Shown here piece by piece: positions 1 through 64,000 of a DNA stretch of 64,000 nt. Within the stretch, counting starts at the first letter, position 1, and each line of letters opens with the position of its first letter. Under the pieces are notes generated by a model. It was not told the DNA's origin. It ran no database searches and saw nothing but the letters and a program-made list of their open reading frames with translations. Both the position numbers and the translations under genes were made by a program. This DNA is from Somniosus microcephalus (taxonomy: Eukaryota), in contig CM126226.1 of assembly GCA_052327205.1 (NCBI GenBank), positions 42,346,001 through 42,410,000 of the forward strand. Direction: 5' to 3'.

Positions 1-1436
1 AGGATCGGGTTCAGCTGTGATGCCTTCGTGATTGAGGAGCCTGCCGACACTCACCATCTAAAGATTAAATCCATGTACCCATTAGTTAATGTGTGTCTTA
101 AATTCCTGAGACTAACAGATCTCGGTGTTCTGAGTTAGGATTTATCCACCAGTGAGGCAACGGAATTGAGATCACAGCCCTTTCCAGGCCCATGAAATTC
201 AAAGAGGTCAAACCAGTGAGAAATATCAGCACCAACAGAAATGAGTGGTCAGTGCTTCGTGGGCTGGATATGGCTGTAGTTTGGACACCCTGGGTCGAGC
301 TTGTCAGCCATACCCTAGCACAGAGTCAACACCTTCAGGAGAGGACGGGAAGAAAAGTAGCAAATAAAAAGGCACTGGCTGATACTGATTTCTTTTTATT
401 AGTAAGAATGTGATGGCTTCATCCGACAGTCCCATTTAAACCTATTCAAGACTATGATTAAATAATACCTGTGAAAGATAATCCCAGAGTACATTGCTTT
501 AATGGGGAGAGTCTTGTTAATTGAGTAGGATTTAGTGTGCATGTCATTCACTGTTTTATGGGGCTTTTTATCTCTATCTTTATATTTCCGCTCAGTTCCT
601 TTAAGGTTTCAATTTAGTTGTTTTCACAGCACAAGAGCTACCCTGGGATATAAATTCGGTGTGACCGTAACTGCAGCAATTAAATTGCTGTTAATAAAAC
701 AGCTTGGACCGTCTCCTCAAGGGTTAAACATGTCACCGACCTTTCGCTTGATGGCTACCTCACAGCGGTGGAATTGCCAATCAGTCCACAGAGAGGCCCC
801 ATCCTGAGGGAGACTTTCCTTTTCACCCAGAGATAACTAATTAAGTCAGCTGCCATCAGGAGCTCAAGAGCTGGAGGTCAAGGGTCAGTCTGGCCAGCCG
901 ACACAAGGAGACAACTCTCCAGTAACCACTCGTCTGAAGAGACCAGTGGGAGAGTAACAGGAAACAAGATAGTCTGTGATATTGTTATATAGTATGACAG
1001 ACCAACGCCTCTTTATTAAGTTAGTGGGGAGGGCAGTAGTGGAGCAAGCTGACGTTATTAATTATTGGGATTTACTCCAGAATGCTCCTGAAAGTCACAT
1101 CACAGGAATTCCGACCCAATGTGGCAGGTTTTAACACTCTGATCTGCCTCATTTTAAAAAAAGATTTTGTTCTATTGTTGCCAAGGGTTCCTGGCTTGCA
1201 AGGCAAAAAAAATGCATGATGTAAACAAGCCTGCCGGATCGGTCAGTATCCAACATGGAGGAGCTCCATGAACCTGTTGTATTCCTGTCAACAACGCTCC
1301 TCAACTTTCATCCTCGTTAATTTTCTCCCCTTTCGCCTCCCCACCCCCCCCCCCCACCACCTTGCTGTGGTTTCATTGCACGGACAGTAATCGCTGCTTA
1401 GACCATAATTAATATATGAATCGAGGCAGTGTACCT

Positions 1437-1697
1437 TGGTACTATTTTGAAAAAGAGCAGGGAAGTTGTCCCCAGTGTCCTAACCAATATTTATCCCTCA
1501 ATCAACATCTAAAGCAGATTATCAGGACATTATCTCATTGCTGTTTGCGGGAGCTTGCTGTGCACAAATTGTCTGCCATGTGTCCTACAATACAACAGTG
1601 ACTACACTTCAAAAAGTACTTCATTGGCTGTAAAGCGCTTTGGGACGTCCCGTGGTCATGAAAGGTGCTATAGAAATGGAAGTCTTTCTTTCTTTCG
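1437..1697 (+). mobile_element. Deu-domain SINE (SacSINE1-like), 3' half
   Basis: Deu core TTGCTGTTTGCGGGAGCTTGCTGTGCACAAATTG...GTGACTACACTTCAAAAAGTACTTCATTGGCTGTAAAGCGCTTTGGGACGTCC and a (TCTT)n tail; matches many other copies in the window. Confidence 0.85.
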
Positions 1698-2659
1698 TTT
1701 AATTGTACCGCCACCCTGACTGAGAGCAGTTAACTCGGCACAGGCCAGCGACTGAACCCAAGGCCTTCCTGGCCTGTTAGTGAGAATTTTTTTACAGATG
1801 CACAGTAATTTAAACAATGCTTCATAGACAATGAAACAAAGCACAGTGCAACATTAAACTGACCTGGATAAAGGACAACAATAAAAATTGGTCAAATGAC
1901 AAGAGATACTTGGGACGTTTTCTTACATTGTCACTGTTGTTTGATAACCCATGAAGTGACCAGAATGGGAAATCCCAATGAATCACAAACAGCCCCAAGA
2001 AGTGGGACTGTTCCATTCCGATGTTAATGGAAGGGGAGCGGCCCCTCCCCAGCGCAGGGGGCAAGGTGGGATGGGCCCCTCATCCTGAAAAAGCCAACCA
2101 GAGATCCGAGACATGATTGATTATTATTGAAAAGAAAAGCGAAAGCAAACATAAGATGCAACGTGACTCAACCGCAAAGTGTTATAGAGGAAATCGAGAG
2201 AAAAAAATAAAGCCGAGGGTATAATTTCCTTCAATCAGTTTGAGCGCACACTGCAATTACAGAAGTCTATACAGAGCTGCTCCCCAACAGTGAGGGGGGA
2301 GGAGGTCCTGTGGTCTTGCTGGGTGGTGAAGTTTGTTCCAGTCTTCAGCTGCTTTGAGTGCAGCTAGCCAAGTCAGCGCGAGCAGGAACTGGCAAATCCG
2401 CTAATTCTGTCTCAAAATCATAAAACAGCAGCAGGAATTTCATTTGTGTTCTGAACTGGTTTCAGTACAAGACCCGCACACCAAAACCCGCTTCTGTTTC
2501 TTAATCTTGAATGGGCTTAAACTGTCCTGTGATTTTCCCCCTCAGGTTCACATGTGCTGAGATATCTCTATGTGTTGGAAGAGCAGTGAAGGAACATATT
2601 GACTTGCTGCTGGTTGTTTTGCAAAGCACTGTGGAAGAACTTGTCGATTTGTAAACCGT

Positions 2660-3005
2660 TTGTCTTCTCTCCAATTCTCTCATCTCCTGGAGGCGCTGAC
2701 TCGTGCTGGGGTCTGATTTAGTGGTGCTGACTGCCCTCTGGAACTTCTTTCAGGTGGCTATCCTTCACATGTGAAACTGGACAATGTCAGTTAGCTATTC
2801 GACTGTGGAGCACATTAGGGCATATGCCAAAGTCCACACTCGCACACTTTCCAGCAGAAATTACTGGTCACCAATCAAGAGTGGGAAACCCTGGCTGATT
2901 GTCCCCCTCCCCTGGGGGTGGGGGGGGGGGAGCATTGAGGGGTTGCTGAGACCAGTCGTAGAGACTAATCATTTATCCTGACTGAGATCAGCTTACTCCA
3001 GATCT
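2660..3005 (-). mobile_element. Second, old SINE-like family (family B), degenerate copy
   Basis: Reverse complement of the motif string GCTGATCTCAG...AATCAGCCAGGGTTCC...CTGCTGGAAAGTG seen at 11195, 16995, 26365 and 47590. Confidence 0.6.
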
Positions 3006-3139
3006 CATTGCTTTACCGCTGAACACTATTAGCTTTTTTATCAGCTGATGACATGAGACAAACAAATCTTCTGGAGTCTGTCACGGGATTAATGGAGAAC
3101 GTTGCAGGATCAGAAACTAATTCCCTCTGTGTATGCCTA

Positions 3140-3610
3140 AGGAGTTTAGAATATGCAGCACAGAAGAGGCCATTCAACCCATCGCACCTGTGCCAACTCT
3201 TCGAAAGAGCTATCCACTTAGCCCCATTCACCTACCCTTTTCCCATACTCGTTAAAATTTTTCTTTTGCACATATTTGCCCTCTTCTCTTTTAAAACTAT
3301 TATGGATTCTGCTTCCACCACTGTTTCTTGTGGGGACATTCCATGTCTTAACAACTCTGTGTAAAAAGATATTCTCCTAACCTCCTCCATCATTCTTTTG
3401 CCAATGATCTTAAATTTATGCTCTTGAGGCACTGAACTGCGGAAATGGTTTTTGCCGATTTACTTTATCATAATTTTGAACAACTCTATCCGATCGCCTC
3501 TTAACCTTCTTTGTTCAAATGAAAAGAGCCCCAGTCTTTCTAGTCTCTCCTCATAACTGAAGCCTCTCATCTTTGGGATCAACTTAATGAACCTGCTCAG
3601 CAACTTTTCT
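3140..3610 (-). mobile_element. Old CR1-type LINE 3' fragment
   Basis: Similar to the reverse complement of the CR1 ORF2 C-terminus/3' UTR at 52700-53240. Confidence 0.65.
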
Positions 3611-4700
3611 GTGGTAATTTCACAGTGATTCCTTAACAAAATGTTTCAAGTCCTTTCCGAAAGACTCAGAAAGATCTGCATTTTGCAGTTGAATGTAGGC
3701 AGTTAATGAAACAACTTCTCATTATTTTTTGCACTGTGCATTGAATCTGGGAAGAAACCTGATCACTCAAAATAGCTGCCATCTTTTCCTGATAGATTAC
3801 ATAAAGATGGAACCACAAAGTATTAAAATAACCTTAAATCTGTGAAAGCCTTTACTGAACTTGCATCCATTTTGTGCGTGTTTCTTTTAGCTGCTATGCA
3901 GATGTGAAGCTGGCATGAAAAAGACAGACCCAAAGGCAGATTTGTACCAGAGACCAACGCCTATCGAGGCCCCAAAAGCAGCTGGTTCGAGCATCAGTAC
4001 TTGGAGAAAATGGAGCCAATAATTGGGGTTTGCATAAGCTATGGTTTATTGTTTCTTTCTTCTTGTGGTGAAATGGAAATTTGGATCAGGGACAGATTTT
4101 CACTTTCTCCTGAACTGGAGCTGGAACGAGGGAAGGGCTTGGATTTGATGGGTGACTGTGTGCGGATTTACTTCCTTGTCCCGGAAGCTGCTGTCAATTT
4201 GCGCACATCTCTCCTTAGATTTATGTTGGTGGAGAGATTAACTGGGGAGTTCTAGCTGGACAACAGTTAAGAGTTTAAGAAAATGTTGGGAATCTTTTTG
4301 GAGACGGAGAGACATCTTTGGGTGCAGGGGGAGACGGGAAAAGGGAATCGAGCCTCGAGGCAATTTGAGTTGCTGTTCAGTTGCATTTTCCCAGCATTGT
4401 TGCTATGGTTTAGGCAACATTTTCACGTGTTGCAAATTTGCAGCAATCCACCTGTAATAGAGATTTTGCTGCAAGACCAAGTCTGCACAGGCAGGATTGT
4501 ACCACAGCTAACCTCAACCTGAAACAACCACAAACTCTTTAACCAGGGGCCACACATTCAAGATCAGATGATCATGCTGAGAGAGACTTTGAGAATAGTG
4601 TTTGTGTCTGATTGATGGGATAGGACAGGAGGGAGGATGGAATTGCACCACAAGCTAGGTTTGTTGTTAAAATATGTATATAATTTGTGTAAAACACTTG

Positions 4701-5400
4701 GGCCTAGAAATTCACTTGGGCGCGGGCAGCTCGCTCGCGCCCAAAAGTTAGCGCTGGGCGGGGAGGCATTAGCGCACGCTGTATATTCGTCTTCTGCGCC
4801 CCAATTCGGAAGCGGGCGCTATACCAGGGTGTGCCCGCCTCCGTTTGGGGCGCTGCAACTGAATATCGGCGCGCTAGTTGCCGCAGCGCCACCCGATGCG
4901 GTGCAGCAGGCTGCGGTACTGCAGGCCTCCCCCTTCTCTTAAGGGGGAGGTGCCTGCAACGGCCGGAGCCCCGATCGCGAGTGCCGGCAAAAGAGCCTGG
5001 CACAACGGAGAAGTGCCGGGCTCCACGGAAACCAGCCGGCAATGCCGCGGGGGGGCGGTGGAGGAGGCCGGGGAAGGAGGTGCGGGCAGGCGGCCGCCGA
5101 AAAAGCAGCCAGCCGCACCTTCAGCTTTAAAGCGCCCCACTATGGCAGCAGGACGGCCCCGTTTTCTGTTCGCTGTTTGCGCCCGCTTCGGAGGAGGTGG
5201 GCACAAATAAATATGGGGTTCGGCGCGGTTTCGGGGCGTTACGGGCCACCGCGCACACCGATGACGTCATCGGTCCCGGCGCAGCGCTAACGGCTACCGC
5301 CGCCAATACCGCTGCACTCAATTTCAACGCTACCACCCCGCCGGCGCAAAAGACCTCTTTAGGCGCTAAGTGGGCGCAAGGCCCACTGAATTTCTAGGCC
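4701..5400. mobile_element. Harbinger/PIF-type MITE, 700 bp, GC/CpG-rich
   Basis: TIRs GGCCTAGAAATTCACTTGGGC / GCCCACTGAATTTCTAGGCC; 3-bp TSD TTG (4698-4700, 5401-5403); no credible coding capacity. Confidence 0.9.
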
Positions 5401-5409
5401 TTGTTGTCT

Positions 5410-5772
5410 TTAAATGCCTCCATAGCTTTTCCTTTCCCTACTTCCGAACATCCTCTAGCCTCACAAACTCTCCGTTCCTCTGACTCCTGCCTCTTGTGCA
5501 TTTCCTCCTCCCTTCATCCTGCCATTGGTGGACACGTTTAGAGTGGCGTAGATCCCTCTCTCCGGAACTCGCTCCCTAGAGCCTCCTGGCCTCTCCCCCT
5601 CCCTCTCCCCCTTGAAGAGCCTTCTTAAAACTCACCTCTCTGACCAAGCACTTGGCCACCCTTCCAGACCGTTTTTTGGGCTTGCTGTTCGTTTTCACCC
5701 ATGCTTCTCTGCCGTGGGACGTTTTCCTACCTTAAAAGCACTATATAAATGCAGGGTGAAATGCTGTGTTTG
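5410..5772 (+). mobile_element. L2-type LINE 3' end, degenerate
   Basis: Similar to 10408-10903; ends in AAAGCACTATATAAATGCAGG. Confidence 0.65.
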
Positions 5773-5881
5773 TGAAGTAAGTAAAACTGTATCAGAGATA
5801 AATAAAAAGTGGAAATCTGGAACACAGGCCTGCAGAGAATGTTTAGCCTTTTCCAATTTCACTTCAGTGTCTCCACACATT

Positions 5882-6625
5882 GGCCTGGATTTTACGGTGG
5901 GTAATGATGGCGGACGGTCAATGTTGGCCGTCATTACCCCTCTGAAACTGACCGTAACTTCAGGATTTAGCGCATGCGCAGATAAACATAGAAATCCTGA
6001 AGTTGCGGTCAGTCAATCACTGCTCCAACACAGGCTGCGTTGTGGAACTCCCTATAGCGGGCAATCAGTGAAATCAGCTGAATTGACGAAAACGTAAGCT
6101 TTTTTGATCTAATTACACTGTTAAACACCCCATTAAAAGTTAAGCCTTGTTGGAATAGGTGTAACTGGGGTTTTAACGGCGTATTGACTGCTGATCAACC
6201 ATTCTGGCCCTGACAAACACATTTTATATTTATGGAATGTCGAATTTCTCCTTATGATAGAAAATTAACAGATTTTTAAAATAATCAAATAATTTTTTTT
6301 AAAGTTTGTTTATAATATTTCAGCTTCCACCTTAACCCCATGTGTATGTCCCGATCTTTATTTCGCTCTCTGTAAAATTGAATCAGTGCTTTTTATTTCC
6401 CGGTTTGCTGTCTGTGAGAATTCTATGATGTGATTGGCTGCTTAGGCAACTTGATGACATCCCTGCTGCTCTACGCTAGGAATCCTCTTTTGACAGCGTT
6501 ACAATTAATTTAACATCGAGAAACCTAACGTTTTTGCCACAGAGATCACAAGTTCTCTGTGGGCAGCTTTCTTCGAGGTGAGCGGTGAGCGTCGTTGCTT
6601 CACCGCTGACTGCAAAATCCGAGCC
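5882..6625. mobile_element. Harbinger/PIF-type MITE, 744 bp
   Basis: Imperfect TIRs GGCCTGGATTTTAC / GCAAAATCCGAGCC; TSD ATT/ACT; flanks CCACAC and GTTTCA; subterminal hairpin GGGTAATGATGGC...GCCGTCATTACCC. Confidence 0.75.
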
Positions 6626-7084
6626 ACTGTTTCAATTGTTTGGTTGTGCAAATGCTCCCTTGATACAAATCCACTCTCACTAGGTTACTTATTGCCTCAT
6701 CTCCTTCTCAAGCTCATTCTTTTCCAAGATTTCAAACTTGTGGAATTCCTTACCTCCCTCAGCTTTTCCTTCATCCTGCACTAACCCAGGAACGTTCTAC
6801 AAAAAACCTAAATCTTGCATCATCCCGGCCTGCACAAAGGCTACTGGATCCCTCACAGCGCCAAAGGAAGAAAAGTTTATTTTTGGACTTAGCTTATCAA
6901 GCAGCGGCCCTGTTGGATGGTTTGGTGAGCAAATGATGTGTCTGGATACACCAGGAAAGTTTCCAATGCAATTTATCATTTTTATAAAATTCATACTTTT
7001 TTTAAAAATTGAATGTCTCAGGTGTTAGTTCCATTGCCTGAGAACTCGATTATTGGTAACATCAATTGAATGAATAATTGTTTC

Positions 7085-7296
7085 AAGAATCATTGAATCT
7101 TACAGCACAGAATGGGGTCATTCGGCCTGACATGCCTGTGCCGGCTCTTTGAAAGAGCTCTCCAATTTAGTCCCACACCCAGCTTTTTCCCCATAACCCT
7201 GCAAATGAGTCCTCTTCAAATACATGTCCAATTGCCTTTTGAAAGTTCCTATGGAATCTGATGCCATCACCCTTTCAGGCAGTGCATTCCATTTCC
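7085..7296 (-). mobile_element. CR1-type LINE 3' end
   Basis: Minus frame reads WNALPERVMASDSIGTFKRQLDMYLKRTHLQGYGEKAG, the CR1 ORF2 C-terminus, followed by the 3' UTR. Confidence 0.85.
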
Positions 7297-7934
7297 AGAA
7301 GTAAATGAAATTTTTAAAGAGAAGAAACGGCGAACATTTGTGGCACCAGAGCAAGTCCTAATGTGCCGCAAGGAAGCAGTTTATTCAGTTTTGGCTCAGT
7401 TTTAAATCAATTGAGTTCACTATTTATTTATATACATCTCAAACAATCTAAGACTGTTAGTCCTGAAGCAAAACACACAAAATGGTTTTATTTTGAACCT
7501 ATCTCAATTTCTGCCATTTGCCCATTCAGTGTAAGCTGCAAATCCCCCATCCTGCACAGTCTTCCTCCTCCCTTAGTTAAAACCGGACCCATCCCACCAT
7601 CTCCTACACTAACTTATTCTTTTTCACAGTCTGGAGCTGCTAACCCACCCCCAGTCTTCCCTTTATACTACACCCAACAGACTTTTAAAATCCAAACTTT
7701 GTGTCCCCCAACCACTCTGTGATCTATCTTGTCTTCTCTCTTACTTTTCCCAACCTTGGTGGTATCCTGTAATATGGGCCTCGGCCCTATCACCTCAATA
7801 AAAGGGTGTCCTTGTTTGTGCCTCATGAATAGTCCAAAGGGGTCATTTTAGCCTAACCCGACCGCAGGAAACTGGTGGGAACGGGTCAAATGCTGGTTTT
7901 ACACCCCATCCGATTTTACTCTCCATTGAAGCCA

Positions 7935-8080
7935 AAGATGGCACCTCTGACAGTGCAGCACTCCTTCAGTACTGCATTGTGTCAGTCTAGATAATGGGCT
8001 CAAGAATCTGGAGTGGGACTTGAACCCACAATCTTCAGACTCAGAGTAAGAGTGCTACCCATTGAGCCAAGGCTGGCACT
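7935..8080 (-). mobile_element. Deu-domain SINE, tRNA-derived head fragment
   Basis: Reverse complement contains A box TGGCTCAATGG and B box GGTTCAAGTCC. Confidence 0.75.
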
Positions 8081-8152
8081 TTAAGAAGGAAGGTGGCAAT
8101 CAAAATTTCAGTGTGAAGTTCACTCCAGCCCGCCCCACCTCCCCCCACTCCC

Positions 8153-8248
8153 CTCTTTCAAAGAGCCGGCACAGGCACGTCAGGCCGAATGGCCCCATTC
8201 TGTGCTGTAAGATTCAATGATTCTTGAAACTATTATTCATTCAATTGA
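8153..8248. repeat. 96-bp inverted copy of 7062-7157
   Basis: Reverse complement matches 7062-7157 at 93/96 positions, including flank beyond the LINE tail. Confidence 0.9.
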
Positions 8249-9708
8249 AGGGGTAGGTTAGGGTTACATAGGATATACGGCACAGAAACAGGCCATTTGG
8301 CTCAACCAATCCATGAGGCAGGCCCTTTAGCCCAGTTGATCCTCAATTTTCTAGAATAACCCCCCTCCCATCATCCCATTACAACATAGAGCTGTTTCCC
8401 AAACGGCGAGCCATTCCAGCTTTTGGTTACCCTATACATAAAGAAAATCTTACTGTATCTCTCCTAAACTTCACAACCCAGATCCTGTGCCCTTGTCGTG
8501 CTCCTGGAAATATTGTTCTGCCATTACTTTCTCTATCCCATTAGAATATTACGCCTCTATAAAGCCCCTCTACAAGCTGAGCCATATTCTCTCCCACTCC
8601 ACATTGATCTGTTTAATTCGTCACATTAAGGAGCAATTTGTTACCTGGTGTCATAGAATATAAATGCATTTGGGCGACAATACAATTATTAAACTTTGTC
8701 ATATATTTGCCACCCTCTTCGCCACGGATAGGTGTTGGGATGTCAGCATCTCTGCTGAACAGAGAGGGTGACCAGGTCCCTGCTGGGATGTTTGTGATCT
8801 GTCTCTGCAATTCTCCTCTATCACTGAGCTTCAGATTAAATGCCACGTTGCGTGGCATTGCCAACTTGGTATAGCTGATGTGGTGAAATGCCAGTGATTT
8901 CAAACACACCAGGTTGAAGTTGAAATCTGTATGAATCTTTTTTTAAAACTGTGTTTGGAAGCAGCGAGGCTGAACCAGGAATGGGAGTGCCCTGGGCTCT
9001 TTCTGCACATACATTTTTGGCCTCTGCTTACAATTCCAACCTGGAGAAGAAACGCAAGCAGACTTTCCCTGTGTGGTCTAAACTCATTTAGCGGGGGCCA
9101 GAATTCCAGTTCTGGTTGAAGTAAAAGCCAGGTTTTGTTCTCCATTTGGTCGTGTTAAAGGAATGTAGAATTCTGACTCTGTCCCTTGAGATATCATTTA
9201 GCAGAGCTCGTCCTCCAGAGGAGAACCATTTTGCTTTATTATCTCTGTATTATCCCCCTCTGCCCCCAACGCACCCCCCACCCCCCGCAGTTTGTTCTCA
9301 TTTTCTCTCTCTCTCTCTTATGCTTTAGTCAGTCCTGTGCTATTACAAGGGGAAATAAGGTGGGAAAAGGTTTGCTTGGTGGGGTGGGGGGAGGTGGGGC
9401 GGGCTGGAGTGAATTAGGTCGGCTACTGTTTTACTCCAGTCTGTGATTGATAGGGGGCCTGTCCCTTGGGTTGAAATAAAACTCTGTACTTCCTCTGCCA
9501 TTTATCAGCCTGACGGAGCCATCCTCAGTTTAAAGGCAAGTTGCCTGGATGGGCAGAGCCCTTGCCGGCTGAATCTCTTCATCTCTCCTTCCATTCCGTG
9601 TATGCCAGGAGGAGAGCTCCACAGACCAGCACTAAGCAGAGATATTCTACAGGAGAGGGTTTGATTTTGGAGTCTGGTGCGGTCCTTAACGCGCAGGGGT
9701 TGGGGGAG

Positions 9709-9892
9709 GGGTGTCATTTACAACTTTGCCCCCTAGGCAATAAGCTGGCAGAAGAACTGCCGCCCACTGTAGAACCTGCTCGATGTTTATTCCATTGATT
9801 TCGATGTGACGGATATCAGGCGGGTATCTAGAACGGGTGGCGATGAGCCCTGCCAGGTTACTGCCCAGGGGGCGAAGGTGAAAATTACACGC
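9709..9892. mobile_element. Palindromic short MITE (probably Harbinger-type)
   Basis: Arms GGGTGTCATTTACAACTTTGCCCC-TAGGCAATAAGCTGGCAG and CTGCCAGGTTACTGCCCAGGGGG-CGAAGGTGAAAATTACACGC are imperfect inverted repeats; centre TTCCATTGATTTCGATG. Confidence 0.65.
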
Positions 9893-9899
9893 ACATTCT

Positions 9900-10066
9900 C
9901 TGAAACATATTTATTCAGATTTTATGGATGAATACTGTAAGCGAAAAATATAAAGGGCTAATGGGGAGCGAGCGGGGCAGTGGGTTTAGTTTTGGATTGT
10001 TCTAGCAAAGAGCCGACACAGACACAATGGGCTGATTGGCCTCCTTCTGTGCTGTAAAATTCTACA
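9900..10066 (+). mobile_element. CR1-type LINE 3' end, old
   Basis: AAAGAGCCGACACAGACACAATGGGCTGATTGGCCTCCTTCTGTGCTGTAA, the conserved CR1 3' UTR. Confidence 0.65.
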
Positions 10067-10069
10067 TGG

Positions 10070-10372
10070 AAGTACTTTCATTTATATAGTGCCCTATCCG
10101 TCATTGGATCATCTGACTGTTTCACACAATTAATTATTATGGTGTACAGTCACTGTTGTTATGGAGACGAGTGCACCAGACATTCTCCACCAGCATCATC
10201 CCACATACAGCAATGAGATGGACGACCAGTTAATCTGCTTTTTGGTTGAGGGAGGAATGGACACTGGGAGAACTCCCTGCTCTAATCTTTGAATAATGCC
10301 ACGTGATCTTTAGTGTCCACTTGAACTGTTAGATTCAGCCTCAGTTTAACGTATTATGTGAAGGACGACACC
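10070..10372 (-). mobile_element. Deu-domain SINE, degenerate
   Basis: Collinear with the full copy at 23850-24308. Confidence 0.6.
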
Positions 10373-10407
10373 TCGTAGTTTCTCCAGGAGTTGTGGGATT
10401 TGGTGAA

Positions 10408-10903
10408 GATCTCCAAAACTCTGCTGCCCATATCCTAACTCGCACCAAGTCCCGTTCACCCAATACCCCTGTGCTTGTTGACCTACATTGGCTCCCGGTC
10501 CCCGAATGCTGCGATTTAAAAAATCTCATCCTTATGTCCAAATTGTTCCATGGCCTCACCCCTCCCTTTCTCTGTAACCTCCTCCAGCCCCACAACCCTT
10601 CGAGATCTCTGCATTCCTCCAATTCTGGCCTCTTGTGCATCCCTGATTTTCTTCACCCCATCATTGCTGGCCTTTAGTTGTCTAGGCTCTAAGTTCTGGA
10701 ATTCCCTCCCTCAATCTCTCCACCTCTCTACCTCTCTCTCCTCCTTTATGACAATCCTCTTTGACCAAGCTTTTGGCCACCTATCCTAATATTTCCTTCT
10801 TTGGCTCGGTGTCAATGTTTTTGTCTGATAACGCTCCTATGAAGCGCCTTGAGACGTTTTACTACATTAAAAGCGCTAGATAAATGCAAGTTGTTATTGT
10901 TGA
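10408..10903 (+). mobile_element. L2-type LINE 3' end (ORF2 C-terminus and tail)
   Basis: LQNSAAHILTRTKSRSPNTPVLVDLHWLPV is typical of the L2 ORF2 C-terminus; tail AAGCGCCTTGAGACGTTTTACTACATTAAAAGCGCTAGATAAATGCAAG(TTG)n. Confidence 0.85.
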
Positions 10904-11194
10904 TAACACTGACCTAAACCCTGCAAAGTGTGCGAGGGAATGCAAAGGGCCATCCAAGGTTTGAAATTTACTGAAAAGCTACCTGATAGATGCAGTAACC
11001 TCGACATCAAAGCAACAAGGCTTTGAGGTCAAACCTAACTTGAATCCCAGGACCTGCAGCAAAGCAGTTCAAAAATCTCAACATGAATCTTACTGCGGAA
11101 ATCCATAAAAAGTCTGTAAATTTTACCTGAGAAACTCAGTAAATCATTAACCTAATAAAATAATGTGTGTGTTGTTTGTGTTCTGAGATTCAGT

Positions 11195-11480
11195 GGGGGA
11201 ATGCTCTGCTTAGTCGCACAGAAGGTCATCAGGTTCAAACCCCCGCCTGTCTTTGCTGATTGCAGCCCTGGCAGCAGTCAAGTCGCTGCAGTTAGCTGCA
11301 GTGCCCCTGCGTTAGGAAGGAGAAAGATCAGACATGATTCTTGCTACTGATCTCTGTGCAGTTACTCCTGCTGGAGCACGTGTACACGTCAGTCAGTCAG
11401 GTAAGAAAAGGATCAGGCTCTGCTGTGATGCTTCCACAGTCAAATAGCCTGTTGTGGCTTACTGGGGAGGCCCACACAGT
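11195..11480 (+). mobile_element. SINE-like family B
   Basis: B-box-like AGGTTCAAACCCC followed by the family B body. Confidence 0.55.
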
Positions 11481-11587
11481 AGTCACAGGTCAAATGCATA
11501 AATAATTCCGTGCGTATGTGTGCCTGGGTGTTTAGAATCTGCCTGCTGTATAAACGTGCTTCTAAACAGCAGCCATGTTCTACCAGA

Positions 11588-11785
11588 CAGCTTTGCAACT
11601 GTTAGCAACATAGAATCATAGAATTGTACAGCACAGAAAGAGGCCATTTGGCCCATCATGCCTGTGCCAGCTCTGAAAGAGCTATCCAATTTGTCCCACT
11701 CCCCTGCTCTTTCCCCACAGCTCTGCAAATGTTTCCTTTTCAAGTATATATTCAATTCTCTTTTGAAAGTTACTATTGAATCTAA
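11588..11785 (-). mobile_element. CR1-type LINE 3' end
   Basis: (CATAGAAT)n tail and YLKRKHLQSCGERAGEWD on the minus strand. Confidence 0.85.
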
Positions 11786-12024
11786 CAGATCTGTATCTCA
11801 CCCTTGGGGTAGTCAGCCTCACTTGTAGGAGCAGCAAAATCCATTCTTACAATTGAAAGGCGAATTATTTCCCCCCCCCCCCATTTTCTGCCCTTCCCTC
11901 TTAAAGGTGCTCAGTCTTTACTGAGATACAGTTTCCCCAACAGGTACGAGCAGCCCTCTAGTACTTTGCCCAAGTGACCATTTGTCATGATTGAGCCTAA
12001 GTAATGAGTTTTCGCAGTTGCTCT

Positions 12025-12285
12025 GTAGGCAAACATCGCAGCTAATTTGTACACAGGTAGATCTCTCTCACAGCAATTAGATGAACGATCAATTAATCTG
12101 TATTGGTGGTACCGGTTGAGGGGTGAAAGTTGGTTAGAAGATTGAGAGAACTCCCCTGTTCTTCAAAAGAAGTGTTGTGGCATCTTTTACGTCCACCTGA
12201 GCAGGCAGCTGGGGCCTCAGTTTGTTGTGGCTTGAACCCACAACCTTCTGACTCAAGAGGTGAGCGAGCTACCAGCGGGCCAAGT
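12025..12285 (-). mobile_element. Deu-domain SINE, internally deleted
   Basis: Deu core plus head (GGTTCAAGCC B box on minus). Confidence 0.6.
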
Positions 12286-12314
12286 CGACACTCACATATG
12301 TCCACAAACACAAA

Positions 12315-12404
12315 GGGGGGGAGGTGAATTTCTGCAGGGGTTCTCCTGCTAGTCGGGGGTCATGCGGGGTACGAGCGGGAAAACTCCTGTGGAAATTCAA
12401 CCCC
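12315..12404. mobile_element. 90-bp mini-MITE (Harbinger-type)
   Basis: Inverted arms GGTGAATTTCTGCAGGGGTTCTCC / GGAAAACTCCTGTGGAAATTCAACCCC; TSD AAA/AAA; flanks AAACAC and GATTTT; interrupts a family B SINE. Confidence 0.75.
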
Positions 12405-12712
12405 AAAGATTTTCCAGCCAAAATCACTGCCTGGCGATCAGGAGCAGGAAACCCTGGTTGACTTACCCCTCCCCAATCCAAGGGTACAGAAGGTGATTGT
12501 AGTCCTCCCACCTCCACCTCCACCCCAGCTGGGATTGGCTCATTTAGCGCAGACTGGGAATTAACCTGGGACCTGGATCTGGACAGCTCAATGCGACATT
12601 GGCCAGTGCATTTACTCAGCTGCTCATCCGAAGTGCACTGGAAGTGGTTGCTCCAGGTTCTAATTGACGGAAAAAGCATTTGCAATGAACTGAGACATGC
12701 ATCACATTATGT

Positions 12713-12967
12713 CAATGGTTCTCAAACATTTCTGGGGGGGGGGGGAGAATCCATACAAATATTGACAAGCTCAAAAGGGACCCCGCCTCCGTCCTAACTG
12801 CTCTTAAAGGGCCAGCTATCCAAAGGAAAACAGCGCCCTTATTTTTATTAGTGTACAGTAACAGAAATATTGTGCTAACAAATCAACAAATAAGGAAAAA
12901 TATAGAAATATGATGACCTCAGCGGTTCCTTGGGACCTGCAAGGAAACCCCAGTTGGAAAATCTACA
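12713..12967. mobile_element. hAT (Charlie-like) non-autonomous element
   Basis: Left end CAATGGTTCTCAAAC; degenerate right end; 8-bp TSD CATTATGT / GATTATGT with central TA. Confidence 0.55.
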
Positions 12968-13579
12968 GATTATGTAGCACTGCTTAAAGTGTGCTGTGTA
13001 GTACTGCTGCATACTGCGACATGCCGCATTCAGCCACTGATGTACTGCAGGCTTCTTAAGCCACTTTCAGTTTACTTTGTAATGATTCATAAAACCATAA
13101 TTATGCTCTGACGCACATGTAGTGTAAACTTCTCGTAACAAAGTCACTGTAGCCGGAGGTATTACTTTATGGGGCTGATAACGTGCTGCTGTTCGGGCCT
13201 GCTCCAGGAACGAGCTGACCTCGCCCGCGAACTCAATGGTGCTCTGGGAGCATAACTCGTGATGTGCTGCCTAGGCTGGAATTTCGGGCGGCAGCAAGCA
13301 AGTCGCTCGTTCAGCGCCCGTTCAAAGCGGTTGCTATGCAGCTGGGCTGCATTATGGGGAGGACCAAGTTTGTGCGCAGATTCCCACTGTCCTACTCACT
13401 GGCCGGTCACATTGGGGTGCGCTATTAGATCCGGGCATACAGGCTTCAAGCCTCTGTACCTGATAATACGAGATTATATTACTATAATAATAAGAGCTGA
13501 CCATCGCATCATCAGTCCTGATAAGCATTTTCTGTTTTAGCTTCATATTTTTATTATTTGAGAGCACTTTACTGCTTCC

Positions 13580-16500
13580 TTTCTTTTTATTGTATTCGTT
13601 TATGGGGTGTGGGCGTCGCTGGCAAGACCAGCATTTATTGCCCATCGCTAATTGCCCTTGAGATGGTGGTGGTGAGCCGCCTTCTTGAACCGCTGCAGTC
13701 CGTGTGGTGAAGGTACTCCCACAGTGCTGTTAGGGAGGGAGTTCAAGGATTTTGACCCAGCGACGATTTAAAGATCAGCGATATACTTCTAAGCCAGGAT
13801 GGTGTGTGACTTGGAGGGGAACTTCGAGGTGGTGGTGTTCCCATGCGCCTGCTGCCCTTGTCCTTCTAGGTGGAAGAGGTCGCGGGTTTGGGAGGTGCTG
13901 CCGAAGAAGCCTTGGCGAGTTGCTGCAGTGCATCTTATAGATGGTACACACTGCAGCCATTTTACGCTGGTGGTGAAAGGAGTAAATATTTAAGGTGGTA
14001 GAGAGGGTGCCAATCAAGCGGGCTGCTTTGTCCTGGATGGTGTTGAGTGTTGTTGGAGCTGCACTCATCCAGGCAAGTGGAGAGTATTTCATCACACTCC
14101 TTACTTGTGCCTTGTAGATGGTGGAAAGGCTTTGGGGAGTCAGGAGGTGAGACACTCGCCGCAGAATACCTAGCCTCTGACCTGCTCTTGTAGCCACAGT
14201 ATTTATGTGGCTGGTCCAGTTAAGTTTCTGGTCAATGGTAACCCCCAGGATGTTGACGGTGGTGGATTCGGCGATGGTAATGCCGTTAAATGTCAAGGGG
14301 AGGTGGTTAGGCTCTCACTTGTTGGAGATAGTCATTGCCTGGCACTTCTGTGGCGCGAATGTTACCTGCCACTTATCAGCCCAAGCCTGAACGTCGTCCA
14401 GGTCTTGTTGCATGTGGGCATGGACTGCTTCATTATCTGAGGAGTTGTGAATGGCGCTGAAAACTGCAGTCATCAGCGAACATCCCCATTTCTGACCTTA
14501 TGTTGGAGGGAAGGTCATTGATGAAGCAACTGAAGATGGTTGGGCCTAGGACACTGCCCTGAGGAACTCCTGCAGTGATGTCCTGGGGCTGTGATGATTG
14601 ACCTTCAACCATCACAACCATCTTCCTTTGTGCTAGGTATGACTTCAGCCAGTGAAGAGTTTTCCCCCTGATTCCCATTGACTTCAGTTTTACTGGGGCT
14701 CCTTGATGCCACACTCGGTCAAATGCTGCGTTGATGTCAAGGGCAGTCACTCTCACCTCACCTCTGGAATTCAGCTCCTTTGTCCATGTTTGGACCAAGG
14801 CTGTAATGAGGTCGGGAGCCGAGTGGGCTTGACGGAACCCAAACTGGGCATCAGTGAGGAGGTTATTGGTGAGTAAGTGCCGCTTGATAGCACTGTCGAT
14901 GATACCTTCCATCACTTTGCTGATAATTGAGAGTAGACTGATGGGGCGGTAATTGGCTGGGTTGGAATTGTCCTGCTTTTTGTGGACAGGACATACCTGG
15001 GCAGTTTTCCACATTGTCGGATAGATGCCAGTGTTGTAGCTGTACTGGAACAGCTTGGCTAGAGGCGCAGCTAGTTCTGGAGCACAAGTCTTCAGCACGA
15101 TAGCCGAGATCTTGTCGGGGCCCATAGCCTTTGCTGTATCCAGTGCACTCAGCTGTTTCTTGATATCACATGGAGTGAATTGAGTTGGCTGAAGACTGGC
15201 TTCTGCGATGGTGGGGACCTCAGGAGGAGGCCGATATGGATCATCCACTCGGCACTTCTGGCTGAAGATGGTTGCAAACGCTTCAGCCTTGTCTTTTGCA
15301 CTCATGTGCTGGGCTCCACCATCTCTTGAGGATGGGGATATTCATGGAGCCCGTTAATTGTTTATTGGTCCACCACCATTCACGACTGGAGGTGGCAGAA
15401 CTGTAGAGCTTTGATCTGATCCATTGATTGTGGGATCACTTAGCTCTGTCTATAGCATGCTGCTTCCACTTTTTAGCATGCATGTAGTCCTGTGTTGCAG
15501 CTTCCCCGGGTTGGCACCTCATTTTTAGGTACGCCTGGTGCTGCTCCTGGCATACTCTTCTACACTCCTTATTGAACCAGGGTTGATCCCCTAGCTTGAT
15601 GGTAATGGTAGAGTGAGGGATATGCCAGGCCATAAGGTTACAGATTGTGGTGGAATACAATTCTGCTGCTGCTGATGGCCCACAGCGCCTCATGGATGCC
15701 CAGTTTTGAGCAGCTAGATCTGTTCTGAATCTATCCCATTTAGCACAGTGGTAGTGCCACATAACACGATGGAGGGTGTCCTCAGTGTGAAGATAGGACT
15801 TCGTCTCCACAAGGACTGTGCAGTGGTCACTGCTACCAATACTGTCATGGACAGATGCATCTGCGACAGGTAGATTGGTGAGGATGAGGTCAAATAGGTT
15901 TTTCCTCGTATTGGTTCTCTCACCACCTGTTGCAGGCCTAGGCTGGCAGTTATGTCCTTCAGGACTCGGCCAGCTCAGTCAGTAGTGGTGGTACTGAGCC
16001 ACATTTGGTGATGGACATTGAAGTCCCCCACCCAGAGTACATTCTGTGCCCTTGTTACTCTCAGTGCTTCTTCCAAGTGGTGTTCAACATGGAGGAGTAC
16101 TGATTCATCAGCTGAGGGAGGGCGGTAGGTGCTAATCAGCAGGAGGTTTCCTTGCCCATGCTTGACCTGAAGCCATGAGACTTCATGGGGTCTGGAGCCA
16201 ATGTTGAGGACTCCCAGGGCCACTCCTTCCTGAATGTATACCACTGTGCTGCCACCCCTGGTGGGTCAGGACATACCCAGAGATGGTGATGGAGGAGTTT
16301 GGGACATTGTCTGAAAGGTATGATTCTGTGAGTATGACTATGTCAGGCTGTTGCTTGACTCATCTGTGGGACAGCTCTCCCAATTTTGGCACAATTCCCC
16401 AGATGTTGGTGAGGAGGACTTTGCAGGGTTGACTGGGCTGGCTGTGCCATTGCCGTGTCCATTGCTGGTGCTGAGGTCGATGCCAGGTGGTCTATCCAGT

Positions 16501-16864
16501 TTCATTTTTATTATTGTGTTTCGTAGCGATTTGTTACAACTGAGTGACTTACTTGCTAGGCCATTTCAGAGGGCAGTTAAGAGTCAACCACTTTGCCGTA
16601 GGTCTGGAGTCACATATAGGCCAGGCTAGGTAAGCACAGCAGATTTCTTTCCCTACAGGACATTAGTGAACCAGATGGGTTTTTACAACAATCCGATAGT
16701 TTCCTGGTCACCATTACTGATACTAGTAATTATTCCAGATTTATTTAATTAACTGATTTTAAATTCCCAGCTGCCGTGGTGGGATTTGAACTCACGTTTC
16801 AGGATCCTTAATTCAGGCCTCTGGATTACTAGCCCAGTGACATTACCACTATGCTACCGTTCCT
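13580..16864 (-). mobile_element. Near full-length CR1/L2-group (Jockey-like) LINE with tRNA-like 5' head and no ORF1
   Basis: APE endonuclease (NIWG..KLGEL..QQPDIVILTESYL; YRPPS; GDFNVHH), RT (DINAAFDRVWH, GVPQGSVLGP, FADD), C-terminal domain and 3' tail; 5' ~430 bp has A box TAGCATAGTGG (16846-16856) and B box GAGTTCAAATCCC (16781-16793). Confidence 0.9.
13660..16430 (-). pseudogene. LINE ORF2 (APE endonuclease + reverse transcriptase), disrupted
   Basis: Pieces in ORFs 15975-16244, 15714-15926, 15436-15810, 14433-15305 and 13775-14296, separated by frameshifts and stops. Confidence 0.9.
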
Positions 16865-16994
16865 AATTATGGTCACGATTAAGATCTGGAGAAACTGTGG
16901 ACATGCTCTGAATTCTTCAGAACTCTGCTTATTTGCTACTTTGATAATAATAAGCATCTCCAATAGAAATAATACTTGCATTTATACAGCTTGT

Positions 16995-17300
16995 GAGCAC
17001 GAAGGTTCCTGGTTCGATCCTCCGTCTGTGCTGAGTGAGCTGATCTCAACTGATGCGATAACTAGGGTAACTACAATTGGCCTCTAGGCTAGGGAGAGGG
17101 AGTAAAATCTGCCAGGGTTCCTGCTCTGGATCGCTGTCTAGTACTCCTGGTGGAAGGTGCATGTGTGTGGATGTCAGGCAAGTTCAGGGTCAAGCTTGTC
17201 TGTGGTGCCCCCATGGTCGAATAGCCTCACTGTCCCAGCTCACAGATGAAGAGTAGGCACTTGGATGAGGTACCGAAGGGCTGCTGATGCCTACGAAGCC
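16995..17300 (+). mobile_element. SINE-like family B
   Basis: B box GGTTCGATCC then GTCTGTGCTGAG..GCTGATCTC..ACAATTGGCCTC..GCCAGGGTTCCTGCTC. Confidence 0.65.
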
Positions 17301-19574
17301 GAACCAACAAAGAGTCAGTAGGTGTATGTGTGTGGATACTGGAGGAGGAATATGGTGCCCCCTCCATTCAAATAGAACACTGACATTCACCGTCAAGGTC
17401 CACACATTAATACTGGCCACTTGTTTGAGGTATTGGAGCGCAGCCCCTGTCCAGGGAACCGCACCCCTGTCCAGGGAACCGCACCCCAGCCAGGGTGGTG
17501 GGGTTGGAGTGGTGGTCTTCAGAGCAGGTGGAGAACAAATGGAGGTGGGGAAGAAGAGCGGAGGAAGTGTGAATGGGTATTAACAGAATTAAAGGCTGGC
17601 TGTCTGGACTGCCCTTGGCAAACATAGCTATAGATACTAAGCCAAGTGTACATTTTTGTGCCTTCTGATTTGAATTCCTCCTCCCTCTGCCCCGTATCAT
17701 AACTGAATCCACAAATGTTTATATTCTTGATTGTACCATTTCCTCTCTGCTCTCCTGATGCATTTTCCCGTCTTTTTTAAGCAATATATCCTGTAAAACT
17801 AAGACACATCCCAAATACCAAGTGACAGAGGGTAACAGTGGAATTATTGTTGCAGGCTTGGTCTGGTTTTCATTAGGGGATGTAATGGGTCCAATTTCTG
17901 AGCTAGGCCGCTTAGTCAAAACTCCCTTGTCGTGTTATACACTGGCAGTTAAGTGATGTGGCAGAGGGCTCCTTCCGTTGTAAAATAACAAACCCTGCTT
18001 TGTTAATTATTTTGGTGTCAATTAACCCACAATTTATGACACTGGAGCAAATTTACAAGACTGAAGTCCACCACCTGCACCCCCACTTTTAAGAATAGGA
18101 GTCTACCGAACATTGGAATGAACATTTGCATTTTACATAAATAAACTACAAGAGGAAATTACTGCCAATGGAGGCCTGACGTAAGCGGGGCAGGGACTCC
18201 CTACATCAGGAGATCCTGTGCCATGGTTCTCAGTCAGGACCCAACATAGTGTCGGCAGAAGTCAGACCTGGTATCCCCGAAACCTGGCGGAAGTCTGGCC
18301 CACCTGGGGTCCAGGCTAGACAGGAGCCCTGAAGATCAGGGGACAAAATGTTTCTTGTTAAATATTTGAGCAGTGCCACTTCAGTGAGAGGGTGGGCACA
18401 GTGGGAGGGCGGGCGCAGTGAGAGGGCGAGCATTGCAGATCTGTCTGCTCCTTGTGACCCCCCTCCCCTGACCCTGTAATCTTTGGTACAGCCAGTGGCA
18501 GAGGCCGTGGGTGGGCACACTCTGGCATTTATGCCAGGATATGCCCTCTCTGTTGATTTTTGGAGCCCAGGTGTTTCTCTCAGGTGAGCAGCCACTTGCA
18601 ATAATGGGTTCTATATTCTAATAACTCTTCATGCTTCTAGTACTATTCTTAAATGCACAAAATAGCGTGTCTTGCATATTCATCTGACGTAGGTCATGTG
18701 ATATTGGAGCAAAGCCTCTGATTGTATGGATGTGATCATCGTTCATTTCTTTAGAGTGTGTTGGGGGAACAGGTAATTAAAGTAACTAAACTTCCTTCTC
18801 CTCTTTCTATCACGTAGCTGTTGAAAACAAAAAAGGAACAGGACCAGAGCTTGTGTTACCGGGATGGTGCCAAGAGTTTGCTTATATCCGGCCCACTTGT
18901 GTTTGGATTTCACTGTGTATGTTTCTCAGCAATGAAGCCTGTTCCAGGCTACGCTTTACATCCCAGCTTAAGTTGCTGTTCTGACAAACAGCCTTTGCCA
19001 GGACCACATTTGTGCAGAGGCCTACGGGGCCCATTCCGAAGGACTCTGGTGAAACATGGGGGTCCCCTCGATCGTCCCCTTGAACACAACGTAAACGTAA
19101 ATAGCGCTGGCTGCAATAATTGCAAAGCACAGTGGTCAGTGACTGTAATTTGAGTGCTGGGGGATGGGGTTTAAGTTACCTGACTGTGGCCGTTCCTGCG
19201 CCGTGCAGTCTGCAGGTGCTTCCAGCGGAGGGAAGATGTGGTCGAAGAAGCCTGTGAGCAGAGCGGGAAGAAGACACTGGAGCCTCACAGCAGGGGCGGG
19301 AAGATGTGGTGGAAGGACTTCTAGAAGCCTCCACAGCTCTTCACAAAGTTGGACATTTAATCATTAGGCATTTTATTACACTTTTGTGTTTTAAGGAATG
19401 GGGGTGGAGAGCTGGAATGTTCTTGGCACCCAAGAATTCTTAATGTGGCCTTGGCCTTTGCAGCCTGAAAAGCAAAGCAGCACCTCAAGCCCAGGCATAG
19501 GACCAGCACTTTACCCTCAAAAACAAAACACACTTTAGCCCTGACTCCCTCAGAGCAGAAAACCGTATGGTAAG

Positions 19575-19975
19575 AAAGAAAGACTTGCATTCACAAAGAG
19601 CCTTTCATGACCTCAGGATGTCAAAAATTGTTGTAATATATGAAATGCGGCAGCCAATTTACACACAGTAAGTTCCCACAAACAGCAGTGAAGTAAATGA
19701 CCAGGTGATCTGTTTTAGGTGTTGGCTGAGGGATAAATGTTGGCCAGGACACTGAGAACTCCCCTGCTCTTCTTCGAATTGTGCCATAGGATCTTTTATG
19801 TCCACTTGAGAGGGCCTTGGTTTAACATCTCATCCAAAAGATGGCACCTCCGACAGTGCAGCACTCCCTTGGAGTGTCAGCCTAGATTATGTGCTCAAGT
19901 CTCTGGAGTGGGATTTGAGCCCACAATGTTCATGACTTAGGAGTGAGAGTGCTATCACTGAGCCAAGGCTCACAC
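19575..19975 (-). mobile_element. Deu-domain SINE, near full length
   Basis: Tail AAGAAAGAAAGACTTGCATT, Deu core and tRNA head. Confidence 0.85.
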
Positions 19976-19992
19976 CTTTATTGTGTGTTGTG

Positions 19993-20265
19993 TAGTTCTA
20001 ATGAAGGGTTCCACCTGAAACCTTAACTTGAGTTTTGCTTCGAAGCAAACCTCCTTGAACATAAGTGTACAAAGGCTTCATGCTTGAAATCCATTTGTCC
20101 TCTACTTTAACAGAGGTGCCAACCTGTTTATCTTAAATTAGTTAGCACCTCTGTTACAAAGAATGAAGGGAAATTTCATACAAGGTGATTGTAGGCTAAT
20201 ATTCAAAGAACCATTTGCAGATGTTAACTGACCTGCTGTGCATCTCCAGTACTTTCTGATTTACA
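19993..20265 (+). mobile_element. Penelope pseudo-LTR remnant with degenerate hammerhead motif
   Basis: AGTTCTAATGAAGGGTTCCACCTGAAACCTTAACT at ~19994-20028, and CAGATGTTAACTGACCTGCTGTGCATCTCCAG at ~20218. Confidence 0.55.
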
Positions 20266-20744
20266 GAATCATTTCATTTTACAGCACAAAAAGTGGCCAT
20301 TCAGCCCATTGTGCCTGTTCTAGCTCATGAACGAACTATCCAATTAGTCCCACTCCCCCTCCCTTTCCCCATATCCTTTTACATTTCCGGCACTTAATGC
20401 CTTTTCTGTTACCCATAATATGGCATTCACTTGATAGTCGACTTGGGAGCTTTGCATCTATTGAAAAAATAAACCACCCCTCCTTTGGAGTTATGTGGTC
20501 TGACCTCGCTGGCTTATGTTTCACTAAATCACCAGCTACTGATCCTTCACCTCATTTAATTGTGCTTCTGCGAGGGTGTCACGCAACTTTCACTGTTTTT
20601 CCCCAGCCCCTCTTAGGCCCAGTACCCTGGGCCTTGCCTTTTACCCTCCCGTGGGACAGAGAGTTGGCACAGCAGCAGACCCCACGTTTGCTCCCGTTCT
20701 CTCTTGAAGGTTCTCTCTCCCTCTCTCTCACTAGCATACAAATC

Positions 20745-21062
20745 TTTGTGCATCACCCTCCAGTCCCTCATCCAATTAACCATTCTTTCTTTGCAGGCTG
20801 AGTGAGTGTTGGCAGGCTGTTCTCCCATGGAGGGCATTGACACCATGTTGTTTCTTGTTCCTACCAATGTCAATGCCTGCACAACAAGGGGTTAGGAGCC
20901 ATGGCTGATTATTCCCTCCCGAGCCCAGGTGGGCTGAGTCCAGCTGGAGCCACCTCCCAAGCTGAGATCAGTTAACTTGGCACAGGGTGGCAATTGAAGC
21001 TGGGGGATCTTCCTGGTCTCTATGGCTCATTGCCACACCTGGCGGTGTATTAATGGCCATCG
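20745..21062 (-). mobile_element. SINE-like family B, degenerate
   Basis: GCTGAGATCAGTTAACTTGGCACAG and CATGGCTGATT motifs. Confidence 0.5.
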
Positions 21063-21811
21063 AAGAAAGCTGTGTTCTATTTTTTATATCTGTTGCGGCA
21101 TAGTCTCTGCGTCAGCCAGTTAAGGAGGAGAGGACCTCCTCAATGTGGTTTCCCAGTGCTGACAGGAACTTTCTACCTAGCCACGTCTTTTTGGTCTTCC
21201 CACACTACAGGGATACATGGTTCACAGCTGACAAAGAGACTGCTTCGCTCTGAAGTGAAAGACCGCCATTATTTTTCTTGCAAATCGGCACTGTGCCACT
21301 ACTTTCTATTTAGTTAAGCAGCATGATTGGCATAAAATATAATTTCATGTTCAGGAGTATAAACATCGTACAAATTCCCACGGAGGCGCCAAAGTGCATA
21401 TGGTGAACGCGAGCGTTTCAGCGGTTAGAGCTTGAAACAGAGTCCTCAGAAGGGACAGCGGCATTTCCTGGAGTTCCTTTGCTGCTATGTTTCACCACAT
21501 GTTTAAGCTGTCAAAGGGATTTGGAGGGTTTGAACTAACAAGCAAGTGGCCATGGCATACATATTAGACCTTCAGAGTGGCAATTTGTTACAGGTCATTT
21601 TGCGATTGAGGGATGAGCTTCAGGGAGGAGCCTGCATGGAACTATGAGGGAGAGAGAAACCCACATAGCCTGCTGAATCAGGACCTCGGCCATCACAGGG
21701 GTGATGGCACCGCCAGATTGCCATCACACCCAGTGCCTTGGGCTAGCGTGAGGGGAAGATCAGTCAGGACTCCTGATTCTTGTTGTTACCTTTCTGAAAG
21801 AAAGTGTATGT

Positions 21812-21990
21812 GAGTGGGCAATGGCTTTCAAAAAGAATTGGATAAGTACTGAAGGAAAAAAATGTGCAGGGCTATGGGGATAGGGTGGGGGAGTGGGACT
21901 AGCTGAAGTGCTCTTGCAGAGAGCCGGCATGGGCTTGACGGGCCAAATGGCCTCCTTCTGTGCTTTAAACATTTTATGATTCTATGATTC
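21812..21990 (+). mobile_element. CR1-type LINE 3' end inserted in a family B SINE
   Basis: FKKELDKY..GYGDR frame, 3' UTR and (TATGATTC)n tail; SINE B sequence on both sides. Confidence 0.8.
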
Positions 21991-22323
21991 TAATTGGTGA
22001 GGACAATCGACACGGCTCAGCCCGGCCACGATTGAACAGTGTCCTCAAATCACATGGCAAGGTACTGGACGGGAGCTGGCGTCCCTGGAACCGTATCCCA
22101 AGAAGAGTCAGCTTCCAGAGGTGGAATACCACCAGAATTAGAGACTGTTCTTTACTCAGAGAGTGCTGAGAATATGGAACTCACTACCAGTGATTGCGGT
22201 GATTGGCATTTAAGGGACTAGATAAGTACACAAGGGAGATAGGAATACAAGGATATGTTGATAGGGTGAGAAGAGGTAACTAGTGTGAAAGGAGGCCCGT
22301 GCAGAGCATAAACACCGGTATAG

Positions 22324-23195
22324 GCAGTGTCAGCTGTGAAGAGGATGTGAAGAAGCTTCAAGGGGATCTCGACAGGCTCAGTGAGTGGGCAAGAACATGG
22401 CAGATGGAATGCAATGTGGACAAATGTGAAGTTATCCACTTTGGTAGAAAAAACAGAAAGGCAGAGTATTTCCTAAATGGTGAAAGATTGGGGAATGCAG
22501 ATGCTCAAAGGGACCTGGGTGTCCTTGTATATGAGTCACTGAAAGTGAATGTGCAGGTGCAACAAGCCATTAGGAAGGCAAATGGTATGCTGGCCTTCAT
22601 TACAAGAGGATTTGAGTACAGGAGTAAAGTAGTCTTACTCCAATTATATAGGGCCTTGGTGAGACCACACCTGGAGTACTGTGTACAATTTTGGTCTCCT
22701 TACCTAAGGAAGGATATACTTGCATGGAGGGAGTGCAACGAAGGTTCACGAGATTGATTCCTGGGATGGCGGGACTGTCGTATGAGAAGAGATTGAGTAA
22801 ATGAGAGGGGATCTCATTGAAGCGTACAAAATTATTATAGGGCTTGATAGGGTGGATGCTGGGAGAATGTTTCCCTTGGCTGGGGAGTTTAGAACCAGGG
22901 GCCACAGCCTCAGGATAAAGGGTAGGCCATTCAGGACTGAGATGAGAAGAAATTTCTTCACACAGAGGGTGGTGAATCTTTGGAATTCTCTACCCCAGAG
23001 GGCTGTGGAGGCTCAGTCATTGGGTATATTCAAAACAGATAGATTTCTGACTAGTAAGGGCATCAAGGGATATGGCGATAGGGCCGGTGAATGGAGTTCA
23101 GGCAGAAGATCAGCCATGATCTCATTGAATGGCGGAGCAGGCTCGAAGGGCCGAATGGCCTACTCCTGCTCCTATTTCTTATGTTGTTATGTACT
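22324..23195 (+). mobile_element. CR1 (HER1-like) LINE, 5'-truncated, inserted into an older CR1 3' end
   Basis: LQGDLDRLSEWARTWQMECNVDKCEVIHFG..RPHLEYCVQFWSP..RGDLIE..RVVNLWNSLP; TSD TATAG (22319-22323, 23196-23200). Confidence 0.95.
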
Positions 23196-23849
23196 TATAG
23201 ACCAGGTGGGCCGAATCGCCTGTTTCTGAGCTGTAACTTCTATGCATTCAATATTAATGTTAGATTTTTTAGGAATTTCCTTCATCCATCATTTTAATTT
23301 AAGTGTTAACCCGTTTATTTTAAATGGTTTAACCGCCTGTTAATACAGCAGAGGAATTCCATAAAAAGGGGTTAACGTGACATCTTTGTGTCATTCTCCT
23401 GGTGACTTGTAAAGCAGGTTGTTGAAAGGATTAAGTGTGACGCAGCACCCTCACTACAATACAGGGATCGTATTTACAACAGAAAGCTCAAGGCAATTCT
23501 CAGGAGAAGGTCACAGCCAAAATAATTATTAATGATTGAAATGAACCAGTCTGATAACAAAATAATTGCTGCTGGGGTTCGGCATCTCACCCAATTAAAT
23601 TTTGCAGTGAAATGATTTAGAAATAATTATTAACAAAGAAAATATATGCACAGATTTGTATGGGACGGATCGTTGATATAATCACAATATGAACGATTCC
23701 ACGCTCTGCTGCCTCCGACAGGAATTGAAACAATCTGCTCCTTTAAAAGGAGGGAGACTTCAATATAAAATAATCGTCTTAAGAACTTTTATCCGTGCTT
23801 TCCAACACTGCAACGCAAGGATGCAAACTGTGCACTCAGGTAAAGAGAG

Positions 23850-24308
23850 AAAGAAAGAAAGACTTGCATTTATGTAGCACCTTTCATGACCTCAGGACAT
23901 CACAAAGTGCTTCACAGCCAATTAGGTACTTTTGAAGAGTAGTCACTGTTGTAATGTAGAAAACACGGCAGCCAATTTGCGCACAGCAAGCTCCCACTAA
24001 CAGCAAAATGATAATAACCTGATAATCTGTTTTTAGTTATGCTGGTTGAGGGATAAATATTGGCCCAGTGCACCAGGAATAACTCCCCTGCTATTCTTCA
24101 AATAGTGCCGTGGGATCTTTTATGTCCACCTGAGAGAGTCCTCGGCTTAACGTCTCATCTGAAAGGTGGCACCTCTGACAGTGCAACACTCCCTCAGTAC
24201 TGCACTGGAGTGTCAGCCTAAATTTTGTGCTCAAGTCTCTGGAGTGGGACTATGAACCCACAACCTTCTGACTCAGAGATGAGAATGGTACCATTGAACC
24301 ACGGCTGG
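23850..24308 (-). mobile_element. Deu-domain SINE (SacSINE1-like), full length
   Basis: tRNA-like head, body, Deu core and L2-like tail all present. Confidence 0.9.
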
Positions 24309-25049
24309 GACCTGAAAGTATCATCATAATGCCTGCAAAGTGACTCCATTCTAATTTAAATAGCACGTATTTGTTTGTTAGTTTCCCTCTCCCAAACTAA
24401 GACAATTCCCCTTTAAATTGTAAAGCCAAAAGACAGAGGTTCCCCTAAAAGCCTCCTGGCTTTGTAAAGGCTAGTACTCAATTATATAGATTGTAAGGAC
24501 CCCAAGATCAATTCCCATCTGTGACCTGTACCACAGAAGTAGTCGACACCTTCAGGAGAGGAGGTTGGGGGGAAAAGGGGTGAAAGAAAAATTCAGACAA
24601 TGTAGAATCTACCCTATCAGACCATGTACAATGTATTCTATCATGAACAATCTACTGAATCAAGCAACTAAATAACTTTAATATTTGTTGGGTTATCTCC
24701 TGTCGGCTTCTGTTAATATTTGTTGTTCGGGCAGGGAGTGCCGATGACACATGAGTGGAAGGAACTGATAAGCCTAACAATGTTGGGGATCTGAATTTAT
24801 TGTCAGAAGGGATAAACTTGTAAAAGTTGTAGAAGTGTTTTAATTCAACTGTGCAAGTTACTGAGTTCCCTTGGGCAGTCAAGTTCAGTAACCCTTTCAG
24901 GCCAGTTCCCCTGATGATGTCAGGCTAACCAAAAAGTTTCTAAAACAAAAGTTAACCAACTCCCAGGTGTCATAATGATTTTACCCAATGAATAACTGAG
25001 CCATATAGATCAGGGAGGACCTAGATTCAACCCCCTATCTGTACTGAGC

Positions 25050-26362
25050 TCCATCTCTGGAGATAAGTTATTGACCAATATTCACTACAAGCCCACTGAC
25101 TCCCACAGCTACCTGGACTACACTTCCTCCCACCCCGCCTCCTGTAAGGACTCTATTCCATTCTCCCAGTTTCTCCGTCTCCGCTGCATCTGCTCCGACG
25201 ATGCCACCTTCCACACCAGTGCTTCCGACATGTCTTCCTTTTTCCTCAACCGAGGATTTCCCTCTACCGTGGTTGACACGGCCCTCGACCGTGTCTGTTC
25301 TATCTCCTGCACTTCTGCCCTCACCCCTGCCTCTCCCTCCCGGAACCACGATAGGGTTCCCCTTGTCCTCACCTTTCACCCCACCAGCCTCCACATTCAA
25401 CGGATCATCCTCCGCCATTTCCGCTAGCTCCAAAGTGATCCCACCACCAAACGCATCTTCCCCTCCCCTTTCAGCATTCCGTAGGGACCGCTCCCTCCGA
25501 GACACCCTAGTCCACTCCTCTATCACCCCCAGCACCCCTTCCCCTTCGCCTGGCACCTTTCCGTGCAAGCGCAGGAGATGTAACACCTGCCCCTATACCT
25601 TCCCCCTTCCCACTGTCCAGGGCCCCAAACACCCCTTCCAGGTGAAACAGCGATTTACTTGTACTTCTTGCAATCTAGTATACTGTATTCGCTGCTCACG
25701 ATGCGGTCTCCTCTACATTGGGGAGACCAAACGCAGATTGGGTGACTGCTTTGCGGAACACCTCCGTTCAGTCCGTAAGGGTGACCCCGAGCTTCTGGTC
25801 ACCTGTCATTTTAATTCACTGCTCCATTCCCACTCGGACCTCACCGTCCTTGACCTCTTGCATTGTTCCACGGAAGCTCAACGTAAACTCGAGGAACAGC
25901 ACCTCATCTTCTGATTAGGCAATTTGCAGCCTTCCGGACTCAATATCGAGTTCAACAATTTCAGATCATAACCTCGCCCCTATTACATTTTTACTTATAT
26001 TTTTTATCCACCCCTTTGTTTTGGTTTTTCCCTCCCCCCCTTTCCTTTTTTTCTCTCTCCCACATGGCAGCTGTCTCTCATTCTGCCAGAATATTTCACA
26101 CCTAATCTGAGCCGTCTTTTGTCTCCACTAGTCCTATCACCACCTCGTCTCGTTTTGAATACCTCTTAATGTCTCTCCACTTCTTTTGTTCTCTCCCAGC
26201 CCTGCCTTTCGATCTATTTCATTTCCTTTCCAGTTTTGAAACAGGGTTAGACCCGAAACGTCGACTCTAATTTCTGTCCACGGATGTTGCCTGGCCTGCT
26301 GAGTTTTTCCAGCATTTTCTGTTGTTATTTCGGATTTCCAGCATCTGCAGTATTTTGCTATC
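25050..26362 (+). mobile_element. Penelope-like element, 5'-truncated: RT thumb, GIY-YIG endonuclease and 3' pseudo-LTR
   Basis: YKPTDSHSYLDYTSSHP..KDSIPFSQFLRLR.IC; C..RRCNTC; NLVYCIRCSRCGLLYIGETKRRL..FAEH; QPSGLN; 3' GACCCGAAACGTCGACTC..CCTGCTGAG..CCAGCATTTTCTG; frameshifted; interrupts a family B SINE. Confidence 0.95.
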
Positions 26363-26666
26363 TTACTCAGCTGGGGCGCTGGTTGGGTTCCTTAGCACTG
26401 GCCTCAGTGGTCCTGGGTTGAGGAGACAAATTCAGCCAGAGTTCCTGCTGATGAGCACGGCCTATTGAATCCTGCTGGAAAGTTCATGAGTCTGACCTCA
26501 GATGAAGATGTGATTGTGCTAGGCTGTGATAATTAAATCGTTTGCCAATACTCACTGTCTAATTTTAAAAAATGAATCAAAATATTTGGGGAAAGGAAAC
26601 AAAAGGACACTGAGGTTATTCATAGTTCTTTGTCCTGATCATGAGACTACTTCTGAAAGAGAAAGA

Positions 26667-26704
26667 TAGTTTAACATTTCGGATCTAGATCCTTCATCAG
26701 AACT
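26667..26704 (-). ncRNA. Minimal type I hammerhead ribozyme motif (Penelope-derived)
   Basis: Minus strand: AGUU-CUGAUGA-A-GGAUC(UA)GAUCC-GAAA-UG-UUA-AACU; core intact, helix III CpG apparently mutated; activity untested. Confidence 0.6.
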
Positions 26705-26730
26705 GATGAAAGGTCCCACTTGAAATATTA

Positions 26731-27316
26731 GAAAGAAAGATTTGTATCTATATAGTGCTTTATCACATCTCTCAGAAACATCTCAAATATAACAAATTAC
26801 CTTGGATGATAGTAGCTGTTGTTATGTCAGCAAACATGGCAGCCATTTTGGTGGTGCCAGTTGAAGTTGGAATGGAACATAGGAACAGGAGTAGGCCATT
26901 TAGCCCCTTGAGCCTGTTCTGCCATTCAATGAGATCATAGTTGATCTGTGACCTAACTCCATATACTCACCTTTGCTCCATATCCCTTAATTCCTTTGGT
27001 TAACAAAAATCTATCAATCTCAGATTTAAAATTAACAATTGACCTAGCATCAATTGCCATTTGTGGAAGAGAGTTCCAAACTTCTACCAGTCTTTGTGTG
27101 TAGAATACTGGTCAGGTTACCAGGATTAGTGCCATGGGATCTTCAACATTCACCAGAAGTGGTGGATGATTCAACATCTAAGTCAAAGGATGGAAGCTCC
27201 GAGAACGCTGCATTCCCTCAGTATTACGCTGCATTACGTGCTCTTGCCCTGAGGCAGGGCTGAGCCACAGCCTTCTGAGTCAACAGTGAGAGTACCACCA
27301 ACTAAGCCAAGCTGAC
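26731..27316 (-). mobile_element. Deu-domain SINE interrupted by a CR1 3' end (26876-27105, minus)
   Basis: SINE tail at 26731, head ending GCTGAC at 27316; CR1 tail GGAACATAGGAACAGGAGTAGGCCATTTAGCCCC inside. Confidence 0.7.
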
Positions 27317-28269
27317 AGTCAGCCCGTCTTTCCTTGTTCAGGTTACTGACAGATCTGCTGCATATTTTCAGTTTCTTTTTGGTTCTGTTTTAGATTTTGA
27401 TTCACTCTGCACAGTTCTTTATAGTGCCTGGTCTGCTTGTTCTCCTGCTGAGTAGCTCAGCGTGTGTCAATTGCAGTGAGTGTAGAGGAGCCACAGCCAG
27501 GAGCTGTGAATCAGTTCTGAGCTGTGAGATGATGAGCGATACCCATCCACTTGTGCCAACATCTCATCCCATCATCTCTGCAGGATCTACTCACAAACAC
27601 CTCAGGAAGCTACGGCTCCACAGGGATGGTCATTTCAAAAGGCACATTATGACTAAAGTGTTCAACCTACAGTTGCACATTAAATGTCCACATACAAATC
27701 TTATATAAATCACAGGAAACTGTGACAATATATAGAGAAATAGAGGTGCATGGGCAATACATAATAGAAAACAGTGATATCTAGAGGATATGCAGCAAGG
27801 AATGTTGGGATACAGAGGACACACAATAGGGAATGACAGAATCTAAAGGATACACAGGAGGAGATGGGCAGAATTACAGGTCACATGGCTGCAAGTGGTG
27901 ATATCTAGATGACAAACAATAAAGAATAGTGGGATATAGGGAATGCCCAGTGTGGAATAATGGAATATGGAAGAATCATAATGTGGAACATTGGGATCCA
28001 TTTGGATAGTGGATGCATAGTAGGATTTACAGAATCATTGGGGGGACAATGGGATGTATAGTTTGTTTGATGAGTGATAGATTAGTACCTCAAAATAGGC
28101 CAACGTGTGTTATCCACTGTCTGCTGTGTTTATACCGTATGACGAAGATTAAACCTAGAACTTGGAGGAGAAGAGCATTTAATACGTTATTGTGTGAAGC
28201 TCCTGTTTGTTCAGCATGGTAAGAGTTTTACTAAAGGGAGGGGATTCTAGGCACTGGAACATTTACTTT

Positions 28270-28890
28270 TCTACTTTTTTTATAGATATTGGTGAGTCGG
28301 CTGAGGAGCAACATTTGTAATCCCTGAGGAGGGGGTCAGACCTGCACTGCCCAGCCTTTCTAAGTCAGAACCATGTGGTGGGTGTTTCATCTGAATCAGG
28401 TGCCATTCAGATGTGCTGCCACTACTGCCGCAAAAAGTTCAATGAGCTCACCAGGACAGGGAAGGTAACACACTGGGCACCCACCCTAGGCACGAGCACA
28501 CTCTTCACCCTCTTAAAGCAACACTTGTACAACTAACCCTTCACACTACACTCTGGTTAAGAGCAGTTCTAACTCGGTATCTTGCACTATGGTAACACCA
28601 CTCCCCTAACACCAATAATTGCAATGCACGATCCTAAAATACCTTCCTCCACTTATTAGCCTCATCTCTCACTTCACCTCTCGCATAGATCTTGGCCCAC
28701 ACTCCTCAAATACTGGCCTTACCCTCATTCACTCTATCTTCTTGAAGGACAAATTGGCACACAATGCCCAACAGAGGGGGCAACCCCACTTTTAAAGACC
28801 TCACCCCCTTCGAGGAGAAGGCCATGGAGCTAGTGGGCACTCACTTTGCTCTTGCCGTCAAGAGATGGCAAGGCCAGTGGCATCTTGCCA
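28270..28890 (+). pseudogene. Old Harbinger Myb/SANT-like gene remnant (exons 1-2)
   Basis: CRKKFNELTRTGK|gtaac (donor 28465) and ag|DKLAHNAQ..GGNPTFKDLTPFEEKAMELVG (exon from 28748); homologous to the 34044 and 49296 genes with the same intron position. Confidence 0.75.
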
Positions 28891-30851
28891 ACACAAGGCT
28901 AGTGTCTGAAATCTTCTGGTGGGCTGACCCTCTGAGAGGCATTCAGAATCAATTGCAGGTCTTTGTAGAAAAAAAATAATAAAAGTATAGATTCATAAAG
29001 GGTAGCCAGGCTGCAGAATTCACTGTATGAAGTTTCCAGACCCCTCGAGCTCACAAACTCTTCAGTTTCGCCGTGATCGACTGATCCTGGCAGCGGCTGC
29101 ACCTAATTTATTTCAGTCTAAGTTACCCAAGAAGGGTGCAGAAACTCGGGGAGGGGGAGGGGGGAGGGTTTTAAAGGTGCACAAGCGATGTGAACGGCCT
29201 CCACCCAAATTTCCTCACTAAAAGAAAACATTCTGTGCCGTTCGTGCATGGTAAGTACGCCAAAAATATCAAGGAAATTCACCACCCAGAATCCCAACTC
29301 TCAGAGTGAACTCTGCCCTAATAATGGGAACCTTCACATGTTAAAATAATCATTGGTTTACTTGAAATAATGAAAAGTGATATTAAAAATACACTCTCTG
29401 TGGTGTTGTCCATGATATAGGATTGTGGGTTACAGGTTCCAAAAGCACCTCTGCACATACCTCCGTGCCACAGATACAATGTTCAAACACTGTTTCAACC
29501 TGAAACCGATTAATAGCCAAGAAACCCTACGTAGAAAATGTTAGTTCATTCCATAGCTCTCTTGAATTTTACTGGAATGATGTTTCTCCATACTGTTCAA
29601 AGGAGGTGGTGGGTGGGTGGCGTGGGGGGGCCTGGGGGGGGGTAGGTTGGCGGGGTGGGGGGGGGGGAGAATGACCATCATGGTGACCAGTGTTCTCACT
29701 TCATTACAATGACAGTACTGTTAGCGCTCTGCTTAACCCTTTCAGTACAGTGCAAGGCTGCACTAGACTGAACAACATCTCATCACTTTTGAAGTGGAAA
29801 AAAACCTCACGCAGAAGCTCATCATTTGAACATTTCATACTGTGGTTACCTTGGCAGGGTTCTGAAAGTATTAGGAGACAAAATGGACTGGTGTGTAAAA
29901 GGATACGTGTCTTCCTTCTGCAGTCTAGTCATTGCCTTGGCCAAGTTGGCTCAAATAGAGAAATGTATTAGCCAAAAAGTAATGTTGTTAGCATTTTCCT
30001 CAACTGGCTGGTGGTAATGCCAACAACTGAACAGCACATAGAGGAGGGTTAGATTAATATAGAGAGAGCCCCCAAAAATGCTCGCTAGTGCCAAACCAAA
30101 TGGATCTTTGAGTTCTTGGGAAATGAAATAAGGGGCTCATACAACAGAAAGGATGGAGCAACTCAGAGGCAAAGTTGAGCAACAAATTACCCAATGGTAA
30201 GTGATCTGGAGGTATTAGCCCTCAAGATCTTAGGTTGTCCATTATTGGGGGCTTGCAGTGTTTGGAAGAACACGAGCAATTGGCAACTCAAAGCTCTCCT
30301 TGAAATCCTAGCATGTTTAAAAAAACTTACTGAAATTCCTGAAAGTGACCAGAGGGAAACAGGAGTATTTCCTGTACTGGCCAATTAGAAGATTGACTGA
30401 CTTTTTATTTTTGAAAAATTCCAGTCAAAAAAACATTGTTTTTTGGAGAAAAAAAATCGCTTTTACAGCTAATGTACCACAGTACATGAAATGTGAAATC
30501 AAATACAGCACACTAAATTAATTTTTCAGTCCCAGGAACATTTTTTTCTGGAATGTTTTAAAAATACATGTATATCTTTTTTCCCTTTCTTTTGCTTTTT
30601 CACCCTTTGAAATATCCACTGCTGTCTGTCTACCGCAGCCACACTTTCCTGCTCTAGTTGGGAGGGCGTCTTGTTCTGCCAAGTTTCCTTGCTCTCCCTC
30701 CCCTCCCTTCCCCGCACAGCATCTGTCAGCAAGGCTGAGAATTGGCAAGCCTCGTCCAGTGAACGGAGGCAGGTTTCAGCTCCAGAGGCTGGAGTGGTTT
30801 TAATTTCTAGATATTTCTAGGCTTTCATTATTTCTCTATGGAAGGGTACTA

Positions 30852-31218
30852 TAGACTAGTGGTTATGATACTGGGCTAGCAATCTAAAAGTCATGAGTTC
30901 ACAATCCCACCGTTCCTATTGAATTCAATAACTTGTGGCCCACACCAGAAAAGTGACCATCAAAGCTGCCAAATAGTTGCATAAACTCAACTGGTTCACT
31001 AATGTCCGTCAGCAAAGGGCATTTGCCACCCTGACCCTGCTTGGCCGTCATGTGACTCCTGTCCCACACTATATGGTTAACTCTCCATGCCCTCTAAAGT
31101 GGCCAAACAAGCCACTCAATTGTAAAAACAAGCACTCAAGAAGAAGGTCCACCACCACCTTCTTAGGGCTGTTAAGGATGGGCAACGTCACCCACATCCT
31201 GAGAACAAATTTAAATAA
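30852..31218 (+). mobile_element. tRNA-headed SINE sharing head, body and tail with the 13580-16864 LINE
   Basis: TAGTGGTTATGATACTGGGCTAG..GAGTTCACAATCCCACC..CTGGTTCACTAATGTCC..ATGTGACTCC..GCCCTCTAAAGTGGCC..AAGCCACTCAATTGTA, then AAGAAGAAGGTCCACCACCACCTTCT..GGATGGGCAA..CCCACATCC. Confidence 0.8.
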
Positions 31219-31264
31219 ACATGTTTAACAAGGCTTTGATTTTCTCTTTCCTGGTCAACTTTCA

Positions 31265-31610
31265 CCCCTCTTCTCCTGAGGACCCAGTCTCCTGCCCTCC
31301 CATATCATAGCCATGCGACCATTCCTCGTGTTTGAGTGTGGCCAAGTTTTTTTTCCCATGGTGCGGGGAGGGTGCGGTGGGGGCGAGGCATCACAGCTGA
31401 GCCTGGTCCTGTCCACACCTAAAATCCACACGGAGACACTTTCACCAGTAGTCACTGGATAGGGATCAGAATCAGAAACCCCGGCTGGTTTTCTGCTCCC
31501 TATCCCAGGGATGCTGAAGCCAATTCTAGATTTCCCCACTGTTGCCCTGGCTAATTCAGCGCAGAGCAGTGCTTGAACCTAGGGCTTCCTTGGGCTGTAT
31601 GGCTCAGCTC
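31265..31610 (-). mobile_element. SINE-like family B
   Basis: GTCACTGGATAGGGATCAG..CCCGGCTGGTTTT..GCTAATTCAGCGCAGA..TTGAACC. Confidence 0.6.
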
Positions 31611-31612
31611 TT

Positions 31613-32128
31613 TGCTGGGAATACTCTCCACTTGCCTGGATGAGTGCAACGCCAACAACATTGAAGAAGCTCGACACCATCCGGGACAAAGCAGCCCACT
31701 TGATTGACACCCCATCCACCACCTTAAACATTTGCTCCTTCTACCACCGGCGCACCGTGGCTGCAGTGTGTACCATCTACAAGATGCACTGAAGCAACTC
31801 GCCAAGGCTTCTTCAGCAGTACCTCCCAAACCCACGAGCTCTAACACCTAGAAAGACAAGGGCAGCAGGCGCATGGGAACACCATCACCTGCAAGTTCCC
31901 CTCCAAGTCACACACCATCCTGACTTGGAAATATATCGCTGATCCTTCATTGTCGCTGGGTCGAAATCTTGGAACTCCCTCCCTAACGGCACTATGGGAG
32001 TACCTTTACCACGCGGTCTGCAGCGGTTCAAGAAGGCGGCTCACCACCGCCTTCTCGAGGGCAATTATGGATGGGCAATAAATGCTGGCCTTGCCAGCGA
32101 CACCCACATCCCAGGAACGAATAAAAAA
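31613..32128 (+). mobile_element. 3' fragment of the same LINE family as 13580-16864
   Basis: EYSPLAWMSATPTTLKKLDTIRDKA..LQRFKKAAHHRLLEGN and 3' tail. Confidence 0.9.
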
Positions 32129-33334
32129 TACCCTGCTAAACCTATGGGAGAACAGATTTCCCATTTCTTCAAGAGTAGAACCAATCTCACAATATTCCCC
32201 GTCTCACTGGTACGATTCTCTCTTAACAGCAGATCAATTTACACCAGTCCGCTCCTCTCACTGTTATAAAGGTCTAGTTTTTGGGGTTGCGAATTGTTTG
32301 CAGCTCACGCAGAGTTAATGGACTGAAACCCACCACATTGTTCTTTTCTTGTTGTGAAGCTCTGGCGAGTGACTATTTCCCTCCACTTTTAGTGGTCAGC
32401 GCTACAGACTGTGATTACAGTAATGTGGGACAGATCCCCTCCTCCCCACATCCAAACACATTAAACCCCTCCTTAGTTGCTCAACACTTTAACAGCCCAC
32501 CAGCACTTTGGCGCCAGGAACAAGCTGCCCATCATGAAAGAGAGAGAGCAAGAGAAGGAATCAGAAATGACTATAAGTTGGGAGTTATCATCTTACTCAC
32601 TGATTGACAAAAGCCAAGAAAGAGCAGAAAAAATAAACACGAACAGAGGCTGCAGTGTATGTCCCAGCCGGCTGGGAATTCTAGTATGTAGCCTTGGTAA
32701 TCTCACCTCGCAGTGGTTTATCTCTGCGCCCTGGATCGTTTATCACTATTTCGGCAAAAAGCTTGGCAAAAAAAATATTTTTTTTAAGAAAGAACAAGTC
32801 ATTTTGAAATCATCTGCAAACGAATGTCAGGTTTGCCGGTGCTGCTTTTGGCTGTGATTGTGCCCTGATTCTGAGTTAGCATTATTATTTTTTGAAATAT
32901 TATCCGGTGTGTTCTTACAGGCTTGGCTTGAGAAAGACAAGGAGATACAAAAAAAGAACGGCATCAGGATTTTCTTTGCTGAACAACAAAAGTAATGGAG
33001 CTGGCGTTGAACCTACATTCTGCCATTAGGTGTCACCAGTCTGTTCTGGAAATACAGAGCGAAATAGTATCTTCAGTATGCACTAGAGACACCTATTGGC
33101 AATTTGAGGGTACTGTGCTATTTTAAAAAAACTATTAACCTATGGAAAGTAAGTTTTTACTGAAACATGAAGGGCAGATATTGAGACTTTCCTCACTGGT
33201 GTATATCGCGTTTAGTTATTTTTTAGCAATAAATTTACACACTCGTTTTGAATTCTTTCTTAAGACTGCCACAGTAAAATATCTAGAACTAGGGGGCCTT
33301 ATTAATTTCCATTTTACTAATCTTGGCTACTGCA

Positions 33335-33685
33335 AACAAACACAGGTACGGGAGTCGGCCATTAGGCCCGACGAGCCTGCTCCACCATTTTCCCAGCCAC
33401 AGCACGATCCTCAAGTTCCATGTTTCTCTCCAAATCCCTTAATAGCCATAGCCCCCAAGTAAGTCTTTATCTCCCTTTTAAACACCTCAGTTGACATTAT
33501 ATCTATGGCCTCTGAGACAGCATAGTCCACATTCTCACAACGTTTTGCGTGAAGAAGTTTATTCCTGAACAGCTTTTAATTGTCTAATTTTGAGATTCTG
33601 TCCTCTTCAGCTGGATTCCCCTACTAGAGGGAAAAGCCTTTCCCTGTCAACTTTGTTAATTCCATTATTTTATTTTAAACACTTT
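33335..33685 (-). mobile_element. Old CR1 3' end (host of the Harbinger insertion)
   Basis: GGAGTCGGCCATTAGGCCCGACGAGCCTGCTCCACCATT..CCACATTCTCACAACGTTTTGCGTGAAGAAG. Confidence 0.7.
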
Positions 33686-34043
33686 GGCCTAGAAATTGGG
33701 TATAGCCCCGCTTGAGGCACTAGAACTGGCGGTGCGCAATGTTTATAGCCAGACGAAACTTATCGCTGCCTGGCGAGATATTGGGTTGCATTGTCCCCAA
33801 AGGGGATTGAGGTGCTAATTCAGCCGTTGCACGGTGCTCCTAAGGCGCAAAAGTTCAGGTGCTACTCAATATCGACGCGGACGGGCACAGCGCAGGTGAT
33901 CTCAATTACGGGAAACCATGAGACTTCCAGGCGCCGGCCGGCTCTTAAAGGGGTGGGTCAGTCAGCCTGAGCTGCCACACCCAACGCCCTGTAGGCCTCA
34001 GAATCGGCGCTCGCCCTTCTCTGGCGTTAGAAACTTGTTGAGC

Positions 34044-35884
34044 ATGGAGAAGGTTAGACAGAGAGCAGAGCGCTTCAGCACTGAGGCTCTGGACCAGTTG
34101 GTGGCTGCAGTTGAGCGCCGTCGAGATGTCCTGTATCCGGACAATGGCAAGAGGCCGAATCAGAAGGCTTACCGGCGATCTTGGAGGGAGGTTGCTGTGA
34201 GGGTCAACTCCAGCAGCATGGCGACCAGGACCCCTGTTCAGTGCAGGAAGAAATTCAACGACCTCACACGGATCGTTAGGGTGAGTGATGGCTTAGCAAA
34301 CTTCTGATTCCCTCCATCTGCAGCTGACTTCGGGCACCCTGTTGCCATGATGCCCCAATGGCCATCTGTCAGCAAGCACCCATGGCCCTTTCTGGGCACA
34401 CACATAGACAGATGTCTCAAGGCCTCATATAAGGGCTCTTTCACCATGGGGGGCATGCGATGATGTCTCAAGGCCTCATGTAAGGGCTCTTTCACCATGG
34501 GGGGCATGCGATGATGTCTCAAGGCCTCATGTAAGGGCTCTTTCACCATGGGGGGCATGCGATGATGTCTCAAGGCCTCATGTAACACAACTTCCCCTTC
34601 TTTCCTCTCCAGGCCAAGCTGGCGGCCAGGCGAAGGGACCACTTTCAAACCGGTGGCGGGCCTCCACAAGTGGTCCCTCTCACGGATCTGGAGGAGAGAG
34701 TGCACCAGATTCTTGGAGGACGTCTGCCTGGTCCTGTGACCACTGCATCTGCCGACCCCATTTCCGACAGCGAGGGTAAGACTCTCACCTTTTTCACCTG
34801 TTGCCTTCCACTTGGTCCCCCCGCCAGCATGCTCCCTCAGTGTGCAGCCATGTCAGAGCCTTGCCACAATCTGGCATGCCTTCCCGCAAACCTGTCCTTT
34901 TGCTAAAGCAACTCTTCCACCTCCCTGCTTTCAGATGAATCAGCACCAACTCGGACTCAACGCACTGAAGCTGCCAGTGCCAGTGCCACTGGAGGCGAGG
35001 AGCAGGAGGAATCCGGACCAGCCATTGCAGAATCCGGGGAGCGGACACATCTACAGACTGGGGATAGTAGTCCCCTGGAGGGGAGGGGGGGCGGCTCTGA
35101 GGATGAACCAGTTGCCGGAACAAGCGGCATGCAGCAACGCAAGGGGGATAGGCAAGTTCGGCCACCATCTCCCCGGAGGGCAAGGCAGGTAGTTATGACT
35201 GCTGCTCAGAGTGCAGAGGAGGTGCGTCGCCTGGGTGAAATGAGCAAACAGGCCCAGCTCAGACACACGGAGCTGATGGCTGCAGTGGAGAAGATGCCTC
35301 AGTCAATAGATTCATTAGCTAAGAGTATGTTGGACTTCGGGGCAACAATGGAGATGACTCTCCAGGGCTTTGGGGCAACAATGGACAGGACTCTCCAGGG
35401 CTTCGGGGCAACAATGGACAGGTCTATCCAGGGCTTCGGGGCAACAATGGACAGGTCTATCCAGGGCTTCAGGCCAACAATGGAGAGGACTATCCAGGGC
35501 TTTGGCCCAACAATGGAGAGGACTGTCCAGGGCTTTGAGGCCGCTGTGGAAAGGACTGTTCAGGGCTTCGGACAATCCCTGGAAAGGTCTGTCCAGGGCT
35601 TGTCCGAGGCAGTGGAGCGGTCGGCACCTGCCTTGTCCGAAGCAATGGAAAGAACTGTCCAGGGCTTCTCCGAAGCACTGGCACCTGGCACACAGGTCCT
35701 CACTGTTGCCACGCAGTCACTTGCTGGGCTCGTCCACACCCAGATTGCGGGAAAGATGGGCACAGATTTGGGAGGTGACAACATGTTCAAGGAAAGGGAG
35801 GTTGGAGATGAAAAACTCGTTGAAATCATGACTTTTATTAAAATAGGGCTGAAGACCCATACGACGGCTGGTGCCCCTGGGTAG
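34044..35884 (+). CDS. Harbinger Myb/SANT-like DNA-binding protein (MSANTD/NAIF1-like), 3 exons 34044-34280, 34613-34775, 34935-35884, 449 aa
   Basis: RAERFSTEALDQLVAAVERRRDVLY..WREVAVRVN..RTPVQCRKKFNDL and TGGGPP..LTDLEERV motifs; canonical GT-AG introns (phase 0 and 1); 237+163+950=1350 nt with no internal stop; ATTAAA at 35944. Confidence 0.8.
34411..34585. repeat. 51-bp tandem repeat (~3.4 copies) in intron 1 of the Myb gene
   Basis: Unit GATGTCTCAAGGCCTCATGTAAGGGCTCTTTCACCATGGGGGGCATGCGAT. Confidence 0.95.
35333..35695 (+). repeat. 33-bp coding tandem repeat (~11 copies of GFGATMDRSIQ-like 11-mers)
   Basis: Unit approximately CAGGGCTTCGGGGCAACAATGGACAGGTCTATC, in frame with the Myb gene. 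Confidence 0.95.
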
Positions 35885-36194
35885 TCCTCTGGATGCTCAG
35901 TGCATGTTGACAATGACTGCAGAAGGGGAGGCCATATTTTAAAATTAAAATGTTTCTCCTGGACAGCCCTCTCCTTGTAGTAGGCCCTCCTAGAGTCTGT
36001 GCCCCTGCATTTGCTTGGCCTCCGGTGGCCAGTTCTTCATAGAGGTCATTGTGCCCCAAGGGATTTAACAGTGAAAAAAATGGTGGTGTTTTAAGGGCAG
36101 CTGTTGCCCTTCCATTGCTGAAGTTGCCCAATATTCCAGCCCTTGATCCCCCAGACGCGTGACACGAATACTTAAAGGAACTGACCCCACGTTA

Positions 36195-36425
36195 TCGTGC
36201 AAGGTCAGTTCACTCAGCACCTCAAGAACAGCAGCCTATTCTGCCAGGGCAGCATTGTCCATCCCAGACACACACGCTCAGTTTCTAGCAGGAGCCAGTG
36301 TATAGTGATCAGGAGCAGGAACTGTGGCTGATTTAATCCCTCTCCCCAGTCCAAGTCTGCTGAAGTAGATCGTAGCAGCCCAAGAATTGCCCGTCTCAGA
36401 TCAGCTAACGCAACACAGACCATAA
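36195..36425 (-). mobile_element. SINE-like family B
   Basis: ATAGTGATCAGGAGCAGGAACTGTGGCTGATTT..CTCAGATCAGCTAAC. Confidence 0.55.
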
Positions 36426-37957
36426 GTCACAATCACAATTCTTAAAGAGCGATTTTAAAAATAGAATAGCCCTGGATATGTTTCATCCGTCTCATTGTTA
36501 TAAAGTGGGAGCAAAGGAAGCAACACACAGCAGCTCTGCACCTGTATGAGCAGAACATCTTTGATGAAGTAAAAAAAAGCTTAGTTAATCATTTTGAAGT
36601 GGGAGCTCCCCAGATATCTCACCGAGTTTATCTAGGAAAATCCCAGATTCTATCCCCTGTCTGTGCTGAATGAATTGATCTATATCGAGGCAGGAGGAAG
36701 AGTGACAATTGGGCCTCAGTGTCTGCACACTAGTGGGGTGAAACCCCAGCCTGGGCTCCTGTTCCCCATCATTATCCAGCAAGTCTTAATGAATGACTGT
36801 GTGCGCGTGTGCAAGCGTGTGTGAGAGTACATGTTTGTGTGTGTGTGCACGTGTGCGTGTGTACGTGTTTGTGCATAGGAAGAAACAAGAACAGCAATTA
36901 TACAGTGCTTTGAATGTAGTAAAACCTTGCACTGTACTTCACAAAGGTGAAGTCAGATGCTGAGCAGTGGTAGAAGAGTTAGGGGAAGTAACTAAAGACC
37001 TGGTCATTGAGGCTTTGAGGGGGCATTTAAAGGAGGGAAGAGTGGTAGCAAGGGGCAAAGGGATTTGGGCTCGGCTGCCATACCTCCACAGTTAAATAGC
37101 CGGCCAACATCCAGTGTCCAGGCTCATACATGAATGGCCACCAAAGGTACCAAAGGGTGCCAGCCTGAGTCAATGCCTTTCCAGGGTGCGGGGGGGGGCT
37201 GGGGGGGGAGCAAAGTAGTAGGAAAAGGACAGGTGGGAAAACCCAATTCATAACAGTAGCTGTTTAATAGTGTGAGATTTTATTTTACAAAATAGAAACA
37301 GGTTTACATTTAACTTCAGATAATAATGTGGGTTTAGTATCTCAATGGTCTAATCAACAGACAGCTAAAAACACTTCTGTTGGGCCAACACTAGCTGTTT
37401 AGCCAAGTTGACAAATGCAGTTAGACGAAGGAAAACTTGCGCCTTTTGCAATATTTGGCCATATTTTCCTGAATAGATTTTTCCGACCTCTGGCCAATTG
37501 GCCACGCCAAATAATAAAAGGAGAAAGCTGCAAACTGAACAATAAGCACGGGATAAATCTGAAACAAAACACTTCTGGTGATAATTCCAAGAGCTATTGG
37601 TTTTTCAAAGAAAAATCTCCCTGCATTAAATATAGTTGAACAACGGAGTCAGGCCTCCAGAGAGGGATGTACTGAGAGCAGTAACAGCATTGTGTTTTAA
37701 ACACTGCAAGATGGGATGTTGAACTATGGTTATGGGGAAACAATAGCAGAAGAGCAGGAAATGTTAGGCCGCCTGCCAACTGGCTATGAACCCAGCTTCT
37801 CGTTTAAACGGCAGTTTACAGCAAGTGGTGAGATACATTTTCTGACCCTCTCAGTGTCCTGGTGTTGCTGTCGCTGTGGGTCTCAGCCTTGGCCAGTGTC
37901 GTTAACCCTTTGAGGACCCCAAGCAGCAGTGAGAATAAATTTCTTGTCCCTTGATTT

Positions 37958-39084
37958 AAATTTTTTTTTATTTGTTCCTGGGATGTGGGTGTCACTGGCA
38001 AGGCCAGCATTTATTGCCCATCCCTAATTACCCTTGAGCAGGTGGTGGTGAGCCGCCTTCTTGAACCGCTGCAGTCCCTGTGGTGAAGGTATTCCCATAG
38101 TGTTGTTAGGGAGGGAGTTCCAGGATTTTGATCCAGCGACGATGAAGGAACGGCGATATACTTCCAAGTCAGGATGGTGTGTGACTTGGAGGGGAACTTG
38201 AAGGTGATGGTGTTCCCATGTGTCTGCTGCCCTTGTCCTTCTAGGTGGAAGAGGTTGCGGGTTTGGGAGATGCTGTCGAAGAAGCCTTGGCGAGTTGCTG
38301 CAGTGCATTTTGTAGATGGTACACACTGCAGCCACGGTACGCCGGTGGTGGAGGGAGTGAATGTTTAAGGTGGTGGATGGGGTGCCAATTAAGCGGGCTG
38401 CTTTGTCCTGGATGGTGTCGAGCTTCTTCAGTGTTGTTGGAACTGCACTCATCCAGGCAAGTGGAGAGTATGCCATCACACTCCTGACTTGTGCCTTGTA
38501 GATGGTGGAAAGGCTTTGGGGAGTCAGGAGGTGAGACACTCGCCGCAGAATACCCAGCCTCTGACCTGCTCTTGTAGCCACAGTATTTATGTCGCTGGTT
38601 CAGTTAAGCTTCTGGTCAATGCTGACGCCTATGATGTTGATGTTGATGTTGATGTTGGGGGATTCGGCAATAGTAATGCCGTTGAATGTTAAGGGGCAAT
38701 GGTTAGACACTCTCTTGTTGGAGATAGTCATTGCCTGCCACTTGTGTGGCATGAATGTTACTTGCCACTTATCAGTCCAAGCCTGAATGTCATCCAGGTC
38801 TTGCTGCATGCGAACATAGATTGCTTCATTATCTGAGGAGTTGCGAATGGAATTGAACACTCAGCAATCATCAGTGAACATCCCCACTTCTGACCTTATG
38901 ATGGAGGGAAGATCATTGATGAAGCAGCTGAAGATGGTTGGGCCTAGGACACTGCCCTGAGGAACTCCTGCAGCGATGTCCTGGGGCTGAGATGATTGGC
39001 CTCCAACAAGCACAACCATCTTCCTTTGTGCTAGGTATGTCTCCAGCCAGTGGAGAGTTTTCCCTCTGATTCCCACTGACTTCA
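37958..39084 (-). mobile_element. 5'-truncated copy of the 13580-16864 LINE family
   Basis: GVPQGSVLGPTIFSCFINDLP..FTDD through AAHHHLLKGN and 3' tail. Confidence 0.95.
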
Positions 39085-39449
39085 ATAAATTATAATATGG
39101 GAGGATGGGGGTTGGGGGGGGCGTGTGCGGGGGGTGGTGGGAGTGATAATTCCCTCTATCTGCTGCGTAGGACAAAACCCGTTTATCAGGAACACACAGA
39201 GAGAAGCTATTCCCCATATACTGTCAGCTGAGGGATACTTGATTTGTTTATGCATTTGTTAGAACTTTGCTGTTTTGTGTTCACTGGTCCAAGTGTACAA
39301 CCAGGATGGGCGTGGTTTGGGACCAATAAAAAAGGAACAATTAGTAGTTTGGGAATGGTAAAAAGCCACAGGGATTATCATCTCAACTGAATAAAGGAAT
39401 TAAGAATCAGGAGCTTTTCATTTTGCTGCTGTATATACAGTTATAAGAT

Positions 39450-39655
39450 TGAAGAGGGGAGGAGAGTAAGAGAGGGTGAGAGGGGTAGAAAGGAGATGGT
39501 GATAGGCAGGAAGAAAGGAATAGGGTGAAGAGGAGAGGACAGCAGAGGCGAAGGAAGGAAAGAGAACAAAAACGGTGAGAGAGGAATGGAGAGCAGAAAA
39601 AGGGGGAGGGAGGGAATCAGGGAGGGGAGGAGAGGAGAAGGGAGTGGAGGTAAAC
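39450..39655 (+). repeat. Polypurine (GA-rich) low-complexity tract
   Basis: About 200 bp almost free of pyrimidines on the plus strand. Confidence 0.8.
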
Positions 39656-40612
39656 CAATGGTAGGTAGAGCAAGATTAGGTCATGGAGGATAGAAATATG
39701 AGTGTTGAGTGGAGAAATGAGAAACCTGCTGAGTGAAATTTGTGTCAATGCAACACCATTAAAAGCAAGAAATTAAAAATACAATCAAAGGGGAATAAAG
39801 TGCTGCTTCAAACGATTATTGCTCTTTGTTTCCCTTTCCTGGTTCTGACACTCTACGTTAAACATATACAATCCTAGCAAACTTCATTCTCTGCAAAATT
39901 GTATTCTCAAGTTCAGCTGAGAAAACCTGTTCTCCTGCGGCCAGTGTTTCCATGGCCCACACACCTTAAACTCATCATCCGCGAAAATAATAGAATTATT
40001 TGTACTCGCAAAACCGTCAGAGTTCACTGCATCTGATGGGCTCCATCGTACTTTGCCCCCGGCAATCCGATCCATCCTATTACTGGTGTGTCCTGAATTC
40101 ACAGTCGGATGAAAAGCTGGATATCAATAAAGCCCGGTTCACCAGCCTTTAGTCTCAAGGGACTCCCAAGGCGCTCTGAATGCAACAGTCTCAATACCTG
40201 GAGGCGACCGGATTCAGCATCATGCAATACCAGAGGGCTGTTTACCAAATGATAGTCACCAGCCATACATAGTGACCGGACAAGGGACAGTCATACACTG
40301 GGACAAGAGACAGCCAAACATAGTACAGTACTCCCTTACTGCTATGTTGGTAGAGATCACACAGACCAGAGCCTGAAACAACAAAGGTGCCTTGGCTTTT
40401 GGAATGCATAATAGAACAAGGCCTTGCTGAGGCCTGGCATCAGCAGTTCTGCTTCCATTAATGACCACAGAGCTCCCCAGCCCCTGGCCAAAGTTGTACT
40501 AAACATTTGTCCTGTCACTTGTCTATGATGCAAAAACTAAACACAGCTTGGAAAGGTATAGAAACTTGATGGCCGTGAAGCTGTCCGTTTTGGAAAAAAA
40601 TATAGATACAGA

Positions 40613-41618
40613 GGGCAGGATTTTCATTGGGCCGTGGAGGTGGGATTGGAGGCGTGTGGGGGGTTAAAATCTCGAAATCGGGGGGCACGAACCCAACCCG
40701 CCCCCCAACCCGCCTCCATGCCAGTTTCAAAGGAGGCGGATACCCGACCTGCGCTGGGACCCGCCTCCCCAAGGCGGGAAGGGGATTAGTGCCAATTAAC
40801 TGCCTGTTAACAGATTGTCAGTGTTTGACAGCTTCAAACAGCTGTCAAACGCTGATATTTCATCTGTCAAAAGCTCTTGACAGATGAAATGTCAATCTGT
40901 GACATCACCTGTTGCCGGGTGGCCTTTAATTGGCCTGCTGAGCCCGCTGGGTGGGCTCAACAAGGTAGGTAACAGGTAGTTAACAGGCAGTTTTTAGCCT
41001 AATCCCTATTTTTATTCCTGAAGTGTGGGATTCCCGACGGCTCCAAACCACGCCAAGTTAGTGAGGCGGACCGTCGGGCTGAAGGGCTTGGAGGGTTCGA
41101 GATGTCCAGTGTTCAGGTGAGTGATGGGTGCATGAGTGCAAAGATAAGTGTGTTTGGTGTGTGTAAAGTGTTTAAAGAAGTTTAATTACCTTTACTTACC
41201 TTTACAGCCTTCCTTCCTTCAGGTCTCGGGAGTCCCTCATCTCACTGGCACAGAAAGCAGAATGGCCGCGAGCTGTCAAAAGTTGCAGCATTCAGCTTTC
41301 TGTTCCGGAGAGATCTCTAAATCAGCCTGAGAGGAAGGAATTAACTTGGAATACAGATTGTCAGTGTTTGACAGCTTCAAACAGCTGTCAAACGCTGATA
41401 TTTCATCTGTCAAAAGCTCTTGACAGATGAAATGTCAATCTGTGACATCACCTGTTGCCGGGTGGCCTTTAATTGGCCTGCTGAGCCCGCTGGGTGGGCT
41501 CAACAAGGTCAATCAAGTGAAAATCGCGTGGGTTGGCCACAACTCGATGGAGGCGGGACTACAACCCCGAAAGTTGTAGTCCCACCTCCATCACGCCTCC
41601 AGTATCAAAATCCAGCCC
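40613..41618. mobile_element. Harbinger-type non-autonomous element, 1006 bp
   Basis: TIRs GGGCAGGATTTTC / CAAAATCCAGCCC; TSD AGA/AGA; flanks AGATAC and GTGTCT; internal identical 157-bp duplication. Confidence 0.9.
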
Positions 41619-41904
41619 AGAGTGTCTGAGAGCTAATGATTATTCAAAGTTGATTTATACTGGAATAATACCAGCCTCTGGCCTTGTGCTGCCCATTTCT
41701 CCCGAGCTGCAGTGTCTGCATCCACTGAGGGAGGGCTAACCTGGATCTGGTGGTGGGGGGTGGAGTGGAAGGGGGTCTTGTACAGAGCAAATTATAAGCC
41801 AGTTTTTCTGTACACACTTGACTCTCTTAAGTATCTACAAACCCTGTGCTCATAAATAAAGTTTATTTTTGTTACATCAAATTGCTGTTCTAGAAAAAAC
41901 ATTA

Positions 41905-42004
41905 GACCCTGAATCATAAGATCTGTACAGCTCTCAAACATAATGCTAAACCCTGGATCATGAGATCTCTACAACTCTCAAACATAATGTTAAACCCTGG
42001 ATCA
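41905..42004. repeat. ~43-bp tandem duplication (about 2.3 copies)
   Basis: ACCCTGGATCATGAGATCTCTACAACTCTCAAACATAATGTTAA-like units. Confidence 0.75.
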
Positions 42005-43175
42005 CCTAAAAGATGAATATAGCAGGCTTGTCTGAGAAACTACCTGTGTAAAGTGAGCACCTCATGTTAGCCCCAACAATGACTAAACAAAAATAGTCCT
42101 GAACTTGCATTGGGAAACCCCAAAAGCTGGTCCAGGTGAAGAAGTTTGATAGAAGCTATGTGAACACACAAATGAGCAGCACATAGCGTAATGTTAACCG
42201 TTATTTCAATCTATAAATTCACAAGTTATAATCTTTATTAGAGAGTAATTCTGGATTAAGTACCTCGTATAGGTTCTCAAAACATGAAGATAAGGCACCT
42301 GGTATTACGCGACAGGAATTCAGGGTGTGTGAGCCAGTAAAGGGGCACTGTCTACATGAATAAAGTGCAAACCATGTTTGATTACGTGAGAATGGAGAAG
42401 TCTTCCCTTTTCCAAAAGAAACAAGTCCGAATGCCATAAACCTTTCTCATAACTGAAATTAGTCACATAATATAGCAGGAGTCAGAGGAAAACAGGATCA
42501 ACTCCGAACACCACTGGAGGGTTACCATCACAGGTTATGGCACCACCTCTGGAGCAAGTAAGAATAACAGGTGTTACCGTAACAGCAGTCCCCATTGATG
42601 TCCATGCAGCAATGTGCCAGCATTATAAACTTGAGGATTTGTGCGTGCGTGTAGATTAGCACTCCTGGCTCAGAACGTTTCAAGGCAGGAGCACCAGGAA
42701 TTCCAGAATGAGGGTGAGCAAGCCCAGCATGAGGTTTCACCCATTCACTTTACTGAATGGTAAATCATATGAGGCACACCGACCTCCATGCTCCGTTTAC
42801 TGTTATGCACACTTATCACGTGAAGCACGGATTTGCAAAACCTACCCACGTGTGGAATAGAACTACAATAGCTATACTACAAACCATCACATTGTAGCAA
42901 AAATCCGGTGTTTCAATACTGACTTTCCTGACAGTCACCTTCGAAATGCATCTTGGTGCATGGGAGCCAATTGTTCTTTTGTGAACAGGAGTTATAGTAG
43001 GTAAAAGAATCTCAGACATGTGGGGGTGGGGGATTTCCTTGATTGCTGTGTACCAAATTTCCAATTGAACGGGTTTTGAATCCACACCTGTTTCCTAAAT
43101 CTCTGCTTCCTTCATCTCCCTCTATCAGGGCAGCATTTCCTCAGATGTTTTCTAAGAGAACACTATTAAAATAGG

Positions 43176-44518
43176 AGGGTCCAGGAGTATGTTGATATTT
43201 GTGGGAGGGGGGTCCCGGGAGTGAGCTGATATTTGTAGGGGGGGTCCCGGGAGTGAGCTGATATTTGTAGGGGGGGGTCCCGGGAGTGAGCTGATATTTG
43301 TAGGGGGGGGGGTCCCGGGAGTGAGCTGATATTTGTAGGGGGGGTTCCCGGGAGTGAGCTGATATTTGTAGGGGAGTCCCGGGAGTGAGCTGATATTTGT
43401 AGGGGGGGGGGTCCCAGAAGTGAGCTGATATTTGTAGGGGGGGGGGGTCCTGGGAGTGAGCAGATATTTGTAACGGGGGGGTCCCGGGAGTGAGCTGATA
43501 TTTATAGGGGGGTCCCGGGAGTGAGCTGATATTTGTAGGGGAGTCCCGGGAGTGAGATGATATTTGTAGGATGGGGTCCCAGGAGTGAGCTGATATTTGT
43601 AGGGGGGGGGTCCCAGAAGTGAGCCAATATTTGATGGGGGGGTTCCCGGGAGTGAGCTGATATTTGTAGGGGGGGGTCCCGGGAGTGAGCTGATATTTGT
43701 AGGGGGGGGTCCCGGGAGTGAGCTGATATTTGTAGGGGGGTCCCGGGAGTGAGCTGATATTTGTAGGGGGGTCCCGGGTGTGAGCTGATATTTGTAGGGG
43801 GGGTCCCGGGAGTGAGCTGATATTTGTAGGGGGGGTCCCGGGAGTGAGCTGATATTTGTAGGGGGGGTCCCGGGAGTGAGCTGATATTTGTAACGGGGGG
43901 GTCCCGGGAGTGAGCTGATATTTGTAGGGGGGGTCCCGGGAGTGAGCTGATATTTGTAGGGGGGGGTCCCGGGAGTGAGCTGATATTTGTAGGGGGGGTC
44001 CCGGGAGTGAGCTGATATTTGTAGGGGGGGGTCCCGGGAGTGAGCTGATATTTGTAGGGGGGTCCCGGGAGTGAGCTGATATTTGTAGGGGGGGGTCCCG
44101 GGAGTGAGCTGATATTTGTAGGGGGGGTCCCGGGTGTGAGCTGATATTTGTAGGGGGGGCGGTCCCGGGAGTGAGCTGATATTTGTAGGGGGGTCCCGGG
44201 AGTGAGCTGATATTTGTAGGGGGGGTCCCGGGAGTGAGCTGATATTTGTAGGGGGGGTCCCGGGAGTGAGCTGATATTTGTAGGGCGGGTCCCGGGTGTG
44301 AGCTGATATTTGTTGGGGGGGGTCCCGGGAGTGAGCTGATATTTGTAGATGGGTCCCGGGAGTGAGCTGATATTTGTAGGGGGGGGGTCCCGGTAGTGAG
44401 CTGATATTTGTAGATGGGTCCCGGGAGTGAGCTGATATTTGTAGGGGGGTGGGGTCCTGGGAGTGTGCTGATATTTGTAGGGGGGTGGAGGGATCGCAGG
44501 AGTGTGCTGATATTTATA
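43176..44518 (+). repeat. G-rich minisatellite, about 40 units of ~31-36 bp
   Basis: Constant core TCCCGGGAGTGAGCTGATATTTGTA followed by a G run of variable length. Confidence 0.97.
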
Positions 44519-44520
44519 CA

Positions 44521-44763
44521 TAGGAACATGAGTAGGCCATTTAGCCCCTTTGCCTGTTCCACCATTCAATGAGATCATGGCTGACCTGTGACCTAACTCC
44601 ATCTATCCCTTAACAAATATCTATCAATCTCAGATTTTAAAATTAACAATTGATCTCGCATTAATTGCCGTTTGTGGAAGAGAGTTCCAAACTTCTACCA
44701 CCCTTTGTGTGTAGAAGTGTTTCCTAATTTCACTCCTGAAAGGTCTGGCTCTAATTTTTAGAC
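44521..44763 (-). mobile_element. CR1 (HER1-like) 3' end
   Basis: Near identical to 26876-27105; possible TSD ATACA (44516-44520, 44764-44768). Confidence 0.85.
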
Positions 44764-44828
44764 ATACACGGTTTGTTTCTTAGACTGTCTCTCCTCATTC
44801 ACAGTCGTAACCAGCAGGTGACTTTTTA

Positions 44829-44941
44829 CATCAGCTCACTCCCGGGACCACACCCCTACAAACATCAGCTCGCTCCTGGGACCCCCCTACAAATATCAGC
44901 ACACTCCCTGGACCACTCCTCTACAAATATCAGCCCACTCC
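44829..44941 (-). repeat. About 4 degenerate units of the same minisatellite in inverted orientation
   Basis: CATCAGCTCACTCCCGGGACC..CCCCTACAAATATCAGC. Confidence 0.9.
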
Positions 44942-45328
44942 AGAACGGCAACTGAGCCTGGCACTCAAGAGGGGTGCCGGGTTCACGGAGAGCAGCCGGC
45001 ACCCCGCGGGGGGGCTTCACGGGGGCCGGGGACAGCAATGGGGGCCGGTGCTGGCAGGCGGCCAGCAACAAAAATGGCCCTTTAACTAGCGCCGCCCCGG
45101 CCGCAGGTAGGCCCCCCTGACCCCGTCGGACATAGCATCCGGCGGTAAGTCGGGGGGCACTACCAAAAATCGCGGCCGGGGCGCGAGCGGGGCACTAACG
45201 GTTACCGCCGCCGCTAACCTCCCGCTGAATTTTGCGGGAGGTGTTGGCGGCGCCGCGCCCAGGGGCTAGTTGATTTGCGCCCTGTTAGCGCGCTAACGGG
45301 AGGCACAAAGCAGCCAAATTTTTCCCCC
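44942..45328. mobile_element. Right half of a Harbinger MITE related to 4701-5400
   Basis: GAGCCTGGCAC..GTGCCGGG..CACGGA..CAGCCGGC and CTAACGG(T/C)TACCGCCGCC are shared with 4993-5040 and 5287-5304; ends CAAATTTTTCCCCC. Confidence 0.7.
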
Positions 45329-45650
45329 ATAGGTTCTAAGGAGTGTCTTTAAGGAGAATAGCGAGGCGGAGAGTTTAGGGAGGGAATTCCAGAACTTAGG
45401 GCCTTGACAGCTGAAGGCACGGCTGCCAATGGTGGGGCGAAGTGATATTTAAAGTTATATATACATATTTAATTGCACATACTGTACTGGAAAGACAAAC
45501 ATTGATGACATTTGCATATATTTCTCTCCTCCAATCAGCAATTTTTCTCCTCTTCTGAAAGTGCGGTCACCATGGTTTTACAGGTGCCAACTGATCTTTT
45601 TCTGGGCAGTGACCCTGTTTCTGGGACTAGGGACAGGGTCACTGGCAAGG

Positions 45651-45725
45651 CTTGAAAGCTAAGCAGAGCCAGGCCTGGTTAGTACTTGGAGGGGTGACCA
45701 TCAGGGTAAAACCAGGTGCAGAAGG
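45651..45725 (+). pseudogene. 5S rRNA 3' fragment (pseudogene or 5S-derived SINE head)
   Basis: AAGCTAAGCAGAGCCAGGCCTGGTTAGTACTTGGAGGGGTGACC..ACCAGGTGC versus vertebrate 5S AAGCTAAGCAGGGTCGGGCCTGGTTAGTACTTGGATGGGAGACC..ACCGGGTGC; the 5' ~45 nt are missing. Confidence 0.8.
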
Positions 45726-46181
45726 TCACGGAAAGAGCCCCGAGGAGGGGCGGTTGGTGAGAAGGTCACTGGAAGGAGCCCCAGGAGGGGTGGCTGGTAA
45801 GCAGGCCCGGGCGTTGGGCTGAAGATTGTCAGAACGGTGGAAATGGAATGGCGGCGTGCACAGACGCAGCGGCTTTGCTTCTCCCAGGACGGTGCTATTT
45901 ACGTTTAATGTTAATGTTATTTGTACTGGACTCATGGGAGCTTGCAAGATCACATTTCGTTGTTCATGTACTTGTGCAATGACAATAAAGTTGAATTATT
46001 ATTATCTTTAGACTCTTATTTGAGCAGCCATTGTCTGTGTGTGATCCTGGCACCTAATCCTGCTCTCACCCAAATTCCACGTGTTTGCAGGAGTCACTTC
46101 AAAGTGATCAGGAGAAATTTACAGATGGAGTGGTGGGAACAAATACCTTGGAATCATTTCAGAAACTCTCTCACTGGCTCC

Positions 46182-46408
46182 CGGGATCAGTCGGCAGAGC
46201 TGGCCCCAGGGGATCATTTGCAAGAGCTGTTCCCATGAGATCAGTCAGAAGTGCTGGATCCTCGGGATCAGTCGGAAGAGCTGGATGCCCAGGATCAGTC
46301 GGAAGAGCTGGATCCTCGGGATCAGTCAGAAGTGCTGGATCCTCGGATCAGTCGGAAGAGCTGGATCCTCGGGATCAGTCAGAAGAGCGGGATCAGTCGG
46401 AAGAGCCG
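46182..46408 (+). repeat. Minisatellite, ~27-bp unit GGGATCAGTCGGAAGAGCTGGATCCTC
   Basis: 7-8 imperfect copies directly after an old CR1 3' fragment (46085-46185). Confidence 0.85.
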
Positions 46409-46919
46409 GTCGTAAGGCATCAGGCAGAGGAGCTGATCTGCACCAACAGTGCTCCGTTCAATAGCGAAGCCAGTGCAAATCTGACTTTGTAAACTTGAAG
46501 TTGATGCACTGGGAGGCCAATCTACTGCCTTCGAATTTCTAATGTTACAAAATGAGCTGGGTAACTTTTACTCGTTCTCACAAGCAACATTCACAGACAA
46601 TAACCAGAACAGAGTGTCACACTGAGAGCAAACGTCTGTGCCGCCATGGCGGGCTGGTGACAGGGTTTAATGGTTTTCTCTCACCCGGCAAGCTGCTCGG
46701 GGCATTTGGGCTGTACCAGGGCAGACACATCAACAACCGCACACTGACACTCAGCAAATGGCAGCTCAGCACAATGGTTCATTCAACCGTCTCAGAATGG
46801 GAGGCTGGCTTTTGCTGAACAGAGGGCAATAAGAAGTCTTAAAGTCAAGTCTTGATATAGATGCACCTAAAACACAGCTTTTCTTTCTCCTGTGCCCCAG
46901 CTCTCTCTTCCAATACTTT

Positions 46920-47062
46920 GCACATGCATGTGCGCACACACACATGCAAACTCGCATGTGGAAGCACATATGCAGACACATGCACATGCATATGCACACT
47001 GGCAGACAAATGTACACACATACACAGATGTATACACATACACGCACACGCAGACACACATA
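46920..47062. repeat. Degenerate (CA/TG)n purine-pyrimidine tract
   Basis: CACATGCATGTGCGCACACACACATG..; a similar tract lies at 36797-36875. Confidence 0.85.
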
Positions 47063-47589
47063 TCTCCCTGCTGGAGGGGTTGAAATTACCTGCAAAAATG
47101 ATACAATGTCCAAGATTCTGCCAGTCTGGAATGTAATTAGAGCAAATTAGGTGGCAGTCTGAAAAGCAGAGGTCACAAAGAGTTGGCAGGGTCGAGTTGG
47201 GTCATTAGCAAGCATCTTGATCTCGGCAGGCAGAGGCTGCACTGTTTACCCAGTGCTGGACAATGTCCACCCTGTCGGCTGGAATGTTAAGTGAATTTTA
47301 AAATGGGGGTCTTTTAGTGGTACACATGTTTGCTGATAATGCCAGATCATTGTTTTGCATTGTGTTAGGCCAGGACAGCTACTTATTGATGCGCCTGAGC
47401 GAGTGTGTGAGTGCCTCCGCTCCCAGTCAAAAGTTCTTCTCAATCCAAACACTGCCTGATCTTTGTGTGGCTTTAACTCTTTCATATGCTTCTGGAATAC
47501 TGTGTATCACTTTCAGTTGGTGGTGGGTGAGGGTGGAGGCGTGGCAGGTGTCAGTACACTACAATTGTGTTCAATGCCAGGAAGGTAAA

Positions 47590-47835
47590 ACAAAAGTCAT
47601 CTGGAGTTCCCACTCCTGATCAATAATCAGTGATTCCTGATGGAACGTATGTGGATGTGGATGAGAACAGGGGGATCAAGCTTGGCAGTGATGCCCCCCC
47701 AGAGCCAATTAACCTGCTGACATTCACTTGTCTAGGCTCACATCCGAACAATGGCCACTTGGGTGAGGTACCAGATGGCTGCTGGTACTCGTGGAACTGT
47801 ACTGCGGCATTGGGAAGAGAGAGGAGACAAGGAGA
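47590..47835 (+). mobile_element. SINE-like family B, 3' part
   Basis: CTCCTGATCAATAATCAGTG..TGTCTAGGCTCACA..ATGGCCACTTGGGTGAGGTACC. Confidence 0.6.
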
Positions 47836-48311
47836 GAAAACATTGGAAAATATCTTGTCCTGTCAATCACCGACTCCCACAGCAAAGCGACAATTAGTTG
47901 AACAAAACAGCTTAATGCACACTAACCTCTCCATTTATTCATGGTATTAGTTCATGGTATAATGTCCTTCTGAATAGCCCCAATCTATTACTCCTGCACA
48001 GTTTTTCACCTGCCTCAGTTTTTCCATTAATGATACTTGGAAAAACAGCAAATAATTTTCTTCTTTAATTCTAAATGTGGTATAAACTCATGACTGGAAT
48101 CCCATGCCATTGGGTGTCATTGGGAAAATGCTAGGCAAATTCCACGGCCTGTACTTAAAAACAATGAAAAATCAGACAGTAAAAGCTCCATCCACAGAAA
48201 GATCTAGCCCAACATCCCGAAAAAATAGAATAGTGTGACATTTATTTTGTTGAGAAACCAAGGTCCAAAGCCCATAGTGAAGGACACCACCCAGGCTGAA
48301 AGCAGTAGGAG

Positions 48312-48508
48312 AGAACATAAGAATTAGGAGCAGGAGTCGGCCATACGGCCCCTCGAGCCTACTCCACCATTCAATAAGATCATGGCTGATCTTCGGACCT
48401 CAACTCCACTTTCCCGCCCGATCTCCATATCCCTTGATTCACCTAGAGTCCAAAAATCTATTGATCTCAGCCTTGAATATACTCAATGACTGAGCATCCA
48501 CAGCCCTC
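48312..48508 (-). mobile_element. CR1 (HER1-like) 3' end
   Basis: AGAACATAAGAATTAGGAGCAGGAGTCGGCCATACGGCCCCTCGAGCC..CCATTCAATAAGATCATGGCTGATC. Confidence 0.9.
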
Positions 48509-49295
48509 AGAAGATGACGCAAATCAAGAATCAGTGGTTAGGTGACACCAAGCTTGGACTTTAAAGGCCTATAGATTGTGGGAGGGAGGAAAAACTAAGG
48601 ATGTTCAGGAGATACAGTTTTTAGAAGCTGCTAAAGATTAAGTCTGAGTAGGACTCATGGTGCTGTCGCCTATCTTAAATCATTCTTAATCAGAACCTTA
48701 AAACCATGGCACTCCTCCTCTCTAAATTTTCCCTGCCCCCTACAACACAGGGCTGGATTTTCTCAATGGAGGAATGATGGAGGCGGGACTGCTGCTTGCT
48801 GGGTTTATGTCCCACCTCCATCAGCCTCTGGCCAGCCAGTGGGATTTTCCCCTGATTGACCTTGTTAAGCCCGCCCAGCGGGCTCAGCAGGCCATTAGGG
48901 GGAAGTCACTGACAGAGCACGTCAATGTCTGACGTGCTATCTGTCAAGATTTCTTGAAAGAAGAAACGTCAGCGTTTGACAGCTCTGTGAAGCTGTCAAA
49001 CACTGACATTCTGGGCTGGATTTTGTCAGTGTGGGCAGGCTGGGACGTGTCAGATGGAAATCGTTTCAGGACCCCGCCTCCTAAGTGAAGTGTTGAAAAA
49101 GTGGGATTTTCCCCTAATTGGGCAATTGATTTCCTGTGTGTGGGAACCCTTGGCCCAATTAGTCTTTTCATAAAGAAAGTCGCCTCCGATGATGTCATCA
49201 ATGCTGCTGGATTTAAGACCTGCAAGCAGCCTTGCTTCTTCTGGAGACTGCAAAGGCTCTGCAAATTGTATGAAGGGGGAGTTGATTTCCCGACA

Positions 49296-52200
49296 ATGTC
49301 CACGATCAAGCAAAAGTGTGCTCCGTGATTTGATGAGCCCTCCCTCCAAGCTCTGGTGCACGGAGCCAGATGCAATAAGGAGGTGCTGTTCCCTTCCTCA
49401 GGGAGAAAAAAGCCACCCCAGCAGACAAAAGCTGTGTGGCTACAAGTGGCCTAGGAGGTCAGCTCCATTTCGCTGAGCTGCAGAACCTGGCTGCAATGCA
49501 GGAAGCGGTTTCATGACCTTCTCCGCACAGGAAAAGTGAGTAGGATTTTCCCATTACCCTCAATCTGATCCCCATTGCCTCTCCTCACCAGCACTCTGCT
49601 TTGCCAACCTCTTCCTCCACATCCCACTTGACACTTACATGCCTGCACCCTTACCCATTCCCTCTCTCTCTAAGGTCACATTCACTTAACTATTCGACCA
49701 TGCAGCCCTCACACTCCCTATCACTGTGATGCCATGACAACAACAACTTTCAACACACAGGGAGGGTCCTTTGTATCCTTCTAAGCATCTATGCTATGCA
49801 TTCTCTACACTCACTCCTTCATTCTCACTCAAACTCCACTTGTGTCCCTCATTGCAGGAAAAGAGAGCCCACAATAAGAGGGAAAGAGCCATGACAGGAG
49901 GAGGGCCACCCTCAGTAGCCCAGCTCACCGCCTGGGAGGAGGCGGCCCTGGAAATCACCGGGATCGAGGAGGATTCCCAAGTGGGGGACGGACAAATGGG
50001 CGCATCGCAGCAAGCTGGTGACAGAATAGTTTGGCATCTCTCTCATTGACATTGCATGAGTCACTGATAATGAATCTGATGCTCTAACAGATTGACTTAT
50101 GATCATCTGCACTATTCAATGTTCATGTAACCTTGACCTCACAGCTCTAACTCTTTCCTTTACTCCCCCACAGGACCATGAAAAGCCCCCATCCCCACTG
50201 TCCAGGAGGAAGAGCCTGAGCTTCCAGACTCCTCCGAGGAAGTTGCAACCTCTGAGGGTGCAGCGTCAGCAAAATTCAGAGCATCCAGCACCAGCGCAGA
50301 CACTCACACCTCGGTGGGACCTTCGCGATATAGAGTAGTGTTGGCACCTGGTGTATCACAGCTCACAAGTGAGCATCAGTAGATGGTGGAGACAGGGACA
50401 GCAGTGGAGAGTCCTTGTCGGAGGGCGCAGGACTCTGCCAGCTCGGCTTAGCTGCATGTCGACCCTGTGCCTCCAGGTCCATCCAGAGGGAGAGCGGTGC
50501 TAGTACTCCAGGAACAGGTGCAGTAGTCTCTGGCAGCTTTTGTCTCCAGGGTCGCTGCGAGTGTCGAGCGAATGGAGCAGTCCATCGTGAACATGAGCAG
50601 AGCCTTTGTGGAGGCATTGGCGCATGAACGCATCATCACGGAAAGGATGGCAACCTCCATGGAAAGGATGGCTACAGTAGAGGAGAGGATGGCTATGGCC
50701 ATGGAGAAGCTAAGTCGCCAGAGTGTAGAAAACATGGTCATTGTTCAGAATAGACTGACATCTCTGGAGGAGCGATGGTCAGCTATTGAGCATAGAAACC
50801 AGACCTTCATGGAAGTCCTCTGGAGTAGGACTTCCAGTGCAGAAAAGGGTCCTCATGGCCCCCCTGAAGTGCAGCAAGGTGCTGTCAAGCCAGTTGCTAG
50901 CTCTGAAGTGGGGCTGACCCATGAGAGGGATGTTGGTGGCAGAAAATAGATTAAAGGGTGAGACGATACATGATCAGTGGTGTACATTTAAGGAGTTATT
51001 TTACAACTTCCAAAAAATATATATTTCACTGAGAAGAAAAGGGTGTAAAAGAAAAGACAGCCATCCGTGGCTAAGTAAAGAAATTAAGGATAGTATTCGA
51101 ATAAAAACAAGGGCATATAAGGTAGCCAAATCTAGTGGGTGGATAGAGGATTGGGAAAACTTTAAAAGACAGCAAAAAATAACAAAAAGATTGATTAAGA
51201 AAGGGAAGATAGATTATGAAAGTAAATTAGCAAAAAATATAAAAACAGATAGTAAGAGTTTTTATAGTTATATAAAAAGAAAAAGGGTGGCTAAAGTAAA
51301 TGTTGGTCCCTTAGAGGATGAGACCGGGAAATTAATGGTGGGAAATATGGAGATGGCAAAAACACTGAATGAACATTTTATATCAGTCTTTACAGTAGAA
51401 GACACTAAGAATATCCCAACACTGGACAAACAGGGGGCTAAAGGGGGGGAGGAGCTAAACACGATCAAAATCACTAAGGAAGTGGTACTCGGTAAAATAA
51501 TGGGACTCAAGGCGAATAAATCACCTGGACCTGATGGCTTACATCCTAGGGTCTTGAGGGAAGTGGCGGTAGGGATTGTGGATGCATTGGTAATAATTTT
51601 CCAAAACTCCCTGGACTCAGCAAAGGTCCCGGCAGACTGGAAAACTGCTAATGTAACACCCTTATTTAAAAAGGGCAGTAGACAGAAGGCTGGAAACTAT
51701 AGACCGGTTAGCCTAACACCTGTGGTAGGTAAAATTTTGGAGTCCATTATTAAGGAGACAGTAACAGGACATTTGGATAATCATAATTTAATAGGACAAA
51801 GTCAGCATGGTTTTATGAAGGGGAAGTCATGTTTGACAAATTTGCTGGAGTTCTTTGAGGAAGTAACATATAGGGTGGATAAAGGGGAACCAGTGGACGT
51901 AGTGTATTTAGACTTCCAAAAGGCATTTGACAAGGTGCCACACAAAAGATTATTGCTTAAGATAAAAAATCACGGGATTGGGGGTAATATTCTGGCATGG
52001 ATAGAGGATTGGCTATCTAACAGAGGCAGAGAGTTGGGATAAATGGTTCATTCTCAGACTGGCAATCAGTAACTAGTGGTGTTCCGCAGGGGTCAGTGCT
52101 GGGTCCCCAACTCTTTACAATCTATATTAACGATTTGGAGGAGGGGACCGAGTGTAACATATCAAAGTTTGCAGATGATACTAAGATGGGAGGGAAAGTA

Positions 52201-53537
52201 GTGAGTGAGGAGGACATAAAAATCCTGCAAGGGGACATAGACAGGCTAAGTAAGTGGGCAGAGATTTGGCAGATGGAATACAATACTGGAAAGTGTGAGG
52301 TTATGCACTTTGGCAGGAAAAATCGTAGAGCAAGTTATTATCTTAATGGCAAGAAACTGGAAAGTACTGAAGTACAAAGGGATCTGGGGGTCCTGGTGCA
52401 CGAAACTCAAAAGGTTAGTATGCAGGTGCAGCAAGTGATTAAGAAGGCCAGTGGAATGTTGGCTTTCATTGCTAGGGGGATAGAATATAAAAATAGGGAG
52501 GTATTGCTTCAGTTGTACAAGGTATTGGTGAGACCGCACCTGGAATACTGCGTACAGTTTTGGTGTCCATACTTAAGAAAGGACATACTTGCTCTCGAGT
52601 CAGTACAAAGAAGGTTCACTCGGTTAATCCCGGGGATGAGGGGATGGACATATGAGGAGAGGTTGAGTAGATTGGGACTCTACTCATTGGAGTTCAGAAG
52701 AATGAGAGGCGATCTTATTGAAACATATAAGATTGTGAAGGGGTTGGATCGGGTGGATGCGGGGAGGATGTTCCCGATGATGGGTGAAACTAGAACTAGG
52801 GGGCATAGTCTTAGAATAAGGGGCTGCTCTTTCAAAACTGAGATGAGGAGGAACTACTTCACTCAGAGGGTGGTAGGTCCATGGAATATGCTGCCCCAAA
52901 AAGCTGTAGAAGCTACATCATTACATAAATTTAAAACAGAAATAGACAGTTTCCTAGAAGTAAAGGGAATTAAGGGTTACGGGGAGCGGGCAGGAATTTG
53001 GACATGAGTCTAGGTTCGGATCGGTCATGGCCCTGTGGGTAGAGGAGTGGGCCCAGGGGCCGTGTAGCCTGATCCTGCTCCTATTTCGTGTGTCTAATTC
53101 TGTTAGATTCAGGAGATGGTTCTGTGATAGTAGATTGGCGGTTAGGATCAGATCAGCCATGATCTTATTGAATGGCGGAGCAGGCTCGAGGGGCCGATTG
53201 GCCTACTCCTGCTCCTATTTCTTATGTTCTTATGTTCTTATAACAAGGAAGTGGGGGCTCCTCTCCAAGCGCTCACACGACCATGCCACTGCAAAGCCCT
53301 CGGTCAGAGCCCCACCAGAGTCCTCACCCAACTGAGATGGGCGTCTCAGCCCCTGCACAGCCGCAGGAGCAGCAGACTGTTGCCGAGCCCTCACAGGTTC
53401 GCAACCCCAGAGGACGGCTGCCAAAGGTGTCGAGACAGGAGCAGCAAGAAAGTGAGCAAGGGGCCTCCACATCTGCTGAAGCCACAGGGGAAGCACCACA
53501 TAGGAGCATGCGTAAGAGGAAGATAATGCACAAGTAG
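49296..53537 (+). pseudogene. Harbinger Myb/SANT-like gene, 3 exons (49296-49535, 49858-50017, 50174-53537 split by a LINE)
   Basis: AP*FDEPSLQALV..WLQVA*EV..RTWLQCRKRFHDLLRTGK|EKRAHNKRERAMTGGGPP..LTAWEEAALEI; several in-frame stops compatible with CGA>TGA and CAG>TAG; basic C-terminus RSMRKRKIMHK*. Confidence 0.85.
50942..53241 (+). mobile_element. Young 5'-truncated CR1 (HER1-like) LINE; RT ORF with a single frameshift near 52025
   Basis: ORFs 50921-52042 and 52096-53007: KSPGPDG, NYRPVSL, QHGF, DFQKAFDKVPH, GVPQGSVLGP, FADD, RPHLEY; (TATGTTCT)n tail; endonuclease domain absent. Confidence 0.97.
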
Positions 53538-53795
53538 TCACAAGGGTAGTCACTTAGGTGTTATGTTGTGTTTATTTTTGAAATGCCACCAGTTGCTTGT
53601 TGTGATAACAAATTCTGATGCTAAACTGTTGAAGTTGTGGCCTGTGTCATTTCGCAAATGGGACTTCCACATTGAGGGCTAAGGGTGACTTGCAATTGTC
53701 ATTATGGTGGTCAAAGTGATAGGAATCGGCAGGTTCTTGTCCATTGTCGATGCTCTGGTAAGAAGGTGCGAGGCAAAAGTGTTTCATTGTACAGG

Positions 53796-54022
53796 CTAAG
53801 CAAATGTGACCAACATGAGTGCGTCCCTTGCATCCCGGGCAGCAGTATGGTTGCGCTCTGGCGCCTTCTGGCCTATGCATCTTCAGGTGGGTGACTAGCA
53901 GCTTGGCGCTACTGTTGATGCTCCTGATGTTGGTGCTGCTGTTGCTCATGGTTCTGCTGCTGCCGCGGCTGGTCTTCATCCGAATCTGATGTCCAGGAGG
54001 AAAGGACTTAAATCGTCGCCAT
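53796..54022 (-). pseudogene. Probable internally deleted HARBI1-like transposase (N- and C-terminal stubs only)
   Basis: Minus strand MATI*VLSSWTSDSDEDQPRQQQNHEQQQHQH.. joined to ARDARDALMLVTFA*; position and convergent orientation fit a second Harbinger gene; no DDE core. Confidence 0.45.
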
Positions 54023-55604
54023 GCTTCTGGTATATGCCTCAGTTGAGGAAGTGCTTAGTCAAGGTGGGGAGAGGGGTTTCCCAGGAGGTCACACTGGAGA
54101 TGGGTGTCAGGCTCCAAACTTCCACAACACTGAGTATGCCTGCTAAAAGTTGCCCCAGACCTGAAACAACAAAGTTCTCCCACCTGCAAACGATTATTGG
54201 TGAAAACTCCTTTGTAATGGTGGAGCTGCAGCTGTTCGTAAGCAATCCACTTATGAGGCCACCAGCATTACCTGGCGTGTTCCAGAGGAGGCGTGTAGGA
54301 AGGGGGAACTGTGTTAAAATCAGAAAGGCCTCTCAAAATGGGATTATAGAGGTATTTAAGTGGTTGTTAAGGGCCGATCCTGCCTCTTGGAGGCGGGATG
54401 GAAAGCGGGTCAGAAAACACACATTTGGGAAAATTGCTCGGAGGCGGGATCGGGCCTGCCCGTCATTTTTGGCAATTTTAACAACTCACACGCCTCCAAT
54501 CCCGCCTCCTCGGGCTTGGCAAAATCGAGCCCTCTGTGTAGTTTGATGAGTCCTTGCACCCATCACTCACCTCTACATCTCACTTTCAGACTCCTCTGAC
54601 CCCCGCAGACCTCCTACTCAACTCTTCCACCCCGGCAGGGTTCTCCGAGGTCGGGAAGCCCGCACTTGAAAAGGTAAAATGGGACTATTCCTTTTTTCTG
54701 CCTGTTAACTACCTGTCCGGGGCAGGAGGCCTTCCCGTGTCCTGGCAAAAGGGGACGGAGGCATGATGGGGGCGGGTTTGCCAGCCGCCCCTACATTCCG
54801 CAACTTTACCGGCAGTCCCGCCTCCATACCTGCCTCCTCGGGGCTGACAAAATCCAGCCCACAGACTTTCAAAACCCAAACGTGGTGTCAACCAACCACT
54901 GCTTCTTCATTTAACTCATCTTCTCTGCCACTTTTTCTCAACCTTGGTGGTTAGTGGCCTGCATCTATGGGCCTCACCCCTTCACCATGATCTCAACACA
55001 ATGAGATGTGGGGAGGAGGTGGAGTGAATCAGAAGGGATGACAAAAGTTTCAATCCGAGTTGTACTTTTCCCCACAGAAAATAATCTGGATTTCAGAGAT
55101 CGTCTATACATTTCAATTTAAAGAAAAATGATTTAATATTGGCCATTTAGTGGCTGGTGGATCCCACCACAAACAGCTGGAATTTCTAAGAGAATGGCGT
55201 CTATTTCTCTTTCAGTCTATCCTCGGGCTGCACTTCAAAAAAAAATAACCTCACAAAATAAAACTTACACAAATTCTTTTTCAATGTCCTGTTGCCATCA
55301 CATGACGTTTCTCACAGTCTTTGTAGTTAATTTATTGGAAGAAGATGTCCACAGTCGTGAAGATGTTAGAATCGCTACATTTATGCTACTTAACACAATG
55401 CTTTGAGGGATGAAGGAATGTTTCATATTTTTCCTATGGTCTTCTATATGTTTCTTATTAAAGCAGAAGTCTTCTGTACAGTAATGTTTGAAACTGGGAG
55501 GTTTTGATTGGTCTTGAGCCAAAATAGTAAAAGGGATCGATGAATTTTGTGCTCATCAAGGTGAGGGATGTTAGTGCCGGGGAATGGAACACTTTCCATT
55601 CAGG

Positions 55605-55874
55605 CATCAAACACTCCCAGGGCAGGTACAGCACGGGTTAGATACAGAGTAAAGCTCCCTCTACACTGTCCCATCAAACACTCCCAGGGCAGGTACAGCA
55701 CGGGTTAGATACAGAGTAAAGCTCCCTCTACACTGTCCCATCAAACACTCCCAGGGCAGGTACAGCACGGGTTAGATACAGAGTAAAGCTCCCTCTACAC
55801 TGTCCCATCAAACGCTCCCAGGTCAAGTACAGCACGGGTTAGATACAGAGTAAAGCTTCCTCCTACACTGTCCC
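55605..55874 (+). repeat. 67-bp tandem repeat, 4 copies
   Basis: Unit CATCAAACACTCCCAGGGCAGGTACAGCACGGGTTAGATACAGAGTAAAGCTCCCTCTACACTGTCC starting at 55605, 55672, 55739 and 55806. Confidence 0.97.
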
Positions 55875-56277
55875 TTGGGGTTATTAACTGGGTGTAAATT
55901 AAGCTTCCTCTATTCTGTCCTACAATGTACCTCAACTCTAACTTCAGAACTGCGTCCCTATTGTAGTAGTGTGACACAATCCCATTTTCCACATCAGCAG
56001 CCATTCTGTGACATCCTTGAGTGCAAGTGCCAAAAGTGGGTTGAGACTGTTAATCTCATTTCACACAACGCCCTTACAACCAGCAGATACTTCCATCCCA
56101 TCAGTCCAGGAAGCATTTGAACACAGATCCCAGAGCTGAAAGGCCATTGTTTAACACTCAGTTTTTGGTTAAGGCTGGTGATGACAGTAAAATGTGGTTT
56201 GCACAACTGGAAGAGCAGATTCTCTTTGTGGGACAAGGTTCCTTGTTGTTGACTGAACATTAATAGAACTAGAAGAC

Positions 56278-56645
56278 TACAAATTGCATTCATTTAGCAC
56301 TTTATCACCTCTCTCAGGATGCACTTTACATATAATTAATTACTATTTTGAAGCACTATTGCTATGTAGGTGAACACGGCAGCCATTTTACGCACAGCAA
56401 GGTCCCACAAATGAATGGCCAGTGAAACTATTGCTGCTGGTGTTGTTTGAGGGGTGAATGTTGGCCAAGAGCTTGAGATCCCTTCTTTGAAAAATGCCAT
56501 GGCACCTTTCATATCCACCTGTGCAGGCAGACGGCACCTCAGTTAATGTCTCATCCAAAGGACAGCACCTCCACTCCACGGTACTACAGTGGAGTGTCAG
56601 TCCAGATTATTTAGTCAAATCCTGCATTCGGCCTTCTAACTTAGA
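56278..56645 (-). mobile_element. Deu-domain SINE, degenerate
   Basis: Deu core CACGGCAGCCATTTTACGCACAGCAAGGTCCCACAAA. Confidence 0.75.
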
Positions 56646-57965
56646 GTTGAGTGCTGAAGCATTCAGGGATACCAATATGATAATGTAAATGGATTTCCAG
56701 CATGTTTTTACTTGATTTTTTTTAATGAGCTGTTTAGATAAGTTTCTCCCTTTCTTTGTAGTTTTGTCCTACTTTCTTTGCCCACTTGGCCTGACACCTG
56801 TAGCTGAGGAGCACTAGCCATGCCCCTGGCCCACTGACAGTGCCCCGTAGCCACCAGAATGCACCAGGGGCTAGCTAGGTGAGAACTTTCCTTCTAATCA
56901 CCCCCCTCCCCACCCACTCACTGAGAAATGCTGGAAAATCTGCACAGATCAAGAGACAAACGTTGCACCAGGAGTGAAAATTTGTAAAATTACCCTTACA
57001 TTCTCACTGCGTTCTCCTACTTTAACTCAATCATTCCCAGGACCTCTAAATGTGGAATTCCTCACCTCCCTCAGTGTCCCCTTCCTCCTACAATCTACAA
57101 GCTTTTAAGACTCAAGCTTCGACTCACCTTACCACTATAACCTCTCTCCTGCTCTTTTCAACCTTAGAGGGGAGCACTACAGGCCTAAGCCTTGCACCCG
57201 AGTTTCAACTAAAGCAGTGTGAGACAGCGCCCAGCCCAGACCAGGTGTGTCACAGTAGATGCTAAAAGTAACATTTACATAAATTTAAAATGACATTCTA
57301 TCAAAATAATTATCTTACCCTTGCTTTGTTTGGCCTGCATAAAGGCTCTTCACATTGCTCTGACAGGTAATAAGTTTAATCTTAAGACAGTACACAGGTG
57401 TATATAAATACCACAGATGGTGACACAGCGCTCTAGAATGTGTTAATTGATTAAACTGTGATTTAGGGTACTTACTAATGATGCAACATTCAAGTAAAGG
57501 GCATAGCCACCCACTGAGGGCGAAGTCTTGTACGGTTGATACGCGAGTAATTGTTTGGTCAGATATCAGCAAGTTTAAACTTTAGGTAACTAAAGTGTTG
57601 AAATCTTACTATGTGAGCCTCATCATAATCACATTAACAATTTGTTTTTCTGTTATTTTAAAGGTGTAAATGGGTTAACATACTTAATGTCAGCTGTGGC
57701 TCAGTGGTCTCGCCTCTGGGTCAGAAGGTTGTGGGTTGAAGCCCCACTCCAGAGACCTGAGCACATAATCTAGACTGACACTCCGGTGCAACGCTGAGGG
57801 AGTGCTACACTCTGCCAGATGCTGTCTTTCGGTTGAGACATTAAACCACTGTCTGTCCTTTCAGGGAGTCGTAAAAGATCCCGTGGCACTATTCAAAGAA
57901 CAATGGATGAGTTCTCCTGGCCAACATTTTTCCCTCAACCAACATCATTTAAAAACTTGTCTTGT

Positions 57966-58088
57966 CAGTAATTTTTGTGTGGGTTCTCCCGACCTTGCTC
58001 AGTAACTTCGACGTACGTTTACACTGTTTCTGGCATTTCTACCGAAGTTACGGCAGGGGGTCTGGGAACCCCCACAAGAATTGTACCC
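57966..58088. mobile_element. Mini-MITE related to 12315-12404
   Basis: Inverted arms AATTTTTGTGTGGGTTCTCCCGACC..GTAACTTCG / CGAAGTTAC..GGTCTGGGAACCCCCACAAGAATT. Confidence 0.65.
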
Positions 58089-58142
58089 GATCATTTATCT
58101 CATTGCTGTTTTGTGGGTCCTTGCTGTGTGCAAATTGGTTGC

Positions 58143-58355
58143 TGTTAAATCCATGAATCTTGAGGTATGGTGTTCTTCAATAAATAGACGGAGACTGCAG
58201 ATGAACAATCAACAGGTGTTTACTGGATGAGGGTATTCTAAAAACTAACAGTACAGATCCCTACTCAGGGTTTATATACAGGTGTGGTCACTGCCGGTAC
58301 TACAGTATACAGGAGCTGTAAAAGTAGTTCTCCTCTTAAAGGTACATACACTACA
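58143..58355 (-). mobile_element. Solo LTR (213 bp), probably Gypsy- or BEL-type
   Basis: TG...CA termini, 5-bp TSD GTTGC/GCTGC, minus-strand TATATAAA and AGTAAA; interrupts the SINE Deu core cleanly. Confidence 0.75.
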
Positions 58356-58419
58356 GCTGCCACGTTTCCTACATTAGTACTACACTTCAAAAGTAATTCA
58401 TTGGCTGTAAAACGCTTTG

Positions 58420-58835
58420 AAAGAAAGACTTGCATTTATATAGCGTCTTTCACGACCACTGGACATCCCAAAGCGCTTTACAGCCAATGAAGTACTTTTT
58501 GAAGTGTAGTCACTGTTGTAATGTAGGAAACGCGGCAGCCAATTTGCACACAGCAAGTTCCCACAAACAGCAATGTGATAATGACCAGATAATCTGTTTT
58601 AGCGATGTTGATTGAGGGTTAAATATTGGCCTGGAAACCAAGGAGAACTCCACTGCTCTTCTTCGAAATAGTGTCATACGATCTTTTACGTCCACCTGAG
58701 AGAGCAGACAGGGCCTCAGTTTAACATCTCATCCGAAAGACAGCACCTCCGACAGTGCAGCACTCCCTCACTACTGCACTAGAGTGTCAGCCTAGATTTT
58801 TGTGCTCAAGTCTTTGGAGTGGGACTTGAACCCAC

Positions 58836-58866
<31 letters not shown>

Positions 58867-58883
58867 ACTGAGCCACGGCTGAC
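58420..58883 (-). mobile_element. Full-length young Deu-domain SINE, antisense inside another copy
   Basis: A box TGGCTCAGTGG, B box GGTTCAAGTCC; TSD ACGCTTTG / ATGCTTTG. Confidence 0.95.
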
Positions 58884-59091
58884 ATGCTTTGGGACATCCT
58901 GAGGTGATGAAAGGCTCTATATAAATGCAGGCTCTCCCTTTATTAAAATATTAGACAGAGGAATTTCATGTGAAGGATTAATACGTTTGCAACTGAATGC
59001 TTCTCTGCGTGATTTCAACCCACTGATGTCTTTCTGTACAAGTGCCCTGTTCAAAGCCTATGTGGTGACAATGGAATTAATGAACATAAGA

Positions 59092-59218
59092 ATGGAAAAT
59101 GCTAGAAATACAGCACAGGTCTGTCAGCATCTGAAAGGGGAAGACAGGCTAATGTTTCGGGTCTCTTTCAGCTGCTGATGGACCCGTTGTGCATTTCCAG
59201 TTTTTGCTGCAGATTCCC
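59092..59218. mobile_element. Penelope pseudo-LTR remnant, inverted arms
   Basis: GAAAATGCTAGAAATA..CAGGTCTGTCAGCATCTG..AATGTTTCGGGTC then GCTGATGGACCCGTTGTGCATTTCCAG. Confidence 0.55.
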
Positions 59219-60487
59219 AATGGGTTGAGACTGGCTATTTAGAGAATTGGAGGAGAATGTAACTGATTTATTAAATTCACCTTAAAAAGTGAAAACCTGA
59301 GAGAAAGATGCCTCTGATAAGAAAAGTTATTGATACATTTACAGAGGGAACGAGCTGACAGCATCTCACACACATACACACATACACTGATCACATTCAG
59401 TCTGAATGTCGTTTCCACCCTCCCCTTCACCTTTGCTGAGGGCTAGCCACAGTCTGTTTACAGGACGACGGGGTGGGGGGGGGGGGCAGTGCTGTTAGAT
59501 TACCAGCTCTCCGCACAACTTGTACATTCCCATAGGAAATGGCTAGGAGATTCTTGTCAGCTTTCTGCGCCAGTCTGACAGGGACTTTACAGCCTTGGTC
59601 AATGCTGAGTCTGGCCGGCAGGAGTTTTGAAACTCTTAAAATATCAGTGCACAGAACACTGCAACCTTTAAAAAAATTAAATAAGTAAAAATTTACTGTG
59701 ACGGCCTATGGAATTTTAACATTCCTGTAGCACTTCATCAGCAACGGAATTTTAATTATTCTTTAAACAGTGGCAATCAATCGTTTTGTGCCCTTTTGGT
59801 TTTTATTGCTCGGATCTATGATTTTTCTAAAACTGAAAACTTCGCTCTCCTCCAGTGTCAGTGTTATCATATCTTAAGATGCAGCCATCCATTTTGGCCA
59901 CATCTGTTTTTCATTTCCTTAACTATATATTTTTTTCCTTCTTCTGTGTCTGTATTAGCTTGTTTCAATTACTATCTCACCACAGTGCGGGGACACTGCC
60001 TCTGAGACAGAAATGGCTCAGTGACTGTGAATATGGTGTGTCGACTGGAGTCCTGTTACATGTTTACAGAATGCTGACTCCTTTGCCTTTCACAGGGCCC
60101 AGTAATTACCCTTTTTAATACAACATTTCTTCACTTGTAGATGTTGCCTTGGTGATGGAGGGTCGGGGGGTTGGTGGGGGCAGTTGGAAAAACGCATTTA
60201 CATTGCTGACATTTTACTGAGTAATTTGATTTATTTTAAGTGTTGGATTATTCCCCTTAAATTGATCCCCCTTTTCTCTTCTGCTTCAAGAGGGACATGA
60301 GGTGGGGGAACCTTTCCACTGTTTTTATAGGAATGATATACTCACTGGGAGCAAGCCGTTAACAATCAGAAGGAACAACTTTCACATCTACCCTCTCTCA
60401 TAATAAAGTATGACTTTCTTTTAAAAATATAAATAATATGTGGTTGAGATTCACACTGGACAGGGGACTGGTGGACAGAAATGACCT

Positions 60488-60565
60488 TACTAATAGTATA
60501 CGATAACGTTACAAACGTCCATATACTAATAGTATACGATAACGTTACAAACGTCCATATACTAA
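60488..60565. repeat. Perfect 36-bp tandem duplication
   Basis: TACTAATAGTATACGATAACGTTACAAACGTCCATA twice, plus TACTAA. Confidence 0.95.
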
Positions 60566-61132
60566 CCTAGCCATATAACAAACAGAGAGATCACACAAAG
60601 GCCTCAAACATTCAAAGTACCATTTAATGCTTTTATTCAATATCCTTTTTCTTTCATTTGCTACAAAAATATTTATTTGTTAGGAGCCTTTATGCAACAA
60701 TAATTAATGATGTAATAATGATTTTTTTTAATGTTCTTCACGGAGCATCAGCAGTAATCCTCACCCCACACTCCAGGAGCAAAACCTAATACTGACACAT
60801 ATTGGTGCTATTTACAGATCTACAAATAAAATGACCAGGATCCACAGTAAGCACTCGTGTATAAGTTATGCTAATAGGTAACATAATCGATAACGTATGC
60901 ATTTTAAAAAGGAACAGAAACTGCTACACCACTGCTAACTATAATAATTTCATTAATGGTCCATTGCTTCAGTCTGGCTTAATCGGTCACACTTTTACCT
61001 CTCAGGTAAAAAGTTGTATCATCAAGACCTACTCCAGGACCTGAGAAGATAAACTAGGCCATCGCTTCAGTGCAGTACTGTGGGAAAATTGTCCCCTCAT
61101 TTTATCGTGGTGAAACGCGCCATGTTGAAGAC

Positions 61133-61562
61133 AGAAAGACTTGCATTTATATGGTCTTATCACATCTCTCTCAGAATGATCTCAAAATGCTTCTCATACC
61201 ATAAATTATTTTGAAGAGCATTAATTAAGCAGACCAAAGTGGCAGCTACTTTGCACACAGCAAGATCCCACAAACGCGTAATCTGTTTTTGGTGGAGCTG
61301 GTTGAGGGAGAAATGTTGGCCAGGACATGATAGAACACCCTACTCTTCTTTGAATTGTGACATGGGATCTTTAATATCTACCTGAACCACTGAAACAATG
61401 GAGCCTGGGATTGAAGTGTTTCATTCATTCAATGGCACCTCTGACAGTACAACACTCCCTCAACACTGCACTGAAGTGCCAGCCTGGATTATGTGCTCCA
61501 GTCTTTAGAGTGGGACTTGAACCCACAACCTTTTGACTCACAGGCGAAAGTGCTTGCACTGA
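61133..61562 (-). mobile_element. Deu-domain SINE, near full length (a plus-strand head fragment lies at ~60965-61082)
   Basis: Tail, Deu core and head recognisable. Confidence 0.8.
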
Positions 61563-62909
61563 GATTGCAACAATGTGATAAACTGTGACATCGCCAGAAG
61601 CAATGTACATTCAACTTTTATCATTGTAATAACACTAGCTGATCTCCTATGGTATTGCTCACAGGAAGTCTGGAATCTGGGGCACGGTTGTGATGTTGAA
61701 CTGCTAACCTGGCCTGTCCCTTTAAGGCAACTGCTCAAGTACTCCCTGTGGGAATCCAGGTAATTGTGGCTGCTTCTAAATTCCTACGGTCAATTAGAGG
61801 TCAGCAAATTGCTTGCAAATTTTAGGCTGCAGGATAAAATACATGGGATTTCTCTTTTTTTCCCAAATTGTGTTCCATCTGTAACAAAATGTGATGTTTG
61901 GAGTGTGACATGTGGAGGGCAACGGATGCACACTAGTGTAAGACTAGCTTTCGTTCTCTTTCTTGTAAGCATGAGGTCAATTAGAGTTTAATTATTATTT
62001 TAGTCAGGGGACTTTGTAGATGGCAATGTGCTTGTAGGTTTCAGGCTGCAGCTCAGAAGCACCCAGTAAGTTGAGACTGTTTTGCATCTGTAACAAAGTG
62101 TGACGTCTGGAGTGCGATGTCAGCATGTTTATAATATATTATTTTACGATTTCTATTCTGTATATTCATTGATGGAGGGATAGGAGTTGTATCCACACCC
62201 AGTTATCATGCTCTGACTATTTTTACACTTCACAGACATGTCTCATTGGATCAAGTATGAAGCATTGACCTCAGTATTTCAGACCAAAGTTTCCTTCAGC
62301 TAACAGTCCACTAAATACTGTGGGTTCCAGGACACAGCTTCATATAATTTCAGAAATCTAAAGCTAACAGAATTAATTTACCACGCGCCAGCAGAAACTA
62401 GTTTAGATTTCGATTTGCATTCCCTTAACCAGACATGTTAACCTATCAGCTTTTCCCTTAAGTGAAACCAACTGCTTCTCTGTGAGATGCAGTCGAGGGG
62501 AAGTATAATACTTAAAAATACTTTAAATAATTTCTAACAGACCTTGAACAAACATTGCTGTGTAGAATTTAAACTGATTTTCATGCTCTTCAGTTCTTGT
62601 GAAGTCTGGAGTGTGTTCCTTTTTACTGCAGCTACCAGTTTGACACCTGTTCCTGCTTGTGCAAGTAAGGAGGATCAAGCTACACTGCTAGGTCTGTATC
62701 CCTCTCGAATCAGGAAATGCAGAACACTACATATACACACAATCACAACACGTAACCACTCCGTGTCCAAATGCTGCATAAATCTTGAGCATTATTATTT
62801 GGCCAGCTATTTATTAATATTGGAAACTTAAAGGTGATTGGGCGAATGCATGGAAACTTTTTGAACTGTAAAAATTAAAGTTTAAAACGTTTGCTTCTTG
62901 TGAGTTAAA

Positions 62910-63448
62910 GGAAGAACTTGCATTTATATAGCGACTTTCATGACCTTAGGACGTCCCAAAATGTTTTACAAACAATGAAGTACTTTTGAAGTGTAATCAC
63001 TGTTGTAATGTAGGAAACACGGCGGCAAATTTGTACACAGCAAGCTCCCACAAACAGCAATGAGATAATGACCAGATAATCAGTTTTAGTGATATTGGTT
63101 GATAGTTAAATATTGGCCATAACTCCCCTGCTCTTCATCAAATAGTGATCTTTTACGTTCACCTGAGAGGGCAGACGGGGCCTTGATTTAATGTCTCATT
63201 CAAAAGACGGCTCCTCCGACAGTGCAGCACTCCCTCAGTACTGCACTGGAGTGTCAGCCTGGATTATGTGCTTACGCCTCTGGTGTGGGACTTGAACCCA
63301 CAACATTCTGACCCAGAACATGGGATATTTAACGTTCACTTGGACACCCAAACGGGGCCTCAGTTTAACATCTCGCCTGAAGTACGACACCTCCAGCACT
63401 CCCTCAGTAGTGCACTGGAGCGCCAGCCTTGGATTATGCGCTGAAGCC
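62910..63448 (-). mobile_element. Deu-domain SINE plus an adjacent second partial copy
   Basis: Tail 62910, head ~63320; body repeated at 63320-63448. Confidence 0.85.
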
Positions 63449-63621
63449 CGGGCTGCAGTTATAATACAGCCGGTGCACAGCTGGAGTGGTTTGAGACTAT
63501 CTCCTGGAAATGGGCTCGTAATCTGACACCCATCCTGGTTTGGGTGTAGCCAACCTGCACTCCCCATGTCACCCTTAAATTGAACAGATTCATTAGATCA
63601 GTGAGCAGCAAAATAGAAAAG

Positions 63622-63775
63622 GGAAAACTGCAAAAAGCTTGGAAATAAAATGATGGAAATACACAGACTCAGTGAAGAGAAAAGACAGATTATGGTATGT
63701 CGGCTGATTATCCTTCATCAGAACTCATCTGGATACCAACAGATCTCTAGGTGTTTTGATTTTGGATATATCCAC
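63622..63775. mobile_element. Penelope pseudo-LTR remnant
   Basis: GAAAACTGCAAAAAGCTTGGAAATAAAATGATGGAAATACACAG and TCCTTCATCAGAACT (minus AGUUCUGAUGAAGGA). Confidence 0.5.
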
Positions 63776-64000
63776 CAATGTGGCAACAGAGCAAAGAACA
63801 GGCCTTTCCAAAGCCCCGGGTCCACAGAATTCAATGGGGACAAACCAGCGAGTGAGAAACAGAAGCACAAATAGGATTGAGTTGCTTGGGCTTCAAGGGC
63901 TGGATTTACAGAGCCGGCGGCTGAATGTGACTCTCGGTCTGTAGGATGGACACCCTCATTTCAGGGTAAAATGCAACAGGTGCAAAAAGAAACCAATCAC

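What the first reader, a model, noticed from the sequence alone, without database searches (positions are those of the whole stretch)
13580..16864. LINE with a tRNA-derived (Pol III-type) head in place of a 5' UTR/ORF1
Seen: on the minus strand the APE domain begins near 16430. The only upstream sequence is ~430 bp starting with A box TAGCATAGTGG and B box GAGTTCAAATCCC followed by a SINE-like body, in the same orientation and with no tail or TSD between head and ORF2. There is no room for ORF1. Known: CR1/L2/Jockey-group LINEs usually carry an ORF1 and a Pol II internal promoter, while tRNA heads define SINEs. Inference: an autonomous SINE-LINE chimera that may use a tRNA-type promoter, which raises the question of how a 3.3-kb coding RNA is transcribed and translated.
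Basis: partly seen in the sequence, partly recalled or inferred. Interest (0 to 1): 0.7.

Follow-up and report, generated by a model that had tools for sequence, protein, structure and literature searches.

The report
Shark LINE with a tRNA head
This is a broken copy of a shark-and-ray jumping gene (a Zenon-type LINE) whose family starts with a tRNA-like SINE head instead of an ordinary LINE leader, so it likely has RNA polymerase III make its 3.3-kb protein-coding RNA, which would be very unusual for a self-copying LINE.

Summary
Confirmed, and not a chance insertion. The element at 13586-16864 (-) is a dead, full-length LINE with one APE-RT ORF. It begins with a tRNA-like head (Rfam tRNA 26 bits; A and B boxes) and a SINE body; a free SINE in the window shares head, body and the LINE's 3' tail. 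It matches the elasmobranch Zenon family (CR1 group). All 7 of 7 published shark and ray Zenon consensuses (5 species; first 400 nt visible) start with this head and run into the same linker; the 3 hagfish/coelacanth Zenons do not. Lack of ORF1 is a known trait of all Zenons, so that part is ordinary. The head is not mentioned in that paper and I found it nowhere in 10 literature searches. Pol III transcription is inferred: the family's 5' end sits where a tRNA-type start would be, the boxes are kept, and T4 terminators are scarce (suggestive only). New puzzle: no AUG is in frame with APE; the one conserved AUG is a base out of register. Mechanism unproven.

The parts
13586..16864 (-). Full-length, decayed Zenon-type LINE (CR1 group), about 3.28 kb
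   Evidence: the longer published elasmobranch Zenon consensuses are 3244-3314 nt
16778..16864 (-). tRNA-like head; AGU at the anticodon position; about 22 extra nt between anticodon arm and T arm
   Evidence: Rfam RF00005 26 bits, E 0.0065, alignment
16846..16856 (-). A box
16800..16816 (-). Second, anticodon-arm-like hairpin (looks like a duplication of 16821-16837), decayed in this copy
   Evidence: sequence and insertion in the Rfam alignment; pairing read by eye in the consensuses
16781..16793 (-). B box
16531..16777 (-). SINE body shared with the free SINE at 30844-31128; no tail follows it
16506..16530 (-). A-rich spacer whose length differs among species
   Evidence: consensuses read by eye
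16338..16505 (-). Short AUG-initiated frame (55 codons in this copy) that overlaps the APE start one base out of register
   Evidence: proteins P0079, P0124, P0126, P0129 begin at the equivalent AUG
16420..16506 (-). Leader in the APE frame, Arg-rich in other copies, with no AUG
   Evidence: P0122 aligns here
15800..16419 (-). APE endonuclease domain, broken; 3' boundary approximate
   Evidence: Pfam PF14529 E 2.5e-08; segments
14466..14981 (-). Reverse transcriptase domain
   Evidence: Pfam PF00078 E 3.4e-29
13581..13650 (-). ORF stop (13650-13648), 3' UTR of about 60 nt with stem-loop and AATAAA (13639-13634), A-rich tail
   Evidence: similar stem-loop predicted in 3 of 3 copies, z -1.2 to -2.0
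30844..31220 (+). Free tRNA-SINE with homologous head and body (without the second hairpin) and the LINE's last ~85 nt as tail; likely non-autonomous partner
   Evidence: no Rfam match of its own
37961..39086 (-). 5'-truncated copy of the LINE, 88% identical
31618..32127 (+). 5'-truncated copy of the LINE, 87% identical

Best explanation
[quoted passage not shown] Inferred cycle: TFIIIC/Pol III would start at the first base of the head, read 3.3 kb that is nearly free of T4 terminators, pass the encoded A tail and stop in flanking DNA, as SINEs do. A little ORF2 protein would be made from this uncapped RNA by a non-standard start near the conserved AUG at 16505 (a one-base register shift, or a non-AUG start in the A-rich spacer). 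The protein would bind the 3' stem-loop and insert the RNA by target-primed reverse transcription, copying the promoter along, and would also mobilise the tail-sharing SINE. The head was likely captured once, by template switch or recombination with that partner SINE, in an ancestor of sharks and rays. Shown: anatomy, family-wide junction, shared head and tail with a SINE, out-of-frame AUG. Inferred: polymerase, translation start, direction of capture.
For: (1) 7 of 7 elasmobranch Zenon consensuses from 5 species start with the head and continue through body and linker; 0 of 3 hagfish/coelacanth Zenons do. A 13-nt body motif occurs in exactly those 7 of 1,003 consensus rows (first 400 nt only). 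The families have 59 to 2,313 copies in the six readable counts of Table S3 (one cell garbled). (2) Six exact B-box 10-mers hit 6 of the 1,003 rows, all elasmobranch Zenons. (3) By eye the A box starts 6-11 nt from the consensus 5' end in all five species while the bases before it differ; each replication resets the 5' end to the RNA start, so the start stays at a tRNA-like +1. (4) Sense strand: 1 T4 in 3,285 nt, at a site where this copy differs from the 38-kb copy by a substitution and a 2-nt gap; 0 in the two truncated copies and none by eye in the 7 x 400 nt; the CR1 fragment in the same window has 7 in 2,001 coding nt. (5) P0125 joins head-body translation to APE, score 161 against a maximum of 68 in 344 control tiles. 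(6) Free SINE with the same head, body and tail.
Against: No transcript, cap, 5'-end or ChIP data could be examined. T4 scarcity is not firmly beyond composition: P(<=1) was 0.30 with the first two codon bases fixed, and 0.096 and 0.014 with freer recoding, where the CR1 control also fell at or below its null (7 vs 9.9 and 7.8); dinucleotide shuffles expect 2.0 +/- 1.2. The stingray consensus has a degenerate B box (it is the 1 of 7 missed). An AATAAA lies ~45 nt before the tail, as a Pol II transcript would have. The 5' 465 nt of this copy fold no better than shuffles (z +1.07), so no IRES-like structure is seen. Only 1 of 35 testable protein hits matched the head beyond all controls. The Rfam score is below the gathering cut-off.
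Confidence: 0.62

Rival explanations
1. The head is a fixed part of the family but acts as an internal Pol II promoter (or TFIIIC-assisted Pol II start); the RNA is capped and polyadenylated at AATAAA, and the A/B boxes are a helper or a relic.
For: AATAAA before the tail in 3 of 3 window copies; Zenon LINEs elsewhere have no tRNA head (PMC6740152; hagfish and coelacanth); a capped RNA is easier to translate; T4 depletion is statistically weak; degenerate B box in the stingray consensus. SINE-borne Pol II promoters are recalled (mouse B2), not checked.
Against: 5' end fixed 6-11 nt before the A box in five species and an exact B-box 10-mer in 6 of 7 consensuses. Cap-dependent scanning would meet six upstream AUGs, none in the APE frame, so capping does not solve translation.
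Confidence: 0.27
2. The headed 3.3-kb form is a non-autonomous 'long SINE': Pol III-made, never translated, and carried by protein from a rarer head-less or in-frame Zenon master.
For: No in-frame AUG in this copy (0 of 9) or, by eye, in the one long consensus visible through the APE start (stingray); intact ORF2 is rare in Table S3 (0/2313, 1/1419, 3/612, 0/59, 1/294, 0/396).
Against: No head-less elasmobranch Zenon is among the 10 Zenon consensuses; the consensuses keep nearly full RT and, in most, endonuclease coverage; a non-coding passenger ORF would decay and shorten.
Confidence: 0.07
3. The tRNA-like head is a processing signal (RNase P-type cut) that frees the LINE RNA from host co-transcripts, as the ribozyme does for R2.
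For: The 5' end coincides with a tRNA-like +1; the second hairpin shows paired changes between Squalus and galeomorph consensuses by eye, hinting at selection on RNA structure.
Against: The Rfam match covers model positions 7-64 of 71 and lacks an acceptor stem; the head of this copy does not fold as a cloverleaf.
Confidence: 0.03
4. A chance SINE insertion beside a 5'-truncated LINE, or a one-off template-switch chimera.
For: One-off small-RNA/LINE chimeras are common for L1 (PMC13174262); only one headed copy is in this window.
Against: Same junction in 7 of 7 consensuses from 5 species and in P0125; the SINE part has no tail.
Confidence: 0.01

Closest known systems
Elasmobranch Zenon LINEs (SquAca_Zenon-1, CarCar_, RhiTyp_, ScyCan_, HypSab_Zenon-1; PMC13343379)
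   Same: Same family: about 3.3 kb, single APE-RT ORF, no ORF1, A tail; by eye about 9 differences from SquAca_Zenon-1 in the first ~135 nt.
   Different: Nothing structural. The paper's text has 0 occurrences of 'tRNA', 'promoter' or 'polymerase', so the head and the out-of-frame AUG are unremarked there.
Lepidopteran Zenon and its SIDE Persaeus (PMC6740152); hagfish and coelacanth Zenon
   Same: Single ORF, 3.1-3.7 kb in Lepidoptera, poly-A tail, a short partner sharing both ends.
   Different: Persaeus, which carries the Zenon 5' end, has no tRNA homology and no Pol III promoter; the hagfish and coelacanth 5' ends lack the head and contain T4+ runs.
tRNA-headed SINEs with bipartite LINE parts (PMC5786205); Zenon-tailed SINEs of bivalves (PMC11481361)
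   Same: tRNA head joined to LINE-derived sequence; Zenon acts as SINE partner.
   Different: Those are short and non-coding (that paper states SINEs cannot encode a protein); here the head sits on a complete APE-RT ORF.
U6/tRNA-L1 chimeras (PMC13174262)
   Same: Small-RNA sequence fused 5' of a LINE during insertion; plausible origin of the fusion.
   Different: Few loci (21 tRNA cases in human), mostly half tRNAs in antisense; here a sense, promoter-intact head is fixed in a multi-copy family across sharks and rays.
R1/R2 elements (PMC2881922 passage)
   Same: Non-LTR elements proposed to be made by a non-Pol II polymerase and translated without a cap.
   Different: They borrow Pol I by inserting into rDNA; this element carries its own putative Pol III promoter.
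Chondrichthyan SINEs SacSINE1, CmiSINE (PMC5499810) and UCON3 SINEs (PMC7245038)
   Same: tRNA-headed repeats of cartilaginous fish.
   Different: SacSINE1/CmiSINE have L2-type tails; two body motifs were absent from the hagfish paper's supplement. Direct alignment was not possible.

Membership tests
Zenon (CR1 group) | Single ORF with APE and RT | tested here: met
   (broken in this copy)
Zenon (CR1 group) | No ORF1 | tested here: met
   445 nt before APE; no Pfam hit in the upstream frames tested
Zenon (CR1 group) | Poly-A tail rather than microsatellite tail | tested here: met
   3 of 3 copies end in A-rich tails
Zenon (CR1 group) | RT falls in the Zenon clade | tested here: inconclusive
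   Tree of 63 rows: element in a 13-row clade (100/100) with Heptranchias and Mobula proteins among invertebrate single-ORF relatives, far from the window's CR1, but no labelled Zenon reference was available
Elasmobranch Zenon family | Sequence identity to the published consensuses | tested here: met
   13-nt motif in 7 of 1,003 rows; by-eye match over the visible 400 nt; not aligned by program
SINE2 (tRNA SINE) | tRNA-derived head with A and B boxes at the 5' end | tested here: met
   Rfam 26 bits is below the gathering score of 29
SINE2 (tRNA SINE) | Short, non-coding, non-autonomous | tested here: not met
   3.28 kb with APE and RT
SINE2 (tRNA SINE) | Transcribed by Pol III | not testable with these tools
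   indirect only: start position, boxes, T4 scarcity
SINE2 (tRNA SINE) | No internal T4 terminator | tested here: inconclusive
   1 copy-specific T4 in 3,285 nt; null P 0.014-0.37
Canonical vertebrate CR1 | Esterase ORF1, or RT clustering with vertebrate CR1 | tested here: not met
   no ORF1; the window's CR1 at 50.9-53.2 kb sits on a long branch far away and matches the element by DNA only at E 0.008
2A-bearing single-ORF LINEs (PMC3708506) | 2A motif upstream of APE | tested here: not met
   none in the three upstream frames; 1 of 69 relatives has one
One-off small-RNA/LINE chimera | Junction unique to one locus | tested here: not met

The most novel reading that the evidence does not exclude
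An autonomous LINE lineage that swapped its Pol II leader for a SINE head before sharks and rays split and has since replicated as a protein-coding Pol III transcript: a 3.3-kb uncapped RNA purged of T4 terminators and translated without an in-frame AUG. It would be a living 'autonomous SINE', the link between tRNA-SINEs and LINEs.
Probability: 0.5. Interest if true: 0.87.

Novelty: new variant of a known kind. Interest (0 to 1): 0.74.

Why it matters
The textbook split is LINE = Pol II and coding, SINE = Pol III and non-coding. A multi-copy LINE family that has kept a tRNA-type promoter at its 5' end across sharks and rays would break that split, give a natural case of a long coding Pol III RNA, and show SINE-to-LINE module transfer, the reverse of the usual direction. 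It makes three questions directly testable: can Pol III drive an autonomous LINE, how is ORF2 started without a cap or in-frame AUG, and does sharing head and tail with a SINE help or burden the LINE. In practice, shark repeat annotation will split this element into a 'SINE' plus a 'truncated LINE'.

Tried and rejected
ARAGORN: no tRNA gene. Plasmid collection: no match. Bacterial/archaeal genome scans for stray shark DNA: none for APE (173 pattern hits, 0 confirmed) and one unrelated 24% bacterial RT, so no further DNA copies were obtained; metagenome and viral contig collections stayed unchecked. Junction peptide against longer proteins: 0 of 22 candidates. The source organisms of the unnamed protein hits could not be looked up. 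TSD search around the element: none adjacent. Folding of the 5' region: no excess structure. The first CR1 control for T4 used one frame across a frameshift and was redone. Phe depletion as a sign of T avoidance: 2.0% vs 3.4 +/- 1.2% in 78 relatives, 6 of 78 as low, not persuasive. A start in the SINE body, by an upstream AUG or read-through of the conserved AUG-GCC-UAG, was considered: by eye it is in the APE frame in white shark, catshark and stingray but not in whale shark or dogfish, so rejected as a general mechanism. A canonical -1 slippery heptamer in the linker was looked for by eye and not found conserved. 2A recoding: no motif. UCON3 as the body domain: motifs not found. No structure or complex prediction was run, since the protein family is plain.

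Full report
OBSERVATION. The minus strand at 16864-13586 holds a full-length LINE. It opens with a tRNA-like sequence: A box 16856-16846, B box 16793-16781, Rfam tRNA match of 26 bits, E 0.0065, below the gathering score of 29, with AGU at the anticodon position and about 22 extra bases before the T arm. The APE frame starts at 16419 and Pfam finds endonuclease and RT domains. The copy is dead: 4 stops in five coding segments, 1 in the leader, 4 frame changes. No flanking TSD was found. RT hits of 75-82% identity named Heptranchias, Cetorhinus and Mobula place the host among cartilaginous fish.

A PARTNER SINE. A repeat at 30844-31220 (+) shares the head and body (70% over 182 nt; E 5.6e-21) and ends with the LINE's last bases (78% over 51 nt), including the outer stem of the 3' hairpin. 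In the LINE the shared body stops at 16531 and no tail follows, which a complete SINE insertion would have. Two 5'-truncated LINE copies (87-88%) lie at 37961-39086 and 31618-32127. The free SINE lacks the second hairpin and is more diverged, which fits an older SINE donating its head, but one copy cannot fix the direction.

THE JUNCTION RECURS. A search of 1.84 billion proteins with the junction frame gave 40 hits. Of 41 proteins examined (these plus P0079), 35 had at least 8 residues upstream of APE. One (P0125) matched the head body beyond all 344 control tiles (161 vs maximum 68), four matched the linker beyond all controls, and P0123 and P0148 matched the head only weakly (p 0.064 and 0.055). 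The decisive evidence is Table S2 of PMC13343379, of which only the first 400 characters of each cell were readable. All 7 elasmobranch Zenon consensuses (white shark, whale shark, catshark, stingray, three from dogfish) start with this head and run through body and linker; the two hagfish and one coelacanth Zenons do not. A 13-nt body motif occurs in exactly these 7 of 1,003 rows. Six exact B-box 10-mers hit 6 rows, all elasmobranch Zenons; this short motif list would miss degenerate heads in other families. By eye the window differs from SquAca_Zenon-1 at about 9 of the first 135 bases. Table S3 lists 59 to 2,313 copies per family where legible. Sharks and rays split roughly 270-300 million years ago (recalled), so the arrangement is old if inherited vertically.

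WHAT IS ALREADY KNOWN. That paper reports Zenon in elasmobranchs, coelacanth and hagfish, states that all Zenons lack ORF1 and have a poly-A tail, and says the elasmobranch ones had not been deposited in a repeat database. The missing ORF1 is therefore ordinary. Its text never uses 'tRNA', 'promoter' or 'polymerase'. My tree (63 rows chosen from the 280 hits plus two window sequences: named hits, the first 40 further rows with high coverage or over 60% identity) puts the element in a 13-row clade, 100/100, with shark and ray proteins on a long stem among invertebrate single-ORF relatives and far from the window's CR1; it held no labelled Zenon.

HOW IT IS LIKELY TRANSCRIBED. Three indirect lines point to Pol III. 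First, by eye the A box begins 6-11 nt from the consensus 5' end in all five species while the preceding bases differ; since each insertion copies the RNA to its first base, the start has stayed at a tRNA-like position. Second, the boxes are kept, 6 of 7 with an exact B-box 10-mer; the stingray one is degenerate. Third, vertebrate Pol III stops at four or more T (recalled), and the sense strand has one T4 in 3,285 nt, at a spot where the 38-kb copy reads differently; the truncated copies have none, the visible 400 nt of the seven consensuses have none by eye, while the hagfish and coelacanth 5' ends have T4+ runs and the window's CR1 has 7 in 2,001 coding nt. The statistics are mixed: P(<=1) 0.37 by dinucleotide shuffle, 0.30, 0.096 and 0.014 under three recoding nulls, and the CR1 control also lies at or below its null. 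An AATAAA before the tail fits Pol II or Zenon ancestry. I put Pol III at about 0.6 and Pol II from the captured head at about 0.27.

HOW IT MIGHT BE TRANSLATED. None of the 9 AUGs between the 5' end and 60 nt into APE is in the APE frame. The AUG at 16505 is conserved (6 of 7 consensuses by eye; absent in SquAca-3) but lies one base out of register here and in the stingray consensus, the only long one visible through the APE start. The short SquAca-2 consensus has it in frame through a deletion, which counts against full generality. Predicted proteins P0079, P0124, P0126 and P0129 begin at this AUG, and these, P0122 and P0123 enter the APE frame at different points, as copy-specific frameshifts would. 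The APE frame itself carries an Arg-rich leader (seen in P0122), like the short, often basic leaders of relatives (69 of 120 long hits had a detectable APE start; median leader 12 residues; 1 with a 2A motif). The spacer upstream varies in length among species, so no start in the SINE body is conserved. The best guess is initiation at or beside 16505 with a one-base shift or a non-AUG start. No IRES-like fold was detected. This step is unexplained, not shown. R1/R2 elements offer a parallel of proposed cap-independent translation.

LITERATURE SEEN. PMC13343379: part 1 of 8, sections 13 and 15, passages, supplement part 1 and five searches. PMC6740152: part 2 of 5. PMC5499810: parts 1-2 of 6, supplements unreadable. 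Passages only: PMC5786205, PMC7245038 (supplement search 68), 10.1101/2022.11.04.512097 (59), PMC3708506, PMC13174262, PMC5633606, 10.1101/443036 (76), PMC11481361, PMC2881922. Ten searches (listings and abstracts) showed no report of a tRNA-headed autonomous LINE family. The library lacks most subscription papers, Repbase Reports and Dfam, and bioRxiv supplements were closed, so prior mention cannot be excluded. I recall a report of SINE pieces at the 5' ends of BovB LINEs; one search did not list it and I could not check it.

VERDICT. Real, family-wide, and apparently unremarked: a known LINE family with an unexpected SINE-type 5' end. New variant of a known kind; interest 0.74. The anatomy is near certain; polymerase and translation start await experiment.

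Noticed in passing
window 50940-53240 (+) and 22284-23226 (+): 5'-truncated canonical CR1-type LINE copies with a short-repeat tail; the first has two long open frames (374 and 328 codons) and served as the T4 control.
   Followed up: partly
window 58419-58884 (-), with relatives near 1440-1700, 7934-8082, 19570-19980, 23850-24310, 57690-57970, 61130-61560, 62900-63320: A second, abundant tRNA-headed repeat family of ~470 nt with its own A/B boxes, unrelated to the Zenon head; possibly SacSINE1-like (recalled, not tested).
   Followed up: no
window 49281-49538 (+), similar frame near 33900-34304 (+): Myb/SANT-like DNA-binding domain (PF13873, E 6e-06) with stops, followed by exon-like segments to ~50950 where the CR1 begins; looks like a decayed Harbinger-type Myb gene.
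   Followed up: partly
window 43193-44485: Minisatellite of 39.5 copies of a 32-bp unit, with an inverted stretch at 44830-44941.
   Followed up: no
window 24996-25911: Long open frames; 24996-25424 (+) reads like the C-terminal part of a Penelope-type RT (motif recalled, not tested).
   Followed up: no
proteins P0134, P0136, P0048: Predicted host-gene isoforms that include pieces of this LINE; P0134 and P0136 enter at the same APE position (16359), suggesting a recurrent cryptic splice acceptor.
   Followed up: no
window 16800-16816 and the consensuses: The second hairpin of the head differs between dogfish and galeomorph consensuses at two base pairs changed on both sides (by eye), hinting at selection on RNA structure; mostly missing in the stingray consensus and absent from the free SINE.
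   Followed up: partly
window 40810-40966 and 41353-41509: Exact 157-bp direct duplication, related to 48750-49013 (-).
   Followed up: no

What the first reader, a model, noticed from the sequence alone, without database searches (positions are those of the whole stretch)
34044..35884. Intact spliced Myb/SANT gene with an 11-mer amphipathic repeat array in a one-ended Harbinger: candidate domesticated or trans-acting factor
Seen: three exons with canonical GT-AG junctions splice to a stop-free 449-aa ORF. It has a Myb/SANT-like domain, a TGGG motif, an acidic linker and about 11 tandem 11-aa repeats (GFGATMDRSIQ..GFSEALAPGTQ). Only the left TIR (33686) is visible; I found no right TIR, no transposase, and no continuation of the CR1 it inserted into. 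Known: Harbingers encode a Myb-like partner and have repeatedly been domesticated in vertebrates (NAIF1, MSANTD genes); 11-mer periodicity is typical of apolipoprotein, perilipin and synuclein amphipathic helices and of hendecad coiled coils. Inference: an immobilised copy still able to make a DNA-binding protein with an expanded oligomerisation or lipid-binding helix, its last ~45 aa possibly recruited from flanking DNA. It could equally be a young truncated copy that has not yet decayed.
Basis: partly seen in the sequence, partly recalled or inferred. Interest (0 to 1): 0.75.

Follow-up and report, generated by a model that had tools for sequence, protein, structure and literature searches.

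The report
Truncated shark Harbinger helper-gene copy
The three-exon reading frame is real and unbroken, but it is most likely one cut-off, still-young copy of the DNA-binding helper gene of a jumping element that likely has thousands of copies in a shark-like genome, not a gene the host has adopted.

Summary
Observation confirmed: 34044-34280 / 34613-34775 / 34935-35884 splice to a stop-free 449-aa frame with Myb_DNA-bind_5 and eleven 33-bp units. Domestication is not supported. In one public run, summed contig depth over the element, array included, is about 10^4 times that of the unique right flank, and a 112-nt contig identical to this copy has about 60 times flank depth: a high-copy family with a near-identical subfamily. 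Most copies appear to have fewer units, and intron 1 holds a parallel non-coding tandem expansion. Element-like sequence stops near 35743; the last 46 residues are read-through into an antisense LINE stub and flank, so one deletion likely removed the right end. Two RNA runs show family reads over introns and both strands, six intron-2-spliced reads, and none beyond 35880. The TIR is real: a complete 700-bp element in the window has it at both ends. At 1-2% private divergence an open frame has a 10-46% chance. Orthology and dN/dS remain untested. This scan noted similar shark Harbinger Myb genes on other DNA. Verdict: ordinary truncated transposon copy; the family's variable 11-residue helix is a minor curiosity.

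The parts
33395..33685 (-). 3' part of a CR1-type LINE (end of the reverse-transcriptase frame, decayed) into which the element inserted
   Evidence: tblastn of the RT frame 52021-53007 hits 33417-33643 at 36-39%; frames
33677..33685 (+). Left half of the target site: AAACAC plus 3 bp (TTT, the likely left target duplication)
   Evidence: Same AAACAC precedes the TTG duplication of the 4701-5400 element; equals the left half of the Harbinger3_DR target consensus quoted in PMC3016246; AAACAC frequency in the window 0.0005
33686..33697 (+). Left terminal inverted repeat GGCCTAGAAATT
   Evidence: Identical 12-mer at both ends of the 4701-5400 element; depth in runs X1 and X4 starts in the bin holding this place
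33698..34043 (+). Subterminal and presumed promoter region, CpG-rich
   Evidence: CpG observed/expected 0.82 against 0.39 for the window; promoter role inferred
34044..34280 (+). Exon 1, Myb/SANT-like DNA-binding domain (aa 1-79)
   Evidence: PF13873 E 2.5e-10
34281..34612 (+). Intron 1 (GT..AG), with a 51-bp tandem array at 34411-34585
   Evidence: TRF 3.4 copies, 99% matches; X1 contigs skip one or two units (table 5); no spliced read listed for this intron
34613..34775 (+). Exon 2, TGGG motif and following helix
   Evidence: aligns with the decayed copy at 49858 and with sawshark proteins P0117 and P0058
34776..34934 (+). Intron 2 (GT..AG)
   Evidence: Spliced in 5 reads (2 starts) of X14 and 1 read of X15 at 88% likeness or more, so at family level
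34935..35743 (+). Element-derived part of exon 3: acidic linker and long amphipathic helix, cut near 35743
   Evidence: High family depth up to the bin 35572-35725; single-sequence model is one helix, residues 9-197, mean pLDDT 80
35335..35697 (+). Array of eleven 33-bp (11-aa) units, aa 267-388; unit number varies among family copies
   Evidence: joints that skip or repeat units, and a depth dip at 35471
35745..35810 (-). About 65-bp antisense stub of a LINE reverse-transcriptase region (L2-type label recalled), read through as aa 404-426
   Evidence: Minus frame reads ISNLPFLEHVVTSQICAHLSRN; 81-348 RNA reads per row fit only 35744-35793 and run on as another repeat (table 7)
35811..35884 (+). 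Unique flank read through to the first stop (aa 427-449, TAG at 35882-35884)
   Evidence: Inside a 568-nt X1 contig identical to the window at depth 30.6
35944..35949 (+). ATTAAA, a possible chance polyadenylation signal
   Evidence: RNA depth 0 in the bin 35880-36033 in both RNA runs
4701..5400 (.). Complete non-autonomous element with the same TIR at both ends and a TTG duplication; internal reference for the ends
49296..50910 (+). Second, decayed Harbinger Myb gene with the same three-exon plan; internal comparison
   Evidence: 26% identity over 314 columns, E 2e-20, several stops

Best explanation
This is the Myb-like helper gene of a Harbinger DNA transposon that most likely inserted into a CR1 element and then likely lost its right half in one deletion, and its frame is probably still open because the copy is young, not because the host keeps it. 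Shown: TIR, Myb domain, exon plan, very high family depth including the array, a single-copy right flank, an antisense LINE stub at the break, unit-number variation among copies. From the literature: in an intact element the Myb-like protein binds the element's ends and imports and recruits the transposase (PMC9392472, PMC9710019). Inferred: the deletion ran from inside exon 3 to inside a neighbouring minus-strand LINE and so removed the native C-terminus, the transposase, the right TIR and the rest of the CR1 at once; translation would run on 46 codons to the first stop; the 11-residue array is the family's C-terminal helix, likely a right-handed (3/11) coiled coil for self-association or partner binding, lengthened here by slippage or unequal exchange.
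For:: X1 summed contig depth 363,000-780,000 in every bin from 33724 to 35725, against 25-81 in the unique right-flank bins; X4 (another organism) 4,900-13,200. A 112-nt X1 contig with 0 differences (34595-34706) has depth 1785, 58 times the 30.6 of the flank contig; 0 differences in 112 nt has probability 0.10 at 2% and 0.003 at 5% divergence. Of 33 listed differences inside the element, 9 look private, 2 nearly private, 9 are shared by about 16-150 flank-depth equivalents and 13 by more than 300; 11 of 33 are CpG-type decay. Coding differences: 6 synonymous of 15, neutral expectation 25-30%, P 0.15-0.27. Chance of an open frame at 1-2% divergence is 0.10-0.46 with indels; a stop-free run of 46 codons occurs at 14% of starts in the window. 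RNA depth covers introns as well as exons, lies on both strands, and is 0 at 35880-36187 in 2 of 2 RNA runs. Depth at 35471 is 62,730 against 330,157 at 35355 and 377,397 at 35546, and the intron's non-coding 51-bp array is likewise shorter in X1 contigs. The window holds two more Myb relics. Sawshark protein P0117 has the same body with an antisense CR1 tail, 59-70% identical to CR1 pieces in this window.
Against: Summed contig depth is not a copy number (the tool says so); only the order of magnitude is used. Family reads are mostly 88-95% like this copy; if the private divergence were 5% or more, an open frame would be rare (0.02 or less), and only 40 of 460 difference rows were shown, so private divergence is bounded only loosely. 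Both listed private third-position changes are synonymous (35206, 35317) against 1-3 replacement changes, too few to test. The copy keeps a CpG-rich upstream region, a good start context, both introns and a possible polyadenylation signal. Only 24% and 31% of two RNA runs of unstated tissue were read. Orthology is untested.
Confidence: 0.82

Rival explanations
1. Transcribed relic acting in trans: the copy is not under host selection but is expressed somewhere (for example germ line) and its intact Myb domain binds the family's ends, helping or poisoning mobilisation of elements such as 4701-5400.
For: Intact Myb domain, start context and ATTAAA; family intron 2 is spliced on the sense strand; same-TIR element present. 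Myb-like proteins bind element ends and the transposase (PMC9392472 passages).
Against: No RNA depth beyond 35880 in 2 of 2 runs and no intron-1 joint listed. 8-mers shared between this left end and the 4701-5400 element, TIRs excluded: 14 observed, mean 9.2, 75 of 500 shuffles as high.
Confidence: 0.08
2. Incipient domestication: a fixed, selected host gene of the NAIF1/MSANTD kind, with a lengthened helix and a new tail.
For: Stop-free 449 aa; immobilised; Harbinger Myb genes were domesticated repeatedly (PMC9392472, section 6); 6 of 15 coding differences synonymous, slightly above neutral.
Against: Still carries TIR and subterminal DNA inside a CR1; a near-identical subfamily exists; the synonymous excess is not significant (P 0.15-0.27); no close protein relative among 1.84 billion representatives, the nearest true one being about 30% identical; no locus-specific RNA seen.
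Confidence: 0.06
3. The truncated Myb-only unit is itself an amplified non-autonomous family or segmental duplicate, with a right end that was not recognised.
For: Subfamily-level sharing of alleles.
Against: The right flank from 35764 on is single-depth: contigs of 568 nt at 30.6 and 1096 matched nt at 25.1. No partner TIR.
Confidence: 0.02
4. The array is an apolipoprotein-, perilipin- or synuclein-like lipid-binding helix.
For: 3/11 amphipathic period; PF01442 Apolipoprotein E 1e-8 to 4e-8.
Against: The score is 33.6-35.6 bits against a cut-off of 90; the phmmer hits to the array are mostly long repeat proteins at 17-47% identity, and only 1 of 116 also matches exons 1-2; Foldseek finds nothing; the N-terminus is a DNA-binding domain with no signal peptide evident by eye; related Myb partners have an unrepeated helix at the same place; no lysine, net charge -4.
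Confidence: 0.02

Closest known systems
Harbinger3_DR of zebrafish, Myb-like gene (Sinzelle et al. 2008, not read; seen as cited in PMC3016246, PMC9392472, PMC9710019)
   Same: Myb/SANT partner gene, short TIR, 3-bp duplication in the sister element, and AAACAC directly left of the duplication as in its target consensus.
   Different: No transposase or right TIR here; the duplication is TTG/TTT rather than CWG; the right half-site of the sister element is offset by 2 nt; 11-residue array; tail from flank. No direct sequence comparison was possible.
Pristiophorus japonicus 'uncharacterized proteins' UniRef100_UPI00398F737F (P0058) and UPI00398F53E9 (P0117)
   Same: Exon-2 and exon-3 body, 28-29% identity over about 180 columns, E 1e-12 to 4e-15; P0117 also ends in antisense LINE read-through.
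   Different: They lack the Myb domain (no Pfam hit) and the 11-residue array.
NAIF1 and MSANTD1-4 (domesticated vertebrate Harbinger Myb genes, PMC9392472)
   Same: Myb-like domain, three exons in MSANTD1, 3 and 4, no transposase alongside.
   Different: Those are single-copy, syntenic across jawed vertebrates and under purifying selection; this one sits in a high-copy family with its TIR, and shows no significant synonymous excess.

Membership tests
PIF/Harbinger transposon (fragment) | Myb/SANT-like gene | tested here: met
   PF13873 above cut-off
PIF/Harbinger transposon (fragment) | Terminal inverted repeats | tested here: met
   Left TIR only; the same 12-mer is paired on the 4701-5400 element
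PIF/Harbinger transposon (fragment) | 3-bp target duplication | tested here: inconclusive
   Right side missing here; TTG on both sides of the sister element
PIF/Harbinger transposon (fragment) | Dispersed multi-copy family | tested here: met
   Depth about 10^4 times the flank in X1, high in X4
Autonomous Harbinger element | DDE transposase gene within the element | tested here: not met
   No transposase family in 97 of 108 frames scanned, 27500-43100
Autonomous Harbinger element | Both ends present | tested here: not met
   No partner TIR at up to 1 mismatch; single-depth flank from 35764
Domesticated Harbinger Myb gene (NAIF1/MSANTD kind) | Single copy, free of transposon ends | tested here: not met
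   TIR kept; near-identical subfamily at about 60 times flank depth
Domesticated Harbinger Myb gene (NAIF1/MSANTD kind) | Conserved orthologous position in related species | tested here: inconclusive
   X4 covers the element but no unique flank bin at 88% likeness; distance or filtering could explain it; the closer organism B was not examined
Domesticated Harbinger Myb gene (NAIF1/MSANTD kind) | Purifying selection after immobilisation | tested here: inconclusive
   6 of 15 listed coding differences synonymous, P 0.15-0.27; small, capped sample
Domesticated Harbinger Myb gene (NAIF1/MSANTD kind) | Own spliced mRNA | tested here: inconclusive
   0 depth beyond 35880 in 2 of 2 RNA runs, partly read, tissue unstated; intron 2 spliced in 6 family-level reads; intron 1 not listed
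Exchangeable apolipoprotein / perilipin-type helix | Family score above curated cut-off | tested here: not met
   PF01442 35.6 bits against 90
Exchangeable apolipoprotein / perilipin-type helix | Lipid binding | not testable with these tools
   Needs a bench assay
Hendecad (3/11) coiled coil | Hydrophobic core at 3-4-4 spacing over 11 residues | tested here: met
   Unit positions 1 (F/L), 5 (M/V/L), 9 (mostly V/I/L); moment highest at 3/11; the 3-4-4 rule is recalled
Hendecad (3/11) coiled coil | Self-association | not tested
   No complex prediction was obtained

The most novel reading that the evidence does not exclude
A high-copy shark Harbinger family whose Myb partner carries a variable-number 11-residue coiled-coil array (about 6 to 11 units), and of which this immobilised copy, given a new stop and poly(A) signal by a deletion into a LINE, is a just-born, expressed trans-acting regulator of the family's many TIR-bearing copies: domestication caught at its first step.
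Probability: 0.07. Interest if true: 0.55.

Novelty: new member of a known kind. Interest (0 to 1): 0.17.

Why it matters
As an ordinary fragment it matters little: Harbingers are already reported from shark genomes (PMC12498223 and PMC8455134, passages). Two small points survive. A Harbinger Myb partner with a coding minisatellite of 11-residue units that varies among copies was not found in print in two searches. And AAACAC lies directly left of the duplication in 2 of 2 same-TIR insertions here, suggesting that the zebrafish Harbinger3_DR target preference is shared with a shark-type family. The case also warns that open, spliceable Myb frames with LINE-derived tails can arise by chance in shark genomes and enter annotations (P0117). 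If the locus proved fixed, expressed and selected, it would be a very young example of the process that gave NAIF1 and MSANTD genes.

Tried and rejected
No whole genome is held for this window, so copies could not be aligned. Word-index protein searches with exon 3 (0 of 7996 candidates) and exon 1 (0 of 110) found nothing; P0058 as query gave only P0117. Of 116 phmmer hits to exon 3 only P0058 also matched exons 1-2 (E 8e-5); the others inspected (10 printed) were unrelated repeat proteins and were rejected. The metagenome scan gave one 16-residue match (L001), treated as chance and not read. ESM Atlas: no usable hit. PDB by sequence: one match at E 0.32. Foldseek on the single-helix model: no match. 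Rfam: 0 matches in the window. Run search: no RNA holder listed. Earlier-finding look-ups by sequence and place gave nothing. Shared subterminal 8-mers with the 4701-5400 element were not above shuffles. Alternative exon boundaries tested either break the frame or change one residue. The LINE at 38000-39085 was rejected as the continuation of the interrupted CR1 because it has its own C-terminal part. No second read-laying and no complex prediction were obtained, so organism B, four small runs and self-association stay unexamined.

Full report
Observation. The three exons join to 449 residues without a stop, with GT..AG introns. Exon 1 is a Myb/SANT-like domain above Pfam's cut-off (PF13873, E 2.5e-10). 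Eleven 33-bp units lie at 35335-35697; the first six share 27-33 of 33 bases and two are identical, the last three are degenerate. The hydrophobic period is 3.64 residues and a single-sequence AlphaFold model of aa 204-401 is one long helix (pLDDT 80, pTM 0.33), which says nothing about packing.

The left end is a true transposon end. GGCCTAGAAATT occurs exactly three times in the window: at 33686 and at both ends of a 700-bp element at 4701-5400 that is flanked by TTG on each side. Both left ends are preceded by AAACAC plus three bases, the left half of the Harbinger3_DR target consensus AAACACCWGGTCTTT quoted in PMC3016246. This is 2 of 2 same-TIR insertions, a small sample; the right half-site of the complete element is offset by two bases, and the GGGCTGGATTTT-type ends in the window have other flanks. 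The CR1 piece at 33395-33685 happens to contain that hexamer, which likely explains the insertion site (inference).

The element is a high-copy family. Eleven of 15 listed runs hold part of the stretch. I laid 4 of them. Run X1 matches the unique right flank almost exactly (568 nt with 0 differences at depth 30.6; 1096 nt with 1 difference and 1 gap at 25.1), so it is likely genomic DNA of the same species; its kind is not on record. Over the element its summed contig depth is 363,000-780,000 in every bin from 33724 to 35725, the array included, against 25-81 in unique flank bins. The tool warns that this sum is no copy number, and overlapping short contigs inflate it, so I take only 'thousands'. 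Run X4, another organism, shows 4,900-13,200 over the same bins and nothing in the unique flanks; that hole proves nothing about orthology.

This copy belongs to a younger subfamily. Most family reads are 88-95% like it, but a 112-nt contig with no difference has 58 times flank depth. Of the 33 difference rows shown inside the element (the table showed 40 of 460 rows, best supported first), 9 look private, 2 nearly so, 9 are shared with about 16-150 flank-depth equivalents and 13 with over 300 (the residual depth may include third alleles, so these are upper bounds). Eleven of the 33 are CpG-type decay. Zero differences in 112 nt is likely only below about 3% divergence. At 1-2% the chance that 403 codons stay open is 0.10-0.46; at 5% it is 0.003-0.02 (simple neutral model with assumed indel rates). 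With thousands of copies, and a scan that picks open frames, some intact copies are expected. Of 15 listed coding differences 6 are synonymous, not above neutral (P 0.15-0.27). Against my reading: among the private or nearly private coding changes two are synonymous and one to three are replacements, too few to exclude selection, and the private divergence is only loosely bounded.

The array is a family trait whose length varies. X1 contigs skip about three units or one unit, or repeat one (joints 35400-35508, 35535-35641, 35601-35638, 35612 back to 35580; the last also in X4 and in 5 and 12 RNA reads). Depth at 35471 is about a fifth of that at 35355 and 35546. Two X4 contigs join a sequence that by eye matches 35305-35334 (21 of 30 bases) straight to 35500, five units fewer (table 7, compared). 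So this copy or its subfamily has more units than most. Intron 1 has a non-coding 51-bp array of 3.4 copies at 99% that X1 contigs carry one or two units shorter: tandem gain here also happens where no protein is affected. More distant Myb partners (the decayed copy at 49296, sawshark P0117 and P0058) have a helix at the same place without clear repeats. The hydrophobic positions 1, 5 and 9 fit a 3/11 coiled coil (rule recalled). The apolipoprotein hit is far below cut-off. Self-association was not tested.

The C-terminus is accidental. RNA reads of another abundant repeat fit only 35744-35793 and run on unlike the window on both sides. The minus frame reads ISNLPFLEHVVTSQICAHLSRN, and the loose ends translate by hand to ISNLPFLSK and SMFESLQSGF, the region that reads RPISLLSIISK...QFGFR in the window's RT frame at 14433-15341; the L2 label is recalled. 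So aa 404-426 are an antisense LINE stub and aa 427-449 unique DNA. A stop-free run of 46 codons occurs at 14% of starts in this window. One deletion from inside exon 3 to inside a neighbouring minus-strand LINE would remove the native C-terminus, transposase, right TIR and rest of the CR1 together (inference). No transposase was found in 97 of 108 frames scanned. Sawshark P0117 shows the same kind of tail, 59-70% identical to antisense CR1 pieces of this window.

Expression. In two RNA runs (24% and 31% read, tissue unstated) 3584 and 6531 reads were laid, only 51 and 112 at 99% or more. Depth covers introns as well as exons and both strands, mostly the orientation that in the usual stranded library is antisense to the gene. 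Intron 2 is spliced at the predicted sites in 5 and 1 reads, on the sense side; no joint is listed for intron 1; depth is 0 from 35880 to 36187. This fits passive transcription of many copies with a little family-level splicing, and gives no sign of this locus's own mRNA in these samples. Other tissues are untested.

Comparison with the known. [quoted passage not shown] Domesticated NAIF1 and MSANTD genes are single-copy, syntenic and under purifying selection (PMC9392472, section 6 and passages). This locus fails the first test and is inconclusive on the others. Harbingers were not detected in elephant shark (PMC9179366, passages) but are reported in whale shark and grey reef shark (PMC8455134 and PMC12498223, passages). 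Sinzelle et al. 2008 and Kapitonov and Jurka 2004 were seen only as cited. No supplements were read; repeat libraries in them could already hold this family. Searches for Harbinger + Myb-like protein + C-terminal + coiled-coil + transposase and hendecad + transposon + Myb found no paper. 'Shark-like' rests on the sawshark relatives, not on an identified source. Earlier notes of this scan describe similar genes on other DNA (unchecked).

Verdict. A real open frame, most likely a young, right-truncated copy of a high-copy Harbinger helper gene (0.82); expressed trans-acting relic 0.08; incipient domestication 0.06; amplified Myb-only unit 0.02; lipid-binding protein 0.02. Orthology and a full copy alignment are the open tests. 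Interest 0.17; new member of a known kind.

Noticed in passing
window 4701-5400: Complete, very GC/CpG-rich 700-bp non-autonomous element with 12-bp TIRs identical to the left end of the finding, TTG duplication, and AAACAC to its left; it shares about 110 bp at 73% with 44946-45063.
   Followed up: partly
window 49296-50910: Second Harbinger Myb gene, same three-exon plan, decayed by several stops, ending at a CR1 frame; TIR-like GGGCTGGATTTT at 48750 and 49013.
   Followed up: partly
window 28375-28460: Third Myb relic: end of exon 1 (CRKKFNELTRTGK followed by GT), 52% over 27 aa to the finding's exon 1.
   Followed up: partly
window 40613-41618: About 1-kb element with GGGC(A/T)GGATTTT ends and AGA on both sides; further ends of this type at 5882, 54532, 54860 and 63897.
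   Followed up: no
window 34411-34585: 51-bp tandem array (3.4 copies, 99%) inside intron 1; family contigs carry fewer units.
   Followed up: yes
window 43141-44602: Long repeat array open in several frames on both strands (366-474 aa), with an inverted partial copy near 44830-44946.
   Followed up: no
window 7062-7157 and 8153-8248: 96-bp inverted arms, 97% complementary, 995 bp apart.
   Followed up: no
window 25075-25914: 279-aa frame with a weak GIY-YIG hit (E 0.055), possibly a Penelope-like element.
   Followed up: no
window 31618-32128 and 37964-38474: Two LINE 3' pieces, 90% complementary over 511 nt, face each other on either side of the finding; such a pair might favour local deletions.
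   Followed up: no
   Followed up: no
P0117 residues 286-348: The C-terminus of this annotated sawshark protein is antisense CR1 sequence, the same kind of read-through tail as in the finding.
   Followed up: yes
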